This document shows positions 1-64,000 of a stretch of 64,000 bases of DNA, in pieces. The DNA lies in NCBI GenBank assembly GCA_048617235.1, contig JBMCHT010000001.1, forward strand, positions 54,043-118,042, in the 5' to 3' direction. Position 1 is the stretch's first letter. Every line of letters begins with the position of its first letter. Both the position numbers and the translations under genes were made by a program. Below the pieces are notes generated by a model. That model was not told the origin of the DNA and searched no databases. It saw nothing but the letters and a program-made list of their open reading frames with translations. The stretch is from Patescibacteria group bacterium. Its GTDB lineage: Bacteria; Patescibacteriota; Minisyncoccia; Phycocordibacterales; XYD1-FULL-46-19.

Positions 1-650
1 TATGGTTAGCCTCAGCCGGTACTTTTTATGGTCGCTGGTATTACCAAAAAAGAGGCTGGAATAAAGATCTGTCTATTCTTTTCTTGTTTATTGGCTGTTA
101 TTTTTTGACAGTTAATTTACCTTTGTTTATTAGCAATACTCAAGTTAATTGGATTGGTTGGGCTCATATTGCCGGTTTTGGTTTTTTAGCCTTGGCCATG
201 ATTCAAAGCCTACGCTTACCGATGTTTAAAAATATAAAAGTGATTAAAAATAATTTTGAAATTATTATTTGGTCTTTGGGATTTTTAGGTTTAGTTATTA
301 TGGCTATTTTAAGTTATGAAGTTCAACCACCAGTCACCAGTGGTTGGTTAACTCTATGGTCGCCTCATCCGGTAGCCGGTTGGTTAGCCGGGTTATTGGT
401 TTTAAGTTATGGCACCGCCTGGATTTGGCTTTTTAGTAATGCTTGTTTAAAAATTAGGAAAAAAGAAGCTCGAATTAAAATGCAAGCTCTAGGTTTGGCC
501 GGCTTTTCTCTCGGTTTGGCCGGTTGGTTTCATTTTACAGCCATTAATTTTTGGTTGAGTGGTATTTCTTTTGCTTTGAGTGCTTTATCCGGTTTACTGG
601 TTGCTTATTTTATTCTGTTGCCGAAATGGTTAAAGATACTCAAGAAATAA
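1..650 (+). CDS. Polytopic membrane protein, 5'-partial. The reading frame is open from the window edge; ORF track TTG at 84 is probably internal.
   Basis: No in-frame stop between nt 3 and 84. Several hydrophobic helices. No recognisable catalytic motif. Confidence 0.45.
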   Translation, partial: WLASAGTFYGRWYYQKRGWNKDLSILFLFIGCYFLTVNLPLFISNTQVNWIGWAHIAGFGFLALAMIQSLRLPMFKNIKVIKNNFEIIIWSLGFLGLVIMAILSYEVQPPVTSGWLTLWSPHPVAGWLAGLLVLSYGTAWIWLFSNACLKIRKKEARIKMQALGLAGFSLGLAGWFHFTAINFWLSGISFALSALSGLLVAYFILLPKWLKILKK

Positions 651-687
651 ATTGCTCTGTTTTTGTTAGTTTGCTATAGTTAAGGTT

Positions 688-1665
688 ATGGAAAAGCAAA
701 AACCGAGATCTTTATCCGGAGTTAAACCTACTGGGCGACCACATATAGGTAATTACATGGGAGCCATGTTACCATTGGTTCAAGGACAAGGGGATTACCA
801 GACTTTTGTTATGGTAGCGGATTTACACTCCTTAACCGGTATCCATCAAGCTAAAACCCTTAGAAACTATATTAAAGAAATAGCTATAGATTATTTAGCT
901 ATTGGATTGGATCCTCGGAAAACTATAATTTTTCGTCAATCGGATATTCCCGCTCATTCCGAGTTGGCTTGGATTTTTGATTGCATTACTTCCATTGGGT
1001 ATTTACAAAGAGCCCATGCCTATAAAGACGCTTTGGCTAAAAACAAAGAAATTAATGTCGGAGTTTTTAATTATCCAATGTTAATGGCGGCGGATATTTT
1101 ACTTTATGATGTAGATATTGTGCCGGTGGGTCAAGACCAGAAACAACATGTGGAATATGCCCGAGATACGGCTGAGAAGTTTAATCGGCTTTTTGGTCAA
1201 GCTTTTAAATTACCGAAAGCGGTTATTCAAGAAGAAGTTAAATCGATTGTTGGAATTGATGGTCGGAAAATGAGTAAAAGTTATAATAATTATTTGTCTT
1301 TATTTGCCGAAGATGAAGAAATTAGAAAACAAGTGATGAAAATACCGACAGATTCCAAAAGTATAGAAGAACCAAAAGATCCGGATACTTGCCAGGTTTT
1401 TGCTTGGCACAGAGTTTTTTCAACCAAGGATTTAACCGAAATAGAAAAACGTTATCGTCAGGGTGGAATTGGTTATAAAGAAGCCAAAGAAATTCTAATA
1501 GATAACTTGATTGCCTTGATTAACCCCCTGCGAGAGAAAAGAAAAACCATAGCCGAAGATCCCAACTGGGTATTCTCGGTGTTAGAAGAAGGAGCTGAGA
1601 GAGTCAGACCCTTAGCAGATGAAAAAATAAGATTAGTTAAAGATTTAACCGGCTTGAGTTTATAG
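688..1665 (+). CDS. trpS: Tryptophanyl-tRNA synthetase
   Basis: N-terminal 'PTGRPHIGNYMG' HIGH-type motif and KMSKS ('KMSKSYNN'). Class I TrpRS length ~325 aa. Confidence 0.9.
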   Translation: MEKQKPRSLSGVKPTGRPHIGNYMGAMLPLVQGQGDYQTFVMVADLHSLTGIHQAKTLRNYIKEIAIDYLAIGLDPRKTIIFRQSDIPAHSELAWIFDCITSIGYLQRAHAYKDALAKNKEINVGVFNYPMLMAADILLYDVDIVPVGQDQKQHVEYARDTAEKFNRLFGQAFKLPKAVIQEEVKSIVGIDGRKMSKSYNNYLSLFAEDEEIRKQVMKIPTDSKSIEEPKDPDTCQVFAWHRVFSTKDLTEIEKRYRQGGIGYKEAKEILIDNLIALINPLREKRKTIAEDPNWVFSVLEEGAERVRPLADEKIRLVKDLTGLSL

Positions 1666-1677
1666 TTTTTATAATTC

Positions 1678-3465
1678 ATGAGTCATAAAATAACGACCAG
1701 ACACTTAAAAACCAGTTTTAAGGTGATAGGTGATTTTTTTAGAAAATATCGCCGGCAAGTGACCATTTTACTGATTTTAAATTTAATAATTGCCGTTGGT
1801 AATGCCACCGTTCCTTTTATTACCGGTAGATTTTTTGATGCCCTTCTAAATCCGGAGGCTGTTTTCAATATTGGTCAATATTCCATACCCTTGGTTTTGG
1901 GTATTTTAAGTATTTTATTTTTAATTCAATTAATTTTGGCTTTAATTGATTATAATAATGGTTACCGCTCGGCTTTAATTACTTTTTTATCTCGACATGA
2001 TCATCAGTTAAAATCTTATGACAGATTATTAGAACTACCTTTAGCCTTTCATAAAAAACATAAAATTGGCAGCATTCAAGGTAAAATCACAGAAACCGGT
2101 TGGGGAATGCAAACTCTAGTTGGTCGCTTAATTAATCAAACCGGTTTTACTTTGATTTCCGGTTTAATCGCTTTGGTTGTTATTTTTTATATCCATCCTT
2201 TGATGGCCTTATTTACCTTAACCGGTTTACTTATTTTTTTAATTTTCTCTACTCTAAATTTAAAACATACTGCTTTTGCTGAGCATAAATTTTATCAAGC
2301 TTTTGATATTGCTTATGGAGATGTTTATGACTCTTTAGCCAACATTTCCGCTATTAAACAAGCAGTATCCGAGGAGTATGAAAGAAATAAATTAAGGAAA
2401 AATTTTATTAAAAGATTGCAACCTTTGTGGATGACTTCGGAAAATATCTGGCGTAATTTACGATTTCAACAAAGAATAGTCATTATTTCGGTACAATTAG
2501 TGGTTTTTATCTGGTCAATAAAATTAGTAACTGACGGTATTATGTCTATAGGTGATTTAATTGCCTTTAATGCTTACTTAACTATGGTTTTTGGTCCTTT
2601 TGTGGAAATACTGGATATGTCTAAAACCGTTCAAAACGCTTTGATTAATATTGGTAATTTAGAAAAATTACTCAGTTATCCGGCGGAGAAATATCAACCA
2701 ACCAATAAAAAAGAATTGAAAAATATAAATGGAAAAATAAAATTTGATAATGTCTCTTTTAGCTACAAGCGTCGGGAACCGGTATTGGAAGATATTAGTT
2801 TTGAAATTGACCCGGGGCAAGTAGTAGCTTTAGTGGGAGAGTCCGGAGTGGGTAAAAGCACTTTAATTAACCTACTTTCGGCTTACTATTTCCCAACCAA
2901 AGGTAAAGTTTTAATAGATGAAATTAATATTCGTAAATTAGATTTGGGGTTTTTGCGATCTCAAATTGCCATTGTCCCTCAAGAAGTGGTTTTGTTTAAT
3001 GATACTATCAAAAGTAATATTAAATATGGTAATTTTAAAGCTAAAGACAATCAGGTGAAAAAAGCAGCCGAGCAAGCTCATGCCTTGGATTTTATTGAAA
3101 AATTCCCTAAAAAATGGAATCAGTTGGTGGGCGAAAGGGGAGTTAAATTATCTGTCGGTCAAAAACAAAGAATAGCCATTACTCGAGCTATTTTAAAAGA
3201 TCCCCGAATTTTAATTTTAGATGAACCAACCTCGGCTTTAGACGCTCGATCGGAAAAAATTATTCAGAAGTCTTTAAATGAATTAATGAAAAACCGAACT
3301 ACTTTTATTATCGCTCATCGTTTAAGTACTGTCAGAAAAGCCGATTTAATTTTAGTTTTAGAAAAAGGTAAAATAGTGGAAAAAGGAAACCACGATCAAT
3401 TAATTCAAAAACAAGATGGGACTTATCGAAAGTTATACGAATTACAAATAGGTTTACACGAATAA
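1678..3465 (+). CDS. ABC exporter, fused permease/ATPase (MsbA/multidrug-like)
   Basis: 6-helix N-terminal TMD. Walker A 'GESGVGKST', ABC signature 'LSVGQKQR', Walker B 'ILILDEPTSALD'. Confidence 0.85.
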   Translation: MSHKITTRHLKTSFKVIGDFFRKYRRQVTILLILNLIIAVGNATVPFITGRFFDALLNPEAVFNIGQYSIPLVLGILSILFLIQLILALIDYNNGYRSALITFLSRHDHQLKSYDRLLELPLAFHKKHKIGSIQGKITETGWGMQTLVGRLINQTGFTLISGLIALVVIFYIHPLMALFTLTGLLIFLIFSTLNLKHTAFAEHKFYQAFDIAYGDVYDSLANISAIKQAVSEEYERNKLRKNFIKRLQPLWMTSENIWRNLRFQQRIVIISVQLVVFIWSIKLVTDGIMSIGDLIAFNAYLTMVFGPFVEILDMSKTVQNALINIGNLEKLLSYPAEKYQPTNKKELKNINGKIKFDNVSFSYKRREPVLEDISFEIDPGQVVALVGESGVGKSTLINLLSAYYFPTKGKVLIDEINIRKLDLGFLRSQIAIVPQEVVLFNDTIKSNIKYGNFKAKDNQVKKAAEQAHALDFIEKFPKKWNQLVGERGVKLSVGQKQRIAITRAILKDPRILILDEPTSALDARSEKIIQKSLNELMKNRTTFIIAHRLSTVRKADLILVLEKGKIVEKGNHDQLIQKQDGTYRKLYELQIGLHE

Positions 3466-3467
3466 CC

Positions 3468-4214
3468 ATGACAGATAATTTTAAAATTAAAGTTAAAGAT
3501 TTTGAAGGTCCTTTGGATTTATTGTTGCAATTAATTGAAAAAAGAAAAATGCACATTAGTGAAATTTCTTTAGCTGAAGTGGCTGAAGATTTTATCTCTT
3601 ATCTGGAAAGAAAAGAAGAATTACCTAAAGAAGAAGTGGTTGATTTTATCTTTATAGCCGCTTGTTTAATGTTAATAAAATCCGCTTCTTTATTACCTAA
3701 TTTAGAAACCATTCCGGCCGAAGAAGAAGATATTCGGGATTTAGAGATTAGATTAAAGTTGTATCAAATTATTAAATCTGTAGCCGGTAATTTAAGAAAA
3801 AGAATTGAAAAATATCCTATATTTTTAAATAAACCTCGAAAAAAAGAACCCGTATTTGCTCCCGGAGTTGATTTAACTATTTACAATCTACATCAAGCAG
3901 CTATCAAAACGCTGAATGATTTACCAGTAGCAGAAAAGAAAAAACCAACAATAGCTGTAGGAAAAACTATTAATCTGGAAGAAGTGGTGGATAATTTAAC
4001 TAATCGCTTACAACAATCTTTAAAATTATCTTTTAAAGAATTTGTCAATTCCGGAAAAACAGAAGACAAGAAACAATACAAGGTTATGGTAGTAGTTTCT
4101 TTTCTGAGCTTATTGGAGTTATTAAAAAGGGGAGTGGCTTCAGCTCAACAAAATGATCTTTTTAGCGATATAGAATTATCTAATCAAGCCACCAATACTC
4201 CTCGTTATATATAA
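3468..4214 (+). CDS. scpA: Segregation and condensation protein A
   Basis: N-terminus 'FEGPLDLLLQLIEKRKMHISEISLAEV' typical of ScpA. Adjacent to scpB. Confidence 0.85.
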   Translation: MTDNFKIKVKDFEGPLDLLLQLIEKRKMHISEISLAEVAEDFISYLERKEELPKEEVVDFIFIAACLMLIKSASLLPNLETIPAEEEDIRDLEIRLKLYQIIKSVAGNLRKRIEKYPIFLNKPRKKEPVFAPGVDLTIYNLHQAAIKTLNDLPVAEKKKPTIAVGKTINLEEVVDNLTNRLQQSLKLSFKEFVNSGKTEDKKQYKVMVVVSFLSLLELLKRGVASAQQNDLFSDIELSNQATNTPRYI

Positions 4215-4332
4215 AAAGAACCCCGGCAATATCTAACTACGACACTGCCGGGGAGTAGGTGGTTTCCGGAGAGCGCCGGATAAGAAAAAGGCGCTCAACC
4301 CGGAAACCGAGGGAAGGAAGGTCATTTAATCT
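4215..4332 (-). ncRNA. Candidate ~118-nt small RNA (unclassified), transcribed convergently into the scpA 3' end
   Basis: Minus-strand consensus promoter TTGACA(4362-4367)-N17-TATAAT(4339-4344). GC-rich nested hairpins (GGTTTCCGG...CCGGAAACC). Intrinsic terminator CCCCGGCA-N17-TGCCGGGG plus U-run ending ~4215. 5' region carries CCUUCCUUCCCUC. Confidence 0.45.
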
Positions 4333-4361
4333 GTCGTTATTATATATTTTATCAAATAATA

Positions 4362-4367
4362 TGTCAA
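4362..4367 (-). promoter_or_regulatory. -35 box (TTGACA) of the candidate sRNA promoter; -10 TATAAT at 4339-4344
   Basis: Exact sigma70 consensus hexamers with 17-nt spacer, read on the minus strand. Confidence 0.5.
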
Positions 4368-4410
4368 TACCCATTTGCTAAAAAGATGAAAAAAAGTTAA
4401 TCTTATAGGT

Positions 4411-4983
4411 ATGAATTTAGGTCAAAAAATAGAAGCTTTGTTATTTTATAAGGCGGAACCACTTAAAAAAAATAAAATAATTGAATGGCTTCAAACAGAT
4501 TTTCAATCTCTAACAGAGGCTGTTTCAGAGCTAAAAGTACTTTTAAACAATCGGGGGTTGATTTTAATAGAAACAGATGACAGTTTGGCTTTGGGTACCA
4601 GGCCGGAATTAGCGGAACTATTAGCTGAAATAGATAAAAAAGAATTAGAGTCCAATTTGGGGCCTGCCGGTTTAGAAGTTTTGGCTATAGTTTTATACCA
4701 AGGACCGATTACCAGAGCCGGAATAGATTATATTCGAGGAGTTAATTCTAGCTCGACCTTGCGTCAACTAACTATGAGAGGCTTATTGGAGAAAAATAAA
4801 AATATTAATGGAGATAATAAAACTTTGGTTTATAAACCAACTATTGATTTATTAACTAAACTGGGAATTAGTAATTTGAATGATTTGCCGGATTACCAAA
4901 CCATTAAAACTAAGATGAATTCTTTTAAACAAGATGAAGGTGAAGATGAAACAAAAAACCAAACTTATGAAAAAGAAAATTAA
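4411..4983 (+). CDS. scpB: Segregation and condensation protein B
   Basis: 'LEVLAIVLYQGPITRAGIDYIRGV' winged-helix ScpB signature. Follows scpA. Confidence 0.85.
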   Translation: MNLGQKIEALLFYKAEPLKKNKIIEWLQTDFQSLTEAVSELKVLLNNRGLILIETDDSLALGTRPELAELLAEIDKKELESNLGPAGLEVLAIVLYQGPITRAGIDYIRGVNSSSTLRQLTMRGLLEKNKNINGDNKTLVYKPTIDLLTKLGISNLNDLPDYQTIKTKMNSFKQDEGEDETKNQTYEKEN

Positions 4984-5899
4984 TTTTAATATTGTTAATA
5001 AAATTATATTAGTGATTGCCACTTTAGGACTGTTTTCACTTATTATTATCGGCTTACCTTGGCAAGAAGCCAATAATTCCTTACAACTGGCGGCAATTGA
5101 AGCCGGATCTCCAAACCAAGAACAACCGGTTGATTATTGGACAGAATTAGAATTATCAGCTGAAGCTGCCGCTGTTTATAATATAACTACCGAAGAATTC
5201 ATTTTTGAAAAAAAATTAAATAAACATCTGCCAATCGCTTCAGTAACCAAATTAATGACCATAATTACGGCAGTTGATTATTTAAATTATGAAGACAAAA
5301 TAACTATCGAATCATCTGAGGCCGGAATAATAAGCAGCGCCGGTTTACAAACAGGAGATACTTGGAGATTTGAAGATTTGGCTCGTTTTACTTTAATTAC
5401 TTCCAGTAATGGGGGAGCGACAGCTATTGCTCGAGCAGCCGGTCAAAAAGCCGGAGATGAAAATTTTATCAGTTTGATGAATAAAAAAGCTAAAGATCTT
5501 GGTTTAAATAATACTTTTTTTGTTAATTCAACAGGTTTGGATGTAGGTGGTCAACACAGCGGTTCTTATAGTACCGCTCGAGAAATAACTTTATTAATGG
5601 TTAAACTGTGGCAACAAGAATCAGATTTACTAACTTCAACCGGTTTAACTTCAACTTCTTTTACAACTACAAGCGGCCGTCGCTACCCAGCCACCAACAC
5701 TAATAAGAAAATGGATATTATGCCCGGTTTAGTGGCTTCCAAAACCGGATATACCGGTAACGCCGGAGGTAATTTAACTACAGTGGTAGATATTGGTCCG
5801 GGAAATTATTATGTCATTACAGTTTTAGGATCTACTCGAGAACAAAGAACCGAGGATATCAGTAAAATGATCTTTACTCTTATTAAATCTTTAAAATAA
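4934..5899 (+). CDS. dacA: D-alanyl-D-alanine carboxypeptidase (serine peptidase S11, PBP5-like). Start may be ATG 4946.
   Basis: SxxK 'SVTKLM', SxN 'SSNGGA', KTG 'KTGYTG' motifs. N-terminal TM/signal. Confidence 0.8.
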   Translation: MKVKMKQKTKLMKKKINFNIVNKIILVIATLGLFSLIIIGLPWQEANNSLQLAAIEAGSPNQEQPVDYWTELELSAEAAAVYNITTEEFIFEKKLNKHLPIASVTKLMTIITAVDYLNYEDKITIESSEAGIISSAGLQTGDTWRFEDLARFTLITSSNGGATAIARAAGQKAGDENFISLMNKKAKDLGLNNTFFVNSTGLDVGGQHSGSYSTAREITLLMVKLWQQESDLLTSTGLTSTSFTTTSGRRYPATNTNKKMDIMPGLVASKTGYTGNAGGNLTTVVDIGPGNYYVITVLGSTREQRTEDISKMIFTLIKSLK

Positions 5900-5906
5900 T
5901 ATAATT

Positions 5907-6974
5907 ATGACCGGTATATATCTAGATATTTTCAAAGTCTTTGTACCAACTTTAACCGCTTTTGTGGTGGGAATTTCTTTAACCCCTGTTTTAACTCATT
6001 ATTTATATAAACATAAATTATGGAAGAAAAAAGCCGGTAAAATCTCTCCCGACGGACAAGCCACTCCGGTTTTTGATCGTTTACATAAAGATAAAGAAGT
6101 GGGCACGCCACGCATGGGGGGGGTGGTTATTTGGAGCAGTGTTTTAATTACAATCACTTTTTTTTGGCTTATATCTATTCTAATACCTGAATCCGATTTT
6201 TGGATTAAACTTAATTTTTTAAGCCGAAATCAGACATGGTTACCTTTATTTACTTTAATAGTAGCTTCTCTTTTAGGTTTGGCTGATGATTGGCTACAAG
6301 TATCTAGCACCAACAAAACCAATGAAGGTTTACCTTTTAATTATCGTTTATTGGTAGTCGGTTTTCTTGGATTAGTTGGAGGTTGGTGGTTTTTTGCCAA
6401 ATTAGGAATGACAGAAATCAGTTTACCTTTTTTTGAAAATAACCTTTATTTAGGCTGGTTAATAATACCGTTATTTATAATAATAATGTTAGCTTTGTTT
6501 TCCAGTGGAGTAATAGATGGATTAGACGGATTATCCGGTGGAATAATGTCTATAATCTTTTTCACTTATGCCGCTTTGGCTTTTTTTCAAACTCAAGTTA
6601 ATTTGGCTACCTTCTGTGCCGTGGTTGGTGGAGCTATTTTAGCCTTCTTATGGTTTAATATTCCGCCGGCTAGGTTTTATATGTCTGAAACGGGCATCTT
6701 GGGTTTAACCACCGCCTTAACAGTTGTAGTCTTCTTAACTGATTCTGTTTTATTATTACCAATCATTGCTTTACCATTGGTTGTCACTTCCGGTTCAGTG
6801 GTTATCCAAATGTTATCTAAAAAAATGCGACACGGTAAAAAAATCTTTAAGATAGCTCCTCTTCATCATCATTTTGAAGCTATTGGTTGGCCAGCCTATA
6901 AAGTGGTAATGCGTTATTGGCTGATAGGGATAATAGCCGCCATTATTGGTTTAATTTTAGCCTTAATCAGTTAG
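5907..6974 (+). CDS. mraY: Phospho-N-acetylmuramoyl-pentapeptide transferase
   Basis: Polytopic membrane protein. 'LADDWLQ' Asp pair, 'APLHHHFE' His motif. dcw context. Confidence 0.9.
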   Translation: MTGIYLDIFKVFVPTLTAFVVGISLTPVLTHYLYKHKLWKKKAGKISPDGQATPVFDRLHKDKEVGTPRMGGVVIWSSVLITITFFWLISILIPESDFWIKLNFLSRNQTWLPLFTLIVASLLGLADDWLQVSSTNKTNEGLPFNYRLLVVGFLGLVGGWWFFAKLGMTEISLPFFENNLYLGWLIIPLFIIIMLALFSSGVIDGLDGLSGGIMSIIFFTYAALAFFQTQVNLATFCAVVGGAILAFLWFNIPPARFYMSETGILGLTTALTVVVFLTDSVLLLPIIALPLVVTSGSVVIQMLSKKMRHGKKIFKIAPLHHHFEAIGWPAYKVVMRYWLIGIIAAIIGLILALIS

Positions 6975-6977
6975 AAT

Positions 6978-8084
6978 ATGTCTGCCCTCCCAAAACCTCA
7001 AAAAGCCAATCGTTTTTTATTGACTCTGGTTTTAATTATGACCGGAATTGGCTTTTTAATGTTTACCTCGGCAGCCATGGGAACATTAAGCCATAATATA
7101 CACATTTTTAATTTATTGGTGTCCAAACAATTCATTATTTTAATTTTTGGCCTTTGTTTAATGGTAGTTACCAGTCACATTCCTTATCCCAAGTGGCGCC
7201 AATGGGCTTTGTATTTTTTTGGTTTTGGACTTTTAGCTACTTTAGCTGTTTGGGTTCCGAGTCTGGGTTCTACACTCGGGGGGGCTAATCGTTGGCTTAA
7301 TATAGCCGGTTTTTCTTTTCAACCGGCCGAAATTTTAAAAATAGCTTATGTTATATACCTAGCCGGCTGGTTAGCTTCTGTTAAAGATAATATAGAAGAA
7401 ATTAAAGCCAGTATTATTCCGGCTGTTATTATTACAGCTTTAACTATTGGGGTCTTGGCTCTGCAACCGGATTACGGCACCATTTTAGTTATTACCGTAA
7501 GTGGAGGAGCTATTTTACTGGCTTCAAGAGCTCGCTATTTTCATTTATTTGTTTTAGGATTTATTGGTTTGCTTATAATTACAACCATGGCTTGGCAAAG
7601 TACTTATATTCAATACAGAATCCAAACCTTTTTAAACCCGGGAGAAAATTTACAGACTACCGGTTATCAAATAGATCAATCCATAATTGCCATCGGCTCC
7701 GGTGGTCTAACCGGTAGAGGTTTTGGTCAAAGTTTGCAAAAATTTGAATTTTTACCCCAACCAATAGCCGATTCAATTTTTGCAGTTGTAGCTGAAGAGT
7801 TTGGTTTTATTGGTAGTTTTATTTTAATTTTTCTCTATGCCATGTTAGCTTGTATTGGAATTAAAATAGCTTCCAAAGCCAAAGACGATTTTGGTAGACT
7901 ACTGGCTATTGGAATTGTTATACTGATCGTATCCCAATCTTTTATTAACATCGGGGCTATGATTGGACTCTTGCCCTTATCCGGTTTACCGCTTATTTTT
8001 GTCAGTCACGGGGGCACAGCTCTATTGTTATCTTTAATGTCTATTGGTATCTTACTTAATATTTCTAAATATCAAAAGAAATAA
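6978..8084 (+). CDS. ftsW: SEDS-family peptidoglycan glycosyltransferase FtsW/RodA
   Basis: 10-TM SEDS topology, 'FQPAEILKIAYVIYLA' motif. Between mraY and murG. Confidence 0.85.
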   Translation: MSALPKPQKANRFLLTLVLIMTGIGFLMFTSAAMGTLSHNIHIFNLLVSKQFIILIFGLCLMVVTSHIPYPKWRQWALYFFGFGLLATLAVWVPSLGSTLGGANRWLNIAGFSFQPAEILKIAYVIYLAGWLASVKDNIEEIKASIIPAVIITALTIGVLALQPDYGTILVITVSGGAILLASRARYFHLFVLGFIGLLIITTMAWQSTYIQYRIQTFLNPGENLQTTGYQIDQSIIAIGSGGLTGRGFGQSLQKFEFLPQPIADSIFAVVAEEFGFIGSFILIFLYAMLACIGIKIASKAKDDFGRLLAIGIVILIVSQSFINIGAMIGLLPLSGLPLIFVSHGGTALLLSLMSIGILLNISKYQKK

Positions 8085-8086
8085 AT

Positions 8087-9211
8087 ATGAAAATAATTTT
8101 TACAGGCGGAGGAACCGGAGGTCATTTTTATCCCATTATAGCGGTAGCTCAAGAAGTTCGGGATATTATTTATGATCAGAAATTAATAGAACCTAAACTT
8201 TATTACATCTCAGACAAACCCTATAACTCTAAAGCTTTAAAAGAAAATTATTTGGAATTTATAAAAATACCAACCGGTAAAAAAAGACGCTATCGTTCTA
8301 TTCTTAATATATTGGATATATTCAAAACCGGATTAGGTTTAATCTTGGCTTTATGGAAAATATTTTGGATCTATCCCGACGTTATTTTTTCCAAAGGAGG
8401 TTATGCCAGCTTCCCAACGGTTTGGGCCGGTCGTATTTTAAAAATCCCGGTTATTATTCATGAATCAGACTCCAAACCGGGACTGGTTAATAAATGGGCC
8501 GGGAAATTTGCTACCAGAGTAGCTTTATCCTATCCGGAAGCAAAACAATACTTTAAGCCTGAAATTACAGCAGTCACCGGCAATCCTATCCGTAGAGAAA
8601 TAAAAAGATTGATTAAAAAAGGCTCTCATGAATTTTTAAAATTAAACTCGGATAAACCAACTATATTTGTAGTAGGTGGTTCCCAGGGAGCGCAAACAAT
8701 AAATGAAATAATCATTTCCATTTTGCCTAAATTGTTAGAAAAGTATCAAGTAATTCACCAAACCGGAGTTAATAATTATGAAGAAGTGACCAATCGAACA
8801 TCAGTTATATTATCCGATGAACAAAAAAAGAATTATCGTCCTTATGGTTATTTAAATGATTTAGCTATGAGAATGGCTGCCGGAGCCTCCGATTTAATTA
8901 TTTCTCGAGCCGGTTCAGCCATTTTTGAAATAGCTAATTGGGGTTTACCCAGCATTATTATACCGATTCCGGAGAATATTAGTCATGATCAACGAAGCAA
9001 TGCTTTTATTTACGCTCATCAAGGAGCCTGTTCGGTTATAGAAGAAAATAATTTAACCCCCTCAATTTTAACAGCGGAAATTAATAGAATAATTTTAAAT
9101 AAAGATTTAAGGCAAAAAATGTCCGATCAAGCTAAAAAGTTTTCTCACGAAAATGCAGCTAAAATTATAGCTAACGAAATAATTAATATAACCTTAAAAC
9201 ATGAAAAATAG
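8087..9211 (+). CDS. murG: UDP-GlcNAc:undecaprenyl-PP-MurNAc-pentapeptide GlcNAc transferase
   Basis: 'KIIFTGGGTGGHFYP' GT28 N-terminal motif. dcw context. Confidence 0.9.
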   Translation: MKIIFTGGGTGGHFYPIIAVAQEVRDIIYDQKLIEPKLYYISDKPYNSKALKENYLEFIKIPTGKKRRYRSILNILDIFKTGLGLILALWKIFWIYPDVIFSKGGYASFPTVWAGRILKIPVIIHESDSKPGLVNKWAGKFATRVALSYPEAKQYFKPEITAVTGNPIRREIKRLIKKGSHEFLKLNSDKPTIFVVGGSQGAQTINEIIISILPKLLEKYQVIHQTGVNNYEEVTNRTSVILSDEQKKNYRPYGYLNDLAMRMAAGASDLIISRAGSAIFEIANWGLPSIIIPIPENISHDQRSNAFIYAHQGACSVIEENNLTPSILTAEINRIILNKDLRQKMSDQAKKFSHENAAKIIANEIINITLKHEK

Positions 9212-10535
9212 AGTTAGAATTGCTCCCAGTCCAACCGGTTTTATGCACCTAGGCACAGCCAGAGCGACTTTGTTCAATTATCTTTTTATTAAAAATATAG
9301 GTGGAGAATTTATTCTTCGGATAGATGATACAGATAAAGAACGTTGCCAACCGGAATATGAAGCCAGTATTATTAAGGGATTAAAATGGCTTGGATTAAA
9401 TTATGATGATATTTATTATCAATCTAAAAACAAAGATAAATATAGTCAAGCCATTGTAACTCTGTTGGAAAATAATTCTGCTTATTGGTCTCAAGAAGAA
9501 AACCCCAAACCGGGACAATCTCCGGAAGTTATCAGGTTTAGAAACCCGGGTGGAGAAATTGTTTTTGAAGATCTAATTCACGGCTCAATAAAATTTAAGA
9601 TTGATGATTTGGGAGATTTTATAATAGCTAAAAATTTAGAACAACCTTTGTATCATTTAGCTTCTATTGTTGACGATATTGATTCAGAAATTACTCACAT
9701 TATCAGAGGAGACGATCATATAGCCAACACTCCCAGACAAATTTTGTTATGGCAAGCTCTGACGGATAAATCTACTCCTCAATGGGCTCACATCCCTATG
9801 ATTTTAGCTCCGGATAAAAGTAAACTATCTAAACGCCATGGAGCTGTTTCGCTTTTGGCTTATAAAGAAGAAGGATATCTTCCGGAAGCAATGATAAATT
9901 TTTTAGCTTTATTAGGCTGGACCCCTCAAGCCAAAACTCCTAACAATAAACCAACTGACAAAGAAATATTCGGGTTAGAAGAATTAATTAAACGTTTTCA
10001 TTTATCCGGTATTAGTAAAAACGGAGCTATTTTTAATATTGATAAATTAAATTGGATCAATCAGATTTATCTAAAAAAACAATCAACAAAAGAAATGATC
10101 CAAGAAATACCCAAATATTGGCCGGAAACTGAGAAGTTATCTCTGCAAACCAGGGAAAAATTTTGGAACTTGGTAGTGGAAAGAATACACACCCTCCATC
10201 AATTAGCCCATCCTGACATCCAAGCCGAATGGAATTTTATTTTGAATAGACCAAAACCCGATCCCGAATTGATTAAAAATCCACTTCATTTAAAACCCCT
10301 AGCTGATAGACTATCTGAAATTCCGGCAAATAATTTTACTGCCGAAAATATTAAAGAAAAAATTTGGAATTACGCCACTGAAGAGGGGAGAGGAGAGGTG
10401 TTGTGGCCCATGAGAACCGCTTTAACCGGTTTAAAAAAATCAACCGATCCTTTTTCGGCAGCTGAGTTGTTGGGTTCAACAGAAACTCTACATCGTCTAA
10501 AAATAGCTGAAGAATCTTTCAAAAATAATGAATAA
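9201..10535 (+). CDS. gltX: Glutamyl-tRNA synthetase
   Basis: 'RIAPSPTGFMHLGTARATLFN' (HIGH region) and 'KLSKRHG' (KMSKS). Confidence 0.9.
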   Translation: MKNRVRIAPSPTGFMHLGTARATLFNYLFIKNIGGEFILRIDDTDKERCQPEYEASIIKGLKWLGLNYDDIYYQSKNKDKYSQAIVTLLENNSAYWSQEENPKPGQSPEVIRFRNPGGEIVFEDLIHGSIKFKIDDLGDFIIAKNLEQPLYHLASIVDDIDSEITHIIRGDDHIANTPRQILLWQALTDKSTPQWAHIPMILAPDKSKLSKRHGAVSLLAYKEEGYLPEAMINFLALLGWTPQAKTPNNKPTDKEIFGLEELIKRFHLSGISKNGAIFNIDKLNWINQIYLKKQSTKEMIQEIPKYWPETEKLSLQTREKFWNLVVERIHTLHQLAHPDIQAEWNFILNRPKPDPELIKNPLHLKPLADRLSEIPANNFTAENIKEKIWNYATEEGRGEVLWPMRTALTGLKKSTDPFSAAELLGSTETLHRLKIAEESFKNNE

Positions 10536-11829
10536 AAATATTTTAAAATTATTTTTTGTATTAACAATTACAATTTTAACTATTTCAAACAGTGAAGTTT
10601 TTATTGTTAAAGCAGAATCAGATGTTACCCAATTACGCCAACAAGTCGAAACGGGTAACCAAGAGATTAATCGACTGGAAAAAGAAATCGCCGAATACCA
10701 ACAACAATTAAATCAAATCGGCCAACAAACCAAATCTTTGGAAGGAGAATTAAACCGCTTCCGTTTAACCACTCAAAAATTAAACGCCGATATTGCCCTA
10801 ACAGAACAACAAATAGAAAATACTCGCTTAAATATAACCAATCTATCTAATGATATAGACTCCAGTGCCGAAAAAATAGAAATAAATAAATCCGGCCTAG
10901 CCTCATCTATTAGAGCTATTAATGAATATGATCGAATCAATTTATTAGGAGTTATTCTAAGCCAAGATTCTTTAGCAGATTTTTTACAAGATTTAAACGC
11001 CTTAACGGAAATCAATAATAAAATAAATAACTTATTAGCCGAACTTCGAGAAACTAAAACCAGCCTGGAGACTTCTAAGGTTAAAACCGAAAAAGAACAA
11101 GCTGAACTCTTGGCTTTACAACAAAAATTAGATGAACAAAAGAAGATAGCTCTGGCCAACCAAGAAGAAGCAGCTAAATTGTTGGAGGAAACCAAAAATG
11201 AAGAAGCTTCATATAATAAAATCTTAGCTCAAAGATTAGAGAAAAAAAGATTAATAGAAAGCGAAATAAGACAAGCCGAGGAAGCTATTCGAGTTCAGAT
11301 AGATCCCGCCTCCTTACCATCAACCGCTCCGGGAATCTTGCAATGGCCTCTGGCTAATATTCGAATCACTCAATACTTTGGCAATACTAATTTTGCCACT
11401 CAAAATCCTCAGATATACAAAGGAGCAGGCCATAACGGAATAGATTTAGCAGCCAGTGTTGGTACACCGATAAAATCAGTCTTAGCCGGACAAGTTATCG
11501 GAACAGGGGATACAGATATAACCTGTCGTGGAGCTTCTTATGGTCGCTGGATTCTAATTGAACATCCAAATGGTCTTTCTTCTCTCTACGCCCATTTATC
11601 TTTAATAAAAGTAAAAGAAGGACAATCTGTTTCCACCGGTCAAGAAATTGCTTACGGCGGCAATACCGGTTATACCACAGGCCCTCATCTTCATTTTTCA
11701 GTCTTTGCTTCCGCCGGAGTAGAAGTGGGATCCCTCCAAAGCCAAGTACCGGGTTGCGGTATTTATCGTTTACCCTTGGCTGCCAACAATAGCGTTCTTA
11801 ATCCTTTATCTTATTTGCCTTCTATTTAA
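10528..11829 (+). CDS. M23-family peptidoglycan endopeptidase with N-terminal coiled coil (EnvC-like)
   Basis: Signal/TM, long Q/E-rich coiled coil. C-terminal 'GHNGIDLAASVGTPIKSVLAGQV' and 'HLHFSV' M23 motifs. Confidence 0.8.
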   Translation: MNKNILKLFFVLTITILTISNSEVFIVKAESDVTQLRQQVETGNQEINRLEKEIAEYQQQLNQIGQQTKSLEGELNRFRLTTQKLNADIALTEQQIENTRLNITNLSNDIDSSAEKIEINKSGLASSIRAINEYDRINLLGVILSQDSLADFLQDLNALTEINNKINNLLAELRETKTSLETSKVKTEKEQAELLALQQKLDEQKKIALANQEEAAKLLEETKNEEASYNKILAQRLEKKRLIESEIRQAEEAIRVQIDPASLPSTAPGILQWPLANIRITQYFGNTNFATQNPQIYKGAGHNGIDLAASVGTPIKSVLAGQVIGTGDTDITCRGASYGRWILIEHPNGLSSLYAHLSLIKVKEGQSVSTGQEIAYGGNTGYTTGPHLHFSVFASAGVEVGSLQSQVPGCGIYRLPLAANNSVLNPLSYLPSI

Positions 11830-11865
11830 TTAATTTTATTCAGTTTTTATGTTAAAATAAAAAAA

Positions 11866-12162
11866 ATGAAGAATTCTAGCCAACAATCGGGATTTATTAA
11901 ATTAATTGTTATTATAGTAGTAATAGTTATCATTTTAAGTTGGATAGGTTTTGATTTACGTCAATTAATGGAATCTGAGTTGGTAAAAAATAATTTTCAA
12001 TATTTAAAAGAGGTTTTATTGGTAATCTGGGAGTTTTTAGTCAATATTTGGAATAAATTTTTAGCCGAACCGACTATTTGGATTTGGGATAATATCATTA
12101 TTGATCTCTTTTGGCACAATATTAAACCAATACCAGAAATGCTAAATAACAATAATTCTTAA
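11866..12162 (+). CDS. Small membrane protein, hypothetical
   Basis: Single hydrophobic helix 'FIKLIVIIVVIVIILSWIGF'. No known domain. Confidence 0.35.
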   Translation: MKNSSQQSGFIKLIVIIVVIVIILSWIGFDLRQLMESELVKNNFQYLKEVLLVIWEFLVNIWNKFLAEPTIWIWDNIIIDLFWHNIKPIPEMLNNNNS

Positions 12163-12459
12163 AATATACAAAATATGGCTTAAAATAAGCATATTTTAGC
12201 TTAGGTTTATCCACAAGAAGACCCTTTACTGTTGACTTTTTAAATTCTCTGTGCTAACATAGACGACGTAGAGCAGAGTAGTCATACCTGCTCTTTTTAA
12301 GTGGAGTAATACATCAGCGCTTTAAAAATTGTTTAACATAATAATTTTTAATCAAGCGTTACGACGCGTATTATAAAAACTTTACAAATAGGCTTAGTTA
12401 GCCTTATAGCTTTTACCGGAATTAATCCGGCAGCTGTCGATGAGAATAAACAATTCAAT

Positions 12460-12879
12460 TTGGTAGCTGTTGAGACTGAACCGGTAGAAAGCCTTGAAGA
12501 TGATCAGTCTTTGAATTCCGATTCAAAGCCGACCGCAGAGTCGGACGCTGAACAACTTCAAGAATTAATCGTTGAATACAGTTTAAAGAATAATATAGAT
12601 CCTAACTTACCACTGGCTATCGCTTTTTGTGAAAGCTCTTACAGGCATTGGCAAGATGAGGATCAAAATAAAGTCCTTAGAGGTCAAACCAATTCCAATG
12701 ATGTTGGTTTATTCCAAATAAATGAACATTATCATTTAGATAAAAGTCGCGAATTAGGCTACGATATATATACCTTAGAAGGTAATATAGAATATGCTAT
12801 GTGGCTTTTAAAAACAGACGGGGATAACGCTTGGCATTGGAGTCAGAAGTGTTGGAGCCCGAAGCTAGCTCAAAAGTAA
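12460..12879 (+). CDS. Lytic transglycosylase (SLT/lysozyme-like domain) protein. True start probably upstream (~12371) with a non-canonical initiator.
   Basis: 'AIAFCESS' (catalytic Glu-Ser) and 'GLFQINEHYH' resemble SLT 'ES...GLMQI'. The open in-frame upstream stretch encodes a signal-peptide-like 'IIKTLQIGLVSLIAFTGINPAAV'. Confidence 0.6.
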   Translation: MVAVETEPVESLEDDQSLNSDSKPTAESDAEQLQELIVEYSLKNNIDPNLPLAIAFCESSYRHWQDEDQNKVLRGQTNSNDVGLFQINEHYHLDKSRELGYDIYTLEGNIEYAMWLLKTDGDNAWHWSQKCWSPKLAQK

Positions 12880-13186
12880 AATGAATTAGAAACAAGAACC
12901 ACTCAGATTAGATTAGACCTGAGTGGTTTTTGTTTGTTTTAATTTATTTGAATGGTTCGCAAAAGATATATTGTGCGAACCACTATTATCTTTATTCTAG
13001 CTATAAAAAACAACCCCCCTATGCATTTTTTAATTAAAATCTAATTTATCAATCAATTAAATTAAAAACTTTTAATAAAATAAAAAACATATTACACCTC
13101 TCCCCATTTAATCTCTTCCTTTCTTTAATATCTTTAATAAACTAATTTTATTGATTTAAATAAAAAATCTATCCACTCCACTCCCC

Positions 13187-13215
13187 TTGCCTAAAATCCA
13201 AATATTAGTCATAAT
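13187..13215 (+). promoter_or_regulatory. Sigma70-like promoter TTGCCT-N17-CATAAT
   Basis: Hexamers at 13187-13192 and 13210-13215 with 17-nt spacer. Drives the GC-rich element that follows. Confidence 0.4.
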
Positions 13216-13216
13216 A

Positions 13217-13500
13217 AAAATGGACTGTGCACCACAACTAAAAGGGAGGGAGGTGATTCTTATCGGCACCCAAACCACCACAAAGATGCCCGTTTTCAAA
13301 ATCTCGGAACACCGAGATGAAAACGGCTTCTTCAGCGTCAAACCGGTAAAGGCAACCCCGGTCGCCCCTACCAAAAACGGCAAAAAAGAGGAACCCGTCA
13401 AGCGGGATCCTCGCAACTAGCCTCACCCCCGGAGAAGCATATGATTATAGTCTCATACGGTGCACCCGAGACAAATCATGTCCTTCTCCGGGGCTTTTTT
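13217..13500 (+). other. GC-rich promoter-to-terminator unit, either a structured RNA or a small-protein mRNA (44-66 aa; ATG 13220, GTG 13253 or ATG 13286, stop 13420). Unclassified.
   Basis: ~55% GC in a ~35% GC background. 'AAAGGGAGGGAGG' purine tract. Long-range pairing GTGCACC/GGTGCAC. Terminal hairpin CCCCGGAGAAG...CTTCTCCGGGG plus T6 at 13427-13500. Confidence 0.35.
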
Positions 13501-13909
13501 ATTGTTGTAAACCGGGACAATTAAGAGCCGGGGTATACCCGGCCGCTTGAGCCTCGGCTTCAGATTGAAACCAAACCAAATTAGGTTCACTAATTTGTTT
13601 GGCTCCGGCACACCAAGGTAAATGGTAACGTTTCCCATTTCTAGAGGCAACCACTACACCGGCGGCTATCGAACCGGTTGGCAAATCAGGATGTTTAGTA
13701 AACATCTCCAAAGGTAGAGTTTCATAAGGGGGTAGAGGCCATTCTTCTACGGTTATAGGTGGTCGATTATCTATCAAATTCTGAATCCGCCCCAGACCAA
13801 AACCGATTACTCCGGTCAAAAAAACTATTAAAATAATAGCTAAATCCTTTTCATATTTAAACCAAGACTGCCTCTTGATTTTTTTCAGCCATTGAGTTAT
13901 ATTTATCAT
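13499..13909 (-). CDS. Membrane-anchored protein with C-terminal Ada-like zinc-binding (YHxxxC...C) domain
   Basis: N-terminal TM 'AIILIVFLTGVIGFGL'. C-terminus 'GKRYHLPWCAGAKQI...VWFQSEAEAQAAGYTPALNCPG' matches the Ada metal-binding-like fold pattern. Confidence 0.5.
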   Translation of the reverse strand: MINITQWLKKIKRQSWFKYEKDLAIILIVFLTGVIGFGLGRIQNLIDNRPPITVEEWPLPPYETLPLEMFTKHPDLPTGSIAAGVVVASRNGKRYHLPWCAGAKQISEPNLVWFQSEAEAQAAGYTPALNCPGLQQ

Positions 13910-13948
13910 TGTCTATCTGAATTAATTTAACTTATATTAACATAATTT

Positions 13949-14230
13949 ATGTCAACTAAAAAAGCCGGTGGATCGGCTAAAAACTTAAGAGATTCAAATC
14001 CTAAATATTTAGGTACTAAACTCTATGATGGCCAAGAAGCTAAGGCCGGATCTGTTATAGTCCGTCAACGAGGAACTAAAATTTTACCGGGAGAAAATGT
14101 CGGCCTGGGTAAAGATCATACAATTTTTTCTAAAATAACCGGTAAAGTGGTTTATAATACTGTTCGTAAAACCAAATTTAACGGTCAAACTAAAAGATAC
14201 AAGAAAGTCAGTGTAAAATCTGAAAAATAA
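13949..14230 (+). CDS. rpmA: 50S ribosomal protein L27
   Basis: '[54 protein letters not shown]' close to the L27 consensus. Confidence 0.9.
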
Positions 14231-14232
14231 AA

Positions 14233-14262
14233 AAACAACCGCTTCGGCGGTTGTTTTTCTAA
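14233..14262. terminator. Bidirectional intrinsic terminator between rpmA (+) and rplI (-)
   Basis: AAAAAACAACCGC-ttcg-GCGGTTGTTTTTC: perfect 9-bp stem, GNRA-like loop, A-run and T-run flanks. Confidence 0.65.
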
Positions 14263-14276
14263 ATAATAGTATTTTT

Positions 14277-14741
14277 TTATAAAGCTTCTATAGTTACTTT
14301 TATTTCAGGTTTATCTTTTTGATCCCCCATCACAACTGGTATTTTCACCTCCCCCACTTCCTTTATAGGTCGTTCTAAATCTATCCAATCCGGTTCCAAG
14401 TGAATATCAAATTGTTCCGCCAAAGCATTAGCTATATCCTCTTCTTTTAAGCCGGCAAACAAATGACCGGCTTCACTGGCAGCCACCTTTATAATTACAT
14501 TGACTTGATCTAATTTTTCTTTCAAATTTTCAACTGCAGCTAATTTTTTCTGTTTTTCTTCTATTAAAGACTGTCTTTGTTTTTCCGCCTCGGTTATTGT
14601 TCGATCATCCGCCAGTTGAGCCAAGTTCTTAGGTAATAACCAATTACGAACAAAACCCGGAGCTAATTTTTTAACTTCAAATTTACGCCCAACCTTAGGC
14701 ACATCTTTATTTAAAATAACGGTAGTTTTATGTCTGGACAT
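14277..14741 (-). CDS. rplI: 50S ribosomal protein L9
   Basis: N-terminal 'TVILNKDVPKVGRKFEVKKLAPGFVRNWLLPKNLA' L9 N-domain. Length 154 aa. Confidence 0.9.
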   Translation of the reverse strand: MSRHKTTVILNKDVPKVGRKFEVKKLAPGFVRNWLLPKNLAQLADDRTITEAEKQRQSLIEEKQKKLAAVENLKEKLDQVNVIIKVAASEAGHLFAGLKEEDIANALAEQFDIHLEPDWIDLERPIKEVGEVKIPVVMGDQKDKPEIKVTIEAL

Positions 14742-14795
14742 GATATATTAAAATTTTATTTACCCTTAGAGTTTAACTCAAATTGACTTATTTGT

Positions 14796-15953
14796 CTAGT
14801 TTCCCTTAAAATACTTTTTTCCTTTTAATTTAGCAGGTAATAAATCTTCAGTGGTATAAAGCTCATAATCCCGACCATAACCCATTTTTTTTAACAAAGC
14901 CGTAGTGGCATTCAAAATTATTTTAGGTGGACGTAAAGCTCCAAACCGGCGGCAATCAGCGGCCGCTTGATCATAGGCCTCCACCACTCGTCTATCTTTT
15001 TTAGCTTTGGCTAAATAAATAGCAGTTTGAGTTAGATTTATTTTAATTTCCGGATATCCAATAACCTCGCTTGCTTTAAAAGCGGTGCCGGCCACCAAAA
15101 AAGCAGCCGTTTGAGATAAACCAATATCTTCACTGGCAAAAATTAGCATTCTTCTGGCTATATATTTGGGATCCTCCCCTGCTTCCAACATTCGAGCCAG
15201 ATAATAGACTGCGGCATCCGGCTGACTGGCTCTTAAAGACTTAATAAAAGCACTAGATAAATTATAGTGTTCATCCCCGGCTTTATCATAAGATAAAGAC
15301 ACGGCAGTGGTATTTTCTAACCAATTATCTATTATAGATTTGTTTATCTCTCCCCCAGCGGCTAAAAAATTAAGTTCTTCTAACCAATTAATAAATCTTC
15401 GAGCATCACCGGTGGCCATTTCCGCCAGATAATTTAAAGCTTCCGGTTTAATTTTAATTTCGGCTTTTTGAGCTATTTTAAATAAATGTTCCTTTTCCAG
15501 AGGTTTAAGAAGCCAGACCGACAATCTGGATAATAAAGGTGGTATAATTTCAAAACTGGGATTTTCAGTAGTAGCTCCAATTAAAACTATTTGCCCGGAT
15601 TCCACATACGGTAATAAAAAATCTTGCTGGCTTTTACTGAAACGGTGGATTTCGTCTAAAAATAAAATATTGTTATTCTGATTGATTATTTTTTTGATAT
15701 CCGCTTTTCCGGACGAAACGGCAGATAATTCGGTTACCGGTTTGTTTAAACCACGAGCATATAATCTAGCTATAGAGGTTTTACCCGAACCCGGAGGCCC
15801 CCATAAAATAAAAGAAGTTAATCGACCTGATTCCACTAAACGCCTAATAGCCCCTTCCGACCCCAATAAATGATCTTGACCTATCACTTCATTTAAATCT
15901 ATCGGCCTTATTTTTTCAGCTAAAGGTTTAAAATCCATAAAGTAAATAATCAA
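14796..15953 (-). CDS. rarA: Replication-associated recombination protein A (AAA+ ATPase)
   Basis: Walker A 'GPPGSGKTS', Walker B 'LFLDEIHRF'. C-terminal MgsA-specific domain. Confidence 0.9.
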   Translation of the reverse strand: MIIYFMDFKPLAEKIRPIDLNEVIGQDHLLGSEGAIRRLVESGRLTSFILWGPPGSGKTSIARLYARGLNKPVTELSAVSSGKADIKKIINQNNNILFLDEIHRFSKSQQDFLLPYVESGQIVLIGATTENPSFEIIPPLLSRLSVWLLKPLEKEHLFKIAQKAEIKIKPEALNYLAEMATGDARRFINWLEELNFLAAGGEINKSIIDNWLENTTAVSLSYDKAGDEHYNLSSAFIKSLRASQPDAAVYYLARMLEAGEDPKYIARRMLIFASEDIGLSQTAAFLVAGTAFKASEVIGYPEIKINLTQTAIYLAKAKKDRRVVEAYDQAAADCRRFGALRPPKIILNATTALLKKMGYGRDYELYTTEDLLPAKLKGKKYFKGN

Positions 15954-16551
15954 TTAAGGGCGTAACAAAAACCTCCACTAAAGCAGCTCCTAAAACCCAT
16001 AAAGGTATTATTTTATAACCCCACCGATAAGCCTGTAGTAAATTCTGCTTAATAATTTCTTTTTCTTTTTTACCAAAAGACCAAAGTAAAACTATATGAC
16101 CTAAGTGAAAGCCCCAAGCAGCAGCCATAAAAAAGACCGTTAATTCTATAATTCCATGTGGCAATAATAAAATCAAAGTCCTCCCCCACCCCAAAGCAGC
16201 CAAACTTTCAAAACCAATCATGCCTAAAAGTAAACCATTAACCGTAACAAAAATAGCCGGTCCCAAACCAAAAAGTAATCCGGAGATTATTACTAACCAA
16301 ATTTTAATCAGATTATTTAAAAAAATAATAATAAAAATTGTCCAAGGGCTTAAATTTTTTAACCAAGCCATTGAGTTAAAAAACTCTCCAATCTCTTCAG
16401 AAACTGTTTCTTGATTCAAACTATAAATCAACCACCCCATAATAACTGAAAGAAAAAACAATATTGCAGTATAAATAAAAAACCACCAAACTGTTTTTGA
16501 TATTAAATGGCCACCTAAAAATTTACTCAACCGACTTTTAAAAAATTGCAT
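15928..16551 (-). CDS. SpoIIM/DUF95-like polytopic membrane protein
   Basis: 5-6 TM helices. 'GIIELTVFFMAAAWGFHLG' resembles the stage II sporulation protein M family. Confidence 0.45.
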   Translation of the reverse strand: MQFFKSRLSKFLGGHLISKTVWWFFIYTAILFFLSVIMGWLIYSLNQETVSEEIGEFFNSMAWLKNLSPWTIFIIIFLNNLIKIWLVIISGLLFGLGPAIFVTVNGLLLGMIGFESLAALGWGRTLILLLPHGIIELTVFFMAAAWGFHLGHIVLLWSFGKKEKEIIKQNLLQAYRWGYKIIPLWVLGAALVEVFVTPLIDYLLYGF

Positions 16552-16573
16552 TAACTAAAATTTTTCAGTTGTA

Positions 16574-17818
16574 TTAAAATTCATTCTGTAAATAATCTAT
16601 TGCTTTATCTAACACTGGATCTTTTTCAGCTTCAATGTCTTCTTGAGTTATCTCTACCTCTATATCCGGCGTCAGACCTTCTTTAGATAATATTTTTCCT
16701 TCCGGTGTCTTCCAATGAGCAATAGTCACCTTTAAAGCACTACCTCCGGATATAGGTAACAACTCTTGAACCGAACCTTTGGCAAAAGTTGGCTGGCCAA
16801 TCAAAGTAGCTATACCATGTTCAGCCAAAGCTCCGGCTAAAATCTCTGAAGCCGAGGCACTGCCTCTATCAATCAAAATCACCAGCGGTAAATCTGCTGA
16901 GAAAGTATTATATCCTCGACTACGATATTTTCTAATTGAACTTTCCTCTCCCCTGGTTTCTTGAACCACCACCTCTCCGGCCGGCAAAAACCAACTGGCA
17001 GTATCTATAGCCGCTTCCATATAACCTCCGGGATTACCTCGTAAGTCTATTATTAATTTGTCTGCATTAGACAAAACAAACTCTTGTAAAGCCTGACGGA
17101 ATATTTCAGGAGAAGAAGCGGAAAAATTATAAAATTTAATCAAAAATATTCCACCCTCCAATTCTTCTGTTTCTATAATCGGAATAGATATAATATCTCT
17201 TTCTATATCAAAATTTAACAAATCCGACTCCCCTTCCCTGGCTATTGTCAATTGAACAACAGTCCCTTTTTTTCCTCTGATTAATTTTACCCCCGAATCT
17301 ACAGACATATCTTCTGTAGATTCTCCATCTATTTCAATTATTTTATCTCCGGCTTGCAAACCGGCCTCTTGAGCCGGAGTATCAGATAAAGGAGAAATTA
17401 CTGTTAAGATACCATCCCGAATACCTACCTCCATTCCTACGCCGCCGAAATTACCGGAAATGTCTTCTTCAAAATGCTTTTTATCTGAAGGTGGCAAAAA
17501 AACCGAATAGGGATCACCTGTAGATCTAACCATACCTTGAATAGCCCCCCACAATCTTTCTTGTAAACGTTCTTTTTCTGTTTGATCTTTATCACCGTTT
17601 AAAACAGCCAAATTATCGTCCAAAGCCAGCCATACTTCCCAAAAAGGAGCCATGTCTACTTCCACCACTCTCCCGGCATTTAAATCAGTCCAATTGGCTA
17701 TTGCTTTAGATATCGGCTGATTCTCATAACCGGCATAAACTCCGGCCGAAAAAGCTACTAGCAAACTTAAAGCCATAATTACGGCTATAGATATTTTTCC
17801 TAAAAATGAATATTTCAT
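16574..17818 (-). CDS. ctpA: Carboxyl-terminal processing protease (peptidase S41) with PDZ domain
   Basis: PDZ 'GLQAGDKIIEIDGEST'. S41 motif 'LVILIDRGSASASEILAGAL'. N-terminal signal anchor. Confidence 0.85.
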   Translation of the reverse strand: MKYSFLGKISIAVIMALSLLVAFSAGVYAGYENQPISKAIANWTDLNAGRVVEVDMAPFWEVWLALDDNLAVLNGDKDQTEKERLQERLWGAIQGMVRSTGDPYSVFLPPSDKKHFEEDISGNFGGVGMEVGIRDGILTVISPLSDTPAQEAGLQAGDKIIEIDGESTEDMSVDSGVKLIRGKKGTVVQLTIAREGESDLLNFDIERDIISIPIIETEELEGGIFLIKFYNFSASSPEIFRQALQEFVLSNADKLIIDLRGNPGGYMEAAIDTASWFLPAGEVVVQETRGEESSIRKYRSRGYNTFSADLPLVILIDRGSASASEILAGALAEHGIATLIGQPTFAKGSVQELLPISGGSALKVTIAHWKTPEGKILSKEGLTPDIEVEITQEDIEAEKDPVLDKAIDYLQNEF

Positions 17819-17898
17819 AAGCCTATTATCACAAATTATAGTTTGTCGGTCAATCTAAAAAAAGTTATAATAGCCAATATTGGCTTAAATTAAAATAT

Positions 17899-18831
17899 AT
17901 GATAAAACAACTTCGTTATAAAAATATTACCTGGATTGATGCTACCGCCCCTTCTGTTGAAGAAATAGAAAAGCTAGCTGATCAATACAAAATTCACCCT
18001 TTCATTACCGGTGACTTAAAAACCCCCAGTCCCCGCTCTAAAATTAATTTATATAAAGAGACCATCCATTTGGTTTGCCATTTTCCGGCTATAGACTTTT
18101 TTTATAATCGAGAACCAAATAATAAACCAAGTAGTGATCATTCCTTAACCGAGATGGTTTTTATTATCAGTCAAGATTTTGTTATTTCTCTTCACCAAGA
18201 GCCCAGTCCTCCACTGGAAGAATTATCAAAAATATTTGAATCCGGCTTTAATGATTTGGGAGAAAATCCGAACGGTAGCCATCTATTATATTACCTTCTT
18301 CGACATTTGTATTTATCCCTAGGAAACGGCTTGGATTTGTTGGGCAATGAATTAAAAAAAACCAGTCATCAAGTTTTTGCCGGTCGCGAAAAAGAAATGG
18401 TTTTAGCCTTAGCTAATCTTAATCAACACTTAATGAACTTCCGCTGGGCTTTAAAAAATCATGAGGAATTATTACATTCTTTGAATTCAACCGGTTCCCA
18501 ACTTTTTGGAGAAGACTTTCATTATTATGGACAAAATCTAATCAGTGAATATAATCGAGTGTGGTACATGTTGGAAAATTATCGTGAAACTTTTCAAGAT
18601 GTTCAAAATACCAACAATTCCTTATTATCTATTAAAAATAACGAAACGGTAAAAATCTTAACCGTTTTAGCTTTTATTTTCTTACCTATCAGTTTAGTGG
18701 CTAACTTTTTTAGTTTTACCGTATCGACTCCACTGGAAAAATCCCCTTACGGTTTGGTTATAATTTTAATTATAGCCATTATTACCTTAATAACTACTTT
18801 ATCTATTGCTAAATATAAAAAATGGCTCTAA
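17899..18831 (+). CDS. CorA-like divalent cation transporter (divergent; GMN motif replaced)
   Basis: CorA-type cytoplasmic N-domain, two C-terminal TM helices. 'VANFFSF' where CorA has 'YGMNF'. Confidence 0.6.
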   Translation: MIKQLRYKNITWIDATAPSVEEIEKLADQYKIHPFITGDLKTPSPRSKINLYKETIHLVCHFPAIDFFYNREPNNKPSSDHSLTEMVFIISQDFVISLHQEPSPPLEELSKIFESGFNDLGENPNGSHLLYYLLRHLYLSLGNGLDLLGNELKKTSHQVFAGREKEMVLALANLNQHLMNFRWALKNHEELLHSLNSTGSQLFGEDFHYYGQNLISEYNRVWYMLENYRETFQDVQNTNNSLLSIKNNETVKILTVLAFIFLPISLVANFFSFTVSTPLEKSPYGLVIILIIAIITLITTLSIAKYKKWL

Positions 18832-20201
18832 CACTTTACCATTCTATTGATAAAGAAAAAAAACCTTTGGAGAATAAAAAGGGGGTTATAAAAATATATT
18901 CTTGTGGCCCAACTGTTTATGATTCTCCTCATATTGGTAATCTCCGCTCAATGATTTCCACCGATTTATTAAACCGAGCCTTAAATTTTTTAAATTATAA
19001 AACTGAAACCGTTATAAATATAACCGATATCGACGATAAAACCATAAAAGGCAGTCAAGAAAAAAAACAATCCTTAAAAGAATTCACTCAAATTTACACT
19101 GATAAATTCTTCTCAGATTTAGCCAAACTTAATATTAAATTACCTGAACATACACCCAAAGCCACGGATTTTATACCTCAAATGATAGAAATGATAGAAA
19201 CTTTGATCGAAAAAGATTTTGCCTATAAAACAACAGATGGTATTTATTTTTCTATAGATAAATTCCCTGACTATGGTCATTTAATCGGGGTTCAAAAAAA
19301 AGATCAAGATAAAAATATTTCACGCTTAAAAATAGACAATTACGACAAAGAAAAAATAGCAGATTTCGCTCTTTGGAAATTTTATACCCCCAAAGACGGT
19401 CAGGTTAAATGGGAAGCTCCTTTCGGTGCCGGCCGACCGGGTTGGCACATAGAATGTTCAGCCATGGCTATTAATATTCTAGGGCCGACTATAGACATTC
19501 ATACCGGTGGTTCGGATTTAATGTTTCCTCACCACAGCAATGAGATTGCCCAATCGGAAAGTTACACCGGTCAAACTTTTGTTCGCCACTGGCTTCACTT
19601 TGGCATGATAAAAATAAATAATGAAAAAATGTCCAAATCTTTAAATAATTTTTTGGTTTTAGATGACTTACTCAAAGACAATATCCCTCCTTTGGCTTTT
19701 CGTTATTTAACCTTGGGAACTCATTACCGTTCATTATTAAATTTTACCGATCAAGCCATAAAAAATGCCCATCAAGCCTTAAACAATTTAGCTAAAAACC
19801 TTTTTGATCTAAAACAACAGACAAGCACCACGGGCACCGTTAATGAAGAAGCAGCAGAAGCATTTAAACAAACTTTAGAAAATGATCTTAATTTGCCACA
19901 GGCTTTATCTGTTGTTTGGCAAACCTTAAATAATAATTCAATTCAAGCAAGTGATCGTTTAATTACTATTTATTATTTCGATAAAGTTTTGGGTCTTAAT
20001 TTGGAAGCAATTATAAATAAAGCCAATCAACCCCCATCTGAGATAACCAAATTACATCTAGACAGATTAACCGCCCGCCAACAAAAAGACTGGCCTCTGG
20101 CAGATAAACTCAGAGCTGAAATTGAAGAAGCCAATTGGACTATTAGGGATATTTCTTCGAATAACAGCTATTTACTCCCTATAGACTTTTACCAACAGTA
20201 A
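18822..20201 (+). CDS. cysS: Cysteinyl-tRNA synthetase
   Basis: 'IYSCGPTVYDSPHIGNLRS' HIGH region, 'KMSKSLNN' KMSKS. Confidence 0.9.
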   Translation: MALTLYHSIDKEKKPLENKKGVIKIYSCGPTVYDSPHIGNLRSMISTDLLNRALNFLNYKTETVINITDIDDKTIKGSQEKKQSLKEFTQIYTDKFFSDLAKLNIKLPEHTPKATDFIPQMIEMIETLIEKDFAYKTTDGIYFSIDKFPDYGHLIGVQKKDQDKNISRLKIDNYDKEKIADFALWKFYTPKDGQVKWEAPFGAGRPGWHIECSAMAINILGPTIDIHTGGSDLMFPHHSNEIAQSESYTGQTFVRHWLHFGMIKINNEKMSKSLNNFLVLDDLLKDNIPPLAFRYLTLGTHYRSLLNFTDQAIKNAHQALNNLAKNLFDLKQQTSTTGTVNEEAAEAFKQTLENDLNLPQALSVVWQTLNNNSIQASDRLITIYYFDKVLGLNLEAIINKANQPPSEITKLHLDRLTARQQKDWPLADKLRAEIEEANWTIRDISSNNSYLLPIDFYQQ

Positions 20202-20277
20202 AATATCCACAAATTAACCACCAAATTATCTATTTTAAAAGAATTTTACTTCTGTTTTTTTATGCTAGAATAAACTC

Positions 20278-21636
20278 ATGAATAAGACAGAAAACCTGAT
20301 TAAAAAAAAATTTAAGACCCCACCTCAAGATTTAGAAGCCGAAAAAGCTCTTTTAGGAGCTATTATGCTTAAACCGGCCACCTTAAATGATATCTTAGAT
20401 GTCATTGAACCGGATTATTTTTATGCCGGCAAACACCGTCACATATATGAAACCATCGCTTCTTTATTTGATAAAGGAGAACCGGTTGACGCTGTTTCTT
20501 TATCTGCTTCTTTAAAAGATAAGGGTTTATTGGAATCCATTGGCGGAGCCTCTTATTTGGCTCAATTAACAGGCGGAGTCCCCTCAACCGCCAATTTAAA
20601 GTATTATGCCGAAATAGTCAGAAAAAAATCCGCTTTAAGAAAATTAATAGAATCGGCCGAAAAAATATCTGACTTGGCTTTTGATGAAAAAGAAGAAATA
20701 GACACCGTTTTTGATAAAGCTGAACAATTAATATTCAATCTTAATAATTTTTCCAAACAAACCTATATTAACCTCAAAGATACTTTAACCGATGCTTGGG
20801 AAAGATTTGATCGCCTACACAAATCTGACGAAACCCTTAGAGGGGTTTCTTCCGGTTTCCAAGATTTAGACAATCTTTTAGCCGGTTTTCAAAAATCAGA
20901 TTTAATAATCTTAGCAGCCAGACCCTCAATGGGTAAAACCGCTTTCGCTTTAGATATAGCCCGTCAAGCAGCCGGTCAACATCAAGTACCGGTTGGACTT
21001 TTTTCTTTGGAAATGAGTAAAGAACAATTAGTTGACCGAATTATTGCCGCCGAATCTAGAGTTAATTCTTGGAAATTAAGAACCGGCAATATTTCCGATG
21101 AAGACGACTTTGCCAAAATTAGAGATGCTTTGGATGTTTTATCTAAATCCCCTATTTTTATTAACGATGAACCCGGTAATAACATAACCAAAATTAAAGC
21201 CATTTCCAGAAGATTAAAATCTGAACATAAACTTGGTTTAATTATTGTAGACTATCTTCAATTGATGATCCCTCGTCGCGAAACAGATTCTATGGTTCAA
21301 CAGGTAACTGAAATCTCTCGCTCTCTTAAAGGCCTGGCTCGAGAATTGGATGTACCGGTTTTAGCTCTATCACAATTGTCTCGAGCGGTTGAAAGCCGTG
21401 GCGGTAAACCCCGCCTATCTGATCTTAGAGACTCCGGCTCCATTGAACAAGATGCCGATGTAGTTATGTTTATTCACCGAGAAGATAAATACAATGAAAA
21501 CTCCGAACAAAAAAATATAGCCGAGATTCTGGTAGAAAAACATCGTAATGGCCCTACCGGTAAAATTGATCTTTATTTTGATGAAAAACGAGCTAGCTTT
21601 TTAAGTGTAGAAAAAAACGATTTCGGTTCTTTTTAA
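20278..21636 (+). CDS. dnaB: Replicative DNA helicase
   Basis: 'PPQDLEAEKALLGAIM' N-terminus. Walker A 'ARPSMGKTAFAL'. RecA-like C-domain. Confidence 0.9.
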   Translation: MNKTENLIKKKFKTPPQDLEAEKALLGAIMLKPATLNDILDVIEPDYFYAGKHRHIYETIASLFDKGEPVDAVSLSASLKDKGLLESIGGASYLAQLTGGVPSTANLKYYAEIVRKKSALRKLIESAEKISDLAFDEKEEIDTVFDKAEQLIFNLNNFSKQTYINLKDTLTDAWERFDRLHKSDETLRGVSSGFQDLDNLLAGFQKSDLIILAARPSMGKTAFALDIARQAAGQHQVPVGLFSLEMSKEQLVDRIIAAESRVNSWKLRTGNISDEDDFAKIRDALDVLSKSPIFINDEPGNNITKIKAISRRLKSEHKLGLIIVDYLQLMIPRRETDSMVQQVTEISRSLKGLARELDVPVLALSQLSRAVESRGGKPRLSDLRDSGSIEQDADVVMFIHREDKYNENSEQKNIAEILVEKHRNGPTGKIDLYFDEKRASFLSVEKNDFGSF

Positions 21637-21641
21637 ATATT

Positions 21642-22274
21642 ATGATTCCAGATCCCATCAACAAACTAACAGAACTTTTCAGTAATTGGCCGGGTATTGG
21701 TCCTCGTCAAGCTAAAAGATTTGTCATTCATCTACTCAGAAAACCACAAACGGAAATCTCCGAATTAACCACTTTAATATCCGAATTAAAAAAACAATCT
21801 GAGCAATGTCTGGCTTGTCGACGGTGGTTTATTAAAAATGAAAGTGAAAACAAAACTTGTTCTATTTGCTTAGATAATAATCGCAATCAAAAGATATTAA
21901 TGATTGTAGAAAAAGATCAAGATATAGATAATATTTTACAAGCAGATATTTACAATGGTCTATTTTTTGTTTTGGGAGGATTATTACCGGTAGCCAATCA
22001 ACGTAAAAATAATTTTGTTACCAACCGTCTTCAGGAACTGAAATTAAAACTCAACCAAAACCCGGTCACTGAAATTATTATTGCCCTAAGTTTAAATCCG
22101 GACAGTGAACATACCGCCCGAGCCATAAAAGACATAATAGCTAATTTACCTTCAAACAAAAAACCGACCCTCTCTTTTCCGGGTCGGGGTTTATCTACCG
22201 GTTTAGAATTAGAATATTCTGATCCGGAGACTTTGCGTTATGCTATTTCAAGAAGAGAACCGGACAAAAATTAA
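21642..22274 (+). CDS. recR: Recombination protein RecR
   Basis: '[18 protein letters not shown]' HhH. C4 zinc finger 'CLACRRW...CSIC'. Toprim. Confidence 0.9.
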
Positions 22275-22582
22275 ACTTTAATAGATTCTATCAGCACCTT
22301 ACTATAAGGTTGTCGATGACCGTATTTACGACGATAACGACTTTTACTTTTAAACTTAATTACTGTAATTTTTTTGTTTTTTCCATGTTCTGCCACCCGA
22401 GCGGTTACCTGAGCTCCGGAAATATGCGGTTGGCCTATTTTCACCTCTTTACCATCATTAACCAAAAAAACTCGGTCAAAAACCACCTTTTCTCCTTCAC
22501 CGGCCACCAAAGATTCCAGTTTTAACTCATCACCTTCGGCCACCTTATATTGTTTTCCACCTGTTTCTATAATTGCATACAT
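22271..22582 (-). CDS. rplU: 50S ribosomal protein L21
   Basis: '[23 protein letters not shown]' canonical L21 start. Confidence 0.9.
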
Positions 22583-22623
22583 ACGGGACTATTTTTGCAT
22601 ATTCTAAAGATAAAATCAAGTTT

Positions 22624-23682
22624 TTAATCCTCCACCTGCGGTTTATCTAATTTCTGCGGTTCTATCCCAATCGCCTCTTCACTAATTTTCATTACATCTT
22701 TATCTACCTTTTTAAGCTCCTTATAGGCCGTATTATAGTGATTAACCGTGGTTCCTAAAGAACTACCCAATTTAGCCATAAATTGATCATAAGCGGCCAA
22801 ATGGCGCCCCAAATCCCCCACCCTTTGTCTGATCTCCTTGGCTCCCTCTTCTATCTTAAAAGCTCTAAAACCGTACAAAACGGACTGTAAATAGGCAGCA
22901 AAAGTGGTAGGAGAGACTATAATCACATTTTTATCTTTATAGGCATAATCTAATAAACTTCGAGTATTAGATTTAATAGCCCCCACTTCATTAACCATTA
23001 AATCGTAATAAATACCTTCGGCCGGAATAAACATAAAAGCAAAAGGTAAAGTCCCCTCTTCCGGTTTAATATATTTAGAGGTTTCATCTATTCTTTTCTT
23101 TAAATCATTTTTAAAGTCTTTATCCAAACTCTCACGCCGAGTTGGATCATCTTCATTAACTACCCGATTATAATTATCTAAAGAAAACTTAGCATCAATC
23201 GGAATTATCCCTTCTTTGGTAAAAATAGCCGCATCCACTGTCTCCCCATCTTTAAAATTATATTGCATCCTGTATTGAGTGGGAGCCAAAACATTACCAA
23301 GAATTAATTCCAAACCAGCCTCACCTAAATTACCTCTCTGTTTTTGATGCTTTAAAACTTTTTCCAAATTCTGTAAAGCCTCGGCTACTGTAAAAACTTG
23401 ACGACTGGATTCTTCTACTTTGGCCACTTTTTCAGTAATATCTGTAATTAACTTTTGAGATTGACCGAATTGTTGACGAATAACATCTTGAACATCTTTA
23501 CTTTGATTACCCAATTTATCGTCAACGGTTTTAACTAAATTATCCAGTTGATTCTGTAATAACAAAAAAGACTCATTATTATCTTCAGCCGAGGTTTGTT
23601 TTTTAGATATAACCAACCAAACAACTCCGGCTAAACCGGCACCTAAAACCAAACCTAATATTATATAAATTAAAATTTCCAT
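22624..23682 (-). CDS. rmuC: DNA recombination protein RmuC
   Basis: N-terminal TM, long coiled coil. C-terminal 'FAFMFIPAEGIYYDLM' RmuC nuclease-like core. Confidence 0.75.
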   Translation of the reverse strand: MEILIYIILGLVLGAGLAGVVWLVISKKQTSAEDNNESFLLLQNQLDNLVKTVDDKLGNQSKDVQDVIRQQFGQSQKLITDITEKVAKVEESSRQVFTVAEALQNLEKVLKHQKQRGNLGEAGLELILGNVLAPTQYRMQYNFKDGETVDAAIFTKEGIIPIDAKFSLDNYNRVVNEDDPTRRESLDKDFKNDLKKRIDETSKYIKPEEGTLPFAFMFIPAEGIYYDLMVNEVGAIKSNTRSLLDYAYKDKNVIIVSPTTFAAYLQSVLYGFRAFKIEEGAKEIRQRVGDLGRHLAAYDQFMAKLGSSLGTTVNHYNTAYKELKKVDKDVMKISEEAIGIEPQKLDKPQVED

Positions 23683-23744
23683 ATTGTTATAATAACAACA
23701 AACCCCCGATTTTCCAACCGGAGGTTTGTAAATTATTGATATGT

Positions 23745-24284
23745 TTAATCAATAAATTCAAAAGTGGATATAGCTTGATCCCTATCGCTTTTAATCTGAA
23801 TATTTTCTACCTCAGGAGTATAATTATAAGATAATGTAATATATTTGGATCCTATTTTAGTAATAAAATCCGGTTTTCCATCTTGATAAAGTGGGGATTT
23901 TTTAACATCATCTAAATTATCCCAAACTTCTATAGCTGTTCTATAAGCTTGAGCTCCTGAAGGAGAATCTTCTATAAAAAGCACTACAGAGTTTGGCCAA
24001 CCATATTGATCATAAACTTCTTTATAATTAGGAGGGTATTTGATTTCAAAATCATACTCCTCATTTGTATATTCTTTCCAATCTGACAAGATTTCATCTT
24101 CCTCCACTATCATCTCTTCCTGATCTGTTTCTACTTCTTCTAAAGGTTCCTCATTAGCTTTTGGCCAAAAAAACAAACCAATCATCAAAGCTAATAAAAT
24201 AAACAAAACACCAATAACCATCAATAAGATTGATTTATTTTTATTTTTTAAATTAGCACCTTTTTCTGAATTTAATTGATCCAT
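23745..24284 (-). CDS. Hypothetical membrane-anchored/secreted protein
   Basis: N-terminal TM 'ILLMVIGVLFILLALMIGLFFW', acidic ectodomain. No known domain. Confidence 0.4.
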   Translation of the reverse strand: MDQLNSEKGANLKNKNKSILLMVIGVLFILLALMIGLFFWPKANEEPLEEVETDQEEMIVEEDEILSDWKEYTNEEYDFEIKYPPNYKEVYDQYGWPNSVVLFIEDSPSGAQAYRTAIEVWDNLDDVKKSPLYQDGKPDFITKIGSKYITLSYNYTPEVENIQIKSDRDQAISTFEFID

Positions 24285-24432
24285 AATATTGAATTAAAGT
24301 TTTAATAATAATTTAAATTATAACATTTTTAATTTATATTCCTATGTTTTGAATAGAAAATATAAAAATAACACCCCGAGAAAGTTTCGTCTCCCGAGGT
24401 GCTCATCCTCTCCCCCACACCCCTCATATCTC

Positions 24433-24597
24433 TTAATTTTTGTTAAGAGACATAAGGGTACACGTTAATGAAACTCCCGCCATCACCCCCGCCCGCCAGA
24501 AATTGGGCGAGTCTAGGGCAGTGGCATCGAATATGGCTAGCATCAAGCTGATGCCAGCCATAAACGCCCAGCCGGTTTTTGTGAATTTAATACCCAT
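24433..24597 (-). CDS. Small (54 aa) hydrophobic protein encoded in a GC-rich islet. Alternatively a structured RNA.
   Basis: Strong RBS 'GGAATGGAGGAAAAG' 5 nt before ATG (24597). Product MGIKFTKTGWAFMAGISLMLAIFDATALDSPNFWRAGVMAGVSLTCTLMSLNKN. Two downstream hairpins, the second (CACCTCGGGA...TCTCGGGGTG plus TTATTTTT, ~24380-24420) an intrinsic terminator. Confidence 0.4.
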   Translation of the reverse strand: MGIKFTKTGWAFMAGISLMLAIFDATALDSPNFWRAGVMAGVSLTCTLMSLNKN

Positions 24598-24711
24598 CTT
24601 TTCCTCCATTCCTCTGTCTTATAGAGGGGTTAAAGTTTCAAAATCTACCGATAACTATAGCATATATTATTAAAAAAGTAAAGGTATTTTTAAATCAATT
24701 TTATTAAAAAA

Positions 24712-25121
24712 CTAATTTAATTTAGAAACATCACCGTTTAACAAAACAGGATTAAACCCAATTATTTCATCATGCAAAGTTCCTTGTGGAATATCATTAT
24801 ATAAATATATCTTTTTATTAAAACGAAACGCGTCATACATTTCAAGGAATGTTGCTCCGCCAATATAATTTTCAATATTTTCTTTTTAAAATTTAACACA
24901 AGTACAGCATCATTATTTTGTATTATATTTGTACTGTGTTTAATCATTTCACCTTTCCACTTTGCATGACTTTCCATACCTAAATCTCTATATTGATCTT
25001 CCGTCTCGGGATTATCGTAGCAATTAGGCATCGTACACTTATGTCCTAAAGACTTCAACTTTGTTTCAATTTCGGGAATATAATTATAAAACTTTTTACT
25101 GCAAATAATTAATATTTTCAT
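24712..25121 (-). pseudogene. Nucleoside 2-deoxyribosyltransferase-like gene disrupted by a frameshift in an A/T homopolymer run (~24885-24895)
   Basis: N-part 'MKILIICSKKFYNY...NNDAVLVLNFKK'. It continues in the -1/+1 frame as 'NIENYIGGATFLEMYDAFRFNKKIYLYNDIPQ...' with the NDT-like 'GxATxxEhG' motif. The ORF-track C-terminus is low-complexity junk. Confidence 0.5.
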
Positions 25122-25188
25122 ATGGATATTGTATCATATATTTTACAAAGTATTTAAAGTAAGCAGTATTGAAATTATATTTTTTATC

Positions 25189-25515
25189 TTAACTTCTTTT
25201 TTCCTCATCTGTTAAATTCTCCCTTAAAGAATCAATTCTTTGTTCTATTAAATCAAAAGTATTATCTGATCCACCATACATAAAATCTTCTACCGGATCT
25301 GACATCGCCAGAGCCAAATCATAAAGCATATTCAGTAATTGATTATTACTTAATCCTAGATTATCTTGTTCATTTTTAGATTTAGCTGAATAAAAAGCGT
25401 TATAAATTGAAGCGGAATTGACACCCTTTTTAAGGTTTTTCTCCATAATTTTAAGAACAATTTTTTCATTGTCTTCTGGAGTTCTCTTTTTTTCAAAGTT
25501 AAAAAATTTCATCAT
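25189..25515 (-). CDS. Hypothetical protein, possibly leaderless mRNA
   Basis: Extended -10 'TGGTATAAT' ends 6 nt before the ATG. No SD. No known domain. Confidence 0.4.
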   Translation of the reverse strand: MMKFFNFEKKRTPEDNEKIVLKIMEKNLKKGVNSASIYNAFYSAKSKNEQDNLGLSNNQLLNMLYDLALAMSDPVEDFMYGGSDNTFDLIEQRIDSLRENLTDEEKRS

Positions 25516-25745
25516 GTATTTATTATACCAAAAATTAAAAACTTTTTCTTGCTAAAAAAACATACTTCCGGCTTCACAAAGTGACCGCAGGCAAAGCAGT
25601 TTGCCTGCTTTACTTACTTGGTGATGAAATCATGTCCTTTGCTCTAACTTATTTCAAATCGCGAAGTGTACTTCCCCCATTTCATTAGACATCAACCTTC
25701 CTCTATTCTTTTGTAGAAAAATTAAACATATCTCTTTCCCATTCT

Positions 25746-26237
25746 TTATTTGTTTGTGTTTAAGAAAGGCAGGAAAACTTTTATCTCTTTCTTGTACAAA
25801 CTCCAAAATATAAAAATAATAACTATAGCGCCGATCAATGGACCAAAAATAGAAATTAAATTACCAGAATAGCCAAATTCAACTATACCCAACAAAATTG
25901 GGTATATTACCAAAAAGTAAAAAGTAAATAATAGGGCTCTTTTATTCAGTTTTAGAAAGTAGAAGATTGCAATCCCAGAAAGTATCATGAGTATAAAACT
26001 TGTGAGCGAATCAAAAGGAATAATTGTTGACATAACCTTAGATATTTCATCCGTAGTCATTATTGAGTACATATTAATATCCCCAATTACCCATTTTAGG
26101 TTGGTCCAAAATACAAAAACAAAAATTGCAAAGAAAAAATAACCTGCAATTCCAAAAGCCTGCTTGAAACGCACAAAATAGGAAAGCTCGGCAGAGTTTC
26201 CAGATTGTGATGAATTTTTTACTGTGTCATCAATCAT
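25746..26237 (-). CDS. Hypothetical 4-TM membrane protein
   Basis: Hydrophobic helices throughout. Immediately downstream of the XRE-like pseudogene. Confidence 0.4.
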   Translation of the reverse strand: MIDDTVKNSSQSGNSAELSYFVRFKQAFGIAGYFFFAIFVFVFWTNLKWVIGDINMYSIMTTDEISKVMSTIIPFDSLTSFILMILSGIAIFYFLKLNKRALLFTFYFLVIYPILLGIVEFGYSGNLISIFGPLIGAIVIIFIFWSLYKKEIKVFLPFLNTNK

Positions 26238-26241
26238 ATTT

Positions 26242-26470
26242 TATTTAAAAAAGTAATTCACGTCCTTCTCGTACATCTTTGCAAACTTCTGTAACTCGAC
26301 AACATCGACACGCTGTTGTCCTGATTCCACGTTCGAGATATACGACTGTGGACGCTTTAGTTTCTTAGCGACCTAAACTTGCGTCAATCCTGCCTCTTGT
26401 CGAGCTTTTCGCAGTTTTTCAACGAAATAGGCATATTCCTTTCTATGGATTGACTTCTTTATATACTACT
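26242..26470 (-). pseudogene. XRE-family HTH transcriptional regulator with in-frame TAG and no canonical start
   Basis: Minus-strand translation '[65 protein letters not shown]'. Typical Cro/C1 HTH interrupted by TAG. ~45% GC. Confidence 0.5.
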
Positions 26471-26642
26471 ATTTTCTATCGGCAAAGACAATATCCAAAT
26501 TTCCGATATTCTGTCCTCACTGCGAAGGAAATTTCTGAATGTGACCCTTCTCGTGCTGCGACCGTAGTCGGTTAAGGTTTGTAATGTTATTTTCAATAAA
26601 ATCTAGGAATTGGTTTAAGCCTTCTCGAGCAAAACAAATTAT

Positions 26643-26885
26643 TTATTCTTCAATAAGACTAAATCTGTCTACAATCTCACCACCAATTTCTTTTGTACCA
26701 CAAAAATCACTCTTTGCCCTGACCCATATTTGATTGTTTCCAAATTCTGGTGAATCGTATTGAGCTTGATAAACAATAACTTCTTCTGTTGTTTCAGAAT
26801 CACGAGCTATTTCTAAAATAATATATTCTTTACCTTTAAAATGTTTATATCTTTGTCCTTTTTTAATTTCTTTCATAAAATTCAT
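26643..26885 (-). CDS. DUF1653 family protein
   Basis: 'YKHFKGKEYIILEIARDSETTEEVIVYQAQY...QIWVR' matches the DUF1653 pattern. Confidence 0.65.
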   Translation of the reverse strand: MNFMKEIKKGQRYKHFKGKEYIILEIARDSETTEEVIVYQAQYDSPEFGNNQIWVRAKSDFCGTKEIGGEIVDRFSLIEE

Positions 26886-26927
26886 TATATCAAATATACC
26901 TTCTCGAGTGCTCGAACAGCGCTCTAA

Positions 26928-27002
26928 TTGGTGACCCTACGGGGAATTGAACCCCGGTTTCCACCGTGAGAGGGTGGCGTCCTAGCCGCTAGACGATAGG
27001 GC
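26928..27002 (-). tRNA. tRNA-Glu (anticodon CUC), CCA encoded
   Basis: Cloverleaf: acceptor GGCCCTA/TAGGGTC, D-arm GTCT-AGCGGCTA-GGAC, anticodon stem CCACC/GGTGG with loop CTCTCAC, T-arm CGGGG-TTCAATT-CCCCG, then ACCA. Confidence 0.85.
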
Positions 27003-27051
27003 CATATATTCTGGCCAAAATAATAACACAAGAGTTTAAAAATATAAAGAT

Positions 27052-28425
27052 TTATTTTTCTTTTTCCAAATCTTTGGTTTCTTTTAATTCCAATTTTAAT
27101 CCAAGAGCAACCGGCTTTTCTTGCCAATAACCGTCTTGGCGACACAAAAGATCCTTGCTTTTATCCGGCTCTTTCATTAATTCCAAAACGGCTTTTTCCA
27201 TTCTTATAGCCTGAGAAGCTTTAAATAACACAACATCTCCCGGTTCTAATAAATCTTGTAATTCTCTGGCTGCTTTTTCGCTAGATTCAAACACTTTTAC
27301 TTCTTCCGGATTCATACCGGCATCAATAGCGGCTTCCGCTAAAAATCTGGCTCGTAAACCAACCGCAAATAATTTATCGCAAATACCGACGGCTTGTTTT
27401 CCGGCCTCTCGGTGAGAATTAACTGTTTCTGTTCCTAATTCCAACATATCTCCCAAAACCGCTATTTTCCGACCGTTTATCTCCAATTTATTTAATAAAT
27501 TTAAAGCACTGCTTAAAGCCTCCGGAGAAGAATTGTAAGTATCATCTATTAATAAAGTATTTTTTATACCCCAAATTAATCTCATTCTTCCCGGTGGTGA
27601 TTCATAAGCTGAAAAACTTTCGGTCATTTCCACTAAATTAAAACCGGAACCGAAACCGGCCGCTAAAGCCGCCAAAGCCGATTGCACGGCTCCTGAACCC
27701 AAAACCCCCATAATTCTAACCGGTACGGTTGAGCCCCCCATCTTAACACTAAAACCGGTTCCTACCGGCCACCGAAGATTATTATCTTCTTGGTAAATAA
27801 CATGAACTTCATGAGCCGCCACATCCGCCTTTTCACTTAAACCAAAACTTTTTGCTTGGCCGGAGAATAAAGCGACGGCTCCTTTGGCATCTTGATTGTC
27901 CTCATTATAAACCAGTAAACCGTCAGGTTTGAGAGTCTTGACCAATGAATGTTTTTCGGCCACCAAATGATCTCGGGAATTAAAAAATTCTATATGAGGA
28001 GGAATTTCGGGAATGGGATTAATAATAACAATTTCTGCAGATAACCACTCAGCCAATTGAGAAATATCTCTCGGCCTGTCTGCTCCTACTTCCAAAACCA
28101 GCCATTCCGGATAAGTTTTAGACCAAATTATTTTTTTAAATCCTTTTACTAAATTTTTTATCCAACCCCAATAACTATCCCAGGCAGTATCCAAATCTAA
28201 AACCGCCAAAGGTAAACCGATATCGCTGTTATAGCTTTTTTGGCTTTTACCGGTTTGAAAAAAAGAATTAAAAAGCGTATAAACCGCTTCTTTAGTGGAG
28301 GTTTTACCAATACTGCCGGTGATTAAAATCAATCTTGGTTTATACCTCCACAAAACCAAACGAGCCTCCCAAGTAAATAGGATTTTAACAAATTTTTTAA
28401 TTATATTTTTAAATGTATCTTTCAT
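27052..28425 (-). CDS. murF: Mur ligase family (UDP-MurNAc-tripeptide--D-Ala-D-Ala ligase MurF-like)
   Basis: 'LILITGSIGKTSTKEAV' Mur ligase P-loop. Position after ftsI in the dcw cluster. 457 aa. Confidence 0.7.
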   Translation of the reverse strand: MKDTFKNIIKKFVKILFTWEARLVLWRYKPRLILITGSIGKTSTKEAVYTLFNSFFQTGKSQKSYNSDIGLPLAVLDLDTAWDSYWGWIKNLVKGFKKIIWSKTYPEWLVLEVGADRPRDISQLAEWLSAEIVIINPIPEIPPHIEFFNSRDHLVAEKHSLVKTLKPDGLLVYNEDNQDAKGAVALFSGQAKSFGLSEKADVAAHEVHVIYQEDNNLRWPVGTGFSVKMGGSTVPVRIMGVLGSGAVQSALAALAAGFGSGFNLVEMTESFSAYESPPGRMRLIWGIKNTLLIDDTYNSSPEALSSALNLLNKLEINGRKIAVLGDMLELGTETVNSHREAGKQAVGICDKLFAVGLRARFLAEAAIDAGMNPEEVKVFESSEKAARELQDLLEPGDVVLFKASQAIRMEKAVLELMKEPDKSKDLLCRQDGYWQEKPVALGLKLELKETKDLEKEK

Positions 28426-28428
28426 ATA

Positions 28429-30168
28429 TTATTGATTATTAACCAAACCACGATCCGGTGGCACTTCATAATAACTTAAAAGAAAATCCGCCAAAGAAAC
28501 AAACGGTTCAACTAATGTATCCGAGGCAAATCTAACTCCTTCTCCTTGGGGTTCTATTAAGTACATAAAAACTAAAAATTGCGGTTCATAAGCCGGATAA
28601 TAACCAAAAAATGAGTGTAAATTTCTACTCTCTTCATAACCGCGACCGGTGGTCTGAGCTATTTGAGCCGTACCGGTTTTGGTAGCTATGCTGTAATTAG
28701 TCATTTTATATTTACCTCCCAATAAAGCCGAATCGAAAGCATTGACTAAAATTTGAGTTATCTCTTCAGTGGCCTTATCTGACAATACTCGGATTGGACT
28801 TGGTCTGTCAAGTAACTCTTCTCGACCATCCCGGTAATTTATTTTTTCTATAATATAAGGAGTAATTAAAAAACCGCCATTAGCTAAAGTGGCAAAAGCT
28901 CTGGTTAAAGCCAAAGGAGTAACAGCAATTCCTTGCCCGAAAGAAACCGTAGCATACTCAACTTGACGCGGACTCTGGAGATTAGAAACCAAGCTTTTAA
29001 CTTCATTTGGTAATTCAATCCCGGTGGTTTCTCCTAAACCGAAATTATACATATACTCCCGAAAAACTTCCCGACCCAATTGTTGCATTATAAAAACAAC
29101 TCCGGTATTTAAAGAATCATCTATTATTTTTTGCATATCTACCGTCCCTCGGCTTTTTTTATCGTAATTATGAATTCTAAAACCATCTAAGACAATTGAA
29201 CCCGCATCGTAATAAGTGGTCTCCGGTGAAACTACTCCGGCATCAAAACCGGCTACCATGGTTAAAGGTTTAAAAACCGAACCCATTTCAAAAACCCTTT
29301 CCACTAAAGGATTAGATAAAACCGCCAGATCTGATTGACTTTCTCCAGGATTAAAATCCGGCCAAGCCATCATACCCAAAATTTTACCATCACGAGGATC
29401 CATAATAACAGCACCGGCATTTTTAGCCTGAAATTTTTCAACTGTTTCTCGCATTTCTTTTTCCAGTCGTCTTTGAACCGTCGGCTCTATGGTTAAAACT
29501 AAATCTCCTTGATTATCAGATGGCTTTTCTTTGTCTTTTTGCCAACCAAAAAATATTTCAGCAAAAAAACTGGAAAAAGTACCACTTTGTTCATGGGTTA
29601 AAATATGATTAAAAGCTTTTTCCAATCCATAACGACCTTCCAGATTATAACCGTCATAACCAATTAAACCTAAAACATGACTAGCGGTTCGACCAGCCGG
29701 ATAATGTCTTTTTTTGTCGGCTCTAACACTAACCCCTCTTATATTTAAATTTTTAACTGCTTCTGCTTCCTCTTCCGTTAAATCTTGAGCTATTAACTGA
29801 TAAGCAGTTTCCTTGCGCCCGGCTCGGTCATTAAAAAATTCTTCATCTATATCCAAAACATTATCTAATAAATCATAAACCATAGCCGGTTGTTTAATTA
29901 AACGAGGATCTATAATAATGGAAAAATTTTGTTGCAAAATAGCAGCTGGCAATAAATCACCCTCTAAAGTGGTAAAAAAAATAGACCCCCGATTAAAATG
30001 AGGTCTGATTGTTCCTTGAAATTGATTATTAGCTCGAGTTCGTAAAGTTTCCCCTCTAACTATTTGCAAATCAAATAATCTGTAAGTAAAAAAAGAAGCC
30101 AAAAACAAAACTCCAATCAATATCAAATAAAGACGCAGGCGATTGTCATTAAACTTTATTTTAAACAT
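28429..30168 (-). CDS. ftsI: Class B penicillin-binding protein / division transpeptidase
   Basis: N-terminal TM, dimerisation domain. 'GSVFKP' (SxxK) and 'KTGTAQ' (KTG). Follows ftsL. Confidence 0.85.
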   Translation of the reverse strand: MFKIKFNDNRLRLYLILIGVLFLASFFTYRLFDLQIVRGETLRTRANNQFQGTIRPHFNRGSIFFTTLEGDLLPAAILQQNFSIIIDPRLIKQPAMVYDLLDNVLDIDEEFFNDRAGRKETAYQLIAQDLTEEEAEAVKNLNIRGVSVRADKKRHYPAGRTASHVLGLIGYDGYNLEGRYGLEKAFNHILTHEQSGTFSSFFAEIFFGWQKDKEKPSDNQGDLVLTIEPTVQRRLEKEMRETVEKFQAKNAGAVIMDPRDGKILGMMAWPDFNPGESQSDLAVLSNPLVERVFEMGSVFKPLTMVAGFDAGVVSPETTYYDAGSIVLDGFRIHNYDKKSRGTVDMQKIIDDSLNTGVVFIMQQLGREVFREYMYNFGLGETTGIELPNEVKSLVSNLQSPRQVEYATVSFGQGIAVTPLALTRAFATLANGGFLITPYIIEKINYRDGREELLDRPSPIRVLSDKATEEITQILVNAFDSALLGGKYKMTNYSIATKTGTAQIAQTTGRGYEESRNLHSFFGYYPAYEPQFLVFMYLIEPQGEGVRFASDTLVEPFVSLADFLLSYYEVPPDRGLVNNQ

Positions 30169-30179
30169 TTGTTTTGATT

Positions 30180-30503
30180 TTAATCAGTTGTCAAGCTGAC
30201 TACGGCTATTGGAGAAGTTTGTCTCTCGGCAAATATTATTCTATCTTTAGCATTTTCAAAACCCAAAGACTTAGCTAAATCCATATCTATCTGCTCGGAT
30301 AGATTTATAAATCTTTCAGTTAATACCGACACCTCTGTTTCCAATCTGGCAATGTCTAATTGACCTTGATCTCGATCTACTACATAAGCTATAGACTGAT
30401 TCAATAAAAACAAATATAAACCCAAAAATACGAGCAAAACAAAAACCACCGACCAAAAAAGTCTTTTCTGCCATTTTAAAATTTTAGAAGCAATAGTGGT
30501 CAT
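30180..30503 (-). CDS. ftsL: FtsL-like bitopic cell-division protein
   Basis: 107 aa, single TM then coiled-coil. Located between rsmH and ftsI. Confidence 0.5.
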   Translation of the reverse strand: MTTIASKILKWQKRLFWSVVFVLLVFLGLYLFLLNQSIAYVVDRDQGQLDIARLETEVSVLTERFINLSEQIDMDLAKSLGFENAKDRIIFAERQTSPIAVVSLTTD

Positions 30504-30535
30504 AATATTTTATTTATTTTCAAAATTATATTTAC

Positions 30536-31432
30536 TTATATTTTCTCTATAATTCTCAATTGAGCACTTCTGGCTCTGGGATTTTTTAAAATTTCAGCTC
30601 TGGTGGCTTTAATAGCGTTTTTAGTTATAATCCGACCTTCTTGTTTTAATTTAAAATCCTTAAAAACATCTTTGGTAACTTTAGCTTCCAAACCATGAAA
30701 AGAAATTACCGCCAAGCGTCCACCTTTATCTAAATGTTTCCAAATACCGATCATCCCTTCTTTTAAAGCTTCTAACTCTTCGTTAACTGCTATTCTTAGA
30801 GCTTGAAAAACCTTGGTGGCAAAATGCAGTCTTCTAGATTGTCCGGTTACCGGCTCCAAAACTTCCAATAAATCTCCAACTGTCAATAATGGTTTATTTT
30901 TCCGAGCCTTGACTATAACTTTGGCATAAAGCCTGGCTTTTTTTTCTTCACCGTAATAAAAGAAAATATCAGCCAACTCTTGTTCGGAATAACTATTCAA
31001 AATATCCGCCGCTGTCATTTTGGATTCCGGCTCCCCTGTCCCCAAGCTCATAATTAAAGGATCAGTCGGAACTTGAAAAGATAAACCGCGACCGGCAGTC
31101 AATTGATCGGAACTAAAACCTAAATCTAAAAGAGCACCGTTTAATTTATCTATTCCCAAATTTTTTAAAATAATATCAGCTCGACGAAAATTATCCTTAA
31201 CCGAAGTCACCTTAATAGCATATCTATGAGACAAATCTTCAATATTGTTCAAAGCTTGCTCATCCATATCAAAACCAATCATATGACCACCGGGAGTAAT
31301 AGCTTGAGCCAATAAATCGGCATGACCTCCTCCACCAATTGTTCCATCTAAAACTGTTTGCCCCGATTTCAAATCCAAACCGGCTACAACCTCATCCGGC
31401 AATACCGCTTGATGATTAGAGTTTACCGACAT
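30536..31432 (-). CDS. rsmH: 16S rRNA (cytosine1402-N4)-methyltransferase
   Basis: 'VLDGTIGGGGHADLL' SAM-binding motif. mraZ-rsmH order. Confidence 0.9.
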   Translation of the reverse strand: MSVNSNHQAVLPDEVVAGLDLKSGQTVLDGTIGGGGHADLLAQAITPGGHMIGFDMDEQALNNIEDLSHRYAIKVTSVKDNFRRADIILKNLGIDKLNGALLDLGFSSDQLTAGRGLSFQVPTDPLIMSLGTGEPESKMTAADILNSYSEQELADIFFYYGEEKKARLYAKVIVKARKNKPLLTVGDLLEVLEPVTGQSRRLHFATKVFQALRIAVNEELEALKEGMIGIWKHLDKGGRLAVISFHGLEAKVTKDVFKDFKLKQEGRIITKNAIKATRAEILKNPRARSAQLRIIEKI

Positions 31433-31850
31433 GTCCCAATTGTTCTGCTAAAACATCAGCTTGCTTGCGAGTATCGGCACTATGACTGTCCCAACGATCT
31501 TCATCCCAAATTTCTACCCTGGTATATACTCCGGCCACTACAACTTTTTGTTTTATTCCGGAAAAATTTTTTAAAAAATCCGGCAATAAAACTCGACCGG
31601 CCTTATCTATTTCCGCTTCTACCGCTCCGGATAACATAAAACGACTGATCCGACGATTATCGGCTTGACCGATAGATAAACCGGCTAAATGAGCCGCTAC
31701 CACTTCCCATTCTTTTTGAGGATAGACAAATAAACAATTGTCAAAGCCGTGAGTAATTATCACCTTTCGACCTAATTCTTTACGAAATTTAGCCGGCAAA
31801 GCCAGACGTTTTTTCGCATCTAAGGTATGATGATATTCTCCTATTAACAT
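31416..31850 (-). CDS. mraZ: Transcriptional regulator MraZ
   Basis: 'MLIGEYHHTLDAKKRLALPAKFRKEL' with duplicated DXXXR/SpoVT-AbrB-like halves. Confidence 0.9.
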   Translation of the reverse strand: MLIGEYHHTLDAKKRLALPAKFRKELGRKVIITHGFDNCLFVYPQKEWEVVAAHLAGLSIGQADNRRISRFMLSGAVEAEIDKAGRVLLPDFLKNFSGIKQKVVVAGVYTRVEIWDEDRWDSHSADTRKQADVLAEQLGHVGKL

Positions 31851-31860
31851 ATTAATAATT

Positions 31861-31925
31861 TATATAATTACCCACTTCGACCCACCTAATGACATTATAT
31901 ACCACCTGAGCCCACTTAACCAAAT
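31861..31925 (-). promoter_or_regulatory. mraZ promoter region with MraZ-type direct repeats (GTGGG x4, 10-bp phased) flanking a TATAAT
   Basis: Minus strand 'aaGTGGGctcagGTGGtatataatgtcattagGTGGGtcgaaGTGGGtaat'. E. coli MraZ binds GTGGG repeats upstream of mraZ. Confidence 0.5.
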
Positions 31926-31996
31926 AATCCACTGTGGATAAACAAAAAACCGGCTAATTTTAAGCCGATTTAATTTAAATTTTAAAATTATATTAT

Positions 31997-33451
31997 TTAT
32001 TCCGGACGAACTAAAGGAAAAAGAGTGGCTTCTCTTAAAGTTTTATCAGCCAAAAAAGCAAACAATCTTTCACCAACTCCAAAACCAAAAGTTGGAGGCA
32101 TACCATGTTCTAACATTTGAACATAATCCCAATCCGGCATCATAGCTTCTTCATCTCCGGCTTGTAACAATTTAGCTTGTTCTTCAAATCTACGAGCTTG
32201 TTCTTGAGGATCATTTAATTCGGCATGAGCCCGCCCCAACTCACTACCGGCTAAGATTACTTGAAAAGTTTTGGTTAAACGTGAATCATCTTCAGATAAA
32301 CTGGATAAAGGAGCCACTATTTTAGGATGATTTACTAAAAAAGCCGGACCGCTTATTTGTTTACGACAATATTTCCATAAAGAATCTGTCATTCTTTCTC
32401 GATTATCACCCTCATATTCAACTTGTAATTCTTTTAATTTAGCCCGGAGATCATTTTCAGTAACTTCTAAAACATTAATTCCAGTCATAGATAGAATAGT
32501 ACTAACATAATCTAATTCTTCCCAATCATCGGCTAAATCAAATTTATAACCTCTGGTTTCAAAAGATGTCCTCCCAAACACTGTTTGAGCGATGGTGCGA
32601 TATAATTCTTTTATCATTTCTTGTCCAACGGTAAAATTCAAATAGGCGGCATAAAATTCCATATTAGTAAACTCTTGTAGATGATCGGGACTACTACCTT
32701 CATTCCTGTAAACCTTACCAATTTCATAAGTTCGAGGATAACCGGCGGCTATTAATCTTTTTTGCCATAATTCCCCTACTGAGATTCTTAAATATAGATC
32801 TATATCAAAATCATTATGATAAGTTTTAAAAGGACGAGCTTCGGCTCCTCCGGTGGTTAATTCTAAAGTTGGAGTTTCAACTGCCATAAACCCTTTTTCT
32901 TCTAAAAATAATCTAATTGTTTTCCAGAATAGACTTTTTTTAATAAATAAATCCTTTAACTCCGGATTGGTTAGTATATCTAAATAGCGTTTACGTAATC
33001 TTGTTTCCTCATCTTTGAGACCGCTCCATTTATTCGGTAAAGGTTGTAAACTTTTAACCAAAATATTCCAGGCTTTAGCTTCTAAACTTGATTGTCCTGT
33101 CTTGGTTAAAAAAGCATAACCGGTAACTTCGATCACATCTCCAATATCTATCGCTTGCTCAAATAAATCAAATTGCTTATCTGTTAGATTATCTTTCTTT
33201 AAAATTACCTGACCTTTAGCCGAACCATCATCAATATCTACAAATAACAGACCACCCTGACCTCTTTTGGCCATAATTCGTCCAACTAAAACCACTTCTT
33301 CATTACCATCCAATCTTTTTTTAAAATTAGTTAAAAAACTCTGCCAAGTTTCAGTTAGCCGACAATTATTTGCATACGGTCTATAACCGGCCGCCTGTAA
33401 TATCTCTAATTTTTTAAGACGATCTTTTTTTATTTCTTCTAAAGAAGCCAT
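31997..33451 (-). CDS. lysS: Lysyl-tRNA synthetase (class II)
   Basis: N-terminal OB anticodon-binding domain. Class II motifs, e.g. 'FRNEGSSPDHLQEFTNMEFY', 'ELGRAHAELNDP'. Confidence 0.9.
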   Translation of the reverse strand: MASLEEIKKDRLKKLEILQAAGYRPYANNCRLTETWQSFLTNFKKRLDGNEEVVLVGRIMAKRGQGGLLFVDIDDGSAKGQVILKKDNLTDKQFDLFEQAIDIGDVIEVTGYAFLTKTGQSSLEAKAWNILVKSLQPLPNKWSGLKDEETRLRKRYLDILTNPELKDLFIKKSLFWKTIRLFLEEKGFMAVETPTLELTTGGAEARPFKTYHNDFDIDLYLRISVGELWQKRLIAAGYPRTYEIGKVYRNEGSSPDHLQEFTNMEFYAAYLNFTVGQEMIKELYRTIAQTVFGRTSFETRGYKFDLADDWEELDYVSTILSMTGINVLEVTENDLRAKLKELQVEYEGDNRERMTDSLWKYCRKQISGPAFLVNHPKIVAPLSSLSEDDSRLTKTFQVILAGSELGRAHAELNDPQEQARRFEEQAKLLQAGDEEAMMPDWDYVQMLEHGMPPTFGFGVGERLFAFLADKTLREATLFPLVRPE

Positions 33452-33456
33452 TTAAC

Positions 33457-33918
33457 TTATTTTATCTCCTTGATTTTATATTCAATTTCTCCATTAGGAG
33501 TTCTTACTTTTACTGTATCACCTTTTTTAAAACCCAGCAAAGCACTACCCAAAGGAGATTCATGAGAAATCTTTCCGGTTTTCATATCGGTTTCGGCCGA
33601 ACCGACAATATTATACTCCACTTCTTTATCACTATTTGTTTTTTTAACCACTACAGTTGAACCTACTTCTACAATATCTCCATGTTTATCTGAGATTATA
33701 GTGGCATTTTTTAACATCTCTTTAATTTGAGAAATACGAGCTTCCAGATCCGCTTGTTTTTCTCTGGCTTCATGGTATTCAGCATTTTCAGATAAATCTC
33801 CCAAAGAAGTGGCAAACTCTAACTCAGAAGCAACCTCTCGCCTTTTAACTGTAGTTAACAATTTTAGTTCTTCCTCTAATTCTTTATATTTTTCAGCACT
33901 TAAATAAATCTCAGTCAT
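33457..33918 (-). CDS. greA: Transcription elongation factor GreA
   Basis: N-terminal coiled coil with acidic tip. C-terminal FKBP-like 'SPLGSALLGFKKGDTVKV'. Confidence 0.9.
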   Translation of the reverse strand: MTEIYLSAEKYKELEEELKLLTTVKRREVASELEFATSLGDLSENAEYHEAREKQADLEARISQIKEMLKNATIISDKHGDIVEVGSTVVVKKTNSDKEVEYNIVGSAETDMKTGKISHESPLGSALLGFKKGDTVKVRTPNGEIEYKIKEIK

Positions 33919-33983
33919 AAAATATTGTTTTAAAATGAATAATCAGGATAGCATTATAAAGGAAACCGTTTTAAAAGTCTACT

Positions 33984-35705
33984 TTATTTTAAAAAATATT
34001 CCGGCCTATTTTCTTCTATCCAATCAAATAAACGGCGACTGGCCGTGCCGGCTCCAACATTACCCTCTCGAGACCCTCGCTCCATCACTAAAGCAAAAGC
34101 ATAAACCGGATTATCCATTGGCCAAAAGCCAATCATCCAAGAATTGACAAATTTTTTACCGGCATCTATTTCAGCCGTTCCGGTTTTAACCGCCATCTGC
34201 ACTCCGGGGATATTCAAGCTACGGGCTGTACCTTCTGTGGTAGTCATGCGCATACCTTCTCTAACTACCTGCAAATTTGATTCATTTAAATCCAGATCAA
34301 CATACTTTGGTTCTTGATTCATCACTAAAGCAGGAGTAAGTAATCGACCGGAGGCAATAGCGGCCGACAACCTGGCCATTTGTATCGGGGTGACCAAAAA
34401 ACCAAACTGACCAATAGCCGTATGATAAGTATCTCCTAAGCGCCAAGCATCTCCATCAAAACGAGAGGCTTTCCATTCCGGATTAGGAATTATTCCTTTA
34501 GACTCATTAGGTAGAGGAATACCGGTTTTTTGACCTAAACCAAATAAATGGCCGTAATCATAAATACGACTTATACCCAAACCCGGCTGATCACCATAAC
34601 CACCACCTATATAATAAAAATAAATATTAGAAGATACTGCCAAAGCTTGCCTTAAATTTGTCGAACCATGATTTTCCCAATCCATAAAAATACTGGGTTG
34701 ATCGGGAAAATAAGGATTAGCTACTTCTAATCTGTCGCTACTGACTATTGCTTTATCCGGCCTAATAATTCCTTCCTCCAAAGCGGCCACCGCTATATAG
34801 GGTTTAACAATAGAACCGGGAGTATAAACTCCGGATAAAGCCCTGTTCAAAAAAGGTTGTCGCGAATCATTAAAATATTCCTGTAAAACAGACAATGGAT
34901 CTCTATTTGTTACCACTTGAGAAGAGAATTCGGGATAACTTACCAATGAAATTAGTTCCCCACTATTAACATCCATCATTACAAAAGCGCCACCGGTAAA
35001 ATTATGATCATCCGCTATATCGGCTAGAATCTCATAAGCTTTTTCTTGTAAACTGGCGTCTATGGTTAATTCCAATTTATTACCAGATTGAGATAGACGC
35101 AAAACGTGATCAGATAAAATTTGCCCTCGAGCATCGGTTTCCTCTATTTTTACTCCGCGTTGACCGGCTAAAACATCATTAAAAGTTAATTCTACTCCGG
35201 TCTGACCGATCCATTCTTCTGGATGCCAACGACCGGTAGATAGTTGTTCATCATTAGGCAAACCTACAAATCCCACCACGTGAGCCAAGCCCTGCGAATC
35301 CGAATATAAACGTTTTCCATCTTGGTTCCAAGCCAACAATTCTCCGTATCTATCGGTAATATAACCTCTCTCAGGAAAAATAACTTGATGACTTAATTTG
35401 TTAATCTCGGATCTCTTTGCCAAATCCCCACCTTTAACCACCTGCACAAAAACCACCTGTAAAAATAAAAGGAATAAAACCGCTAAAGAAAAAAATCCTA
35501 AAACCAAAATATGTTTTTTTTCAATCGGTTGAACCAAACGCCCTTCCAGCTGCTGATTATTTACACTGGGCAAATTGCGACTATCCAACATTATTTCATC
35601 AGGAAAAATTTCTCCTTTAGATTTTTTTTTTGAAAAACGTCTTTTATTAAAAAACATAAAATTCGCCATAATTAATAATCGGACCAAAACCAAATCGGTC
35701 GCCAC
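33984..35705 (-). CDS. mrdA: Class B penicillin-binding protein (elongasome PBP2)
   Basis: 'GSIVKP' SxxK, 'KTGTAE' KTG. Immediately downstream of mreBCD. Confidence 0.8.
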   Translation of the reverse strand: MATDLVLVRLLIMANFMFFNKRRFSKKKSKGEIFPDEIMLDSRNLPSVNNQQLEGRLVQPIEKKHILVLGFFSLAVLFLLFLQVVFVQVVKGGDLAKRSEINKLSHQVIFPERGYITDRYGELLAWNQDGKRLYSDSQGLAHVVGFVGLPNDEQLSTGRWHPEEWIGQTGVELTFNDVLAGQRGVKIEETDARGQILSDHVLRLSQSGNKLELTIDASLQEKAYEILADIADDHNFTGGAFVMMDVNSGELISLVSYPEFSSQVVTNRDPLSVLQEYFNDSRQPFLNRALSGVYTPGSIVKPYIAVAALEEGIIRPDKAIVSSDRLEVANPYFPDQPSIFMDWENHGSTNLRQALAVSSNIYFYYIGGGYGDQPGLGISRIYDYGHLFGLGQKTGIPLPNESKGIIPNPEWKASRFDGDAWRLGDTYHTAIGQFGFLVTPIQMARLSAAIASGRLLTPALVMNQEPKYVDLDLNESNLQVVREGMRMTTTEGTARSLNIPGVQMAVKTGTAEIDAGKKFVNSWMIGFWPMDNPVYAFALVMERGSREGNVGAGTASRRLFDWIEENRPEYFLK

Positions 35706-35941
35706 AGGTCAGCCAATAAAACTAAAGCTATAGTGGTTAACAATAACCAAACAGCCATTAAAAAATACTCGGACCATAAAGGCCAAAAAACCAAAGTAAT
35801 AAATAAAACCCACAAAGGCCATTCGTAAAAATAAGGGAAAAGCCAAGAGCCAATTAAACCTAAAATCCAAACCGGCCACCAAACACCAAATAAACACACC
35901 CCAAGCATTAACAATAACCAATGATAGCGTTTAATTGCCAT
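35672..35941 (-). CDS. mreD: Rod shape-determining protein MreD-like small polytopic membrane protein
   Basis: 89 aa, Trp-rich hydrophobic. Position after mreC. Confidence 0.45.
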   Translation of the reverse strand: MAIKRYHWLLLMLGVCLFGVWWPVWILGLIGSWLFPYFYEWPLWVLFITLVFWPLWSEYFLMAVWLLLTTIALVLLADLWRPIWFWSDY

Positions 35942-36755
35942 ATATTTCTACCCAAGTTATCTTATCCAAACTCAAAGGTAAGCCAACATAAACATTCAAT
36001 AAAGAACTGCTAGTTTCCTCTTCGGTGGCAGTTACTACTCCTATTAAATCTCGACTACCGGCCAACCAAACCGGATCTCCAATTTCAATTGGTGAATCAA
36101 GCGGAATGGTTCCAATCCAAGAACCACTACCTTGACCGTTTAAAACAAGAGGAAAAGACTCCCAGCCAACAATCACAGGGACTTCAACGCCAACCGAAGA
36201 ATAAAGTTTGACCATCAAATTTTCCCCTGATTGTTTTATTATCTGACCTAAAATTAAAGTACCATCTATTTTTACCAAATCCCCTTCCTGAATAGAAGTT
36301 TTATCCTCTTGTTTTACATCTATCATTAAAATATCAAAACCCATAAAAGTTGGCCCAGCCAATACCCGACCTACAGCTTTAGGTAAGAATTCCTCTTCCT
36401 CTCTTTCAAAAACTCGACGTAATTCTTTTAACTCAACCAAATTATCCAACCACTTAACTCTTTCTATTTCCAATTTATTTACCTTTTCAACCAATTCTTG
36501 ATTAGTCTCTATTAATTTTTTTTTAGTAGAAAACCAACCACCGGATTGCTCTTCCAATTCAGCTATATTCCTATCACCCCACCACCAGAATTTAGCCAAA
36601 AACCAAGAACCACCACTTAGATAATTAGCTCCAAAAAACAAAATAAACAACAATACAACCAAACCCAAACCAAACCAATAAATAGATTTTCTTTTTTTAT
36701 CTCTGTTTTTAAAAACAGTTTTTTTATCGAGGAGGTAGTTCATCTTCATTATCAA
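35931..36755 (-). CDS. mreC: Rod shape-determining protein MreC
   Basis: N-terminal TM, coiled coil 'LVEKVNKLEIERVKWLDNLVELKEL'. C-terminal beta-rich domain. Confidence 0.75.
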   Translation of the reverse strand: MIMKMNYLLDKKTVFKNRDKKRKSIYWFGLGLVVLLFILFFGANYLSGGSWFLAKFWWWGDRNIAELEEQSGGWFSTKKKLIETNQELVEKVNKLEIERVKWLDNLVELKELRRVFEREEEEFLPKAVGRVLAGPTFMGFDILMIDVKQEDKTSIQEGDLVKIDGTLILGQIIKQSGENLMVKLYSSVGVEVPVIVGWESFPLVLNGQGSGSWIGTIPLDSPIEIGDPVWLAGSRDLIGVVTATEEETSSSLLNVYVGLPLSLDKITWVEIYGN

Positions 36756-37809
36756 TTAAAAATTCTTGATAATTTGGCAAATCATCTAAAATAATACCCG
36801 TTCCTTTTACTACGGCCAAATGAGGTTCTTCAGCCAAAGACACTGAGATAGATAATTCTCGAGTTAAAAGCTCAGGTAAACCAATAATCAATGACCCACC
36901 CCCGACTAAAATTATACCTCTTTGCATTATATCAGCTACCACTTCCGGAGGGGTGATTTCCAAAACTTCTTTAATAGAATCCAATAATTGAACCACTGAA
37001 CCGGAAATAGCCTCCCTTATATCGGAGTCAGTAATAACTACCTCGCGTGGCAAACCAGTTACCAAATCTCGCCCTCTAACTGTAAATTCTACTGGCTCAT
37101 CCGGTTTAATGACCGTACCAATAGAGGTTTTTATATCTTCGGCTGTTTTTTCCCCAATTAAAATTTTAAATTCATCTCTAATATAAGAAATAATATCATT
37201 ATTAAAATGAAGTCCGGCGATATTAATATTTTTAGATTGAACTACTCCTCCAAGAGAGATAACGGCAATATCGGTAGTTCCACCACCCATATCCACTATC
37301 ATATTACCTACCGGATCATTAATCGGTAAACCTATACCTAAAGCGGCAGCCATGGTTTCTTCCACTAAATAAACTTCTCTAACTCCGGCATTTCTAACCG
37401 CATCCCTAATTGCCCTCCTTTCGACATTAGTAATCCCCGAAGGCACACCAACTACCAATCTGGTTCTAAAAATCTTTTTTCCGGCAGATAATAAACTTTT
37501 TCTTAAAAAATAAGCCAACATCTCTTCAGCTACTTCAAAATTTGAAATAACACTATTCTCTAAAGGCCTAATAGCATTAATATGACTCGGGGTTCGACCA
37601 ATCATTAATTCAGCATCTTTACCCACCGCCACTATGCGATCGGTTTTTTGATTCACCGCCACAATAGAAGGTTCTACCATCATTAAACCTTGATTGGGAG
37701 AATATATCTGGGTACTAATAGTCCCCAAATCCATTCCCAGATCCTCAGTAAAAGTATTGAAAAAATTTTTAAACATAATTAAAGCAGTAAAAAGGAAATC
37801 CTTTTTCAC
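36724..37809 (-). CDS. mreB: Actin-like rod shape-determining protein MreB
   Basis: 'DLGTISTQIY', 'VDMGGGTTDIAVISLGG', 'VLVGGGSL' actin-fold phosphate/adenosine motifs. Confidence 0.9.
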   Translation of the reverse strand: MKKDFLFTALIMFKNFFNTFTEDLGMDLGTISTQIYSPNQGLMMVEPSIVAVNQKTDRIVAVGKDAELMIGRTPSHINAIRPLENSVISNFEVAEEMLAYFLRKSLLSAGKKIFRTRLVVGVPSGITNVERRAIRDAVRNAGVREVYLVEETMAAALGIGLPINDPVGNMIVDMGGGTTDIAVISLGGVVQSKNINIAGLHFNNDIISYIRDEFKILIGEKTAEDIKTSIGTVIKPDEPVEFTVRGRDLVTGLPREVVITDSDIREAISGSVVQLLDSIKEVLEITPPEVVADIMQRGIILVGGGSLIIGLPELLTRELSISVSLAEEPHLAVVKGTGIILDDLPNYQEFLIDNEDELPPR

Positions 37810-37864
37810 AAATCAAGCATAAACTAAAAACCGACAACGGTCAAAATTTAAAAATAATTATTAT

Positions 37865-38980
37865 TTATCTAAATAGTAGAATAAATAACTCGTCAACTGT
37901 CAAATAAACCATTAAAGCTATTAATAAAACAAAACCAACCAAATTAAACCAAGAGATTACCGCCTGATTAAATTCTTTTTTTCTGATTGCTTCCAAAGCT
38001 AAAATAAATAATCTCCCTCCATCTAAAGCCGGAAAGGGAATAAAATTAATTATAGCTAAATTTATAGAAATCAAAACTATTAAACTGGCTACATAAATAA
38101 ATCCCATACTGGAAGTCTCTCCCACTAAACCAGCCAACCCAACCGGTCCGATTAATTGGTCAAATGGTGATTGACCGACAAAAATTCCGCTTAAAATTTC
38201 AAATAAGGATTGTAAAATTAAAATAGTTAAACTAAAAATCATTTTCAAACCAACTACCGGCGCTTGCCACCAAACAGTTTTAACCAAACCAATTTGATTT
38301 AATTCCACTCCCAAGGCTCTTTTGCCATTTGGTCGAAAACCCGTCGTTGGTTCCAATACTATCGACTGCTTCTCTCCTGTAGTTGATAATACTTCCAAAC
38401 CGATTTCTTTCGCTTCCATTTGCTCTATCAATAAAGACAACTCTTCCGCTTGTTGAATGTCTTCTTTTTTATTATTCAAAATAACTGCTTCTATTTCTTG
38501 GCCGGCCATTAACCCTGCTTTATCTGCTGGGGAATCTGAAACAACTTGTTGAATAACCACCGGACCTGTTTCTAAAATTTCAAAGTTTTCAGATAAACCG
38601 GCCAGACTCATAGGCCATCCAATAATCAAACCAATAGATAAAACAATCCAAGCAAAAAGTAAATTAAAAACTACTCCGGCCGCCAATACTGCCGCTTGAA
38701 TTCTTTTAGATTTATCCGGTAAACGACGACCTTTTGTTTCATCAGTCAGACCAGAACCCTCTATTTCATCTTCACCGGCCATTTTTACAAATCCTCCAAA
38801 AGGAATCATGTTTATAGAATAGATTGTTTCTCCTATTTTTTTAGAATATAACTTGGGCGGAAAACCCAAACCAAATTCTTCCACTTTAATTCCAAAAAAT
38901 TTAGCCACACTAAAATGACCCAATTCATGAACAAATATCAATAAGGTTAAAATAATTAAAAAAAATAAAATGGAAATCAT
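37865..38980 (-). CDS. rseP: Site-2 protease RseP (M50 zinc metalloprotease with PDZ)
   Basis: 'HELGHF' HExxH in the first TM region, central PDZ. 'LDGG' near the C-terminus. Confidence 0.85.
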   Translation of the reverse strand: MISILFFLIILTLLIFVHELGHFSVAKFFGIKVEEFGLGFPPKLYSKKIGETIYSINMIPFGGFVKMAGEDEIEGSGLTDETKGRRLPDKSKRIQAAVLAAGVVFNLLFAWIVLSIGLIIGWPMSLAGLSENFEILETGPVVIQQVVSDSPADKAGLMAGQEIEAVILNNKKEDIQQAEELSLLIEQMEAKEIGLEVLSTTGEKQSIVLEPTTGFRPNGKRALGVELNQIGLVKTVWWQAPVVGLKMIFSLTILILQSLFEILSGIFVGQSPFDQLIGPVGLAGLVGETSSMGFIYVASLIVLISINLAIINFIPFPALDGGRLFILALEAIRKKEFNQAVISWFNLVGFVLLIALMVYLTVDELFILLFR

Positions 38981-38993
38981 CAGCTTGGTTTAA

Positions 38994-39584
38994 TCAAAGA
39001 CTTATTTCTTTTCTTTTTCTTTCAGTTAAAACTTCCAAATTGGATTCCAATTCAGACATAACTTTTTGCAAATCTTCCTTTAATTTAAATTTTTCATCTT
39101 CAGTCAATTCACCAGTTTTAGCTTGGTCTTGAATTTCATTCCAAAGTTTTTCCCTTTCTTTTCTTAAAGAAATTTTAACTTCTTCCAACTTATCGCCAAT
39201 CATCTTAATTAACATATCTCTACGTTCAGTAGTTAAATCCGGGAAAATAACCCATAAACAACCGGGAGACGGAGAAGTAGATACTCCCAAGTTAGCGGAA
39301 GCAATGGCTTTTTCCACCTCCTTAACTTGAGACGGATCCCAGGGAGAAACATTTAAAGTTTTAGGATCTTCAATCGAAATTGAAGCTAAATGGCGCAAAG
39401 GAGAACGAGTTCCTAAAACTTCTACCTCCACACTATCTAATAAGGCAGGAGTAGCACGACCGGTACGAACCGATTTTAAAGAATCAGCTAACCAGTCCTC
39501 CAGTTCTTGACCCTTTTCTTTTAATTTTTTAATATAATCACCTATCATTATTATCATCATAAAAAATAATAAATCTTTTAGCAA
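38994..39584 (-). CDS. frr: Ribosome recycling factor
   Basis: 'LKSVRTGRATPALLDSVEVEVLGTRSPLRHLASISIEDPKTL' collinear with the RRF consensus. Confidence 0.85.
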   Translation of the reverse strand: MLKDLLFFMMIIMIGDYIKKLKEKGQELEDWLADSLKSVRTGRATPALLDSVEVEVLGTRSPLRHLASISIEDPKTLNVSPWDPSQVKEVEKAIASANLGVSTSPSPGCLWVIFPDLTTERRDMLIKMIGDKLEEVKISLRKEREKLWNEIQDQAKTGELTEDEKFKLKEDLQKVMSELESNLEVLTERKRKEISL

Positions 39585-39599
39585 GTTTTAAATATTAAT

Positions 39600-40298
39600 T
39601 TAAACCTCAAACAACAATAACCAAATTGGTTCTAAAAGTAAACGACGATTAATCCAAACCCCGTTTCTTGATTGTCGGCCGGCAATCACTAACAATTCTT
39701 CAATTTTTTTACCGATCGTTAAGTTAATTTTTTTATGTTTAAGTAAGTCTTTAAAATATTGCTCAGCTGTTTGTAAAAAATCATTCTCCCAACCCGGCGA
39801 TCCATTTTTAAGTAATTGCTTGAATATTTTTTCTCGACCAACTCCGTCTTGGTTCCAAAAATCAATCCAAAAGTCATCATTTTTTAATAAACCTTGATTA
39901 TCTGATACAAAATTAAGTACTCGGCAACGAGACTTTACTGTTTCCAACCAGCGATCTGATTTATCCGCCAATAAAATAAAACAATTATTAGCCGGAGATT
40001 CTTCTAAAATTTTTAATAAGGAATTTTGGACAAATAAATTAAGATAACGGCCATCCAAAACTATCAATCTAAGACATCCTAATGGCTGACGATAAACTCC
40101 GGCTATTAAAAGTTTAAAATCTTCAACTGATATCGCTTCATCCACCTGATAATAATCAGTAGGATGTAAATTACCATCAGTTATTAAAGAATTTTTAATA
40201 TCTCCTATTTGTTCATAAATATCTGTAAGCGAACCAACAACTAAAACAGATTGAACTTGTAATTGTAAAGAATCTGAAAATAAAAATTCTTTGAGCAT
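39600..40298 (-). CDS. holB: DNA polymerase III delta'-like clamp-loader subunit (degenerate, no Walker A)
   Basis: 'SLLKILEESPANNCFILLADKSDRWLETVKSRC' matches the delta'/tau sensor-1/SRC region. N-terminus lacks a P-loop. Confidence 0.45.
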   Translation of the reverse strand: MLKEFLFSDSLQLQVQSVLVVGSLTDIYEQIGDIKNSLITDGNLHPTDYYQVDEAISVEDFKLLIAGVYRQPLGCLRLIVLDGRYLNLFVQNSLLKILEESPANNCFILLADKSDRWLETVKSRCRVLNFVSDNQGLLKNDDFWIDFWNQDGVGREKIFKQLLKNGSPGWENDFLQTAEQYFKDLLKHKKINLTIGKKIEELLVIAGRQSRNGVWINRRLLLEPIWLLLFEV

Positions 40299-40299
40299 A

Positions 40300-41316
40300 C
40301 TACCCTCTTTTGGTTATTATACTTTTTTTATAAGTATCCAAATGTTCCAAAGCCACCCCTGTACCATTGGCAACACAAAATAAAGGTTCATCAGCTAAAT
40401 TGGCTTTAACTCCGGTTCGCCTATAAACCAAATCGGTTATATGCCTCAATTGCGAAGAACCACCGGTCATAATAATCCCTTGATCTATTATATCGGAAGC
40501 CAACTCCGGCGGAGTTTCCTGAAAGACACTTTTTATAGCTTTTATAATTTCTCTCAACTCTCCTTCTATAGCTCTAACTATTTCATTAGTTTTAATATCA
40601 GCCCCTCTAGGTAAACCAGTCATAAAATCTCGCCCTTTTATATGGTAAACTGTTTCCTCTTCTACCGGCACAGCTGAACCTATAGCCATTTTAAGATCTT
40701 CTATAGTTTTATCTCCTACCGATAAATTTAAAGTTTTTTTAATATAATCAGCAATAGCTTGATCAATTTTGTTGCCGGCGTGTTTAACTGAAGTCGAAGA
40801 AACAATACCCCCTAAAGAGATAACTGCTACATCTATCGTCCCTCCACCAATATCCACCACCATATGTCCTTTAGGTTCATAAATGGGAATTCCGGCTCCA
40901 ATGGCTGCTAAAATCGGTTCTTTAACTACATAAGCATTTCGAGCCCCGGCTTTCATAGCTGCTTCTATCACCGCTCGCCTTTCAGTTGAAGTTACTCCGG
41001 CCGGTACCGAAATTAAAACATCCGGTCTAATTAAATTAAACCGACCTAAAACTTTACTTATATAATATTTCAACATAGCTTCGGTTACCAAGTAATCGGC
41101 AATCACCCCGTCTTTCATTGGTCTAAAAGCGGTAATATTATCGGGAGTTTTACCTACCATATCTTTGGCCTCCAAACCAACAGCTACCACTTTATTATCT
41201 ATTCCGGAAACAGCTACCACTGACGGTTCATTTAAAACTATCCCCTTACCGGGTGCAAAAACCAAGGTATTAGCCGTACCTAAATCTATTCCCAATTTTT
41301 TAGTTAAAAAAGCCAT
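40300..41316 (-). CDS. mreB: Second actin-like MreB/Mbl paralog
   Basis: 'GIDLGTANTLVF', 'VDIGGGTIDVAVISLGG', 'IIMTGGSS' actin-fold motifs. Not next to mreCD. Confidence 0.85.
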   Translation of the reverse strand: MAFLTKKLGIDLGTANTLVFAPGKGIVLNEPSVVAVSGIDNKVVAVGLEAKDMVGKTPDNITAFRPMKDGVIADYLVTEAMLKYYISKVLGRFNLIRPDVLISVPAGVTSTERRAVIEAAMKAGARNAYVVKEPILAAIGAGIPIYEPKGHMVVDIGGGTIDVAVISLGGIVSSTSVKHAGNKIDQAIADYIKKTLNLSVGDKTIEDLKMAIGSAVPVEEETVYHIKGRDFMTGLPRGADIKTNEIVRAIEGELREIIKAIKSVFQETPPELASDIIDQGIIMTGGSSQLRHITDLVYRRTGVKANLADEPLFCVANGTGVALEHLDTYKKSIITKRG

Positions 41317-41483
41317 AATTTAATTTAGCAAAACACAAAAAAAATACGAAATCAATTACTGAAATCGACTGTCAATATTATGACGTTAATTTTCCTTAAA
41401 TGCAAACAAGAAACAAAACATTAAAAACTTTAGTTTTAAGGTAACTATTTCTCCAAATAACTTTTATTTTATCCATCTAATAA

Positions 41484-43739
41484 TTAAATTTTTATAGCTT
41501 TTTGTTTTAAAACGCCTTTAGTTAAATTCATTTCGGCTGAAGTATGTATTTTTTTATAAGAACCATCCGCTTGTTTAGCTTCTATTGTCATATAATAACG
41601 TCCGGGTTGTAATAAAACATAAAAGCGTCCAAAGGCATCAGTTACCATCTTTTTTACTTCTTGATCTAAATCGACCATATAAAAACGAATAATAGCAAAT
41701 GACAAAGGTTGTCCATTATAGGAAACCACGGTTGCCAGATGAATCTTTTTCCAAATTTGTTGAAATATAAAAATTAAAATGTAAGCCACTAGTAAAGAAA
41801 GATTGAGCCATGAAAAACCGGTAGTAACCGACCAGACTGTTGCCAATAAACCGGCCCAATAAATAAAACCGGTAAATCGTCTTAACCACAACTCTCTGCG
41901 TGTATATACTTGAAAATATTTAGCCTGACTCTTGGTATATTCATTCCAATCAAAACCAACCGGATCCAATGGAATATTTTTATTAATCACATTTTGACCA
42001 CCAGCCTCCAATTCTTCGCCGAAATAAAGATTATCATATAATTCATCTTCTTGACGACCGGCCAAAATATTTGAAGGAAAACGATAATGAGTTTTACCGG
42101 CTTCCAAATAATATTGACCGGGTGGTAATAAAAAACCATAACGACCATCAATATCCGTAATAGCTGAAGTTTGTTTCTCTTTATTTATTGTAGAATAAAC
42201 ATTTATATAAGCGGGATCTATCGGGCGCTTGGTTACGGCATCATAGACCACTCCCCAAGGACGACTTTTTCTACGATAACCTAACCAACCAATTAAAGCT
42301 GCCAACCATCTTAAAAGTAAAAGATAGATATCAGTAAACGACCATAAACTCAAAGACGCTCCGGCCACTTGAAGAACACCGGCTGTTAAACCAACTCCGC
42401 TTAAAGCCGGGGCTGCCATTTTCTCTACAGTTTGTGAAACTGTAGCCGTTGCCGGCCAGGCCGTTATAGTAATTTCTCCTTCTAAACGACCTAATATTTT
42501 TTGATCTTCAGTTAAAAAAGAAACCGCTGCCGGCACCTGGCCGGTTTGCCTAAAAGCCGGTAAAATTCCGGAATAAACTCCTTCAGATTCTTTTAATAAT
42601 ATAGCTATTGTTTGGCCACTATTCGGATCTGAGGTAGAAAAAACCAAAGTCTCTACAAAAGAATCGACTTTATCGGCAGAAATTCTAACCTCAGTATACC
42701 AATCCGGTTTTAAATTATAATGACCGGTAGCTTTAATTAATCTACGACCATCTTCTTGAATCAAAGCAAAATCAGACCACACCGGTAAAGAAAAATCTAA
42801 ATCAATTTCTCCCGTTTGTTCAAAATATTCAAACGGATCAAAAAAATCTTCAACAATATCATCGTCTACCGGATAAAAAGGATCATCGGAATCATCAGGA
42901 TCATCGGAATCATCAGGATCATCGGGATCATCAGGATCATCGGGATCATCAGGATCATCGGGATCATCGGGATCATCGGGATCATCGGGATCATCGTCTT
43001 CATATTCACAAGAACCGTCGTCGGTTATTGCCAAAGGGTCATAATTAATAGCTTCAGGATCAGTACAACCTGTGTCGGGATCATCGTCTTCATATTCACA
43101 AGAACCGTCGTCGGTATTGGCCTCCGGATTATAATTAATCGCTTCCGGATCGGTACAGCCAAGTATTGAATCATAAACTCCCGGCACCGCCACAAAAGCT
43201 ACTACTCCGGAAGAAATAACTTCATCTGTCGCCACCGCGAAAGCGGTATAATAATATAATTCACCATTTTCCACCTCAGTATCTATAGCTACCTCTCCCG
43301 AACCTTCATAAATTAATTGCCCTTGATCTATATCTGTTGGAATATAATCAACCAGACGACGAATAATTATATAATCTAATCTATCCCCTGTTGGATTTTG
43401 CCAATCTAAATTAACTCGCATTTGTTCTTGATTATAAGAAGCTACAAAACCATCAGGATTAGGCATCGACCCCAATTCATATTCACAAGATCCATCATCA
43501 GCAGTAGCTTCAGAATCATAGTTAACCGCTTCCGGATCAGTACAACCCCAAACTGTCCCTCCACCACCGCCGCCACCACCGCCACCACCAGTATCTTCTT
43601 CATTTATAGTAACCGAAACATCTAAGGCCAAAGCCGGATAACTTATTATTAAAAAGACAGGCAAAACAGCTAAAATCGCAAAAAATAAACGATGATTGAA
43701 TTTTCTTTTTAAAGCTGAAAAAAACATTTTATAAAGCAA
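41484..43739 (-). CDS. Giant repeat-rich cell-surface protein with carboxypeptidase-regulatory-like domains and internal TM helices
   Basis: N-terminal signal anchor. G11 run. Three 'GCTDPEAxNY...DDGSCEYE' Cys modules. (DPD)n tract. Internal TM helices. 'DIDGRYGFLLPPGQYYLEAGKTHYRF' and 'GRFYVLLQPGRYYMTIEA' CarbopepD_reg-like beta-sandwich motifs. Confidence 0.6.
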   Translation of the reverse strand: MLYKMFFSALKRKFNHRLFFAILAVLPVFLIISYPALALDVSVTINEEDTGGGGGGGGGGGTVWGCTDPEAVNYDSEATADDGSCEYELGSMPNPDGFVASYNQEQMRVNLDWQNPTGDRLDYIIIRRLVDYIPTDIDQGQLIYEGSGEVAIDTEVENGELYYYTAFAVATDEVISSGVVAFVAVPGVYDSILGCTDPEAINYNPEANTDDGSCEYEDDDPDTGCTDPEAINYDPLAITDDGSCEYEDDDPDDPDDPDDPDDPDDPDDPDDPDDPDDSDDPDDSDDPFYPVDDDIVEDFFDPFEYFEQTGEIDLDFSLPVWSDFALIQEDGRRLIKATGHYNLKPDWYTEVRISADKVDSFVETLVFSTSDPNSGQTIAILLKESEGVYSGILPAFRQTGQVPAAVSFLTEDQKILGRLEGEITITAWPATATVSQTVEKMAAPALSGVGLTAGVLQVAGASLSLWSFTDIYLLLLRWLAALIGWLGYRRKSRPWGVVYDAVTKRPIDPAYINVYSTINKEKQTSAITDIDGRYGFLLPPGQYYLEAGKTHYRFPSNILAGRQEDELYDNLYFGEELEAGGQNVINKNIPLDPVGFDWNEYTKSQAKYFQVYTRRELWLRRFTGFIYWAGLLATVWSVTTGFSWLNLSLLVAYILIFIFQQIWKKIHLATVVSYNGQPLSFAIIRFYMVDLDQEVKKMVTDAFGRFYVLLQPGRYYMTIEAKQADGSYKKIHTSAEMNLTKGVLKQKAIKI
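42878..42996. repeat. Tandem 9-bp repeat (GATCATCRG)x~13 within the surface-protein gene, encoding (D-P-D)n on the minus strand
   Basis: Directly visible: ggatcatcggaatcatcaggatcatcgg... repeated in phase. Confidence 0.85.
42987..43170. repeat. ~92-bp tandem duplication (two near-identical units; third diverged copy ~43465-43560) encoding the Cys-module repeats
   Basis: 'gatcatcgtcttcatattcacaagaaccgtcgtcggt...' occurs at 42987 and 43079 with few mismatches. Confidence 0.75.
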
Positions 43740-44478
43740 CTAAGGTCACGGTTAAGTTAGCTGTATAACTCCCATCCGGCAAACCGGAATCAGAAGCGGT
43801 TTCTGCTTTAAATCCTAAAACGATTTCACTACCATCAGGATGATTATCGGAATCAGCTTCCGCCACTGTTTGAACAACACCTAAGCCATCCCAACAATAA
43901 TCAAGAGAAGTAGAACCGGAAACACCACAATTATCACCATCATCTTGCCAGTTCAAAGTCGCATCATCTCCGGAAACCGTAAAGCCAAAAAGTCCGCCAC
44001 TGGTTGGAGAATCCCAAGAGTAATCAGGCACCCCTGTATTAGGAGTATAATCATCAAAACTATTACTGCCGGAACTTAAAGCCGGGTTACTATCTGCCTC
44101 AACCGTTAATTGGTAACCACTAGGGTTATTAGTAACTACTGTCCAAATTCCTTGACCGGTAGCCGAACCTCCATCAAAATCAATATTGGGAGTTAAATTT
44201 ATTTCTTCAGAACCGGATAAAGCCAAAATACTTTCATCTGTTAACATAGCCTGAAAACCACCCTCTAAATCATAAGAACCACTACTTAAATCTCCCGTCC
44301 CCATCTCGCCGACGGTATCTGTTACCTTAAAAGAACCAGATTCAGATAATTGACCGCCAACATTAACACTATCTGATTGGATTCTGTAATTACCACTTTC
44401 AGCTACAAAAGCTCCAGCTCCACCGGCTAGTAAAAAAACAATAATTACCCATTTCAATTTTAAAATTTTAATGAACAT
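43729..44478 (-). CDS. Secreted Gly/Ser/Asp-rich protein (possible WxL-like C-terminus)
   Basis: Signal peptide 'WVIIVFLLAGGAGAFVA'. Low-complexity G/S/D-rich. C-terminal 'GSYTANLTVTLVAL'. Start overlaps the upstream gene's stop. Confidence 0.4.
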   Translation of the reverse strand: MFIKILKLKWVIIVFLLAGGAGAFVAESGNYRIQSDSVNVGGQLSESGSFKVTDTVGEMGTGDLSSGSYDLEGGFQAMLTDESILALSGSEEINLTPNIDFDGGSATGQGIWTVVTNNPSGYQLTVEADSNPALSSGSNSFDDYTPNTGVPDYSWDSPTSGGLFGFTVSGDDATLNWQDDGDNCGVSGSTSLDYCWDGLGVVQTVAEADSDNHPDGSEIVLGFKAETASDSGLPDGSYTANLTVTLVAL

Positions 44479-45375
44479 TTATTTTTGTCTAATATAAAAT
44501 ACAAATTTAATAAATAAAACTAATAACAAAAATCCTGATAACCAAATCACCCAACTTGGAATAACAACAAATCTTAAAAATTTTTTATCTATTACATTAT
44601 TATAACCACGATTAAGGCTAACTCCAACTTTATACCAACCTCCAGACAAAGCCGGGATATCAAAATCTCTAAACCGAGTAGTCTCCGGTAAAACAAACCA
44701 AGGATCTATAATTTGCCGATGCACAATTTTACCTCTCAAATTTTTAATCTCAATCACTCCATAAGGATTAAGGTAAGTATCTCCTTTATTTTCAAATTCC
44801 AAACTTAGTCTCTCTGCTTGGCCACCAACAACTAAACGATTACCAGAATATCTGATCCCTTTTAACTCACCCTCGGCCTGTCCTTCAAACTCCGCCGTAG
44901 ATACAAAAACCAAAACACCTATTCTGTTTTTAATACTGGTCATAGCCGACCCTGCCTTATTTTGGAGGTTAAAATCCGCTAAAATCGCTCCATGAAAACT
45001 TTCAGTCATTAAAAATTGTTGGTGATTAAAAGTAACAGATATTGTTTTCATTTCTCCGGGCAAAATCTCAAAATTTCTTTCAGATAAAATTAACCATTCA
45101 AAATTTTCTTCATCTTTAAATATAATTCCCTTTTTCGCTTGTGCTTCTACTGTAGTCGTGTTTAAATTCACAGTCACGGGATATTTAAAACCATTAAGAA
45201 AAGTTAAGGTTTTTGTTTTGGTAATTTGTCCGGCCTCAAACCTGATTTCCATTTTTCCGGGAGTAACAGTTAAAAAAGCTTCCGTTACCAAGGGTGAGAA
45301 AAATAAAATTATCACCAGTAAACCAAAAACTGTTTTTTTCCCAATCATTAAATTTTTTATATTAATTACTGACAT
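44479..45375 (-). CDS. Membrane-anchored beta-sandwich surface protein (DUF916/DUF3324-like architecture; chaperone/anchor candidate)
   Basis: N-terminal signal, beta-rich body. C-terminal TM 'WVIWLSGFLLLVLFIKFVFY' plus basic tail. First gene of the three-gene operon. Confidence 0.4.
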   Translation of the reverse strand: MSVINIKNLMIGKKTVFGLLVIILFFSPLVTEAFLTVTPGKMEIRFEAGQITKTKTLTFLNGFKYPVTVNLNTTTVEAQAKKGIIFKDEENFEWLILSERNFEILPGEMKTISVTFNHQQFLMTESFHGAILADFNLQNKAGSAMTSIKNRIGVLVFVSTAEFEGQAEGELKGIRYSGNRLVVGGQAERLSLEFENKGDTYLNPYGVIEIKNLRGKIVHRQIIDPWFVLPETTRFRDFDIPALSGGWYKVGVSLNRGYNNVIDKKFLRFVVIPSWVIWLSGFLLLVLFIKFVFYIRQK

Positions 45376-45416
45376 TATCTGTTAATCAAATATCTGTTAT
45401 TATCTAATTATACAAG

Positions 45417-47348
45417 ATGAAAACTAAAATTCCAACAAAAAAAGACTCTATTCAAATAATTGAAGTTTGGTTACTCGACGACCGCCGGCCTCTGGAAAAT
45501 TTAACTTATTTTTATCGCCGACCTTTAACTGCCGGTACAATTGTAGAAGTATCAATCGGCCGTCAAAAAAAACAAGCCGTAATCATTTCCTCTAATGATA
45601 TCTCCAAACAAAAAACTTCTCTTAAAAAAGCGAGTTTTCAATTAAAAAAAATTGAAAAAATAATTCAAGAAAATTTTTTACCACCAGAATTAATAAAAAC
45701 CGTAACAAAAATCGCACAATATTATGGTTGTGGCGGATCTGTTATTTTGAATCAGATTATCCCAACAAATATCTGGAAAAACTTAAAAACAATTACCGGT
45801 CCGACCACTAGAATTCCTCAACCTAATATTAAAACCAAACCAAACCTTAAACTAAAACCAATAGCTATTCAAGAAATAGATGAAGAAAGAATGACTGTTT
45901 ACAAAAATTTAACCAGAGAACAATTTGCTCAAAAAAAATCCACAATAATATTATTACCAACCACTCAATTAGTTGAAGAAACGGCCGGTAAAATACAAAA
46001 AGGTCTGGAAGATTATACTTTCATCATTCATGGTAATCTAAATTCAAAAACTCTCCATCAGAGATGGCAAAAGGCTGAAAACTGTCGTAAACCAGTTTTA
46101 TTAATAACCACCCCCTGGCATCTAGGCTTAAATCGTTCAGATTGGGGTATGATTATTGTTGAGCAAGAAAACAATGACAGTTATCAAACTCTCAGAAAAC
46201 CATTCGTAGATGGTCGCCTGTTGGCTCAAACCCTGGCAGAAATTATGTCTCTTAAAATAATTTATGGAGATATTTTGCTAACAACGGATAAAATTTATCA
46301 AATTGGTAAAAATTTAATAGATCCTCTTAGACCGATCAAGTATCGTTTTTTGACTGAAGCTAAAACCGAATTAGTAAAACTCAAAGAGAAAAACTTAAAA
46401 AATCCTGAAGAAAGATTTTCAATTTTAAGTCCTTCAGCTTTATCAATTTTAACCCAAGGAGCCGGTCGAGATCGTTCCTTGATTTTAGTTGGCCGTAAAG
46501 GTTGGAGTCCTTTGGTGGTTTGTGAAGATTGCGGACAATTACTTTTATGTTCTGATTGTCAAAAACCGGAGCTTTTTACTAGACCTTTCGGTTCCGACAA
46601 ACCGGGTGAGCTTGTTTGCCGACATTGCCAAAAAAAACATCCAGCTGATTCTTTTTGCCCTCATTGTCGCAGTTGGCGCTTAAAACCTTTAGGCATCGGT
46701 GCCGAACAAGTAAAAAACGAATATGATAAATATTTTCCCGGTAATCACTCCCTATTTATGACCGGCGACAATCACACCCCTCTTCAAGCCAAGAAAAAAA
46801 TAGAAACCTTTTTAGATTCGCCCGGCAGAGCTTTAATTGGTACAGAATTTATTCTTAATTATCTAAATGAACCAGTTGAAAATATTATAATCGCCACCTT
46901 AGACGCTGTCTTATCTGTACCAAATTATAAAATTAATGAAAAAATCTTTAAATTAATAATCAAAACCAGATCCCTAACTACAAAAAATATTATAATACAA
47001 ACCAGATTACCCCACTCTGAAATATTAAATCAAGCTTTAAATGGCAATGCTTTGGATTTTTATAGAGATGAATTAGCCGACAGACAAGCTCTCAACTATC
47101 CACCTTTTAGTAAACTCTTAAAAATAGTTTGCTCTGATACCGTAGATAAAAAACGTTTATTAAGCGTCAAAACTGAAAAAATACCTTGGCCTAATTATAC
47201 TTATACCGGTTTAAGTAAATCGGGTAAGCCCATTTTAACCTTATTAATTAAATTACCGCCGAATATTAAACCATTTGAGTGGCAAAAAATAATAGCTCCC
47301 CTACCTTTGGATTGTGAGATTTTAGTTGACCCCAACACCATTGTATAA
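45417..47348 (+). CDS. priA: Primosomal protein N' (PriA)-like, with intact Cys4 zinc-binding region but degenerate helicase motifs
   Basis: N-terminal 3'-DNA-binding-like region. 'CEDCGQLLLCSDC...CRHCQ...CPHCRS' zinc ribbons. No GxGKT Walker A; 'VEQEN' in place of DEEH. Confidence 0.65.
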   Translation: MKTKIPTKKDSIQIIEVWLLDDRRPLENLTYFYRRPLTAGTIVEVSIGRQKKQAVIISSNDISKQKTSLKKASFQLKKIEKIIQENFLPPELIKTVTKIAQYYGCGGSVILNQIIPTNIWKNLKTITGPTTRIPQPNIKTKPNLKLKPIAIQEIDEERMTVYKNLTREQFAQKKSTIILLPTTQLVEETAGKIQKGLEDYTFIIHGNLNSKTLHQRWQKAENCRKPVLLITTPWHLGLNRSDWGMIIVEQENNDSYQTLRKPFVDGRLLAQTLAEIMSLKIIYGDILLTTDKIYQIGKNLIDPLRPIKYRFLTEAKTELVKLKEKNLKNPEERFSILSPSALSILTQGAGRDRSLILVGRKGWSPLVVCEDCGQLLLCSDCQKPELFTRPFGSDKPGELVCRHCQKKHPADSFCPHCRSWRLKPLGIGAEQVKNEYDKYFPGNHSLFMTGDNHTPLQAKKKIETFLDSPGRALIGTEFILNYLNEPVENIIIATLDAVLSVPNYKINEKIFKLIIKTRSLTTKNIIIQTRLPHSEILNQALNGNALDFYRDELADRQALNYPPFSKLLKIVCSDTVDKKRLLSVKTEKIPWPNYTYTGLSKSGKPILTLLIKLPPNIKPFEWQKIIAPLPLDCEILVDPNTIV

Positions 47349-47360
47349 TATTTTAATAAT

Positions 47361-47867
47361 ATGACTGAAAAAAATAATATCGTTCAAAAAGATCATCCGG
47401 CGCTGAGACAAGTATCCGAAGAAATAGCTTTGGATAAAATCCACAGTCCGGAAATAAAAGATCTGATTAAAAAAATGGAAACCACTCTAAAATCAGAAAC
47501 CGACGGAGTAGCTCTGGCTGCTCCTCAAATTGGAGTTAATAAAAGATTATTTATAGTTTCCGGTAAAATTTTTACTCCTCCAGACTCTGATACTGAACCA
47601 CCAATTAAAATTTTTATTAACCCGGAAATTAAAAAAATGTCTAAGAAAAAAATTCGCCTGGAAGAAGGTTGTTTATCTGTCCGTCCTCTATACGGCCATA
47701 TTTTACGATCAGAAAAAATAAGTATTATTGCTTATGATCAGGAAGGAAAAAAGAAATCTTGGAACGCTTCCGGTTTATTGGCTCAAATTTTTCAACATGA
47801 GATAGATCATTTAAACGGTGTTTTATTTATTGATCAAGCCAGTGATTTTTATGAAATCACCGAATAA
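47361..47867 (+). CDS. def: Peptide deformylase
   Basis: 'GVALAAPQIGV', 'EGCLSV', 'HEIDHLNG' motifs 1-3. Confidence 0.9.
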   Translation: MTEKNNIVQKDHPALRQVSEEIALDKIHSPEIKDLIKKMETTLKSETDGVALAAPQIGVNKRLFIVSGKIFTPPDSDTEPPIKIFINPEIKKMSKKKIRLEEGCLSVRPLYGHILRSEKISIIAYDQEGKKKSWNASGLLAQIFQHEIDHLNGVLFIDQASDFYEITE

Positions 47868-48717
47868 TAAAACCCCTCATTTTATATTTGCCGGTACCGA
47901 TGATTTCGCCGTCACGGTCTTGGATACTCTTAGAAAAAGAAATTTAAAACCGGATTTAATAATAACAGCTCCCGACAAACCGGCCGGTCGTAAATTACAA
48001 TTAACTCCATCTCCGGTTAAAACATGGTCAACTGAATATAAATTACCACTATTACAACCTGCCTCTTTAAAAGACTGGCTCCCCTCCGGTTCCCAACCGG
48101 ATTTTTTACTTACTGCCTCTTATGGTTTATTTTTACCTAAAAAATTACTTCAATATCCCAAAAAAGGTTGTCTAAATATCCACCCTTCTTTATTACCTCT
48201 TTATCGAGGACCGGCGCCGGTAGTTGCAGCTATTCTATCTGATAATAAATACACCGGGGTTTCTATTATGTTGATGGATCAAAAAATGGATCATGGCCCG
48301 ATTTTAGCTCAAGCTCAAACTGAAATTAATCACAAATGGTTACTTCCTCTAAGTCAAGAATTAGCGGAAATCGGGGCTAATTTATTGGCAGATTTGTTAC
48401 CTCAATGGTTAACTGATGAAATTAAACCCACCCCTCAAAATCACGCTTTGGCTACTTTTAGTCAGAAAATTTCCAAACAAGACGGTTTAATAAATTTGGC
48501 TGATGATCCAATATTAAATTTTAAAAAAATTAGAGCTTATACTCCTTGGCCCGGTGCCTATTTTTTCACCAAAAAAGATAATTTAAAAATTACCATCAAA
48601 CAAGCTCATCTGAATGAAAATAATCTTTTAGTAATAGATAAAATAGTCCCGGCCGGCAAACAAGAAATGGCTTGGGCAGATTGGATCAGAAATAGACCGG
48701 AATTTACTCCCCTCTAA
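47851..48717 (+). CDS. fmt: Methionyl-tRNA formyltransferase (start at ATG 47851; ORF-track upstream extension unlikely)
   Basis: 'FIFAGTDDFAV', 'NIHPSLLPLYRGPAP' formyltransferase motifs. C-terminal Fmt domain. def-fmt pair. Confidence 0.9.
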   Translation: MKSPNNKTPHFIFAGTDDFAVTVLDTLRKRNLKPDLIITAPDKPAGRKLQLTPSPVKTWSTEYKLPLLQPASLKDWLPSGSQPDFLLTASYGLFLPKKLLQYPKKGCLNIHPSLLPLYRGPAPVVAAILSDNKYTGVSIMLMDQKMDHGPILAQAQTEINHKWLLPLSQELAEIGANLLADLLPQWLTDEIKPTPQNHALATFSQKISKQDGLINLADDPILNFKKIRAYTPWPGAYFFTKKDNLKITIKQAHLNENNLLVIDKIVPAGKQEMAWADWIRNRPEFTPL

Positions 48718-49081
48718 ATTTTTGCCACATATTTTTTAAACGCCGACCGCCTTTTTTCAATAAATCTTTATGTTTGGATTTTTTAGATTTTATTTGTTTA
48801 GCCATCTCATCTTTAACCTTATCAATAGCCGCATACAAATCCTCGGCTGTCGCTTCAGCACGAAATAAATTCATTCCCGGAATCTCTAAATTTATTTCAG
48901 CTCGATAAACTTCACCACTTCGATGATGCTCGGTTGTTTTACCTATTTCCACATCCGCTTGTACTCCTGATTGATCTTTACTAATAAACTTTTTCAAATA
49001 ATCAAGTTTGGTTTGCAGATATTCCTCAATCGCTTCAGTTAATTCTATATTGGTAGTTTTAATATTTATATTCATAAGCAT
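48704..49081 (-). CDS. hpf: Ribosome hibernation promoting factor (HPF/RaiA, short form)
   Basis: 'MNINIKTTNIELTEAIEEYLQTKLDYLKKF' canonical HPF beta-alpha-beta-beta-beta-alpha start. Confidence 0.8.
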   Translation of the reverse strand: MLMNINIKTTNIELTEAIEEYLQTKLDYLKKFISKDQSGVQADVEIGKTTEHHRSGEVYRAEINLEIPGMNLFRAEATAEDLYAAIDKVKDEMAKQIKSKKSKHKDLLKKGGRRLKNMWQKFRGE

Positions 49082-49154
49082 TAGATATTAAATTGTTTAA
49101 TAAACCCAACCATCATCATTATAACATAATCAACCACCCAATTTAACCTTAAAA

Positions 49155-49385
49155 TTAAATAATTTTTAACAGTTTATTAGGGAGTCGTTGACCGGATATA
49201 ATAACCACTTTTTTCCCTTTAAAATATTTCGATACCACCTCAAGTAATCTGTGATTAGCTAATCCTTTTTCCGGTTTTATTTTAAGACATATTTCTAAGC
49301 GACCATCGGCTAAAACCCGAATAACCTCTTTTTTACAATCAGTTTTAACTTTTACTCGAATATAACCATTTTCATCCATAATCAT
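49155..49385 (-). CDS. DUF167/YggU family protein
   Basis: 'IRVKVKTDCKKEVI...LEICLKIKPEKGLANHRLLEVVSKYF' fits the UPF0235 pattern. Confidence 0.6.
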   Translation of the reverse strand: MIMDENGYIRVKVKTDCKKEVIRVLADGRLEICLKIKPEKGLANHRLLEVVSKYFKGKKVVIISGQRLPNKLLKII

Positions 49386-49411
49386 ATTATTTTATGTTAT
49401 AATAATACATC

Positions 49412-50392
49412 ATGACAGACAATTTTTATAATAATTTTATAGCTGAATTAAAAAGTTGGTCTCAACAATTAAAATGGCAACCAGACATTGAATTACCTAC
49501 CCTAGCCGAAAATCTTCCTATTGTTGTTGCCGGTATGGGCGGTTCCGGTTTACCCGGTCGCATCCTTAAAACTTATAGCCAAAAACAAATAATTAATCAT
49601 CATAATTATGGTTTACCTCAAAATATAACCAAGGCTACTTTAGTCGCTATTTCCTATTCCGGCAATACCACAGAAACTATAGATGCTCTAAAAACCGCTC
49701 TCAAAGCCAATTGGCCGGTTGTAGTTATAACCGGTGGTGGCCAATTAAAACAATTAGCTATCGATTATAATCTTCCACTGATAGAAATTCCCCCGATAGT
49801 TTCTCAACCTCGACTGGCTTTACCAATAGTAACCAAAATCTTGGCTCATATCTTATTAGAAACAAATATTATTCAAGAAATAGAAAAGACCGCTAATCAG
49901 TTAGCTTTTGATTCTTTAACAAGCATTGCTCAAGCTATGGCTCAAAATACCCAAAATAATTGGCCGGTTATTTTAACCACCGCTGAATACGCTACCTTAG
50001 CCTATATTTGGAAAATTTCCATTAATGAAAATGCCAAAAGACCGGCTTTAATTTCCATTATTCCGGAAATGAATCACAATGAAATTGAAGGTCTCTTAAA
50101 TAACAAGCAAGAGATTTCTCTAATCGCCCTCACCGCTTCCCAGAAAAACAATCATCCAAATCAAAAAAGATTAAATTTAACTTTAGAAATAGCCAAAGAT
50201 TTAAATCAAGTAACTTTTGTTTATGATTTACTTAACGAACAAATTAATAATTTTTGGAATGGAACACTTTTAGGTAATCTTTATTCTCTGGAATTAGCTA
50301 AAATCAATGGAACTGATCCCTTAACTGTTCCCGTAATAGAAAAGTTCAAACAAAAGTTATCCTCTACAGATGACTTTACAAAAAAGATTTAA
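49412..50392 (+). CDS. SIS-domain bifunctional phosphoglucose/phosphomannose isomerase (archaeal-type)
   Basis: 'VVAGMGGSGLPGRIL' and 'AISYSGNTTET' SIS motifs. Two-SIS architecture, ~326 aa. Confidence 0.65.
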   Translation: MTDNFYNNFIAELKSWSQQLKWQPDIELPTLAENLPIVVAGMGGSGLPGRILKTYSQKQIINHHNYGLPQNITKATLVAISYSGNTTETIDALKTALKANWPVVVITGGGQLKQLAIDYNLPLIEIPPIVSQPRLALPIVTKILAHILLETNIIQEIEKTANQLAFDSLTSIAQAMAQNTQNNWPVILTTAEYATLAYIWKISINENAKRPALISIIPEMNHNEIEGLLNNKQEISLIALTASQKNNHPNQKRLNLTLEIAKDLNQVTFVYDLLNEQINNFWNGTLLGNLYSLELAKINGTDPLTVPVIEKFKQKLSSTDDFTKKI

Positions 50393-50473
50393 GTTATACC
50401 ATTATAAATGGAGAGAAAGTTATAGGAAGACTTTCTCAAGAAGGAAAGAAAAAGGAAGGAAGGAAGGGAAAAT

Positions 50474-50815
50474 ATGTCCGTAGTAGCCTCACACCCGCCG
50501 GCCGTTGAGCCGGCAAACGATCAAGTGGTACTGGAAGTCTCGGACTTCGCCTCGGGAAACCAGGTTGCCCGAAACCTCAAACTGGGCAACCGGTACGGGC
50601 GTCCGATGACTCAAGACGAGGTTCTGGAACAGAGCCTCGACCTCCTACAGGAGGGCGTCGCCATCCTCTGCCCGGGCCCCGGGCAGAAAAACTGCATCAT
50701 GATCTATACCGACGGTCGCGGCAACATTGTGGCCACGATCATTGAAGAGACGACCAGTTTCCCGGCCGGGGACTTCAAGGTCGCCTACATGGTGGCCGTC
50801 CCCAATAATTTCTAA
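50474..50815 (+). CDS. High-GC (~60%) small protein of unknown function. Likely foreign origin or an unusual constraint.
   Basis: 113-codon ORF after a 60-nt polypurine leader ending 'AAGGAAGGAAGGAAGGGAAAAT-ATG'. GC3-rich codon usage unlike neighbours. Followed by a terminator hairpin. Confidence 0.5.
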   Translation: MSVVASHPPAVEPANDQVVLEVSDFASGNQVARNLKLGNRYGRPMTQDEVLEQSLDLLQEGVAILCPGPGQKNCIMIYTDGRGNIVATIIEETTSFPAGDFKVAYMVAVPNNF

Positions 50816-50833
50816 CCCCCCTTCCCACAACCA

Positions 50834-50867
50834 CCCCGCGCCAAACTTGGTGCGGGGTTCTCTTATA
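50834..50867. terminator. Intrinsic terminator shared by the high-GC ORF (+) and uppP (-)
   Basis: CCCCGCGCC-aaacttg-GGTGCGGGG (9 bp with one G.U), followed by TTCTCTT. Confidence 0.5.
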
Positions 50868-51654
50868 CTAAACCTATCAATAATAACCAAATAAAAACAC
50901 CACCGAAAATAATACGGTAAAAACCAAAAGCAGTAAAACTAAATTGAGACAAAAAAGCCAGTAAACCTTTAATCGCTAAAATACCAATTAGAAAAGATAA
51001 AACAAAACCAAACAACAATAATTCTTTTTCTCCGCCTGAAAAATAAATTCCTTGTTTGAAAAGATCATAACCACTGGCAGCCAACATAGTCGGTACCGCT
51101 AACAAAAAAGAAAATTCTATAATGGTTTTACGAGATAAACCCAAATACAAACCACCTAAAATAGTGGCCGCTGATCGTGATACTCCCGGAATAAAAGCCA
51201 CCGTTTGGCAAAAACCTAAAAAAAGAGCCTGTTTAAAAGAAATTTTATCTAATTCTTCTATTAAATTGAAATCAGCTCGTTTATACCACCATTCAAAAGC
51301 AATTAAAACTATTCCACCTATAATTATTGCCCCACTAGCTAACCATAAATTAGTTAAAATATTACGCAAAACAGAATAAAATAAAAAACCAACCAAACCG
51401 GTAGGGATAAAAGCGATTATTACTTTCAATAAAATTTTAGGTTTAACCAATAAAGAATTAAAATATAAAACAATTACCGATAAAATAGTTCCTAGTTGGA
51501 TAACTATATCAAAACTGGTTTTAAAAACCGATTCTTCTATTTGTAATAAAGCCCCAATTAAAATCAAATGAGCGGTGGAAGAGATCGGCAAAAATTCTGT
51601 TATACCCTCAACTAAACTTAAAACCAAAGTAGACAACCAACTCATATTAATCAA
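50863..51654 (-). CDS. uppP: Undecaprenyl-diphosphatase
   Basis: 'EGITEFLPISSTAHLIL' BacA signature, 8-TM protein. 'PGVSRSAATI' second motif. Confidence 0.85.
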   Translation of the reverse strand: MINMSWLSTLVLSLVEGITEFLPISSTAHLILIGALLQIEESVFKTSFDIVIQLGTILSVIVLYFNSLLVKPKILLKVIIAFIPTGLVGFLFYSVLRNILTNLWLASGAIIIGGIVLIAFEWWYKRADFNLIEELDKISFKQALFLGFCQTVAFIPGVSRSAATILGGLYLGLSRKTIIEFSFLLAVPTMLAASGYDLFKQGIYFSGGEKELLLFGFVLSFLIGILAIKGLLAFLSQFSFTAFGFYRIIFGGVFIWLLLIGLV

Positions 51655-52849
51655 AAATCAATTTAATAATTTTGTCATCTCCTTCTCTTATTTGACCACG
51701 ACCATCTCGATTAGAAGTAGAAACATATAAATAACCATCCGGCCCCACGGTAATCGCCCGCAACCGACCAAACTCTCCTTCCAATAATTTAAGATTATCA
51801 ACCACTCGATCTTCTTCATCTAACCATAAAATATATAAAGCCTGACCTCGAAGACCGGTATAAATTAAAGCTTTACCTTTTTCATTATCTAATTGAGGAT
51901 AAAATACTATTCCGGCCGGAGCCCAAGTCTCGGTCTGGCTACACCAAACAGGATTTGTTAATCTTTTATCTTCAGACAAGCATCGAGTTACCATTGGCCA
52001 ACCATAATTACCACCACTTATTATTTTATTAATTTCATCATGAGCCTGAGAGCCATGTTCGGTAATAAACAAAGAACCGGTTTCCGGCTGCCAAGCTAAA
52101 CCTTGAGGATTGCGGTGGCCAGCCGAATAGACCGGTAAACCAGTCCAAGGATTATCTTCGGGAATAGAACCGTCTGCTTTTATTTTTAAAATTTTACCGG
52201 CGGTTGCTTGAATATCTTGAGCTAGATTTGGCTGGCCGGCATCACCGGTTGTAAGCCACAAAAAACCATCCGGTCCAAAAGCTAAACGGCCACCATTATG
52301 AGTTAAACCACCAGCAATATTATTAATTATTATTTTTTCTTTTTCTAATCTGTTTTCTGTCTGATCAAACTCAAAAGCCGATACTCGATTATATATCTGT
52401 CCATCATGTCTGTAAGTAAAATATAAATACAATAAATTGTCTTCAATAAAATTCGGAGATAAAGCCATTCCTAATAATCCCCCTTCTCCTATTGCTTCTA
52501 TTTGAGGCAATCCCTCAATCGATGTAATTGAACCATCAGTAGAAATCAATTTTAAAGACCCTCTCCTCTCGGTCACCAACATTTCTCCATTAGGTAAAAA
52601 TTTTATTTCCCAAGGTATTTCCAGATTTTCAGCTACTATCTCTATTTGAGGAGTTATGGATTCTAAATCAGGCGAATTTTCCTCATTGTTTTCTTCTTCA
52701 GGTAGTAATTCCGTAATTTGATCTTCTTCACTTTCCACCTCATCTTCCAACATAGTCGGAGCATATATCATAGACCATAAACCAAAAAGAAGCCAAATTA
52801 GACCGGCTATTAAAAATATTAAAAACCACCATAAAACTTTTCTGTTCAT
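51647..52849 (-). CDS. PQQ-dependent soluble sugar (aldose/sorbosone) dehydrogenase-like beta-propeller, membrane-anchored
   Basis: 'GLLGMALSPNF', 'GGRLAFGPDGFLWLTTGD', 'HGSQAHDEINKI..GGNYGWP' match the GSDH/YliI family. Confidence 0.75.
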   Translation of the reverse strand: MNRKVLWWFLIFLIAGLIWLLFGLWSMIYAPTMLEDEVESEEDQITELLPEEENNEENSPDLESITPQIEIVAENLEIPWEIKFLPNGEMLVTERRGSLKLISTDGSITSIEGLPQIEAIGEGGLLGMALSPNFIEDNLLYLYFTYRHDGQIYNRVSAFEFDQTENRLEKEKIIINNIAGGLTHNGGRLAFGPDGFLWLTTGDAGQPNLAQDIQATAGKILKIKADGSIPEDNPWTGLPVYSAGHRNPQGLAWQPETGSLFITEHGSQAHDEINKIISGGNYGWPMVTRCLSEDKRLTNPVWCSQTETWAPAGIVFYPQLDNEKGKALIYTGLRGQALYILWLDEEDRVVDNLKLLEGEFGRLRAITVGPDGYLYVSTSNRDGRGQIREGDDKIIKLIFD

Positions 52850-52898
52850 AAAGATATTGTAACTAATATAACCCTTAGGTTCAAATTAATAAATTTAT

Positions 52899-53387
52899 TT
52901 AAAAAAACCAAATTAAACCAAAAATCAAAAAAGTTTGAAAAACAGGTTTAGCCAAAAAAATATTTTCAGTTTTAATTAAAAAATGACAAAAATGATGAAA
53001 TCTGACAAAAATCTTCAAGAAACGATTAGGCCATAATGAATAAATAAAAAACAACCAATCAGGCACCACCGCTAAGACAGCTCCGATCATAATTAACCAC
53101 AAAGAATTGTGGCCGGAAGCTACAAAAAACCAAACTAAAATTAAACCGACAGAAAAATCAATTGCCATTTTTAAACAATCATAAAAAAACCATTTATCAA
53201 ATTTAAATTTTAAACCAACCTCTTCGGATTCTTGATTAACTTGAAGAGATTTTAATTTATAATCCCAATGAGGAATAGCATCTAACACAAAATGGCTAGC
53301 TAGAGCTCCGGCTATCGCCAATGGTGGCCAAGGTGATAAAACTGCAGCCGTTACTCCCCCGGCTACTGCATGAGAAGTCCAAATCAT
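52899..53387 (-). CDS. YdjM/DUF457-like membrane-bound metal-dependent hydrolase
   Basis: 'HAVAGGVTAAVL...ASHFVLDAIPHWDY' His/Asp pattern in a 4-TM protein. Confidence 0.5.
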   Translation of the reverse strand: MIWTSHAVAGGVTAAVLSPWPPLAIAGALASHFVLDAIPHWDYKLKSLQVNQESEEVGLKFKFDKWFFYDCLKMAIDFSVGLILVWFFVASGHNSLWLIMIGAVLAVVPDWLFFIYSLWPNRFLKIFVRFHHFCHFLIKTENIFLAKPVFQTFLIFGLIWFF

Positions 53388-54322
53388 AAACGACCGGCCG
53401 CACAGGCATTATAACGATTAAGAGTTTGATTATAAGAAGCTACGGTAGCAGCCGCAGCTCTAAATCTGTTTTCATATAGATCAATTAACTCCCTAGTTTG
53501 GTCAAAATCTTGTTTATTTTTAGATTCTTCTATTTGATTACTTAAATCATTCAAAATAGACTTATGATCATCTAAAATTGTCAAAATAGAATGATCCGGT
53601 GCCGGACAATCTCTTTTTTTAATACCATAGATAATTATTACTATATACTTATCACCATAAGGACTAATAGCTATCCCTGCTTCTTTATAACCTGAACCGG
53701 CTCCGGAATGAGATCGAGCCGCTTTATCCAATAATTCAGCCAAAAAAGCCGAAGATACAGGATCAGTTATGGCTATTTGTTCAGCTAAACCGGCATAATC
53801 ATAGCCGGTTAAATTTATAGCCTCTTTTATTTGATTTTCATTAAATAATAATGGTTTCCCTTCTATAATAGCTTGAACTCGCCGAGTAGCTACAAAATTT
53901 AAATTATCATTTAAACTTAAACTAAATAATCCCCTTGCTTGTCGTTTTTGATTTAAATAAGTAAAAACCAAACTTACTTCTGGTTTTACATCTTCGTTTA
54001 TTTCTTTTTCCTCATCAGTTAGCAAATCATTTTTTTCTACCTCAACCTCTGGGGCGGAATAATTCACAGAAGGAACTGAAGATATAATTTTATCTGAAGG
54101 TGATCCTAATTGCGGTAAATTAGCCGGAGACCAATTATTAATATCTGTTATTGATTGTCTATCTATAATCGGAGTGGGATTTATAATTTCTTCCTCTTCA
54201 ACTATAATTTCTTCAACATCATTACTTCTTTCCACCCCCAAAAACCAGACCGTTAACCAACCGCTAACCAAAACTATAGCCATAATCAATAAAACTTTAA
54301 TTAAAATGGAAAATTCTTTCAT
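53384..54322 (-). CDS. Secreted/membrane-anchored hypothetical protein (possible CAP/SCP-like C-domain)
   Basis: N-terminal TM, acidic linker. C-terminal region with weak CAP-like pattern. Low confidence. Confidence 0.35.
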   Translation of the reverse strand: MKEFSILIKVLLIMAIVLVSGWLTVWFLGVERSNDVEEIIVEEEEIINPTPIIDRQSITDINNWSPANLPQLGSPSDKIISSVPSVNYSAPEVEVEKNDLLTDEEKEINEDVKPEVSLVFTYLNQKRQARGLFSLSLNDNLNFVATRRVQAIIEGKPLLFNENQIKEAINLTGYDYAGLAEQIAITDPVSSAFLAELLDKAARSHSGAGSGYKEAGIAISPYGDKYIVIIIYGIKKRDCPAPDHSILTILDDHKSILNDLSNQIEESKNKQDFDQTRELIDLYENRFRAAAATVASYNQTLNRYNACAAGRL

Positions 54323-55035
54323 AAAAATTTATTAGAAATAACAGTTCCTTTAAATTCCAAATTATTTAAATAATTATCTAATCGTTCTAAATGTTGACCA
54401 TTAATAATAATCACTTCCATATTTTCAGCTTGAGCCAATCTGGAAGCTTCCGGATCAAAAGGAGTAGATAATCCCGGATTCCAATCTTTGGGTATTAATT
54501 GTAAAAAATTAACCCAAGATATTTTGTCGTAAAATTCAGCTTCAATATTTTTTTGAGGATCTTCCTCATAAACATAATCTATATTAGATAAATTGATTAT
54601 TCTATCTGACCCTAAAGTTTTAGCTAAAGACACAGCACAATAATCAGTACTACGACCCGGTCGCCAACCGGCAGCCACCAATAAAGATTCCTCAAAAACA
54701 GGAAGAGCGGTTGGATTTTTAACCATCACCGGATGAGCTTCTTGATAAAAAATAGAGCGTAAAAGATGTCCATTCAAACGAGTCCCATGAATACCCAACC
54801 AATCCAAATCCTCAACCGATAAATCGGTTACCGCTTGACCGGCTTTTTGGTAACGCCTGGCAGTTTGACCACCACCGGTTATAAGCACAAATCGTCGACC
54901 TTTACTTATTTGTTCCAATAAAATATTTTTAAAAATTTTAAGAAAAGAAATATCAATATTATCAGGTACTATCAAAGACCCTCCGACTGATATAATAATT
55001 GGTTTTTCTTTTTTCATCATTAAAGAGTTTAGCAA
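54319..55035 (-). CDS. pyrH: Archaeal-type UMP kinase (amino-acid-kinase fold)
   Basis: 'IISVGGSL', 'ITGGGQTARRY', 'LGIHGTRLNGHLL', 'AGWRPGRSTDYCAVSLA...IDYVYEEDP' collinear with archaeal PyrH. Confidence 0.7.
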   Translation of the reverse strand: MLNSLMMKKEKPIIISVGGSLIVPDNIDISFLKIFKNILLEQISKGRRFVLITGGGQTARRYQKAGQAVTDLSVEDLDWLGIHGTRLNGHLLRSIFYQEAHPVMVKNPTALPVFEESLLVAAGWRPGRSTDYCAVSLAKTLGSDRIINLSNIDYVYEEDPQKNIEAEFYDKISWVNFLQLIPKDWNPGLSTPFDPEASRLAQAENMEVIIINGQHLERLDNYLNNLEFKGTVISNKFL

Positions 55036-55069
55036 TAAAACTAAGATTAGCCAACATAAATTAAATATC

Positions 55070-55097
55070 TTGACTTTAACAATATTATATTTATACT
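55070..55097 (+). promoter_or_regulatory. Sigma70-like promoter TTGACT-N16-TATACT
   Basis: Hexamers at 55070-55075 and 55092-55097, immediately upstream of the structured RNA. Confidence 0.4.
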
Positions 55098-55103
55098 ACA
55101 TTA

Positions 55104-55322
55104 TAGATGGGAGAAGGTGGCCGATCTAAGGCAAAAACCAACACACAATTCAGTAAAAAAACGCCTTGGTATTAACCACCTTCTCCCCTTCCTTCTGCCT
55201 TTTAAAGATAAAGCGGGGTCGAGACGACCCAAATCCCACAAACAGCTGTGAGGCCTGTTTGATGAAAGATTAGCCGTTCTCGGCTCCGCCCCCAACCCCC
55301 GAATAACTCGGGGGTTTATTTA
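55104..55322 (+). ncRNA. Candidate ~215-nt structured RNA (unclassified), promoter-to-terminator unit with no downstream same-strand gene
   Basis: 12-bp perfect closing helix GGGAGAAGGTGG(55109-55120)/CCACCTTCTCCC(55176-55187). Hairpins GGGTCG-aga-CGACCC and CAAACAG-N9-CTGTTTG. Terminator CCCCCGA-ataac-TCGGGGG plus TTTATTT. Confidence 0.45.
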
Positions 55323-55326
55323 TAAA

Positions 55327-55752
55327 TTATTCTTCAGTTAGTTGAGTTACCGTTCCCACCTGATCAGCCGGAGTTAGACCTAATTCAAATACCACCCACT
55401 GCCAGGCTGAAAGATTATTTAATAAATTTTCCCGAAAATTATTAAAATTTATATTTTGACTTTCTCCTTCCACTAAAATAGTTATTTGAGGATCTTTAAC
55501 TAAAATTAAATCTTTAATACCTGCAAGATCTTCATTATTACCAACCCCTCCTTCTAAATAATCCACCGGATCAACCACTAAATGCCATTCACTTTCAGAT
55601 TCATAAATATCTCGAATAAAAACAGTCTCGTAATCAACAATAGCTTGATTAACTTGATTACCATTCTGCCACCACAGCCAACCAGTTACAGCTAAAATTA
55701 ACAATAAACCACCAACTATATATTTTATTTTAAAATTTTCTCTTTGTCTCAT
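55327..55752 (-). CDS. Hypothetical membrane-anchored protein
   Basis: N-terminal TM 'YIVGGLLLILAVTGWLWW'. No known domain. Confidence 0.4.
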   Translation of the reverse strand: MRQRENFKIKYIVGGLLLILAVTGWLWWQNGNQVNQAIVDYETVFIRDIYESESEWHLVVDPVDYLEGGVGNNEDLAGIKDLILVKDPQITILVEGESQNINFNNFRENLLNNLSAWQWVVFELGLTPADQVGTVTQLTEE

Positions 55753-55836
55753 AATCTTTATTTTAACATTTTATATTTTTTTAACCAATTAAAAAACCCG
55801 GGGCTATCTCTTTTGCGAAATTACCCCGGGTGTGTT

Positions 55837-56265
55837 TTAGCGAGTCAAAATTTTGTCCACGCAGGGAACAAGGTGAGGCAATTGAAGACAGATTGTATTC
55901 CGCAACTCAAATACCTCACCGGGGGTAGAAGTGTGTTTAAAAGCGCCTTGCAAGCAAAGCTTAATCATCACCTCGGCCAATCCCTGTAGTGACTGACTCT
56001 CAAAAATAAGACTATCAATCAGCTTAATAATCTTTATCAAGTCAGCCGGTTCTTTGGCCTGAAGTCGAGCTTGGCACAAGGCCCTTAAAGCCAAGAGGCC
56101 GTCAATCCGACTGAAGGCCCGGCCAACCTCCAACCACTGCCAACACGCCAGATCCTCAATCAAAAGACCTTGAAAAAAGCGCTGGGCTTTCTCCCTAGTT
56201 TTCGATTGAGAATTTTGATTGACATACTGATTAAAAAGCTTCAGCATCTGATTCAAATCAGCCAT
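55837..56265 (-). CDS. Hypothetical alpha-helical protein (142 aa), second gene of a GC-richer two-gene operon. Start at ATG 56265, not the longer ORF-track call.
   Basis: Strong RBS 'AGAGGAGGA' 6 nt upstream. Start 1 nt after the zinc-ribbon gene's stop. Downstream hairpin plus T6 terminator (~55795-55830). Confidence 0.5.
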   Translation of the reverse strand: MADLNQMLKLFNQYVNQNSQSKTREKAQRFFQGLLIEDLACWQWLEVGRAFSRIDGLLALRALCQARLQAKEPADLIKIIKLIDSLIFESQSLQGLAEVMIKLCLQGAFKHTSTPGEVFELRNTICLQLPHLVPCVDKILTR

Positions 56266-56266
56266 C

Positions 56267-56443
56267 TTAAGTCCTCCTCTTTTTGCCCTCCAAACATTTC
56301 GGACACAAGTACCGACGCTGTCCCCGCTTATCCTTTTTGACAACCAAAGCAAAGGCCTGAACCCTGTTCGACCAGCGACCGGATTGGCCACAAATATCAC
56401 AAACCTGATTGTCCGGCAAAGAATAATAGACAGATACCTTCAT
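56267..56443 (-). CDS. Small zinc-ribbon protein (58 aa, CxxC-N27-CxxC)
   Basis: 'MKVSVYYSLPDNQVCDICGQSGRW...RYLCPKCLEG'. RBS 'AGGAAGAAG' 7 nt before ATG 56443. The ORF-track TTG extension is unlikely. Confidence 0.5.
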   Translation of the reverse strand: MKVSVYYSLPDNQVCDICGQSGRWSNRVQAFALVVKKDKRGQRRYLCPKCLEGKKRRT

Positions 56444-56552
56444 TTTCTTCTTCCTTCTGTTAAAGACCCGAGTTTCTATTACAGCAAACAAGAAAAGTTA
56501 TTAAAAAGCAAGCCCTTGCCTCTTTGGGTAATATCGGGCAAAATATTAAGAT

Positions 56553-57806
56553 ATGAAACAAAACTGGTTTGAAAAATTTTATCAGCGTCATTTTGAAGAT
56601 TGGAGTAATATATCCGGATCCGAATTATTGAATTTTATTTTACCTAAAGCCGAAACTATCATTACTGAAAAAGAATTAACAGAAAAATTAAACTCCGGCA
56701 AAAAATTAAAAATTAAATTCGGCATTGATCCCACTGGAGCTCAAATACATTTAGGTCATGTAGTACCCATTATGCTTTTGCGCCAATTTTTAAGAGCCGG
56801 ACATGATATAGATTTTATTATAGGAGATTTTACCGCTCGTATCGGAGATCCGGCCGGTCGTACTACTGAAAGAGTACCTTTAACCTCAAATCAAATAGAT
56901 GACAATCAAAAAAATTACGAACAACAAATAGCTCGTTTTATAGATTTGGATAAAATCAGAGTCCATCGTAATTCTTCTTGGCTAACGCAAGTTTCTTTGG
57001 AAGATTTAATCAGTATTTTACAAACTGTTAGTGCTAAAGAGGCTCTCCAAAGAGATGACTTTCGTCAACGCCTGAAAAAAAATGAAGGTTTATCTTTAGC
57101 TGAGATAATTTATGGTGTTTTAATGGGTTTAGACTCTCTGGAGCTTAAAAACGATATCGAGGTCGGTGGAATTGATCAATTACTTAATTTTCAACAATGT
57201 CGAGAAGTAATGGCCGCTACCGGCCTAGAAAAAGAAACAGTCATTACCACTCCTTTAATAGAAGGTTTAGCCGGGGATGGTCAAAAAATGAGTAAAAGTT
57301 TAGATAATCATATCCCCTTAGAAGCCCCGGCAGATGAAAAATTCGGCTTAATTATGTCTGCCCCCGATAATTTAATTACTCAATATACTCGAAGCTGGGC
57401 AGATATTAATCAAGAAGAATTAACGGATTGGAATAATTTCATTTTAAGTGATCCCCTGGAAGCCAAAAAGCAATTAGCTAGTTATTTAGTAGCCATAGAA
57501 GCTAAAAATCCTGAGGCCGGCGTAACCGCTAGAGAAAATTTTGAAAGAAAATTCAGTCAAAAAGTTTTAAAAGAAGAAGATTACATTACCATTAAAACCG
57601 GAGACGGTACGACTATCTTCTCAGCTTTAGCCAATAGTGATCAATTTTCCAGCAACAACCAACTTCGACGACTTTTCCAAGAAACTGCTATTCGTCTTAT
57701 AACCGAAAATAATGAAGAAGAAATTTTAGAACCGGATTTTGTTATAACTAAAAATATTAATCTGCGAGCCGGTAAAACTCTTTTCTTGAAAATAAAAATT
57801 GATTAA
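56553..57806 (+). CDS. tyrS: Tyrosyl-tRNA synthetase
   Basis: 'GIDPTGAQIHLGHVVPI' HIGH region, 'IGDFTARIGDPAGRTTER', 'KMSKSLDN'. ~417 aa. Confidence 0.85.
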   Translation: MKQNWFEKFYQRHFEDWSNISGSELLNFILPKAETIITEKELTEKLNSGKKLKIKFGIDPTGAQIHLGHVVPIMLLRQFLRAGHDIDFIIGDFTARIGDPAGRTTERVPLTSNQIDDNQKNYEQQIARFIDLDKIRVHRNSSWLTQVSLEDLISILQTVSAKEALQRDDFRQRLKKNEGLSLAEIIYGVLMGLDSLELKNDIEVGGIDQLLNFQQCREVMAATGLEKETVITTPLIEGLAGDGQKMSKSLDNHIPLEAPADEKFGLIMSAPDNLITQYTRSWADINQEELTDWNNFILSDPLEAKKQLASYLVAIEAKNPEAGVTARENFERKFSQKVLKEEDYITIKTGDGTTIFSALANSDQFSSNNQLRRLFQETAIRLITENNEEEILEPDFVITKNINLRAGKTLFLKIKID

Positions 57807-58696
57807 CTAAAATCTTGGTTAAATTCTTGATACCACCGATGGATTTTATCACCATAACGTTCATCTTTTAGAGATAAATACAATAAAGATTTAAGCCAAT
57901 CTTCTTTAGTGCCACACTCCAACCACCGCCCTTCAAATTCCAAACCATAAATCGGTAAATTATTAGTCACCGCCCGACTTAAACCATCAGCTAAATTTAA
58001 TTCACCATTTACCCCTTTATCTATATTGCTTAAAATGGAAATTACATCAGGCATTAAAATATATTTTCCTACTACCGCTAAATCTGAGGGCTCCGTACCA
58101 ATTTTTGGTTTTTCAACAAATGATTTTATTTTATGAATCTTAGATTCAACCACCTCAGTAGCCACTACTCCGTAGGCAGAAAGTTTTGATCGAGGCACTC
58201 GCGACAAAGCTAAAATTGTCTCTTGGTATTTATCAAAAGATTCTAAAAGTTGAGCCAAGCAAGGTTTATCAGCCTCTACCACATCATCGGCAAATAAACA
58301 GGCTATTGGTTCTTTATTGGATAATAATTTTTCGTCAAAGACTCTCAATAAAGCATCGCCATTACCGACCGGCTTATCTTGAACAAGCCAATCAATTTTA
58401 AAAAACTTATACAAATCATCTATTTTATCCAGCTCGGATAAAAGATCTTTTTTTCCTCTTTCAGTTAAAACATTAACCAAAGAAGATCGAGGAGACAAAT
58501 AATCTAAAACTAGTTGATTATCTGATCCCCCCACAAAAACTATATGTTTGATACCGGCCAATTTAATCTCTTCTAAAATATAATGAATAATGGGCAAATC
58601 CCCCAAAGGCCACATCTCTTTCGGTATAGTTTTAGATAAAGGTAAAAACCGGCTACCTAATCCCCCTAATAAAACTACCGCGGTTTCTATTTTCAT
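57803..58696 (-). CDS. galU: UTP--glucose-1-phosphate uridylyltransferase (sugar nucleotidyltransferase)
   Basis: 'VVLLGGLGSRFLPLSKTIPKEMWPL' nucleotidyltransferase G-rich loop. ~297 aa. Confidence 0.75.
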   Translation of the reverse strand: MKIETAVVLLGGLGSRFLPLSKTIPKEMWPLGDLPIIHYILEEIKLAGIKHIVFVGGSDNQLVLDYLSPRSSLVNVLTERGKKDLLSELDKIDDLYKFFKIDWLVQDKPVGNGDALLRVFDEKLLSNKEPIACLFADDVVEADKPCLAQLLESFDKYQETILALSRVPRSKLSAYGVVATEVVESKIHKIKSFVEKPKIGTEPSDLAVVGKYILMPDVISILSNIDKGVNGELNLADGLSRAVTNNLPIYGLEFEGRWLECGTKEDWLKSLLYLSLKDERYGDKIHRWYQEFNQDFS

Positions 58697-58768
58697 TAAT
58701 TATAATATTAGCATATTTAAAATTAAAAGACTTTTTCAAAAATAATTAATCTGCTATAGTAATTAGAT

Positions 58769-60508
58769 ATGGAATCCCAAAACAATGATTTAGAAACCAA
58801 ACGCCATTCTCTGGCTCATTTGTTGGCAGCAGCGGTAATTAAATTATACCCGGAAGCCAAGCCCACTTTAGGCCCGGCTATAGAATACGGTTTTTATTAT
58901 GATTTCGACATTCCTCAAACCATTACCGAAAAAGATTTACAAATTATAGAAACGGAAATGAAAAAGATATTAAAAACTTGGTCCGGTTTTACTAAAAAAA
59001 CCGTTTCTGCCGAAGAAGCTAAATCTTTATATCAAGATAATCCTTATAAACTGGAATTAATTCAAGAAATAATTAATAAACAAGAACCGATTACGCTTTA
59101 TATTTCCGGAGAGGGAGATAATCAATTTACTGATTTATGTCAAGGTGGTCATACAAACAATATAAAGGAAATTCCCTTAAATAGTTTTAAATTGGACAGA
59201 ATAGCCGGTGCTTATTGGCGTGGGAATGAAAAAAACAAAATGCTTACCAGGATTTATGGATTAGCTTTTAATGACAAAAAAGAATTAGAAGAATTTTTAA
59301 AACAAAAAGAAGAAGCCAAAAAAAGAGATCACCGTAAATTAGGTCAGGAATTGGATTTATTTACTTTTTCAGATTTAGTCGGAGCCGGCTTACCTTTATT
59401 CACTCCCAAAGGTACAGCCATTCGCCAAGCTCTCCAAGATAAATTGTTATTAATTAGCAAGCGCTATGGTATGCAACCGGTTACCATTCCCCATATTGCC
59501 AAAAAAGCTCTTTATGAAACTTCCGGGCATGCCGATAAATTCAGTGATGAATTAATAAAAGTAGTCAGTCATTATGATGAATTTGTAATGAAACCGGTTA
59601 ATTGTCCTCATCACACTCAAATTTACACTTCTCGTCCTCGTAGTTATCGTGATTTGCCTTTGCGTTATATGGAATCCACTATGCAATACCGAGATGAAAA
59701 ACCGGGAGAAATCGGTGGTTTAACTCGTGTTCGTTCTATTACTTGTGACGACGGTCATATTTTTTGCATGGTTAATCAAATCCAAAACGAAGTTAAACAA
59801 ATAGCTCAAATTATTAAAGAATTTTATACTGAATTAGGTATGTATGGTAATCACTGGGTTTCTTTATCTGTTCGTGATCCCCGCAAACCGGAAGATTATA
59901 TAGGTGAAGAACCGGACTGGATTCAAGCCGAACAAATGCTCCAAAATGTTTCCGATGAACTTAAACTGGATGCTAAAATTATGGAAGGCGAAGCCGCTAT
60001 CTATGGCCCTAAATTAGATTACATGTTTAAAGATTCACTAGGTAGAGAAAGACAATTGGCTACTATTCAAGTGGATTTTGCTATGCCTAAACGTTTTAAA
60101 CTTGAATATGTAGCCGAGGACGGCTCTTTGCAAACTCCGGTTATGATCCATCGGGCTATTCTTGGTTCTTATGAAAGATTTTTAGCCATTTTAATAGAAC
60201 ATTTTGCCGGCGCTTTTCCTGTCTGGCTATCTCCGGTGCAAACCAAAATTATTCCCATTAGTCAAGATCAAGAAAAATTTGCCACTGAAATTTACAATCA
60301 ATTAAAAAACAAAGATATTCGAGTGGAAATAGATTTAAGTAAAGATACTTTAGGCAAAAAAATAAGACGAGCTAAACAAGAAAAAATTCCCTATTTAGCA
60401 GTTATTGGAGACAAAGAAGTCTCTAGCAATAAGATAAATATAGATAGCCGTGATCAGGGTCAGTTGGGAACAATCACTTTAGATGAATTTTTAAAATTAC
60501 TCGTATAG
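58769..60508 (+). CDS. thrS: Threonyl-tRNA synthetase lacking the N-terminal TGS domain
   Basis: Starts at the editing-domain 'RHSLAHLLAAAV' motif. 'RDHRKLGQELDLF' and class II catalytic core. C-terminal anticodon-binding domain. Confidence 0.9.
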   Translation: MESQNNDLETKRHSLAHLLAAAVIKLYPEAKPTLGPAIEYGFYYDFDIPQTITEKDLQIIETEMKKILKTWSGFTKKTVSAEEAKSLYQDNPYKLELIQEIINKQEPITLYISGEGDNQFTDLCQGGHTNNIKEIPLNSFKLDRIAGAYWRGNEKNKMLTRIYGLAFNDKKELEEFLKQKEEAKKRDHRKLGQELDLFTFSDLVGAGLPLFTPKGTAIRQALQDKLLLISKRYGMQPVTIPHIAKKALYETSGHADKFSDELIKVVSHYDEFVMKPVNCPHHTQIYTSRPRSYRDLPLRYMESTMQYRDEKPGEIGGLTRVRSITCDDGHIFCMVNQIQNEVKQIAQIIKEFYTELGMYGNHWVSLSVRDPRKPEDYIGEEPDWIQAEQMLQNVSDELKLDAKIMEGEAAIYGPKLDYMFKDSLGRERQLATIQVDFAMPKRFKLEYVAEDGSLQTPVMIHRAILGSYERFLAILIEHFAGAFPVWLSPVQTKIIPISQDQEKFATEIYNQLKNKDIRVEIDLSKDTLGKKIRRAKQEKIPYLAVIGDKEVSSNKINIDSRDQGQLGTITLDEFLKLLV

Positions 60509-61396
60509 ATGAATTAAATACTCATCTATATCCCTTTGATTCCAATCATAAAAATTATCTCCCTCCCGGTGTAAATCTTTAGCCAAACGTACCCCCACAA
60601 AACGCCAATGCCAAGGTTCAAAAAGATAATAATCATTATCTTCCGAATAAGATAAAACAAAACCAAAACGATGAGCATTATCCAAAAGCCAGTCATAGGC
60701 TTCGGTTTTAGCAAAATCTGTAAAATTTAAACCTAATTCTTCTGTAGTTAAATCAACTGCCGTCCCTAATTGATGTTCAGAATAACCCTGATCAGCCGAA
60801 AACTCATTGGCGGTACCCACCCCATATCTTATTTTATAATTTTCCTTTAATTTAAATTGTTCTTGGAAAGAACGATAACCGGAAATAAGGCGTAAATCTA
60901 TATCATCTCTAGCGGCCGCTCGAATCATATCTGACAAATAAGGCCAAACTTTTTCTTGAATCAATACATTTTTATTTTCAACCGCAACATATCTATCATC
61001 TATTTCTATTAAATCAGCCGGAGCATAATGTTCATTCAAAAAATAAACTCGGGAATATTTTTTTAATAATTCCGGATCAGTTTGACTTAATTTTTCCAAA
61101 TCTCCCACTGAACCGGTTACTCCTTCCACTTGATCGGACAACATATCCAAACGACTACTTTCTTGATTTAGAGAATTTCTAAGATTACTTATATCTTGAG
61201 TTAACATTTCTATCTCATTTTCTGCTTCATTTAAACTCTTTGAAGTTTTGGTTTGCTCTTCGTTTAAATTATCAAATTGGGTTTTTAAAATATCCAATGA
61301 ATACCAATTATAACCACCAATTCCAATTTGTAACAAAAATAAACCAATTAAACCAATTAGAATTAAATTTATTTTACTAAAATCTATTTTATACAT
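60497..61396 (-). CDS. Membrane-anchored D-Ala-D-Ala carboxypeptidase-like zinc peptidase (M15B/VanY family)
   Basis: N-terminal TM plus coiled coil. 'SGYRSFQEQ', 'SEHQLGTAVDL', 'EPWHWR' M15 motifs. Confidence 0.75.
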   Translation of the reverse strand: MYKIDFSKINLILIGLIGLFLLQIGIGGYNWYSLDILKTQFDNLNEEQTKTSKSLNEAENEIEMLTQDISNLRNSLNQESSRLDMLSDQVEGVTGSVGDLEKLSQTDPELLKKYSRVYFLNEHYAPADLIEIDDRYVAVENKNVLIQEKVWPYLSDMIRAAARDDIDLRLISGYRSFQEQFKLKENYKIRYGVGTANEFSADQGYSEHQLGTAVDLTTEELGLNFTDFAKTEAYDWLLDNAHRFGFVLSYSEDNDYYLFEPWHWRFVGVRLAKDLHREGDNFYDWNQRDIDEYLIHLYE

Positions 61397-61513
61397 AACT
61401 CGATTATTCTAACACAAATTACTCTATTTTAAAATCAAATCGTCAAATTTGGCAAAAAAACTACAAATAGGTTACAATAATTAACATTAAATCTTGATTA
61501 TTAAAACCATTTT

Positions 61514-62719
61514 ATGTCTATTGATTCTATTGACCTAGCTTATGAAAAAAGTTTAGATTTGTTACACAATTTGAGTTCTGAAAAAGGATTTTTGGCCTCT
61601 ACTGAAGATGTTTCTAATTATAAACGCTTATGGGCTCGGGATAGTGCGGTAGCTATTTTGGCTTCTTTGGTAGCCGGAGATAAAGATCTTGTGTTTACTT
61701 CTCTTCATTCTTTGGAATCTCTCAGACGCCAACAAGACACTACCGGTCGTCTACCCAGTAATATTGCTTTTGATGAAAAAAATCAAGTTAAAAAAGTTAG
61801 TTATGGTCAAACCGTTGGCCGTATAGATGCCACTATTTGGTATATTATTGCCGTTTGCCAATTTGCTATCTATACCGAAGATAAAAAATTTTTTAATCTT
61901 TTTCAAGAATCTCTCAAAAAAGCACTTTTTTATTTAGAATGTTTGGAATTAAACAATAAAGGTTTAATTTACTTTCCTCAAGGAGCCGATTGGGCGGATG
62001 AATATATAGATCATGGTTATATTTTACTTAATCAACTTTTAAGGTTAATAGCTCTAAAAAGTTACTACCATTTAACCCAAAATGAAAAAATAGCCAAAGA
62101 TATAGAAGAATTAACCAATCTGATTTTAATCAATTATTTTCCTGACGAAGAAAACTTGGATAATCCTTATGTTTATAATAAAGTCTTGTTTACCGAAAGC
62201 ATTAAAGAATACGAACCGCCTTTGCCTATCTCCTATTTTACTACCCATAGTGTTCATTATCATGATAGTAATTTTGCCAATGCTTTAGTTCTTCTAACCC
62301 AAATTTGCGAACCGGCAGACACAGCCGCCATCATGGATTGTGTTTTAGAGAAATATCTCAATCAAGGTCAAAAGATAATTCCAGCCTTTGCCCCGGTAAT
62401 AACCGAAGACGATCCTTTATGGCAAAAACTGGTTTTCCATTATCGTTATGAATTTAAAAACAAACCTTACCAATTTCACAATGGTGGTTTATGGCCTTTA
62501 GTTCATGGCTTTTTCTTAGCCGGTACCACCAAAGAAAAAGGCAAGCCTCACCTACAAACTTTTGCCGAAAAACTAGCTAAGGATAATTTTATTTTTCCGG
62601 AATATTATGATGGTCAAACTGAAGAAGCTCAAGGTACTAAATATTTAGGGTTTTCCGCCAGTGCTTATATAATAGCTTACAATTCTCTTATTAAAGATAG
62701 ACGCCCCTTTATTTTATGA
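61514..62719 (+). CDS. Alkaline/neutral invertase-like glycoside hydrolase (GH100, (alpha/alpha)6 barrel)
   Basis: 'LWARDSAVA', 'YQFHNGGLWPLV', 'FPEYYDGQ' collinear with plant/cyanobacterial neutral invertase ('YHNGGSWP', 'WPEYYDG'). Confidence 0.65.
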   Translation: MSIDSIDLAYEKSLDLLHNLSSEKGFLASTEDVSNYKRLWARDSAVAILASLVAGDKDLVFTSLHSLESLRRQQDTTGRLPSNIAFDEKNQVKKVSYGQTVGRIDATIWYIIAVCQFAIYTEDKKFFNLFQESLKKALFYLECLELNNKGLIYFPQGADWADEYIDHGYILLNQLLRLIALKSYYHLTQNEKIAKDIEELTNLILINYFPDEENLDNPYVYNKVLFTESIKEYEPPLPISYFTTHSVHYHDSNFANALVLLTQICEPADTAAIMDCVLEKYLNQGQKIIPAFAPVITEDDPLWQKLVFHYRYEFKNKPYQFHNGGLWPLVHGFFLAGTTKEKGKPHLQTFAEKLAKDNFIFPEYYDGQTEEAQGTKYLGFSASAYIIAYNSLIKDRRPFIL

Positions 62720-63543
62720 TTCTTCTGGCTACAGATCTAGACAGAACCCTATTGCCCAATGGATCAGAACCTGATTCCGGTCACTTACATATTTTATTTA
62801 ATAGCTTAAAATCCAAAAATATTAAATTAGCTTATGTCAGTGGCCGTAATCTTCCTCTATTACAAACAGCTCTAAAAAAATATTCCTTACCTTTGCCGGA
62901 TATTTTTATTGGGGCCGTCGGTACTGAAATTTATCAAAAAAATAAAGACCAACTTATCCCCGATCCTCTATGGCCGGAATATGTTATTAATAATTCACCT
63001 AATTGGGATGATGCTTGGATCAGACAAAATATCAAAGAACCGGAAATAAATCTACAAGAACCGGAAGTTCAAAATCCTTTTAAGGTCAGTTTTTATTGTT
63101 CAACTAATGAACAAATAGATAATTTAATAAAAAAAATAAAATCTAAATTAGAAACTAAACATATTTCCGCCAAAACTGTTTATAGTTTTGACCCTCTGAA
63201 AAAAATCGGTCTCTTGGATATCTTGCCGGCAATTACCAGTAAAGTCGGGGCAATTGAATATATTAGACAACAGTTGCAATTAACCAAAGATCAAGTAATT
63301 TATTGTGGCGACAGTGGTAACGATATCCACCCCCTAACCGCCGGTTATAAATCAATTATGGTTAAAAATGTTGATCAGCAGACCCGACAAGCGGTAACCA
63401 CTCATCATCAAAATAATAAAACCGAGCATCTGTTATACCAATCCCAAGGAGGCGTAGTCGGCAACGGCCACTACGCCTCCGGAATCTTGGAAGGATTAAT
63501 TCATTTCCAAATTATTTCTTCACAAGATATTTTCGAACAATAA
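62716..63543 (+). CDS. HAD-IIB phosphatase (sucrose-phosphate phosphatase-like)
   Basis: 'LLATDLDRTLL' motif I. 'YVSGRNL' and 'GDSGNDI' HAD-IIB motifs. ATGA overlap with the invertase-like gene. Confidence 0.7.
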   Translation: MILLATDLDRTLLPNGSEPDSGHLHILFNSLKSKNIKLAYVSGRNLPLLQTALKKYSLPLPDIFIGAVGTEIYQKNKDQLIPDPLWPEYVINNSPNWDDAWIRQNIKEPEINLQEPEVQNPFKVSFYCSTNEQIDNLIKKIKSKLETKHISAKTVYSFDPLKKIGLLDILPAITSKVGAIEYIRQQLQLTKDQVIYCGDSGNDIHPLTAGYKSIMVKNVDQQTRQAVTTHHQNNKTEHLLYQSQGGVVGNGHYASGILEGLIHFQIISSQDIFEQ

Positions 63544-63545
63544 AT

Positions 63546-63932
63546 TTATTCTGTGGTTTGACCGTCAAAATGTTCCTCGATCTCATCAGCTTTGGTTTTA
63601 TGAACCGTGCCTTCTTTATGCTCCGGCGGAGAATAAACGGAATACAATTTCAAAGGAACCGAGCCGATATTAATCACATTATGGCTCATTCCTTGGGGGA
63701 TGACAATGGCGTCATCATCACTCAATTCATGTTCGACTCCATCTAAAACAGCTTTAGCCTGACCGGCTTCTATTCTAATAAACTGATCTAAGTCATGAAC
63801 CTCCTCCCCTATTTCATCCCCCGGTTCAATAGACATTAAGACCAACTGGCTATTTTTAGCCGTATAAACCACCCGCCGATAATCCGTATTATCTTTGGTA
63901 GCTTTTTCAATGTTATCTATATATCCTTTCAT
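63546..63932 (-). CDS. Cupin-domain protein
   Basis: 'EPGDEIGEEVH...DQFIRIEAGQAKAVLDG' two-His cupin motifs, 128 aa. Confidence 0.65.
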   Translation of the reverse strand: MKGYIDNIEKATKDNTDYRRVVYTAKNSQLVLMSIEPGDEIGEEVHDLDQFIRIEAGQAKAVLDGVEHELSDDDAIVIPQGMSHNVINIGSVPLKLYSVYSPPEHKEGTVHKTKADEIEEHFDGQTTE

Positions 63933-64000
63933 AATTTTTATATAAATTAATTATAATATTCTTCATTTTAAAACCATTCAAATAATTTGGCAATGAATAA

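Follow-up and report, generated by a model that had tools for sequence, protein, structure and literature searches.

The minus-strand unit at 24365-24682 is best explained as a structured mRNA, probably stable, that encodes an orphan 54-aa two-helix membrane peptide, a reading to which we assign a probability of about 0.5. The unit was analyzed in its window, the whole 64-kb stretch of DNA (GC = 35%) taken from an uncultivated Paceibacteria/Patescibacteria (CPR) MAG. It is a real, designed feature, and the evidence supports a unit that stands alone on the minus strand, its promoter and its terminator both being credible. The coding reading was preferred because the ORF, the spacing of its Shine-Dalgarno (SD) sequence, its hydropathy and its predicted fold are hard to combine by chance.

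From the sequence signals and from the statistics of fold and ORF, we infer transcription, translation, membrane insertion and a role for the hairpins as follows. RNA polymerase would start at the host-type extended -10 near 24647 and end at the terminator near 24365, giving a transcript of ~283 nt. The 50-nt AU-rich leader, with GGAGG 5 nt ahead of the AUG, would recruit the ribosome, unlike the mostly leaderless, SD-less genes of the host. The 54-aa peptide would form a helix-loop-helix and insert into the membrane with its lysine-bearing termini inside. The three long perfect hairpins (in the ORF, at the stop codon and in the terminator) and the GC-rich hairpin H3 would act at the RNA level, most likely by stabilising the mRNA and by limiting or slowing translation. 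A toxin-like or membrane-modulating role of the putative peptide is possible.

Transcription unit and RNA fold

A promoter scan placed the promoter at 24654..24682 on the minus strand, with TTTACT, a 17-nt spacer and the extended -10 TGCTATAGT (24662-24654); a transcription start near 24647 would follow from this. The exact 9-mer TGCTATAGT occurs in only 3 copies in the 64-kb window, and the other two lie 7-8 nt ahead of start codons, those of the host genes at 688 and 58769. The 5′ untranslated region (24598..24647, minus strand) is 50 nt long and AU-rich, and carries a CU-rich tract, AGAGG and the SD sequence. The intrinsic terminator H5 (24365..24403, minus strand) was located by a terminator scan and has a 14-bp stem and a 6-nt loop (24403..24370), followed by the U tail UUAUUUUU. 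The predicted transcript is ~283 nt. The bounds of the original prediction, 24380-24650, had to be widened to 24365-24682, as 24380 cuts the terminator and the promoter (24682..24654) lies beyond the other end. The unit is single-copy in the window, where no paralogue family was found.

None of 100 shuffles matched the minus-strand fold of 24360-24660, which reached -116.1 kcal/mol (z = -6.85); the plus-strand fold reached -80 kcal/mol. With G-U pairs making up 18 of the 91 predicted pairs, the energy gap between the strands (-116 vs -80 kcal/mol) points to a functional RNA on the strand of the ORF and not to a DNA palindrome. The fold has three uninterrupted stems (14, 16 and 14 bp), where a stem of ≥13 bp arises in 0.8% of dinucleotide shuffles. 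Hairpin H2 (24532..24562, minus strand) lies inside the ORF at codons 12-22 and has 14 contiguous pairs, one of them G-U, closed by a 3-nt loop; its arms (24532-24545 and 24549-24562, 14 nt each, 93% complementary) are the palindrome that had been described in the coding region. Hairpin H3 (24478..24525, minus strand), also in the ORF, is a GC-rich imperfect stem, GCCACUGCCCUAGACUCGCCC ... GGCGGGCGGGGGUGAUGGC, found in both the MFE and the centroid structures. Hairpin H4 (24421..24458, minus strand) has 16 contiguous pairs, including two G-U, and a 6-nt loop, and the stop codon UAA (24435-24433) falls within its 3′ arm. H4 and H5 with its U tail correspond to the two downstream hairpins noted earlier, the second of which had rightly been called an intrinsic terminator.

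Taken by part, H2 and H3 gave z = -5.0, H4 and H5 gave z = -7.3, and the 5′ 80 nt, with the SD and the AUG, gave z = +0.15 against shuffles, a fold no better than chance. GC content was 0.36 in the 5′UTR, 0.48 in the ORF and 0.57 in the 3′UTR, with flanks of 0.19 and 0.09. Within the transcript, the SD/AUG region has the least structure and the highest AU content (z = +0.15, GC 0.36), which fits a translation-initiation region. The ORF had been singled out as GC-rich; it is, but the GC-richness coincides with the structured transcript rather than with the ORF, and has its maximum in the 3′UTR (0.57 against 0.48), as expected if RNA structure is under selection. In a coarse window scan, two 150-nt minus-strand windows over the element had z of about -4.1 and -4.6 (top 2% of 1278), and other intergenic elements scored equal or better. 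The fold of the ORF segment goes beyond amino-acid demand, with z = -4.05 by synonymous permutation and -2.6 by GC3-class resampling (host genes, ~0 to +1). As this fold is stronger than the peptide sequence demands, RNA structure was under selection, or at the least is built in, irrespective of any function of the ORF.

The reading frame, the predicted peptide and a small RNA as alternative

The minus-strand ORF of the original prediction is present: the ORF list gives 54 codons (24433..24597) that encode MGIKFTKTGWAFMAGISLMLAIFDATALDSPNFWRAGVMAGVSLTCTLMSLNKN and a stop codon, running from the ATG at 24597 to the stop at 24433. An upstream in-frame ATG at 24609 yields a 58-aa version (MEEKMGIK..., 24609..24433). 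Computed after the ORF had been picked out for these very features, the chance probabilities were 6.6% of transcript dinucleotide shuffles for a sense ATG-ORF of ≥54 aa, 1.0% for such an ORF with an SD core upstream, and, among chance ORFs matched in composition, 1.8% for a peak hydropathy equal to the KD19 of 1.71 seen in segment 10-28. The data support the conclusion that chance would seldom bring ORF, SD and hydrophobicity together.

One or two transmembrane helices had been predicted. AlphaFold2, run on the single 54-aa sequence, gives a two-helix hairpin (helices 5-23 and 31-52, pLDDT 71, pTM 0.45); the hydropathy, however, is marginal for a transmembrane helix, the peak of 1.71 being just over the convention of KD19 = 1.6 and the second hydrophobic segment (KD19 ~1.2, hand calculation) lying under the usual transmembrane threshold. 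The plus-strand ORF at 24440-24673 (77 aa, ORF list), earlier taken to be the antisense shadow of the sense frame, does exist and served as a control: AlphaFold2 returned pLDDT 54.5, pTM 0.15 and no helices. Lysines stand at both ends of the peptide with an acidic loop between them, and by the positive-inside rule this arrangement would suggest an in-out-in hairpin.

Several observations count against a peptide. The ORF has no homologue; it was left uncalled in the Logan assembly and is missing from both the NCBI and the Logan protein sets, which do contain p179, a 179-aa neighbour protein, and the equally GC-rich orf113 of the same MAG. Its codon usage is foreign (GC3 0.58 vs 0.26 in host genes, GC1 < GC2), it is Met-rich (5 of 54), and the host is nearly SD-less. 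The second hydrophobic segment, at ~1.2, and the post hoc nature of the chance figures weigh on the same side. So does the host-trained periodicity score, z = 0.69, where pieces of host genes average 3.3; host-trained codon and periodicity tests do not separate foreign coding from non-coding sequence, however, and orf113, which was called by PGAP and is GC-rich, scores only 0.99, which shows the periodicity test to be blind to foreign genes.

The main rival reading is that the 283-nt transcript acts as a non-coding small RNA, for example by protein binding or by base-pairing with targets. We regard this as possible, but clearly short of probable. The ORF, the SD-like purine tract and the hydrophobicity would then be by-products of a G/U-rich, stop-poor structured sequence. 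A GC-rich island in an AT-rich genome is a classic structural-RNA signature, and such islands are the basis of composition-based ncRNA screens. Here the island (0.47-0.58) is sharp, is bounded exactly by promoter and terminator between flanks of 0.09-0.19, folds on one strand, and reaches its GC maximum outside the ORF. The overall fold (z = -6.85) with its three 14-16-bp stems, the excess of structure over what the peptide sequence demands, the missing gene calls in the Logan and NCBI sets, and an SD that host genes do not use are all in keeping with an RNA. The 77-aa ORF of the opposite strand indicates that open frames are cheap here, and the window has at least one further unclassified small RNA candidate, at ~4215-4332, with promoter and terminator.

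Against this, an ORF with a well-spaced SD and this hydropathy would rarely come about by chance (about 1% times about 2%), and the AlphaFold outcome for the sense ORF is very unlike that for the antisense ORF. None of the 4227 Rfam families, even at E≤10, accounts for the element, and its ORF with an SD is rare by chance, two points in which it differs from the known GC-rich structural RNA islands; it also has no structural relative across 777 kb of related loci. The long perfect stems resemble stabiliser or processing hairpins more than the irregular helices of conserved ribozymes and riboswitches. Dual-function sRNAs (RNAIII/hld, SgrS/SgrT, SR1/SR1P) combine both aspects, and the unit shares with them a structured transcript of a few hundred nt with its own promoter and terminator, and a short ORF alongside stable hairpins beyond coding demand. 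It differs from them in having no homology to any; its ORF takes up 165 of ~283 nt, probably a larger share of the transcript than in these RNAs.

The Shine-Dalgarno sequence, host translation and type I toxins

The SD sequence GGAGG is at 24607-24603, followed by the 5-nt spacer AAAAG and the ATG (24597-24595). It had been called the strongest RBS in the window, which is essentially right for the motif and its spacer; by duplex energy (-9.3 kcal/mol, for an anti-SD assumed canonical) it ranks 2 of 68 starts, the rank-1 site being mis-spaced at ~17 nt from its start codon. An SD-like motif is missing from ~60 of the 67 ORFs in the window, and in 12 ORFs an extended -10 box precedes the start by 5-9 nt, a spacing that makes them probably leaderless. 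GGAGG is thus outside the normal gene grammar of the organism, and the argument from the RBS is weakened in a host that is nearly SD-less and largely leaderless.

Upstream of the SD, the 5′UTR holds the CU-rich tract CCCCUCU (24629-24623) and AGAGG (24615-24611), and CCUCUAU is predicted to pair with AUGGAGG. The unpaired probability of the SD was 0.07-0.18 (MFE and pairing probabilities), and since the 5′ 80 nt fold at z = +0.15, sequestration of the SD is a prediction without statistical support. A CsrA-type GGA sponge was rejected, as the 7 GGA motifs compare with ~6 expected from composition (hand estimate). In an enrichment test GGAAGGAAGG at ≤1 mismatch was at chance level, and RGGARGGRRR was mildly enriched (11 vs 5.8).

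Two side observations concern leaders of this kind. The small RNA candidate at ~4215-4332, unclassified and equipped with promoter and terminator, is CU-rich. GC-rich, SD-led orphan units are found at 24365-24682, 13243-13500 and 50440-50860, and the CU-rich candidate is complementary to their leaders.

The original prediction had likened the unit to a type I toxin. Such a gene would make a long-lived structured mRNA for a membrane-damaging peptide, held off by SD sequestration together with an antisense or trans-acting RNA. The unit resembles known type I toxin mRNAs (hok/Sok, fst/RNAII, tisB/IstR-1, aapA1/IsoA1, txpA/RatA, bsrG/SR4) in layout: an ORF of <60 aa for a peptide predicted to be hydrophobic and helical; an mRNA of 200-400 nt that is transcribed on its own, has much structure and is probably stable; an SD pairable with an upstream CU-rich tract, here predicted to be mostly paired with CCUCU; a place in accessory, strain-variable DNA; and homologues in a narrow lineage at most. 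Type I toxins are typically lineage-restricted orphans, and the orphan status of the ORF was counted for this reading. The CU-rich candidate RNA can also pair with the initiation region of the unit (-15.8 kcal/mol), although at the top 3.6% of windows this is unremarkable, and it pairs far better with other targets.

Neither a toxin family nor the RNA antitoxin that defines the class was recovered. The ORF matched no small-toxin family (Hok/Gef, Fst, Ldr, TisB, Ibs, TxpA/BsrG and others), with 0 families in Pfam (E≤0.1) and 0 in NCBIfam (E≤1). An antisense promoter for an sRNA antitoxin had been proposed as a further sign; between 23892 and 25210, within ~500 nt of the unit, there is no plus-strand host-type extended -10, and although absence of signals is no proof that a transcript is absent, the plus-strand scan gave only one weak 9/12 promoter-like site and no plus-strand terminator. 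No antisense or adjacent antitoxin gene was detected. The usual toxin is one strongly hydrophobic helix carrying a charged tail, unlike this peptide, a predicted two-helix hairpin of marginal hydrophobicity. The window has one copy of the unit, its 5′ fold is no better than chance, and a full-text literature search found no type I system in CPR bacteria. The scan for an antisense promoter came back empty, which leaves type I toxin-antitoxin status unsupported. We consider a type I toxin unlikely and have not filed the unit as a type I toxin-antitoxin system, though it may work like one.

Accessory setting, searches for relatives and meaning

The neighbour p179 is ACOCU8_00430 in NCBI ('Patescibacteria group bacterium'). 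A second copy of the region was found in the Logan assembly of run SRR11308339 at 99.98% identity; the two copies differ at two positions (25494 and 25516), both outside the element, which is identical in both. An exact L21 look-up for sister strains returned only the same two contigs, and the organism was sampled once. Judged by RmuC, the nearest genomes are MAGs of Vogelbacteria and Paceibacterota, with 76-77% identity.

The unit sits in a slot between tRNA-Glu and rmuC that measures 3.2 kb in the window. In the closest genome the interval from tRNA-Glu(CTC) to rmuC is 5.7 kb, with genes entirely different from those of the window. Across 67 rmuC loci from GTDB genomes the order rmuC-rplU-recR-dnaB is kept, and synteny stops exactly upstream of rmuC; p179, the ORF and the other islet genes are absent from all 67 homologous loci. 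Lack of ORF conservation in such loci had been named as a second outcome contrary to the original prediction, and has no force where the whole islet is missing. The unit is thereby confirmed as cargo of a hypervariable accessory slot beside a tRNA gene, and its earlier placement in an accessory islet holds. The islet had also been called 'decayed', for which the sole basis is a possible frameshift in a 119-aa islet ORF. An integrated element bounded by att repeats of tRNA-Glu was rejected, as no att-like repeat of this tRNA was found. In relatives, GC islands that lie 900-1200 nt upstream of rmuC were considered as equivalents of the unit and rejected: over 14 of these loci the only tRNAs seen by ARAGORN were far upstream (in L001 and L066), over 12 loci Rfam found no other RNA, and the L001 island, the only one inspected, falls within a 208-aa ORF.

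Searches for relatives were negative for both RNA and protein. Rfam 15 (4227 families) at gathering thresholds gave none for the element, tRNA-Glu being the only match in the window. A known Rfam RNA had been named as the outcome that would speak against the original prediction; at E≤10, 24250-24750 returned sub-threshold noise only (scores against gathering thresholds: mir-1892 24.7/86, His_leader 17/49, LSU_trypano_mito 13.2/60). ARAGORN found no tmRNA. PHROGs and PADLOC gave no match for the ORF, adding to the empty Pfam and NCBIfam results. A word-indexed search of 5.8 billion clusters found no protein relative, with ~15 billion proteins covered overall; an exhaustive phmmer search of 1.84 billion representatives gave repeat-protein noise only, and back-translated scans of metagenome and viral contigs showed no relative of the ORF. 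At the nucleotide level, nhmmer and blastn found no relative of the element in the 67 syntenic loci, and blastn against phages and plasmids gave AT-rich flank noise only. A single-sequence covariance model run over 777 kb of related loci recovers only itself; a match in locus L022, also weak in nhmmer, was rejected because it lies in a P-type ATPase gene. DNA-pattern scans gave 0 viral matches and 1 metagenome match (L070), which was rejected as unrelated. The element is a complete orphan in the collections searched. The islet neighbours are orphans too (Pfam, NCBIfam, PHROGs, PADLOC and protein searches): p179, clearly coding, has no homologue anywhere searched. Both p179 and the PGAP-called orf113 being orphans, lack of homologues is no argument against coding.

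The position of p179, downstream on the same strand with 80 nt between the terminator and the gene, raises a last pair of readings, a cis-acting leader of p179 (an attenuator with leader peptide) or an inert remnant of foreign GC-rich DNA, which we judge very unlikely. A leader would be in line with the distance to p179, with the sub-threshold likeness to a His leader (17 bits against a gathering threshold of 49) and with the 8-mer GAAACUUU, of which the 5′ end and the terminator loop have one copy each, either of which could pair with GGAGUUUC. However, past the terminator, at 24325-24317, lies the extended -10 box TGTTATAAT that belongs to p179 itself; chance alone would give an 8-nt repeat in 420 nt; no riboswitch, T-box or leader family matched; and a leader peptide would not typically have 54 aa and lack runs of regulatory codons. 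A transcription attenuator or riboswitch leader of p179 was rejected on its own promoter box and on this chance-level repeat, the only alternative pairing. The foreign-like composition would suit a relic, whereas a promoter that fits the host consensus, a terminator and three perfect hairpins, their G-U pairs strand-specific, are unexpected in one.

The finding concerns a single sequence from a single sample, and its value is that of a candidate, not of a discovery; a small hydrophobic ORF or a small RNA is of a kind common in accessory DNA. Of greater interest is the setting: a leaderless genome lacking SDs has a few orphan units, GC-rich and led by an SD, along with a CU-rich RNA candidate that is complementary to the leaders of these units. 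Two further readings are quite unlikely: a type I toxin-like or otherwise RNA-gated membrane-peptide module, which would be the first described in CPR/Patescibacteria, or control of the set of SD-led orphans in trans by the CU-rich anti-SD RNA candidate at ~4215-4332. Should the unit be an RNA, it would count as a structured small RNA, unclassified as yet, of CPR bacteria. If the peptide is made, as in the preferred reading of a structured mRNA, an orphan membrane-active small protein would be added to the accessory pool of an episymbiotic, genome-reduced lineage in which, to our knowledge, small proteins and RNA regulators are almost uncharted, and an SD-led, leadered gene would work in a genome that otherwise initiates without SD or leader.

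Candidate small RNA and the GC-rich orphan units

A candidate small RNA of ~120 nt lies on the minus strand at 4215-4367. The promoter (4367..4339, TTGACA-17-TATAAT) was a perfect sigma-70 match (12/12), the terminator was placed at 4253..4221, and the fold energy was -55 kcal/mol (z = -6.8). A search of the segment against Rfam returned no family matches. Its 5' tract, CCUUCCUUCCCUC, was predicted to be single-stranded and is complementary to the purine-rich leader sequences that GC-rich orphan units carry at 13243-13500 and 50440-50860. Predicted pairing energies were -23.3 kcal/mol with the 13243 region and -21.6 kcal/mol with the leader of orf113, the latter within the top 0.28% of windows.

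PGAP annotates orf113 (hypothetical protein ACOCU8_00585) as a 113-aa plus-strand ORF at 50474-50815, within the unit at 50440-50860. Its GC content was 0.59 overall and 0.75 at third codon positions (GC3), the surrounding island was 66% GC, and GGAAGGAAGGAAGGG precedes the ORF. In the first half of orf113, RNA structure exceeded what the encoded peptide requires (z ~ -3.5 to -3.9), and a hairpin 3' of the ORF was judged by eye to be terminator-like. No homologues of orf113 were found anywhere.

On the plus strand at 12990-13500, an ORF-free AT/C-rich stretch of ~250 nt is followed by a GC-rich unit, which contains GGGAGGGAGG and a hydrophilic 44-aa ORF (13286-13420), with no Pfam match. A long hairpin and then a U-run were also present, terminator-like as judged by eye. 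A further GC-rich segment, intergenic and on the minus strand (55100-55330), carries several hairpins, including a long stem in which GGGGAGAAGGUGG is paired with CCACCUUCUCCC, and folded strongly in the whole-window fold scan.

The tRNA-Glu(CTC)-rmuC interval

The interval between tRNA-Glu(CTC) and rmuC (23683-26929 in the window, 367-6000 in L001, the rmuC locus of the closest genome) is a hypervariable accessory slot, holding 3.2 kb of orphan genes in the window vs. 5.7 kb of unrelated genes in L001. An att-like repeat of the tRNA gene was sought at the slot and not found. At 24712-25121 (minus strand), a 119-aa ORF, a possible pseudogene, overlaps a 42-aa ORF in a different frame; repair of a candidate frameshift near the A-run at ~24840 would join the two into one 137-aa protein, which matched no families in Pfam, PHROG or PADLOC.

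Translation-start signals

Across the whole window, with the genes at 688, 20278, 49412, 57803 and 58769 as examples, a Shine-Dalgarno motif was absent from ~60 of the 67 ORFs, and 12 ORFs carried an extended -10 box (TGnTAnnnT) 5-9 nt before the start. As the start codon lies only 5-9 nt past the extended -10 box, these 12 ORFs are probably expressed from leaderless mRNAs.

Follow-up and report, generated by a model that had tools for sequence, protein, structure and literature searches.

Three adjacent genes on the minus strand of a Patescibacteria contig have been described, in a preliminary description, as a co-transcribed cell-surface locus resembling the WxL loci of Firmicutes. Which kind of surface structure do they encode? 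The window that we analysed is a stretch of 64,000 nt (GCA_048617235.1, contig JBMCHT010000001.1, positions 54,043-118,042 of the forward strand). A check of open reading frames (ORFs) and sequence bore out the three genes and nearly all of the sequence features described, and a co-transcribed surface locus is supported. The ORFs, here g1, g2 and g3, encode 298, 249 and 751 aa, the last counted from a TTG; "giant", as g3 had been called, is too strong for a protein of ~750 aa. As had been noted, g1 and g2 abut, with the g2 ATG directly following the g1 stop codon TAA. An ATG at 43727, 1 nt past the g2 stop, would give a g3 protein of 747 aa and is more likely than the TTG to be the true start, since the "MFK..." N-termini of homologs fit it.

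44479..45375, minus strand: g1, membrane-anchored two-domain Ig-like protein, homologous to WxLIP (DUF916/DUF3324) and modelled with a fold like that of PapD chaperones (ORF, profiles, AF2)
43729..44478, minus strand: g2, putative secreted PamT-like pilin-domain protein (ORF, NCBIfam PamT match)
41484..43739, minus strand: g3, putative membrane-anchored stalk protein; probable start ATG 43727 (ORF, homolog comparison)
45407..45435, minus strand: promoter-like TTGGAA-17-TATAAT upstream of g1, within the 41-bp divergent gap to priA (consensus match only)

Promoter-like sites are no more numerous in the region than expected from shuffled sequence. A motif scan of the window ORFs detected neither a prepilin motif nor an LPXTG motif, the latter having been raised in the preliminary description.

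Architecture of the three proteins

The g1 protein is built as previously proposed: a signal peptide is followed by two beta-sandwiches and then by a C-terminal transmembrane (TM) helix with an RQK tail.

45277..45375, minus strand: signal peptide, aa 1-33, predicted cleavage between ...LVTEA and F (hydrophobic aa 8-39; AF2 helix 7-26)
44896..45273, minus strand: beta-sandwich 1, aa 35-160, DUF916/PGBD-like (AF2 model, family profile, PF06030 in relatives)
44560..44871, minus strand: beta-sandwich 2, aa 169-272, DUF3324/HBD-like (AF2 model; hhalign WxLIP match runs to g1 column 269)
44485..44556, minus strand: C-terminal TM helix, aa 274-297, and basic tail (AF2 model, hydrophobicity)

The window protein alone has no Pfam match, and its earlier assignment as DUF916-like is sustained by its relatives, 13 of 17 of which match PF06030, and by significant profile comparisons. 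The family aligned with eight plasmid WxLIPs over 246 columns and both domains (hhalign 98.1%, E 8.4e-14), and its profile retrieved EfmWxLIP1 from the PDB (9i1y/9i25; E 2.5e-9), aligning with residues 25-185 and covering beta-sandwich 1. Beta-sandwich 2 bears the family-invariant motifs NxGxxxLNPYG, PWFVLP..R and LNRGY. Both sandwiches appear in the AF2 model (pLDDT 85), for which the top Foldseek matches are CsuC (6.6e-11), Caf1M, CfaA and FimC, with "WxLIP bound to long WxL" matched at 2.5e-10. Judged by sequence, g1 is homologous to WxLIP, the DUF916/DUF3324 protein of the WxL clusters in Firmicutes; as modelled, its fold best matches chaperone-usher chaperones.

Two parts are distinguished in g2.

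44242..44400, minus strand: N-terminal triple strand-motif, aa 27-79 (SGNYRIQSDSVNVGG / SGSFKVTDTVGEMGTG / SGSYDLEGGFQAM) (conservation, PamT model match)
43732..44241, minus strand: C-terminal beta-rich domain, aa 80-249, with the conserved Cys pair C184/C195

The strand-motif region is the best-conserved stretch of the family and the part aligned to the PamT model. NCBIfam PamT (NF058579; equivalog cut-off 240 bits) was matched by all 13 of 13 family members, with a best E of 8.4e-14. The window protein scores 34 bits (E 1.9e-8), in an alignment limited to the model's N-terminal half. The sole database relative of g2 is PamT, which has been proposed as the tip pilin of the Pam pilus of CPR bacteria and to which g2 is distantly related. 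The C-terminus of g2 had been called WxL-like. However, none of the 13 family members matched Pfam WxL, and comparison with 10 genuine WxL domains gave an hhalign probability of 0.8%, with the last 20 columns alone aligned; we reject g2 as a detectable WxL protein. Its WxL motifs are replaced by GYxL, with V at the place of W. The g2 profile matched nothing among PDB sequences, but neither did a small WxL of E. faecalis; this test may therefore not count, the WxL chain in 9i25 perhaps being too divergent for it. An AF2 model of the g2 monomer was poor (pLDDT 43, low confidence). The C-terminal domain recurs in g2' paralogs, and large surface proteins carry it at their C-termini: it occurs either stand-alone (~250 aa) or as the C-terminal module of large multidomain proteins, a dichotomy that, by analogy, is like that of WxL proteins. 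The proposed likeness to a Firmicutes WxL locus holds for g1 homology and for this small/large dichotomy, but not for detectable WxL homology in g2.

The g3 protein begins with a signal peptide, beyond which it can be divided as follows.

43593..43622, minus strand: mature N-terminal strand LDVSVTINEE, aa 40-49, alternating hydrophobics (conserved in g3-like proteins across loci)
43557..43589, minus strand: poly-Gly tether G11, aa 51-61 (sequence)
43476..43547, minus strand: Cys module 1, aa 65-88 (sequence)
43170..43457, minus strand: FN3-like beta-sandwich, aa 95-190, common to all g3-like proteins (sequence pattern and fn3 matches in homologs)
42999..43160, minus strand: Cys modules 2 and 3, aa 194-247 (90-nt tandem duplication)
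42880..42996, minus strand: acidic (DDP/DDS)13 spacer (9-nt x 13 tandem repeat, 88% matches)
42420..42872, minus strand: membrane-proximal "middle" domain, aa 290-440 (conserved throughout the g3-like proteins)
42279..42419, minus strand: hydrophobic region, aa 441-487, comprising a weak segment, a TM and RRKSR (hydrophobicity)
41895..42263, minus strand: CarboxypepD_reg-like domain 1, aa 493-615 (sub-threshold Pfam match and homologs)
41739..41876, minus strand: TM hairpin, aa 622-667 (hydrophobicity)
41487..41717, minus strand: CarboxypepD_reg-like domain 2, aa 675-751 (homologs P0040 and L012)

The G11 run and the triplicated 24-aa Cys module, GCTDPEA(V/I)NY..DDGSCEYE (aa 65-88, 194-217 and 224-247), are present as reported, as are the internal TM helices, with hydrophobic stretches at about aa 441-487 and 622-667; the acidic spacer, given before as (DPD)13, consists of 13 DDP/DDS triplets. 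The same type of Cys module occurs as well in Flavobacteriales T9SS proteins. Homologs have poly-P or small Cys loops at the position of the tether. HMM positions 95-190 (FN3-like) are matched in nearly all loci and positions of about 230-370 (middle domain) across loci; the window protein itself has no match to the fn3 HMM. Of the two carboxypeptidase-regulatory-like domains claimed for g3, the window protein yields one sub-threshold match (PF13715, aa 496-546, E 3.3e-5, 24 bits, below the GA of 32.2) and no domain match for aa 675-751. Nevertheless, most homologs carry PF13620/PF13715, P0040 has two such stretches, and L012 has an SdrD_B-type match at the position that corresponds to domain 2. 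Conservation within g3 is highest in this TM/CarboxypepD_reg module, which is also found in >1,500 CPR proteins with differing ectodomains. The distribution of K+R (positive-inside rule) favours a cytoplasmic location of its CarboxypepD_reg domains, which would be an unusual placement for this fold.

Recurrence of the cassette in Patescibacteria

Comparison across CPR genomes, as suggested earlier, showed that the order g1, g2, g3-like recurs in ~80 Patescibacteria reference loci, with g2 directly preceded by g1 in essentially every one of them. The cassette adjoins (murA)-mreB-holB-frr-rseP in the closest relatives and occupies the same priA/(murA)-mreB position in related Paceibacteria; elsewhere it lies in other contexts, for instance at L001/L002, where its neighbours are alaS, ribosomal genes and a gene for a tail-fibre-like protein. 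Because of the shared site and the ~80 loci with the same order, we conclude that the cassette is native to CPR and not, as had been proposed, transplanted. In 15 of 149 g2-family representatives, g1 and g2 are fused (g1-TM-loop-TM-g2), and the AxA cleavage site before g2 is kept.

Across loci, g3-like proteins keep an N-terminus of strand and linker, although in P0040 a g2-type N-terminal module stands in place of the strand. Short forms consist of a signal peptide, the strand, FN3 domains and one C-terminal TM, and most loci have a g3-like anchor that contains just one TM and lacks the CarboxypepD_reg module. The g2' paralogs combine an N-terminal strand with the domain, the layout that, by analogy, classic donor-strand pilins have. 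Within a locus, the N-terminal strands of g2' and g3 resemble each other more (20.9) than they do between loci (16.4 +/- 0.64; z 6.9), a value reached in 0 of 20,000 permutations; this co-variation may represent a few clade-level switches only. Among loci with a short anchor, g2' is present in 36 and absent in 4, whereas among those with the CarboxypepD-type anchor, the window's kind, it is absent in 19 and present in 1. Neither g2' nor g0 was found in the window, which may therefore build no polymer at all. No Pam family in NCBIfam, which may hold no PamC/PamD/PamR models, was matched by g1, g3, g2' or g0.

Fibre, display complex or envelope module

We consider it somewhat better than an even chance that the cassette encodes a minimal surface fibre or stalk of the donor-strand type, assembled with the help of a chaperone and native to Patescibacteria. 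It looks like a stripped-down relative of the recently described Pam pili and of Gram-positive WxL surface clusters, and a Pam-like/WxLIP-like donor-strand system frames it better than a WxL complex. All three proteins would be exported by Sec. Held in the membrane by its C-terminal helix, g1 would use its two-domain PapD/WxLIP-like ectodomain to bind and stabilise the beta-rich g2 domain through beta-strand complementation. In g3, the putative membrane anchor, signal-peptide cleavage would expose the candidate donor strand LDVSVTINEE on its G11 tether, for insertion into the g2 domain through donor-strand exchange. Thus g2 would lie at the end of the stalk, as either a cap or a short homopolymer; the stalk would be long, acidic and disulfide-stabilised (Cys modules, FN3-like domain, (DDP)13 spacer) and rooted by the polytopic TM/CarboxypepD_reg module. 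An adhesive or episymbiotic role may be envisaged, and host attachment is plausible. Counting against the chaperone reading, published descriptions of WxLIP present a stable anchor or scaffold rather than a proven catalytic chaperone.

A non-covalent display complex of WxL type, in line with the likeness proposed earlier, is an alternative that we regard as possible but unlikely. In it, g1, as the WxLIP orthologue, would permanently hold g2 on the peptidoglycan surface without any fibre, g2 would be a functional analogue of a small WxL protein, and g3 would be an independent surface adhesin that is merely co-transcribed. In the WxL/Csc clusters of Firmicutes, WxLIP is DUF916+DUF3324 (Hassan et al. 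2023, PMC10599100; PDB 9i1y, 9i25), and it shares with g1 sequence homology over both domains and the order signal peptide, PGBD, HBD, TM. The partner gene adjoins the WxLIP-like gene in both systems, and the partner domain can be a small protein of its own or form the C-terminal end of large adhesins. Moreover, a WxLIP-long-WxL complex has been solved (9i25), AF2 predicts a DUF916 hairpin inserted into WxL, and the g1-g2 fusions would fit a permanent 1:1 complex. Yet g2 has no detectable WxL homology, its WxL motifs are replaced, and its sole database relative is a pilus protein; the WxLIP N-terminal motif NQIDKxxxYFDLK is absent from the g1 family consensus, and no LPXTG protein is present here. 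WxL clusters have no described counterpart of a conserved third gene such as g3, whose product has a donor-like strand at its N-terminus and an anchor in the membrane, and a display complex leaves the donor-like strands of g3 and g2' and their co-variation unexplained.

It is improbable that the cassette is a cell-envelope or cell-shape module, with g3 linking the surface layer across the membrane to a partner in the cytoplasm, for instance the MreB machinery, through its conserved, possibly cytoplasmic CarboxypepD_reg domains, and with g1 and g2 as accessory envelope proteins. The mreB-containing neighbourhood of the closest relatives, the conservation of the TM/CarboxypepD_reg module across varied ectodomains and the K+R distribution fit such a link, but the cassette has other neighbours elsewhere, the anchor in most loci is a single TM lacking CarboxypepD_reg, and nothing ties these domains to MreB. 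Biofilm-matrix fibres of the TasA/ABP type, with g2 as a TasA-like donor-strand subunit and g3 as a TapA-like anchor or initiator, are very improbable, even though TasA homologs have been reported in Patescibacteria (PMC9245690). TasA/TapA and the archaeal bundling pili AbpA/AbpB do form donor-strand fibres on monoderm-type envelopes, and the accessory protein TapA/AbpB, proposed to anchor or initiate them by giving the first strand, resembles the role suggested for g3. However, their subunits are jelly-rolls (Peptidase_M73) with no HMM similarity to the cassette, g2, g2' and g3-like proteins have no Peptidase_M73/TasA match, and these systems lack a PapD/WxLIP-like partner, whereas g1 adjoins g2 at essentially every locus.

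The proposed donor-strand fibre or stalk has parallels in two other systems. In chaperone-usher pili (Pap/Fim/Csu/CFA-I), PapD-family chaperones match the g1 fold over two domains, N-terminal strands likewise have alternating hydrophobics, and the subunit logic is parallel: an acceptor-only or adhesin-fused pilin domain, a subunit that is both donor and acceptor (in relatives, g2') and a terminator or anchor that only donates. By contrast, the cassette belongs to a monoderm-type envelope with no outer-membrane usher, its putative chaperone (g1) is membrane-tethered and its putative anchor (g3) is an integral membrane protein; sequence homology to chaperone-usher chaperones or pilins was limited to one marginal match (E 0.052).

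The second is the Pam pilus of the CPR bacterium Ca. Mycosynbacter amalyticus, for which a PamT:PamD chaperone complex has been predicted (Troman et al., bioRxiv 10.64898/2026.03.03.709456). Both are CPR-specific, Sec-exported surface systems with paired cysteines in their subunits and with neither usher nor, judging here from the LPXTG scan of the window ORFs, sortase. As described, PamC/PamD resemble g1 (signal peptide, two Ig-like domains, C-terminal TM) and PamR resembles g3-like proteins (N-terminal strand, FnIII domains, C-terminal TM); PamT (25.6 kDa) corresponds to g2, which likewise has one domain and a mass of about 25 kDa and is detected with the NF058579 HMM, although with a score far short of the equivalog cut-off. 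No homolog of PamA, PamB or PamE, the major pilins with two domains, was found here, and the cassette has only three genes in the window. Unlike PamR, g3 is far larger and ends in the polytopic TM/CarboxypepD_reg module. Finally, the two differ in lineage and genomic context, the cassette being Paceibacteria-like and set at priA/mreB, and the Pam pilus belonging to Saccharimonadia or Microgenomatia and lying near ATP synthase.

A three-gene cassette and its genomic setting

The window belongs to a Patescibacteria MAG of low GC content and contains three tightly packed ORFs, all on the minus strand, between housekeeping genes:

44479-45375, minus strand: g1, membrane-anchored WxLIP (DUF916/DUF3324) homolog, 298 aa
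43729-44478, minus strand: g2, PamT-like pilin-domain protein, 249 aa, its ATG directly after the g1 stop
41484-43739, minus strand: g3, long membrane-anchored stalk protein, called from a TTG that overlaps g2
37865-41316: downstream housekeeping genes (rseP-like, frr, holB-like, mreB)
45417-48717: upstream, divergent housekeeping genes (priA, def, fmt)

An alternative g3 start, an ATG 1 base past the g2 stop, gives a 747-aa protein whose N-terminus agrees with homologs. A promoter-like site lies upstream of g1 (a consensus match of a kind not above shuffled expectation in the region), and no terminator-like site was seen between g3 and mreB. Proteins identical to g1 and g2 are named "Patescibacteria group bacterium" at NCBI. 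There is no second g2-like ORF in the window, g3 being the sole other secreted protein at the locus, and scans of the window ORFs detected neither a genuine LPXTG sorting signal (regex, all ORFs) nor prepilin motifs. Pfam, NCBIfam and PHROGs yielded almost nothing with the three window proteins taken singly, such that family-level scans were needed; phmmer searches of PDB sequences with each protein were uninformative.

The preliminary description had likened the ensemble to a Firmicutes WxL-type locus transplanted into a CPR-like genome. In the closest relatives, the cassette occupies the same site, between priA and (murA)-mreB-holB-frr-rseP, and the flanking gene order matches that of the window except for murA, which lies between g3 and mreB in loci L003, L005 and L007 but is absent from the window and L006. 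GC content at the locus ranges over 0.32-0.40 (window mean 0.35), and the excess is limited to the repeat-rich half of g3. On synteny and base composition we reject horizontal transplantation and conclude that the cassette is not a transplanted WxL locus.

These relatives carry one additional upstream gene, g0 (338-392 aa; L003:6820-7998, L005:3213-4337, L006:3331-4425, L007:3285-4301), whose product has a TM at its N-terminus, a helical part and, C-terminally, a conserved domain (...FSDxVxVxFDxxGxxGxIxPxFRDxxGExYxFVxTPxK). g0 has no family match and is not a pilin, and tblastn found no copy in the window, including positions 45376-45416.

Scanning GTDB species representatives, we identified 80 loci, all from Patescibacteria but one 2-kb contig labelled Gammaproteobacteria. 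Local HMMs place g1 directly upstream of g2 wherever flanking sequence exists, followed by a g3-like gene. On the odd contig (L020, CAZXEV010000107.1), whose bin is labelled "uncultured Gammaproteobacteria", the g1-g2 pair is typical of CPR, and the contig is probably a mis-binned Patescibacteria fragment.

Homology of g1 and g2

Alone, the window g1 protein matched nothing in Pfam, NCBIfam or, by phmmer, PDB sequences. Across the g1 family (g1 and 16 relatives), PF06030 (WxLIP_PGBD, equivalent to DUF916) matched 13 of 17 members, and the family profile retrieved the solved E. faecium WxLIP1 (EfmWxLIP1, 9i1y/9i25) with an E value of 2.5e-9. We also aligned the family, using hhalign, with WxLIPs taken from eight genuine, plasmid-borne WxL clusters of Lactobacillales; the alignment spans 246 columns and both domains (98.1% probability, E 8.4e-14). 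An AF2 model of g1 (pLDDT 85) shows two beta-sandwiches between a signal peptide and a C-terminal TM helix. Hence, the earlier guess of a DUF916/DUF3324 architecture was right at the family level, and the family shares the WxLIP plan of signal peptide, DUF916 (PGBD), DUF3324 (HBD) and C-terminal TM, with both domains homologous. Two further marks of WxLIPs are the conserved N-terminal motif NQIDKxxxYFDLK and, in the PGBD, a buttressing loop of 20 residues (PMC10599100). The N-terminal motif is missing from the g1 family consensus and invariant columns, and hhalign places a g1 gap opposite the segment that bears it.

As a PapD/FimC-like protein with a C-terminal TM helix, g1 resembles the chaperones PamC and PamD of the Pam pilus, which are PapD-like and have a C-terminal TM (bioRxiv 10.64898/2026.03.03.709456). 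Chaperone-usher pili, in contrast, rely on an usher in the outer membrane and on a PapD-family chaperone that is soluble in the periplasm, whereas g1 is membrane-anchored. No usher-like gene is present at the locus, and the only Pfam/NCBIfam chaperone match (PF00345/PF02753 type) in the g1 family is that of one member, at E 0.052. Separately, an unannotated WxLIP with 62% identity to E. faecium WxLIP1 is encoded at 101986-102468 on plasmid CP069367.1, which is labelled Klebsiella pneumoniae, suggesting that the sequence is Enterococcus-derived or the record mislabelled.

The WxL-like C-terminus previously ascribed to g2 did not survive comparison. Pfam WxL matched neither g2, 12 of its relatives nor g3, and hhalign of 143 g2 domains with 10 genuine WxL domains from the eight plasmid clusters returned a probability of 0.8%, with just the last strand aligned; on this comparison we reject a WxL identity. 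The sole conserved W of g2 sits in CWDGL. By definition, a WxL cluster brings together, in a stretch of a few genes, one or more WxLIPs and two WxL-domain proteins (dual Trp-x-Leu motif), a combination not found here; the small LPXTG-anchored protein (CscD type) of such clusters likewise has no counterpart in the window. A search of PDB sequences with an E. faecalis small WxL protein found no relative. We also rejected a TasA/Peptidase_M73 identity, since PF12389 (jelly-roll subunit) matches no g2 family member, no g2' (a g2 paralog in relatives) and no g3-like protein.

The NCBIfam model NF058579 ("CPR-type pilus protein PamT") matches 13 of 13 g2 family members (best E 8.4e-14). The window g2 scores 34 bits (E 1.9e-8), far below the equivalog cut-off of 240 bits, which indicates distant homology rather than equivalog membership. 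PamT has been proposed as the tip subunit of the Pam pilus of Ca. Mycosynbacter amalyticus, described in 2026 (bioRxiv 10.64898/2026.03.03.709456). By exhaustive HMM search, the g2 family comprises 1,903 clusters (50% identity) with E <= 1e-3, of which 275 reach E <= 1e-30. Of the 149 best representatives, 102 are stand-alone proteins; in 32 the module lies C-terminal to other domains, as in one of 2,187 aa and one of 1,205 aa with LamG and FN3 domains; and 15 are fusions of the form g1-TM-loop-TM-g2 that keep an AxA cleavage site ahead of g2. In five family members (P0170, P0194, P0257, P0264, P0278), an inserted domain of ~200-350 aa separates the N-terminal triple motif from the C-terminal domain; these may be two-domain pilin-like variants.

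The proposed g3 stalk and N-terminal strands

Inspection of g3 bore out the features first read in it, namely the G11 run, three Cys modules, an acidic triplet spacer and hydrophobic segments:

g3 aa 51-61: G11 run
g3 aa 65-88, 194-217 and 224-247 (window 43476-43547 and 42999-43160): three 24-aa Cys modules, of which modules 2 and 3 form a 90-nt tandem duplication
42880-42996: 13 DDP/DDS triplets, a 9-nt x 13 tandem repeat in the DNA
g3 aa ~441-487 and ~622-667: hydrophobic segments

CarboxypepD_reg domains had also been claimed. They are solid in g3 homologs (52.5 bits over two stretches in homolog P0040), above the gathering score, but the window g3 itself is sub-threshold (24.3 bits vs GA 32.2; PF13620/PF13715). 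K+R counts across the family favour a cytoplasmic location for these domains, where the positive-inside rule would place them.

In the DNA, the acidic spacer forms a near-perfect repeat, and a CCA/CCACCACCG repeat encodes the G11 tether (43557-43590); both could vary in length through slipped-strand mispairing. Two antisense ORFs on the plus strand, at 42816-43169 (117 aa) and 43422-43625 (67 aa), with the sequences IIRIIGIIR... and TTAATTATT..., are by-products of repeat DNA within g3, not genes. The Cys module, GCTDPxAxNY...DDGSCxY, also occurs in many large Flavobacteriales proteins with T9SS sorting tails (PF18962) and weakly matches a phage virion structural PHROG; it looks like a widespread, unnamed mini-domain.

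g3-like proteins take three forms: a short, PamR-like form, in which a strand and FN3 domains are followed by a middle domain and a single, basic-tailed TM; the window-type form with a TM/CarboxypepD_reg module; and a form of ~1,000 aa, mainly in Lloydbacteria-labelled MAGs. The Pam anchor PamR combines an N-terminal beta-strand with FnIII domains and a C-terminal TM (bioRxiv 10.64898/2026.03.03.709456), and g3-like proteins resemble it in architecture. The window g3 has the strand as well as an FN3-like domain and TM segments, but its anchor is polytopic and far larger.

Every g3-like protein has an alternating-hydrophobic strand right after the signal peptide (LDVSVTINEE in the window; SVDVNLSVT, GNQFTIGVTV or EDTFQITQTI elsewhere), followed by a variable flexible linker of poly-G, poly-P or a small Cys loop. 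Many loci encode the upstream paralog g2', in which a signal peptide and an alternating-hydrophobic N-terminal strand such as QFTITQSVTSEISF precede a g2-type domain, as in a donor-strand pilin. Across 44 loci, g2' and g3 strands are more alike within a locus than between loci (mean best 10-mer score 20.9 vs 16.4 +/- 0.64; z 6.9, 0/20,000 permutations), although this co-variation may stem from a few clade-level switches alone. Pam pili are filaments assembled by donor-strand exchange (cryo-EM); for a putative filament of that kind here, the conservation and co-variation of the strands give indirect evidence only. The presence of g2' correlates strongly with anchor type: g2' accompanies 36 short anchors and is absent from four, whereas it accompanies one CarboxypepD anchor and is absent from 19. 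In P0040 (699 aa), the place of the usual single strand is taken by a g2-type N-terminal triple motif (SSPSYQLEKDSINFSGG...GGYQ) with poly-G behind it, a module swap between g2 and g3.

The major pilins PamA, PamB and PamE consist of a nine-strand NTD, a linker donor strand and a truncated Ig CTD (bioRxiv 10.64898/2026.03.03.709456). No gene for such a two-domain pilin lies in or beside the window locus, and its relatives have the one-domain g2' instead.

A possible usher-less assembly

The cassette is real, conserved, native to CPR and a surface system, related to Pam pili and, via g1, to WxL clusters. All interactions among g1, g2 and g3 are hypotheses, and the monomer model of g2 was poor. 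g1 would complement the g2 domain, serving as a chaperone or scaffold tethered to the membrane; g3 would anchor the structure and donate its N-terminal strand on the G11 tether; and g2 would cap the long stalk, which would be acidic and disulfide-stabilised, or polymerise briefly on it. A broader reading, which we consider unlikely, makes Firmicutes WxL clusters, Saccharimonadia Pam pili and this Paceibacteria cassette branches of one ancient usher-less system of monoderm-type envelopes in which subunits pass on from a membrane-tethered chaperone by donor-strand exchange. WxLIP, g1 and PamC/PamD would then be true homologs and monoderm counterparts of PapD-family chaperones, the fibre here would be cut to a single anchor-plus-cap stalk, and the conserved TM/CarboxypepD_reg module of the anchor, facing the cytoplasm, could couple surface attachment to an intracellular partner.

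CPR bacteria are mostly uncultured episymbionts whose means of host attachment are largely unknown. The Pam pilus was described, in 2026, for Saccharimonadia and Microgenomatia only (bioRxiv 10.64898/2026.03.03.709456); the present cassette, given the 1,903 clusters retrieved with the g2 profile, suggests that a related logic of chaperone, pilin-domain protein and anchor is widespread in Paceibacteria. Because the chaperone-like g1 is homologous to WxLIP, these CPR systems are tied to Firmicutes WxL clusters. The g2-type domains at the C-termini of large multidomain proteins offer a route to listing candidate host-binding adhesins in CPR genomes, and with three proteins and one predicted strand-groove interaction, usher-less donor-strand assembly becomes directly testable.

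At locus L001, a 1,477-aa protein with a Peptidase_S74 domain (tail-fibre chaperone; L001:1782-6215) is encoded directly upstream of a CarboxypepD-type g3/g1/g2 cassette and weakly matches the N-terminal model of the Bdellovibrio MAT fibre. A "tail fibre-like protein" has been noted near pam operons (bioRxiv 10.64898/2026.03.03.709456).

Follow-up and report, generated by a model that had tools for sequence, protein, structure and literature searches.

The ORF examined here encodes 113 residues (50474-50815, + strand, in the ORF list of the window; NCBI MFW5853120.1, ACOCU8_00585) and lies between two housekeeping genes in a 64-kb window, by which we mean the whole stretch of Patescibacteria DNA that was analysed. 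Upstream of it, on the same strand, is a gene for a bifunctional phosphoglucose/phosphomannose isomerase (PGI/PMI; 49412-50392, +) that matched Pfam bact-PGI_C with E = 5.7e-31 over profile positions 5-151 of 151; this gene is complete and host-like in composition (GC 0.336, GC3 0.254). Downstream is a complete gene for the undecaprenyl-diphosphatase UppP/BacA (50863-51654, -; Pfam BacA, E = 7.8e-68, profile positions 2-256 of 257; GC3 0.212), which is convergent with the ORF. The 470-bp gap between the convergent PGI/PMI and uppP genes is exactly occupied by a GC-rich island (about 50400-50862), and a small ORF of ~60% GC between these two genes, as reported in an earlier note on this DNA, was confirmed, its GC content being 0.588. 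A fusion or read-through product with PGI was considered, as the two frames are the same, and was rejected because the in-frame stops TAA at 50405 and TAG at 50432 intervene.

Little at the borders of the island points to a mobile element. No integrase, transposase or terminal inverted repeat was found at the island, whose neighbours are housekeeping genes, and phage genes are absent within 10 kb on either side. The only tRNA of the window is at 26.9 kb, with none at the island. The 6-nt sequence TTATAC recurs at 50394-50399 and at 50863-50868, for which chance is a plausible cause given the AT-richness of the DNA, and beyond it no convincing target-site duplication was found at the borders. 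Identity as a MITE or IS was rejected for want of terminal inverted repeats and of a convincing duplication. An independent second assembly, GCA_964402165.1, contains the island with 100% identity and departs from the window solely at a tandem-repeat array, and an ORF across the right junction is recorded in both NCBI and Logan sources. These findings argue against an assembly chimera, evidence of which the earlier note had named as a refutation of its interpretation.

The island has the anatomy of one small expression unit, with the order 5' hairpin, purine run with a strong Shine-Dalgarno (SD) sequence at its end, ORF, C-rich spacer and intrinsic terminator. A weak sigma-70-like promoter candidate, TTTACA-16-TACCAT (50375-50402, +; 9/12 positions match), overlaps the PGI stop codon, and a transcript from it would begin near 50410. 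As three sigma-70-like sites were found in the region against 1.4 +/- 1.0 in shuffled sequence, this promoter is to be regarded as a candidate only. It is followed by a leader hairpin at 50413-50437 (+), GAGAAAGT / ACTTTCTC, with 8 bp and a 9-nt loop (inverted repeat I20, 100% complementary), which appeared in both the MFE and centroid folds. Immediately thereafter is a pure purine run of 35 nt (50438-50472, +); no other homopurine or homopyrimidine run of the window is as long, the second-longest having 19 nt. This run includes (AAGG)x4 at 50452-50467 and the SD core GGAAGGG at 50462-50468, 5 nt upstream of the ATG. The description of the leader in the earlier note as 60 nt and entirely purine was therefore overstated, since purines make up 79% of the 73 nt between 50401 and the ATG, a stretch that includes the pyrimidine-containing hairpin. 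Downstream of the ORF, a C-rich 3' spacer (50816-50832, +; CCCCCCTTCCCACAACC) leads into an intrinsic terminator (50833-50868, +; inverted repeat I6) with an 11-bp stem including 8 G-C pairs, a 4-nt loop and a TCTCTTATAC tail. Its stem-loop spans 50833-50858, and the terminator ends at the start of the uppP stop codon (50863-50865). The terminator scan found no PGI/PMI terminator ahead of the island, the sole terminator-like site in 50200-51000 being the one that follows the island ORF.

Composition sets the ORF sharply apart from the genome around it. Its GC content compares with 0.351 for the window, in all 64 kb of which no GC peak is higher (z = 5.2 relative to all windows of 340 nt). By codon position, GC is 0.63, 0.39 and 0.75 at positions 1, 2 and 3, respectively, so that the excess is focused at synonymous third positions, and the canonical order GC3 > GC1 > GC2 was seen in the + frame only. 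The GC3 of 0.746 contrasts with a host value of 0.26 that varies by +/- 0.03-0.045 and is 0.260 +/- 0.045 in 53 host ORFs of at least 150 aa, a difference of z = 10.8 to 17, the upper value having been computed against 43 host ORFs of at least 200 aa. The earlier note had remarked that codon usage was unlike that of the neighbouring genes, and this is upheld by the GC3 values and by a CAI-like index of 0.32 for the island ORF versus 0.67 +/- 0.05 for host ORFs; the former favours GCC, CCG, AAC, GAC, GTC, CTC and GGC, the latter TTA, AAA, GAA and ATT. The bias extends to the protein, which has 2.7% Lys (7.3% in host proteins) and a GARP/FYMINK ratio of 1.11 (0.69 in the host). None of 20,000 shuffles equalled the positional GC difference of the ORF, and its period-3 power was 3.85 against a shuffle maximum of 1.72. 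As this signal lies beyond all 20,000 shuffles, the island is coding DNA shaped by high-GC pressure and not structured RNA, that is, a genuine protein-coding sequence. Its synonymous sites and codon choice, and to a lesser extent its amino-acid make-up, fit a donor genome of roughly 58-62% GC. The gene caller of the other assembly picked an 81-aa antisense ORF (50645-50890) instead; we rejected this as the coding frame, as it has GC1 > GC3, which is atypical, and no SD.

The signal for translation initiation also differs between island and host. The predicted SD duplex of the island has an energy of -9.0 kcal/mol against a generic anti-SD, while the minimum among host genes is -7.8 kcal/mol at longest-ORF starts and -3.5 kcal/mol at called starts, none of 20 called host genes lying below the latter value. 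An energy of -6 kcal/mol was reached by 3.4% of host ORF starts and none of the 20 called genes, versus 4.5% of random positions, so there is no SD enrichment. Judged by these duplex energies, the host genome does not use Shine-Dalgarno sequences, and the ribosome-binding site of the island is foreign in style. The leader might be a device for keeping the RBS accessible; in fold predictions, the unpaired fraction of the purine run is 0.51, versus 0.35 +/- 0.07 in control leaders, but that of the SD core is only 0.30 owing to predicted pairing with the 3' UTR. In the full-length fold, the predicted partner of part of the purine run is CCTTCC (50820-50825) of the C-rich spacer, with a base-pair probability of 0.98.

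The product would be a small acidic cytoplasmic protein (12.2 kDa, pI 4.5) with no hydrophobic segment and no signal-like N-terminus. No homologue of it was found across about 15 billion proteins. Its sole match among 5.8 billion clusters was the protein itself, and an exhaustive reading of 1.84 billion representatives returned the protein itself plus three weak matches. The latter (P0002-P0004) were dismissed as they are long repeat proteins, each of which aligns to another short piece of the query, 20-45 residues long, and has a score inflated through the summing of repeats. Neither tblastn nor blastn found anything in JGI metagenome contigs, IMG/VR, phages or plasmids. The absence of any recognised motif, as stated in the earlier note, held in Pfam, NCBIfam, PHROGs, PADLOC and PDB sequences, in none of which was a match obtained. 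With regard to the small beta-rich fold suggested in the earlier note, a single-sequence AlphaFold2 model had a mean pLDDT of 41.6, at which matches in fold searches would be meaningless. By analogy with moron-like passengers, the product may tentatively be thought of as an accessory protein of a binding or inhibitor type, an assignment in which we place low confidence.

Related genomes provided an analogous locus. Among 80 PGI loci in GTDB genomes, none has uppP or the other neighbours; the nearest PGI proteins are 35-38% identical (38% being the best in the 5.8-billion protein set), and the nearest UppP in JGI contigs, at 45% identity, is from an organism of 50% GC. Relatives whose ThrRS is 67-71% identical differ in gene order and are not syntenic. 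No relative close enough to share the PGI/uppP locus is sampled. In one of these, L084 (ThrRS 69% identical), there is a 1,155-nt insert between the genes for RNase III and SMC, the spacing of which in the sister genomes L085 and L087 is 22 and 15 nt, respectively. Besides an 11/12 promoter, this insert has two small ORFs, which show purine-rich SDs, significant period-3 and a GC3 of 0.73 versus 0.43 in the host (z = 6.7). By analogy it provides a comparison of filled and empty sites for an insert of this kind; it is not a homologue of the island.

The leader was also compared with two candidate small RNA units of the window that have CU-rich tracts. Its complementarity to these tracts, claimed in the earlier note, is real for both but perfect over 10 nt only in each case, and the leader ranks among the top targets of one unit only. 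That unit (about 4332-4207, -), for which the leader is the third-best non-self target, is a candidate regulator; its 5' tract CCUUCCUUCC, predicted to be unpaired, matches the leader with perfect complementarity over 10 nt. The unit at 55.1 kb was rejected as a specific regulator, as the leader is outside its 12 best targets. GGAAGGAAGG occurs three times in the window against an expectation of 0.21. As a proposal, targeting of the leader by the candidate small RNAs is weak.

Several explanations other than the transfer of a functional gene were weighed against these data. That the island is a misassembly or contamination, a high-GC piece joined wrongly to a Patescibacteria contig, has to be considered for a metagenome-assembled genome with very sharp composition boundaries in a feature known from one organism. 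This is extremely unlikely: the island is inside a 187-kb contig, host genes on both sides end exactly at its borders, the same sequence recurs in an assembly that differs elsewhere and is spanned at the junction by an ORF from both sources, no matching high-GC contig occurs in any collection searched, and a random 400-bp fragment would rarely comprise a complete unit of RBS, ORF and terminator. We regard as similarly improbable, to the point of near dismissal, that the island is a gene for a non-coding structured RNA with a chance frame of 113 codons. GC-rich islands of AT-rich genomes are usually RNA genes, a frame of this length has a chance of ~2% per frame at the composition of the island, so that length alone is not compelling, and the gene caller of the other assembly preferred the antisense ORF. 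Against this, no shuffle reproduced the period-3 signal, the first available start codon has a canonical SD at a distance of 5 nt, the GC pattern of the antisense ORF is atypical, and neither ARAGORN (tRNA, tmRNA) nor Rfam yielded a match at the island; an Rfam search of the whole window at gathering score found none there, and at E <= 10 the best local matches in 50300-50950 had E = 2.3-6.3, far below gathering score. It is very unlikely that the gene is native and owes its GC-richness to selection acting on its mRNA, for instance as a highly structured, regulated or dual-function RNA. Such a gene would account for folding that is better than in shuffles on both strands (z = -5.7 for the + strand, -3.4 for the antisense), for the predicted pairing between the 5' leader and 3' UTR, and for the RNA-like character of other GC-rich spots of the genome. 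These RNA-like regions of the window, to which the island has no sequence similarity, lack a period-3 signal, however, and the amino-acid usage of the island protein leans towards high GC. The strong RNA-level constraint that had been proposed in the earlier note as the alternative to transfer is further disfavoured by the periodicity of the GC excess, which is maximal at codon position 3 (0.75) and falls to 0.39 at position 2, as expected of mutational or codon bias and not of helix constraint, and by the lack of an Rfam family match.

The island could also be a foreign but functionally inert fragment, which we consider unlikely. Such a fragment, captured by transformation or illegitimate recombination, would by chance contain a single donor gene in intact form, together with RBS and terminator, and would be tolerated in a neutral gap while starting to decay. 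Consistent with that, the gene is an absolute orphan and shows no sign of selection, its promoter candidate is weak, a donor-style RBS may be useless in a host without SD-led initiation, and junk DNA would disrupt least where two convergent genes end. Yet the island comprises exactly one complete transcription and translation unit with no partial donor neighbours, neither a frameshift nor a stop interrupts its ORF, and small streamlined genomes tend to lose useless DNA fast; read-through from PGI, moreover, would transcribe the island in any case.

The island is probably a horizontally acquired, self-contained single-gene cassette in the gap between convergent housekeeping genes, and our verdict is that it is a moron-like orphan gene of horizontal origin. 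The recent acquisition from a high-GC donor put forward in the earlier note thereby stands as the best reading, in view of the GC3, the amino-acid usage, the foreign-style RBS and the precedent in L084. Single-gene transfers, genomic islands and competence-based uptake have been reported for Patescibacteria (PMC12455944). Entry would have occurred without an integrase, most plausibly when DNA imported by competence machinery, which is common in Patescibacteria, underwent illegitimate recombination, with a high-GC neighbour or host, or mobile elements of such an organism, as a possible source. Since PGI is on the same strand and no terminator lies between, transcription may proceed by read-through from PGI, from the weak candidate promoter over the PGI stop, or from both; translation would be initiated at the SD, and transcription would end at the cassette's own hairpin. 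Several observations count against this reading. None of the protein and contig collections searched contained a homologue in a plausible donor lineage, from which phylogenetic incongruence could be judged, although an unameliorated gene implies recent transfer; the site has none of the mobility signatures sought; the L084 insert is an analogy only; and the one sequence known gives no evidence of purifying selection. That a gene so little ameliorated has no homologue among ~15 billion proteins points to a donor pool that has not been sampled, or else to genes of mobile elements that evolve very fast.

If the transfer reading is right, the island represents a very clean natural case of a freshly acquired foreign gene in the ultra-small, streamlined genome of an episymbiont, in which the whole unit is still donor-style (GC3 0.75, strong SD, GC-rich terminator) in a recipient with a GC3 of 0.26 and no SD usage. 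The island could mark the DNA-exchange partners of these uncultured bacteria, for instance a high-GC host, and could be used to test if the ribosomes of Patescibacteria without SD usage express SD-led foreign genes. By itself the island changes no concept, as single orphan genes acquired by horizontal transfer are common. A more far-reaching proposal, to which we give little credence, is that the island and the L084 insert belong to an undescribed class of GC-rich, SD-led, terminator-bounded mini-cassettes that enter intergenic housekeeping sites of low-GC Patescibacteria without SDs and without an integrase, perhaps from high-GC hosts via competence, and whose purine leader is a handle for a resident CU-rich small RNA. 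If true, control of the leader by such an RNA would mean that foreign genes are silenced at the RNA level.

The island was also compared with known systems. An integron gene cassette is a promoterless ORF with an attC recombination site, and such cassettes resemble the island in being a compact single ORF followed by an imperfect palindrome, often orphan and often of foreign composition. The 3' palindrome of the island is a plain 11-bp terminator hairpin, however, and identity as an integron cassette was rejected as there are no RYYYAAC or GTTRRRY cores at the borders and no integrase in the 64-kb window. Anti-defence proteins of the Acr/Ard type are small acidic proteins on mobile elements, usually encoded beside an HTH regulator (aca) or recognisable by a family match. 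The island protein is likewise small and acidic, but the island has no mobile-element context or HTH neighbour and its protein no PADLOC or PHROG match. In the amelioration framework of Lawrence and Ochman, compositionally atypical ORFans, or 'genomic islets', are attributed to recent horizontal transfer. The island shares with these its atypical GC, GC3 and codon usage, its lack of homologues, its small size and its single gene. It differs in that the contrast is unusually extreme (GC3 0.75 versus 0.26, z = 17) and includes the signal for translation initiation, the genome being otherwise without SDs, and in that its site has no mobility gene, tRNA or repeat. Phage 'morons', a concept of Hendrix and Juhala, are extra single genes of odd composition with their own promoter and terminator, located between genes that are adjacent in relatives. 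The context of the island is chromosomal housekeeping DNA and not a prophage, no PHROG, phage DNA or phage protein match was obtained, and its own promoter is a weak candidate. Like a moron, however, the island consists of one small gene that is unlike both of its neighbours and has its own RBS and intrinsic terminator between two intact genes, and the L084 insert shares with morons the filled-versus-empty pattern and a near-consensus promoter.

A coding cassette, complete and foreign in composition, that has a strong Shine-Dalgarno (SD) sequence and an intrinsic terminator occupies the gap between the bifunctional PGI/PMI gene (49412-50392, + strand) and uppP/bacA (50863-51654, - strand), both full-length by Pfam profile. 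The 470 bp from the PGI/PMI stop to the uppP/bacA stop contain this whole island. A weak promoter-like pair, TTTACA-16-TACCAT (50375-50402), overlaps the PGI stop and is followed in the 5' leader by an 8-bp hairpin (50413-50437) and a purine run (50438-50472) that includes (AAGG)x4 and has GGAAGGG at its end, with the ATG of a 113-codon ORF (50474-50815, + strand) 5 nt on. An earlier note had described the leader as 60 nt entirely of purine; purine-rich it is (79% over the 73 nt before the ATG), but the pure run measures 35 nt, still more than any other all-purine or all-pyrimidine stretch of the window. Downstream of the ORF lie a C-rich spacer (50816-50832) and an 11-bp G+C-rich hairpin with a T-rich tail (50833-50868), the sole terminator-like site found by a terminator scan of 50200-51000. 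The encoded protein (113 aa; MFW5853120.1, 'MAG: hypothetical protein ACOCU8_00585 [Patescibacteria group bacterium]', on a contig of 187,117 bp) is acidic, with a pI of 4.5 and a mass of 12.2 kDa, and has no hydrophobic segment or signal-like N-terminus.

The contrast in composition that drew attention to this ORF was confirmed. Its GC content is 58.8% in a Patescibacteria MAG window of 35.1%, the top peak among all 340-nt windows of the 64 kb (z = 5.2); its GC3 is 0.746 versus 0.260 +/- 0.045 for 53 host ORFs (z = 17 when compared with the 43 ORFs that have 200 aa or more), and its codon-adaptation index, with host usage as basis, is 0.32 versus 0.67 +/- 0.05. Short GC-rich islands in AT-rich genomes are usually structured RNAs, and RNA-level constraint had been proposed as an alternative to horizontal acquisition. 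Folding of the + strand was indeed more stable than that of shuffled sequences (z = -5.7), the antisense strand being weaker (z = -3.4). However, the GC excess is periodic and highest at codon position 3, with GC1/2/3 of 0.63/0.39/0.75, a positional difference reached in none of 20,000 shuffles, and the period-3 power of 3.85 compares with a maximum of 1.72 in 5,000 shuffles. Conditioning on an open frame cannot produce this signal, because stops would remove only ~3% of codons at such composition. In the + frame only, the codon positions rank GC3 > GC1 > GC2, as is canonical for genes of high GC, and the signal is absent from the other GC-rich, RNA-like spots of the window. An 81-aa antisense ORF called by another pipeline, with GC1 > GC3, was rejected as a coding frame. 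Rfam at gathering score found nothing in the whole window except tRNA-Glu at 26.9 kb, and nothing credible at E <= 10 on 50300-50950, while ARAGORN found no tRNA or tmRNA in the island region. We consider the codon periodicity decisive against a structured RNA; together with the positional GC, it identifies the island as sequence that codes for a protein and was shaped by high-GC pressure. Relations of genomic GC to positional GC were reportedly established by Muto and Osawa, and we take values of 63/39/75 to correspond to a genome of roughly 58-62% GC. Amino acid usage leans the same way as the codons, with 2.7% Lys versus 7.3% in the host and a GARP/FYMINK ratio of 1.11 versus a host mean of 0.69, although that ratio is still within host extremes.

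A second assembly, GCA_964402165.1 (contig of 186,952 bp), carries the island at 100% identity and differs from the window solely at a tandem-repeat array near 43.0-43.2 kb, a difference which marks it as a separate build. In addition, the antisense ORF begins inside uppP and crosses the right junction, and its exact sequence is present in NCBI and Logan sources; the insert itself is an exact RBS-ORF-terminator unit between two intact genes. Together these three observations make an assembly chimera unlikely, with the caveat that the two assemblies may share reads. The repeat array (42880-43157; 13 copies of period 9 and 1.9 copies of period 90) lies inside a 751-aa ORF (41484-43739, - strand). 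That the two deposited assemblies of the contig differ only here suggests that the array, in what is probably a surface protein, is either collapsed or variable.

The translation signal of the island also sets it apart. Against a generic anti-SD, its SD scores -9.0 kcal/mol at ideal spacing, compared with none of the 20 nearby annotation-pipeline starts stronger than -3.5 kcal/mol. No SD enrichment was found in host genes, 3.4% of longest-ORF starts reaching -6 kcal/mol versus 4.5% of random positions; essentially, the host genome does not use SDs, pairing upstream of starts being at or below the random level. Among related genomes (L081, L085, L087 and L088), 5-21% of genes have one. The 16S rRNA of the host lies outside the window. 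The RBS, codons and terminator of the island are all donor style. For the leader, thermodynamic folding gave an ambiguous picture: the purine run is predicted to be more open than ORF-like control leaders (0.51 unpaired versus 0.35 +/- 0.07), but the SD core is mostly paired (0.30 unpaired), with six bases of the run predicted to pair with CCUUCC (50820-50825) of the 3' UTR (p = 0.98).

Complementarity of the leader to two candidate sRNAs had also been put forward, and both sites look like independent small transcription units. The first (~4332-4207, - strand, within 4207-4367) has a 12/12 consensus promoter, TTGACA-17-TATAAT (4367-4339). Its 5' tract, CCUUCCUUCCCUC (4321-4309), is CU-rich and unpaired, and it also contains a 17-bp internal hairpin and an intrinsic terminator of 13 bp (4253-4221). 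The second (~210 nt; ~55105-55320, + strand, within 55070-55320) has a 10/12 promoter, TTGACT-16-TATACT, a terminator at 55294-55316 and no period-3 signal. It is closed by a long helix of 12 bp, GGGAGAAGGUGG/CCACCUUCUCCC, and its CU-rich tract, CUUCCUUCUGCC, is single-stranded. Rfam gave no family for the first and no credible match for the second. Each holds a perfect 10-nt complement of the leader, but the leader ranked high for the first unit only, where it was third among non-self targets (-19.1 kcal/mol versus a mean of -3.9, sd 3.2); in the second unit a helix takes up half of the CU tract, and the leader fell outside its 12 best targets. Any CU tract will score well against the leader, since no purine run in the window is longer, and possible pairing is a lead rather than evidence. 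A purine tract among the best targets of the CU tract of the first unit lies at 13150-13450, the second-highest GC peak of the window (~0.51), which had no convincing ORF, significant period-3 signal or Rfam match and may be an undescribed RNA. A milder composition outlier at 55837-56491 (- strand) may be a foreign islet that is older or has been ameliorated in part; its ORF at 55837-56400 (187 aa if the longest frame is taken, 142 aa in NCBI) has a GC of 0.465 and a GC3 of ~0.50 versus 0.26 in the host, the two CxxC pairs of an overlapping 74-aa ORF resemble a zinc ribbon, and the outlier matched nothing in Pfam, PHROG, PADLOC or NCBIfam.

The earlier note had recognized no motif in the product, and the island protein has no detectable family. 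It had no match in Pfam, PHROGs, PADLOC, NCBIfam or PDB sequences, matched only itself among 5.8 billion clustered proteins, and was absent from JGI metagenome contigs and IMG/VR by tblastn and, at DNA and protein level, from phage and plasmid collections. HMMER, run exhaustively on the 1.84 billion representatives of ~15 billion proteins, returned the self-match and three weak matches (E = 3e-7 to 3e-4). The latter were long, internally repetitive proteins that aligned with separate 20-45-residue segments of the island protein, with scores that are sums over repeats, and were rejected as homologs. A single-sequence AlphaFold2 model was unreliable (pLDDT 41.6).

The neighborhood of the island is one of housekeeping genes (DNA pol III delta', MreB, PriA, Def, Fmt, HPF, PGI, UppP, GSDH, TyrRS, ThrRS, PBPs and aaRS), with no integrase, transposase or phage gene; its borders have no terminal inverted repeats or convincing target duplication, only TTATAC at both. 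The closest PGI anywhere is 35-38% identical, uppP was near PGI at none of 80 PGI loci, and among JGI contigs the best UppP reached 45% identity, in an organism of 50% GC. ThrRS relatives of the lineage were found at 67-71% identity, with different gene order. In one of these, L084 (JGI 3300037722; ThrRS 69% identical, 43% GC), the gap between RNase III and SMC is 1,155 nt (insert at 2225-3379) versus 22 nt in L085 and 15 nt in L087. The insert has a near-consensus promoter, TTGACA-17-TATACT (11/12), and two small membrane-protein ORFs with a GC3 of 0.73 versus 0.434 +/- 0.044 in the host (z = 6.7), significant period-3 signals, purine-rich SDs (-8.2 and -5.7 kcal/mol) and, by eye, G+C-rich hairpins 3' of each. 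Neither ORF is homologous to the island protein; other GC peaks in the relatives are tRNAs. GC-rich, self-contained small-gene inserts between housekeeping genes therefore occur in this clade, the empty site proving insertion in L084, and support a like reading of the island, though only by analogy. A decamer, GGAGAGAAAG, is common to one L084 ORF leader and the island leader (50410-50419), and L084 has a tandem repeat of 17-nt period (GCTAGTGGCTAGTCGCTA...) just upstream of SMC. Further small insertions distinguish the relatives (L085 5159-6126 and 12197-15040, L087 5054-8641) and show active small-scale gene flux in the clade: between L32 and RNase HII, L085 carries a toxin-antitoxin pair, AbiEii/DUF6922, and inteins occur in GyrB of L085 and DnaE of L087. 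Work on Patescibacteria has reported genes that were transferred individually, genomic islands and uptake through competence, with recent transfers from other phyla rarely caught (PMC12455944).

We classify the island as an orphan gene of recent acquisition. The observation stands firm, and a chimera or an RNA is largely excluded as its explanation. Transcription would proceed by read-through from PGI, which is on the same strand with no terminator between, and perhaps also from the weak promoter; translation would be SD-led, with termination at the cassette's own hairpin. For the product, as a small, acidic, soluble passenger protein, our guess is an accessory role of binding or inhibitor type, with which such a protein is most compatible. 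The proposed horizontal acquisition is supported by the foreign composition, SD and terminator, although neither a donor homolog nor a mobility signature, as in a fully documented HGT event, was found. What is unusual is the extreme contrast, the donor-style RBS in an SD-less host and the lack of relatives in ~15 billion proteins. Among known systems, an integron cassette is ruled out, and the island resembles a phage moron but lies outside any prophage context. It also resembles an HGT ORFan of atypical composition, and single orphan genes from HGT are common.

Follow-up and report, generated by a model that had tools for sequence, protein, structure and literature searches.

Sequence signals and predicted fold of the locus

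The locus described here lies in a 64-kb stretch of DNA (64,000 nucleotides; "the window", whose positions are used below) from a lone Patescibacteria MAG (NCBI locus tags ACOCU8_...; Logan run SRR11308339). Patescibacteria (CPR) have minimal genomes, and this host is phylogenetically isolated, with relatives of its UMP kinase (pyrH) reaching at most about 61% identity among 5.8 billion proteins searched. The gene for this UMP kinase, which is of the archaeal type, adjoins the locus on one side and a gene for a 141-aa protein (55327-55752, minus strand) adjoins it on the other; both flanking genes are encoded on the minus strand. No homologs were found for the flanking 141-aa and 142-aa proteins or for a 113-aa protein encoded at 50474, all of which are orphans. 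The sequence of the structured segment is identical in an independent Logan assembly of the same run, SRR11308339. The reading of the RNA locus developed below is thus that of one sequence in a poorly sampled, tiny-genome bacterium. The features described for the locus all fall within 55070-55325 of the plus strand:

55070-55097, plus strand: sigma-70-type promoter TTGACT-N16-TATACT (TTGACT at 55070-55075, TATACT at 55092-55097), 10/12 consensus
55109-55187, plus strand: hairpin 1, with a 12-bp basal helix, an internal loop, a 10-bp helix and an A-rich loop
55188-55212, plus strand: linker CUUCCUUCUGCCUUUUAAAGAUAAA, single-stranded, 25 nt
55213-55289, plus strand: hairpin 2, an irregular hairpin of 77 nt with pair probabilities > 0.9
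55294-55325, plus strand: intrinsic terminator, AACCCCCGA-AUAAC-UCGGGGGUU followed by a U-rich tail

The promoter, a strong terminator and the lack of a same-strand gene over the following 1.2 kb had all been noted in the initial annotation, and all three were recovered here. In a consensus scan of positions 54000-57000, the promoter was one of three sites this good, while promoter-like hexamers as a class (11 found versus 8.3 expected in the 3-kb scan) were not significantly enriched in this AT-rich DNA. Based on the promoter spacing, transcription is predicted to start at about 55104-55105. The terminator stem (55294-55316) comprises 9 bp, including six G-C pairs, and runs into UAUUUAU; it was the top-listed terminator-like site in the same 3-kb interval (54000-57000) and adjoins the stop codon of the convergent 141-aa gene. 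Together, promoter and terminator, both on the plus strand, bracket the GC-rich structured segment exactly. The first plus-strand gene 3' of the terminator, for a class I synthetase of the TyrRS/TrpRS type, begins at 56553, about 1.2 kb away, with two minus-strand genes in between. Judged by its sequence signals, i.e. its own promoter, an intrinsic terminator and no same-strand gene downstream, the locus would constitute an independent transcription unit.

The segment stands out in composition, having a GC content of 49% compared to 35% for the window, and intergenic GC islands number only five in the 64 kb, this one included. It is single-copy in the window, as seen by self-BLAST. A 226-nt stretch folded with a minimum free energy (MFE) of -86.9 kcal/mol, corresponding to z = -7.7 relative to 200 dinucleotide shuffles. 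With a second shuffle set, the value was z = -5.9. Among 69 random 218-nt windows taken from this genome as background (mean z -0.6, sd 1.5), the single most extreme one reached the same z-score as the segment.

Hairpin 1 begins 4-5 nt from the predicted transcription start, with its helix about 11 nt past the -10 box. As initially annotated, it is closed by a perfect 12-bp helix, in which GGGAGAAGGUGG (55109-55120) pairs with CCACCUUCUCCC (55176-55187) at a pairing probability of about 1. A 2-nt x 2-nt internal loop (CC at 55121-55122 opposite AA at 55174-55175) separates this basal helix from an inner 10-bp helix (55123-55132/55163-55173), which contains two G-U pairs and a single bulge and carries an A-rich terminal loop of 30 nt (55133-55162); the hairpin with a large A-rich loop that had been placed inside the closing helix is therefore also present. 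In the linker, the CU-rich part CUUCCUUCUGCC (55188-55199) showed a mean unpaired probability of 0.78 in the partition function. Hairpin 2 is built on a 12-bp basal helix, GCGGGGUCGAGA/UCUCGGCUCCGC, with two G-U pairs, and is capped by a GUGA tetraloop (55248-55251). At this point our analysis departs from the initial annotation, which had described three further hairpins: residues 55213-55289 are better described as one 77-nt hairpin (-34.0 kcal/mol) than as three local hairpins (-26.1 kcal/mol), although the latter may possibly represent an alternative, co-transcriptional fold.

The fold as such does not discriminate between the strands, as the minus strand folds equally well (-87.7 kcal/mol versus -84.5 kcal/mol for the plus strand); the strand was therefore assigned from the promoter and the terminator. 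On the minus strand, the terminator stem is trailed by UU only, and neither promoter nor terminator logic is seen there. In addition, the plus-strand helices contain G-U pairs, in place of which the minus strand has A-C mismatches and additional bulges; the plus-strand fold has the cleaner inner helices. The plus-strand framing signals, the UU-only minus-strand tail and the G-U pairs thus all point to the plus strand as the probable sense strand.

Known RNA families and homolog searches

The initial annotation had been unable to match the RNA to 6S, SRP, tmRNA, RNase P or riboswitches. We scanned the whole window against Rfam 15 with cmscan, taking as the test a covariance-model score at or above the gathering threshold of a family, and obtained only a tRNA-Glu. 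When the 501-nt region around the locus was searched at E<=10, only miRNA-type noise appeared, the best match scoring 25 bits against a threshold of 99. The region thus has no confident Rfam match, and none of the above families was matched by a model even at this permissive cutoff.

In size, strong structure and possession of a terminator, the RNA is similar to 6S RNA, T-box leaders and riboswitch leaders. We rejected 6S RNA, since no model matched and the MFE and centroid structures consist of two separate hairpins, a linker and a terminator, in which the 5' and 3' ends are not paired with each other. We likewise rejected tmRNA, as ARAGORN found none and no model matched at E<=10; SRP and RNase P RNAs, for which no model matched and neither the SRP domain IV nor P4/CR motifs were seen on reading the sequence; and Y RNA, again without a model match at E<=10. 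The aminoacyl-tRNA synthetase gene that lies 1.2 kb downstream on the same strand is a T-box-like circumstance. On reading the sequence, neither a T-box sequence nor a specifier-loop architecture was seen; leaders of the T-box or riboswitch type can be excluded, given the missing model match and the two opposite-strand genes that precede the synthetase gene, 1.2 kb off. A PyrR or other pyrimidine leader was rejected in the absence of a match at E<=10, and a riboswitch-type terminator/antiterminator switch was rejected as unsupported, as only a 5-bp alternative pairing could be found by eye. These results agree with the initial view that the locus is not an obvious riboswitch leader, there being neither a model match nor a same-strand gene after the terminator. 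A third promoter-flanked structured RNA, about 4 kb past the end of the window (L150 15468-15688), also lacks an Rfam match; Rfam silence therefore means little in this lineage.

Homologs of the RNA were sought at several levels. Among 27 pyrH loci of other Patescibacteria (GTDB species), blastn and nhmmer revealed no similar RNA, and none of these loci has a conserved long spacer upstream of pyrH. A metagenome scan with the two helix arms matched at least 120 loci, and no homolog of this RNA was present among the matches listed. Instead, 113 of the 119 matches listed belong to one dispersed, GC-rich (about 60%) family of nested-palindrome repeats from soil with the core GGATGAGGG...CCCTCATCC. 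Viral contigs, queried with the 3' arm plus tail, yielded nothing, and phage records gave only chance matches of 27 nt.

The soil repeats, for which Rfam has no family, share one 12-bp arm exactly with our RNA (repeat arms GGGAGAAGGTGG/CCACCTTCTCCC) and space their arms similarly, 50-78 nt apart; the next four bases, CCGA, are also common to our RNA and 8 of the 119 copies listed. However, the repeats have a GC content of about 60%, are dispersed and multicopy, and are flanked by further CCTTCTCCC/GGGAGAAGG palindromes, whereas our RNA lacks the core, is AT-rich in its interior, where the A-rich loop lies, and occurs once in the window. Membership in this family was therefore rejected: the core present in 113 of the 119 copies listed is absent here, and the window holds one copy. 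As the arm equals that of an unrelated repeat family, such arm sequences evidently recur without shared function, and we regard the common arm as an unexplained coincidence of low-complexity sequence.

Pyrimidine motifs, a sibling unit and predicted targets

The RNA contains two copies of a pyrimidine motif, CCUUCU[C/G]CC. The first, CCUUCUCCC, lies in the 3' arm of hairpin 1, which reads like a mimic of the 16S 3' tail carrying the anti-Shine-Dalgarno (anti-SD) sequence. The second, CCUUCUGCC, lies in the linker, whose CU-rich part CCCCUUCCUUCUGCCUUU likewise resembles the anti-SD tail of 16S rRNA; the sequence to set beside the 16S 3' end/anti-SD is ACCACCUUCUCCCC. The single-stranded, anti-SD-like stretch of the initial annotation was thus borne out, residues 55188-55199 being mostly unpaired (0.78) and complementary to SD-like leaders, and we propose a seed that would span 55186-55203. 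The purine arm of hairpin 1, GGGAGAAGG, could pair with either copy of the motif; with the copy in the linker, 8 of 9 bp would form. Hairpin 1 thus resembles an sRNA-target duplex contained within one molecule.

The 9-mer CCUUCCUUC occurs four times in 128 kb (both strands), namely once in this RNA and once in a second candidate RNA (4333->4215), while the leader of the gene at 50474 contains its complement twice. On a sense strand, GAAGGAAGG was found in the window only in this same leader. The second RNA and the predicted targets discussed below are:

4215-4367, minus strand: sibling small-RNA candidate between scpA and scpB, with promoter, hairpin and terminator
50438-50476, plus strand: top predicted target, the leader of the 113-aa orphan gene, with the purine tract AAGAAGGAAAGAAAAAGGAAGGAAGGAAGGGAAAAU-AUG
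56272-56298, minus strand: predicted target, the SD-type leader AAAAAGAGGAGGA of the 142-aa orphan gene (56265->55837), -22.8 kcal/mol
56445-56468, minus strand: predicted target, the leader AGAAGGAAGAAGAAA-AUG of a 58-aa zinc-ribbon orphan gene (56443->56267), -22.2 kcal/mol

The sibling is preceded by a perfect TTGACA-N17-TATAAT promoter (12/12; 4367->4339), the best in positions 1-20000. The RNA of about 120 nt (4333->4215, minus strand) ends in the top-listed terminator of the same interval. It is composed of a 5' unpaired CCUUCCUUCCCUC, a 17-bp hairpin, ACCACCUACUCCCC and a 13-bp terminator; its fold has a z of -6.6, the unpaired probability of its 5' motif is 0.97, and it has no Rfam match. 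Like the RNA at 55 kb, it occupies an intergenic GC-rich island, has a consensus promoter and a strong terminator that adjoins a convergent gene, exposes an unpaired CCUUCCUUC motif, carries the ACCACCUNCUCCCC motif and has the 50474 leader as its top predicted target. Unlike that RNA, which has its seed in an internal linker, it bears the seed at its 5' end and is only about 120 nt long. Both RNAs contain CCUUCCUUC as well as AACCACCU[U/A]CUCCCC; the latter is shared over 14 of 15 bases, a score reached by 0.6% of shuffles. Outside these two CU-rich motifs, no alignable similarity exists between the two RNAs, and their structures are not shared.

Translation signals in the window provide a context for SD complementarity. 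The upstream regions of 49 genes are AT-rich and nearly devoid of SD sequences. In addition, a strong -10 box ends 4-12 nt before the ATG in 14 of 54 genes, compared to 8% of random positions, with the spacing of real genes peaking at 6-7 nt, a pattern typical of leaderless mRNAs. The exceptions are small orphan genes with a GC content of 45-59% and exaggerated purine leaders (50474, 56443, 56265 and 24596, and probably also a gene at about 13250). Indeed, SD-like leaders precede 4 of 5 genes with a GC content of at least 0.45 but only 2 of 50 other genes.

In target predictions, the leader of the 113-aa orphan gene (50474-50815, plus strand, 59% GC) ranked first among the 65 translation initiation regions of the 64-kb window, with -26.9 kcal/mol for what are low-complexity sequences; 0.7% of composition-matched shuffled queries reached this energy. 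The predicted duplex joins 55186-55203 of the sRNA to 50450-50468 of the leader through 11 + 6 bp and ends 5 nt before the AUG. The same leader ranked first for the sibling RNA (-22.4 kcal/mol), although 10% of shuffles reached the best target energy of the sibling, which is thus not significant. The 58-aa zinc-ribbon gene is the first gene of a GC-rich two-gene cassette (56443->55837), and the leader of the 142-aa gene lies about 0.5 kb from the RNA gene. When the CU-rich tail was compared with 12,792 windows across the entire 64 kb, its three best non-self duplex partners were the leaders of 56265, 56443 and 50474, and SD-like leaders of GC-rich genes occupied ranks 1-4 among the 65 translation initiation regions. 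Such rankings have to be read with the low complexity of pyrimidine-purine complementarity in mind, due to which any CU-rich sequence favors SD-like leaders.

Possible modes of action

From the sequence signals, the predicted fold and the complementarity, we infer transcription, strand, targets and regulatory outcome of this RNA as follows. Our favored reading, which we hold tentatively and at somewhat less than even chances, is that the locus is a stand-alone plus-strand gene for a trans-acting, base-pairing sRNA of about 215 nt with a mode of action like that of RsaE/RoxS. Transcription would begin a few nucleotides upstream of a very stable hairpin at the 5' end and stop at the strong intrinsic terminator, giving an RNA with an unpaired 25-nt linker between two long hairpins that both rest on a 12-bp basal helix. 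Hairpins near the 5' end typically protect an RNA against 5'-end-dependent decay. The exposed CU-rich linker would act as a seed and base-pair with the ribosome-binding leaders, rich in purines, of a few SD-led genes; the best partner would be the gene at 50474 and the next the two-gene cassette 56443->55837, and this pairing would either prevent initiation or lead to decay. Hairpin 2 and the terminator might supply stability or perhaps a protein-binding surface, while the second, nearly identical pyrimidine motif would be sequestered by an SD-like purine arm, its pairing partner in the basal helix of hairpin 1.

To our knowledge, Patescibacteria generally lack known sRNA chaperones, and we know of essentially no characterized regulatory RNAs in this group (CPR); a full-text literature search for sRNA work on CPR bacteria returned nothing relevant. 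In RsaE/RoxS, initiation is blocked by C-rich motifs that are present in duplicate and bind SD regions, a mechanism for which Hfq is unnecessary in Firmicutes (PMC6158497; see also PMC5419742). Our RNA resembles RsaE/RoxS in being a stand-alone gene with its own promoter and terminator and in having duplicated pyrimidine motifs, for which SD pairing is here only predicted. However, it is about twice as long, with two hairpins of 77-82 nt, its motif (CCUUCUCCC/CCUUCCUUC) is CU-rich rather than C-rich as in RsaE/RoxS (PMC6158497), and one copy of the motif is sequestered in a perfect 12-bp helix. Moreover, the host belongs to a different phylum, and an SD is missing from most genes of the window. 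Membership in the RsaE family was rejected, as no RsaE match was obtained even at E<=10; due to this lack of homology, we suggest that the RNA may work like RsaE/RoxS without being a member of that family.

Several other explanations have to be weighed against such an sRNA. The segment might be a non-functional, decaying remnant of GC-rich, probably foreign, DNA that happens to lie beside promoter-like AT-rich sequence, which we consider unlikely. Other GC-rich orphan islands at 13.2, 24.4, 50.4 and 55.8-56.4 kb would fit this idea, as would the minus strand of the region, which reads like the purine-rich leaders of GC-rich cassettes, the failure to find homologs, the identity of the 12-mer arm to that of the GC-rich soil repeat family and the frequency of promoter-like sites. 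However, the structured part fits precisely between a promoter and a terminator specific to one strand, the z-score lies at the extreme of the background, and two 12-bp helices, one of them perfect, would be improbable in decaying sequence. Furthermore, the sibling unit repeats the architecture and the motifs, there with a 12/12 consensus promoter, and the purine tract on the minus strand is followed by only 9 codons, with no ORF remnant. Two such helices, both perfect or nearly so, are hard to reconcile with decay, as are the sibling unit and the signals at either end.

Alternatively, the locus could encode a structured protein-binding or housekeeping RNA, such as a very divergent 6S-like or RNP RNA, in which the CU-rich stretch would be incidental. 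Two large, stable hairpins and a 30-nt A-rich loop do exceed what a seed-type sRNA needs, Rfam models appear blind to this lineage, as illustrated by the unmatched third structured RNA (L150 15468-15688), and the sRNA target prediction is only moderately significant. Nevertheless, we rate such an RNA as rather improbable: models for 6S, SRP, RNase P, tmRNA and Y RNA remained without a match at E<=10 and ARAGORN detected no tmRNA, the fold lacks the rod shape and central bubble of 6S RNA, its 5' and 3' ends not being paired with each other, and SRP domain IV and P4/CR motifs of RNase P were not seen on reading the sequence. In addition, what the sibling has in common with this RNA are the CU-rich motifs and not the structure.

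The likelihood is low, in our estimate, that it is instead the minus strand that functions, as an intercistronic or 5'-UTR structure transcribed together with the 141-aa gene and controlling or processing the pyrH mRNA. Both flanking genes are on the minus strand, such that read-through is likely, and the fold of that strand (-87.7 kcal/mol) is no less stable than that of the plus strand. However, that strand shows no promoter or terminator logic, with just UU after the stem; none of the 27 other Patescibacteria pyrH loci (0/27) has a comparable spacer or a similar sequence; no PyrR or other pyrimidine leader was matched; and the plus strand forms the cleaner inner helices. Moreover, a putative proximal pyrH promoter of the leaderless type, TTGGCT-N17-TAAACT, can be read from the sequence, ending 5 nt before the pyrH ATG. 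Given this apparent promoter of its own, which matches the leaderless pattern of the genome, pyrH would not need the spacer as a leader.

A leaderless mRNA for a 22-residue peptide (ATG at 55107 to TAA at 55175, MGEGGRSKAKTNTQFSKKTPWY), or a dual-function RNA, is conceivable in this genome but unsupported and appears very improbable: many genes here lack an SD and have a -10 box 4-12 nt before the ATG (14/54 versus 8% at random), this ATG lies 9 nt past TATACT and the ORF falls exactly within hairpin 1, but the 9-nt spacing is beyond the 6-7 nt peak of real genes, the ATG leads straight into the G-C-rich 12-bp helix, about 150 nt of further structure would have no coding role, there is no downstream gene to attenuate, and the 22-, 44- and 64-residue ORFs of the region found no protein-family match.

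Returning to the sRNA with an exposed CU-rich seed, a more far-reaching scenario can be formulated, to which we assign only a small chance. This RNA and its sibling might form a set of anti-SD-mimic sRNAs that selectively intercept a few SD-led mRNAs in a lineage where few genes of the window have an SD and many look leaderless, with the basal helix of hairpin 1, an intramolecular duplex of the SD:anti-SD kind, serving as a decoy that releases the second seed on demand. The SD-led, small, GC-rich orphan genes are possibly foreign, and the set, if it exists, would constitute a translation-level gate or silencer for an atypical class of genes. We know of no description of such a gate in Patescibacteria. 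If real, the two RNAs would be the first example of SD-targeting sRNAs in the phylum and would link the near absence of SD sequences, leaderless-type promoters and scattered GC-rich orphan genes with exaggerated purine leaders. Their practical value will be modest until a transcript or a relative is found. For sequence searches, CCACCTTCTCCCCTTCCTTCTGCC or GCGGGGTCGAGACGACCC...GGCTCCGCC are patterns that distinguish this RNA from the soil repeat.

Structured RNA candidates in and beyond the window

Apart from the small RNA candidate at 55070-55325 (+), a second stand-alone small RNA candidate was found in the window, and a third structured RNA candidate and a group I intron lie beyond its end, on the adjoining DNA of the same genome (L150).

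Window 4215-4367 (-): second small RNA candidate, between scpA and scpB
L150 15468-15688 (-), past the window end, at about 68183-68403 in window numbering: third structured RNA candidate, about 200 nt, GC-rich
L150 18350-18594 (-), likewise past the window end: group I intron (RF00028, 108 bits)

The candidate between scpA and scpB is preceded by a perfect consensus promoter (TTGACA-N17-TATAAT), carries CCUUCCUUCCCUC at its 5' end in a region predicted to be unpaired, and contains a 17-bp hairpin that precedes its 13-bp terminator. Its folding energy relative to shuffled sequences corresponds to z = -6.6, and no Rfam family matches it. The third candidate (z = -4.7) is flanked by a promoter, TTGACT-N17-TATATT, and is predicted to fold into a 17-bp closing helix with a multibranch interior, followed by a terminator; no Rfam family matched it, even with the cutoff relaxed to E<=10. 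Among 69 random background windows of 218 nt from the same genome, a single one reached z = -5.96, and this window may represent another structured element. The group I intron interrupts a tRNA gene in the anticodon loop. The anticodon looks like GUA, in which case the host gene would be tRNA-Tyr.

A nested-palindrome repeat family, abundant in GC-rich soil bacteria, was encountered among metagenome contigs, some of which carry more than one copy. Repeats are laid out as CCCTTCTCCCCTTGT-GGGAGAAGGTGG-...GGATGAGGGG...CCCCTCATCC...-CCACCTTCTCCC-ACAAGGGGAGAAGG, and no Rfam family covers them. The repeat and the small RNA candidate at 55070-55325 (+) have an identical 12-bp arm.

GC-rich orphan genes and translation initiation signals

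Several small genes in the window combine elevated GC content with purine-rich leaders.

50400-50860 (+): 113-aa orphan ORF, GC about 59-60% versus 35% for the genome
55795-56470 (-): two-gene cassette, GC 45-48%
56443->56267 (-): 58-aa zinc-ribbon protein gene of the cassette
56265->55837 (-): 142-aa orphan gene of the cassette
24423-24620 (-): small GC-rich gene, 57-aa putative membrane protein
13225-13500 (+): small GC-rich ORF, about 44 aa

The 113-aa ORF is preceded by a 35-nt purine tract with three consecutive GGAA repeats and followed by a terminator; it matched nothing in Pfam or PHROG, and no homolog was found among 1.8 billion representative proteins. Each cassette gene carries an SD-type leader, and a dedicated terminator serves the cassette. 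A 187-aa GTG-start ORF called in the cassette is probably overextended at its 5' end, and the NCBI annotation already gives the 142-aa form. The genes at 24423-24620 and 13225-13500 each possess a purine-rich SD leader and their own terminator.

Across the whole window, an SD was present in 6 of 54 genes in one count and, in a separate count, in 2 of 50 genes of normal GC content. A strong -10 box ends 4-12 nt before the ATG in 14 of 54 genes, compared to 8% of random positions. The near-absence of SDs and the -10 boxes close before start codons suggest that leaderless translation is widespread here.

Unusual genes flanking the window

Two loci, one on either side of the window, are unusual for a Patescibacteria genome of 35% GC.

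L149 225-3234, on the DNA preceding the window, about 1-4 kb from its start: adjoining autoinducer-synthase-like (PF00765), acyltransferase and histidine kinase genes
L150 12314-13392: DAPDH_C-domain gene, inside a GC island peaking at about 62% GC

The histidine kinase gene ends about 0.3 kb before the window start.
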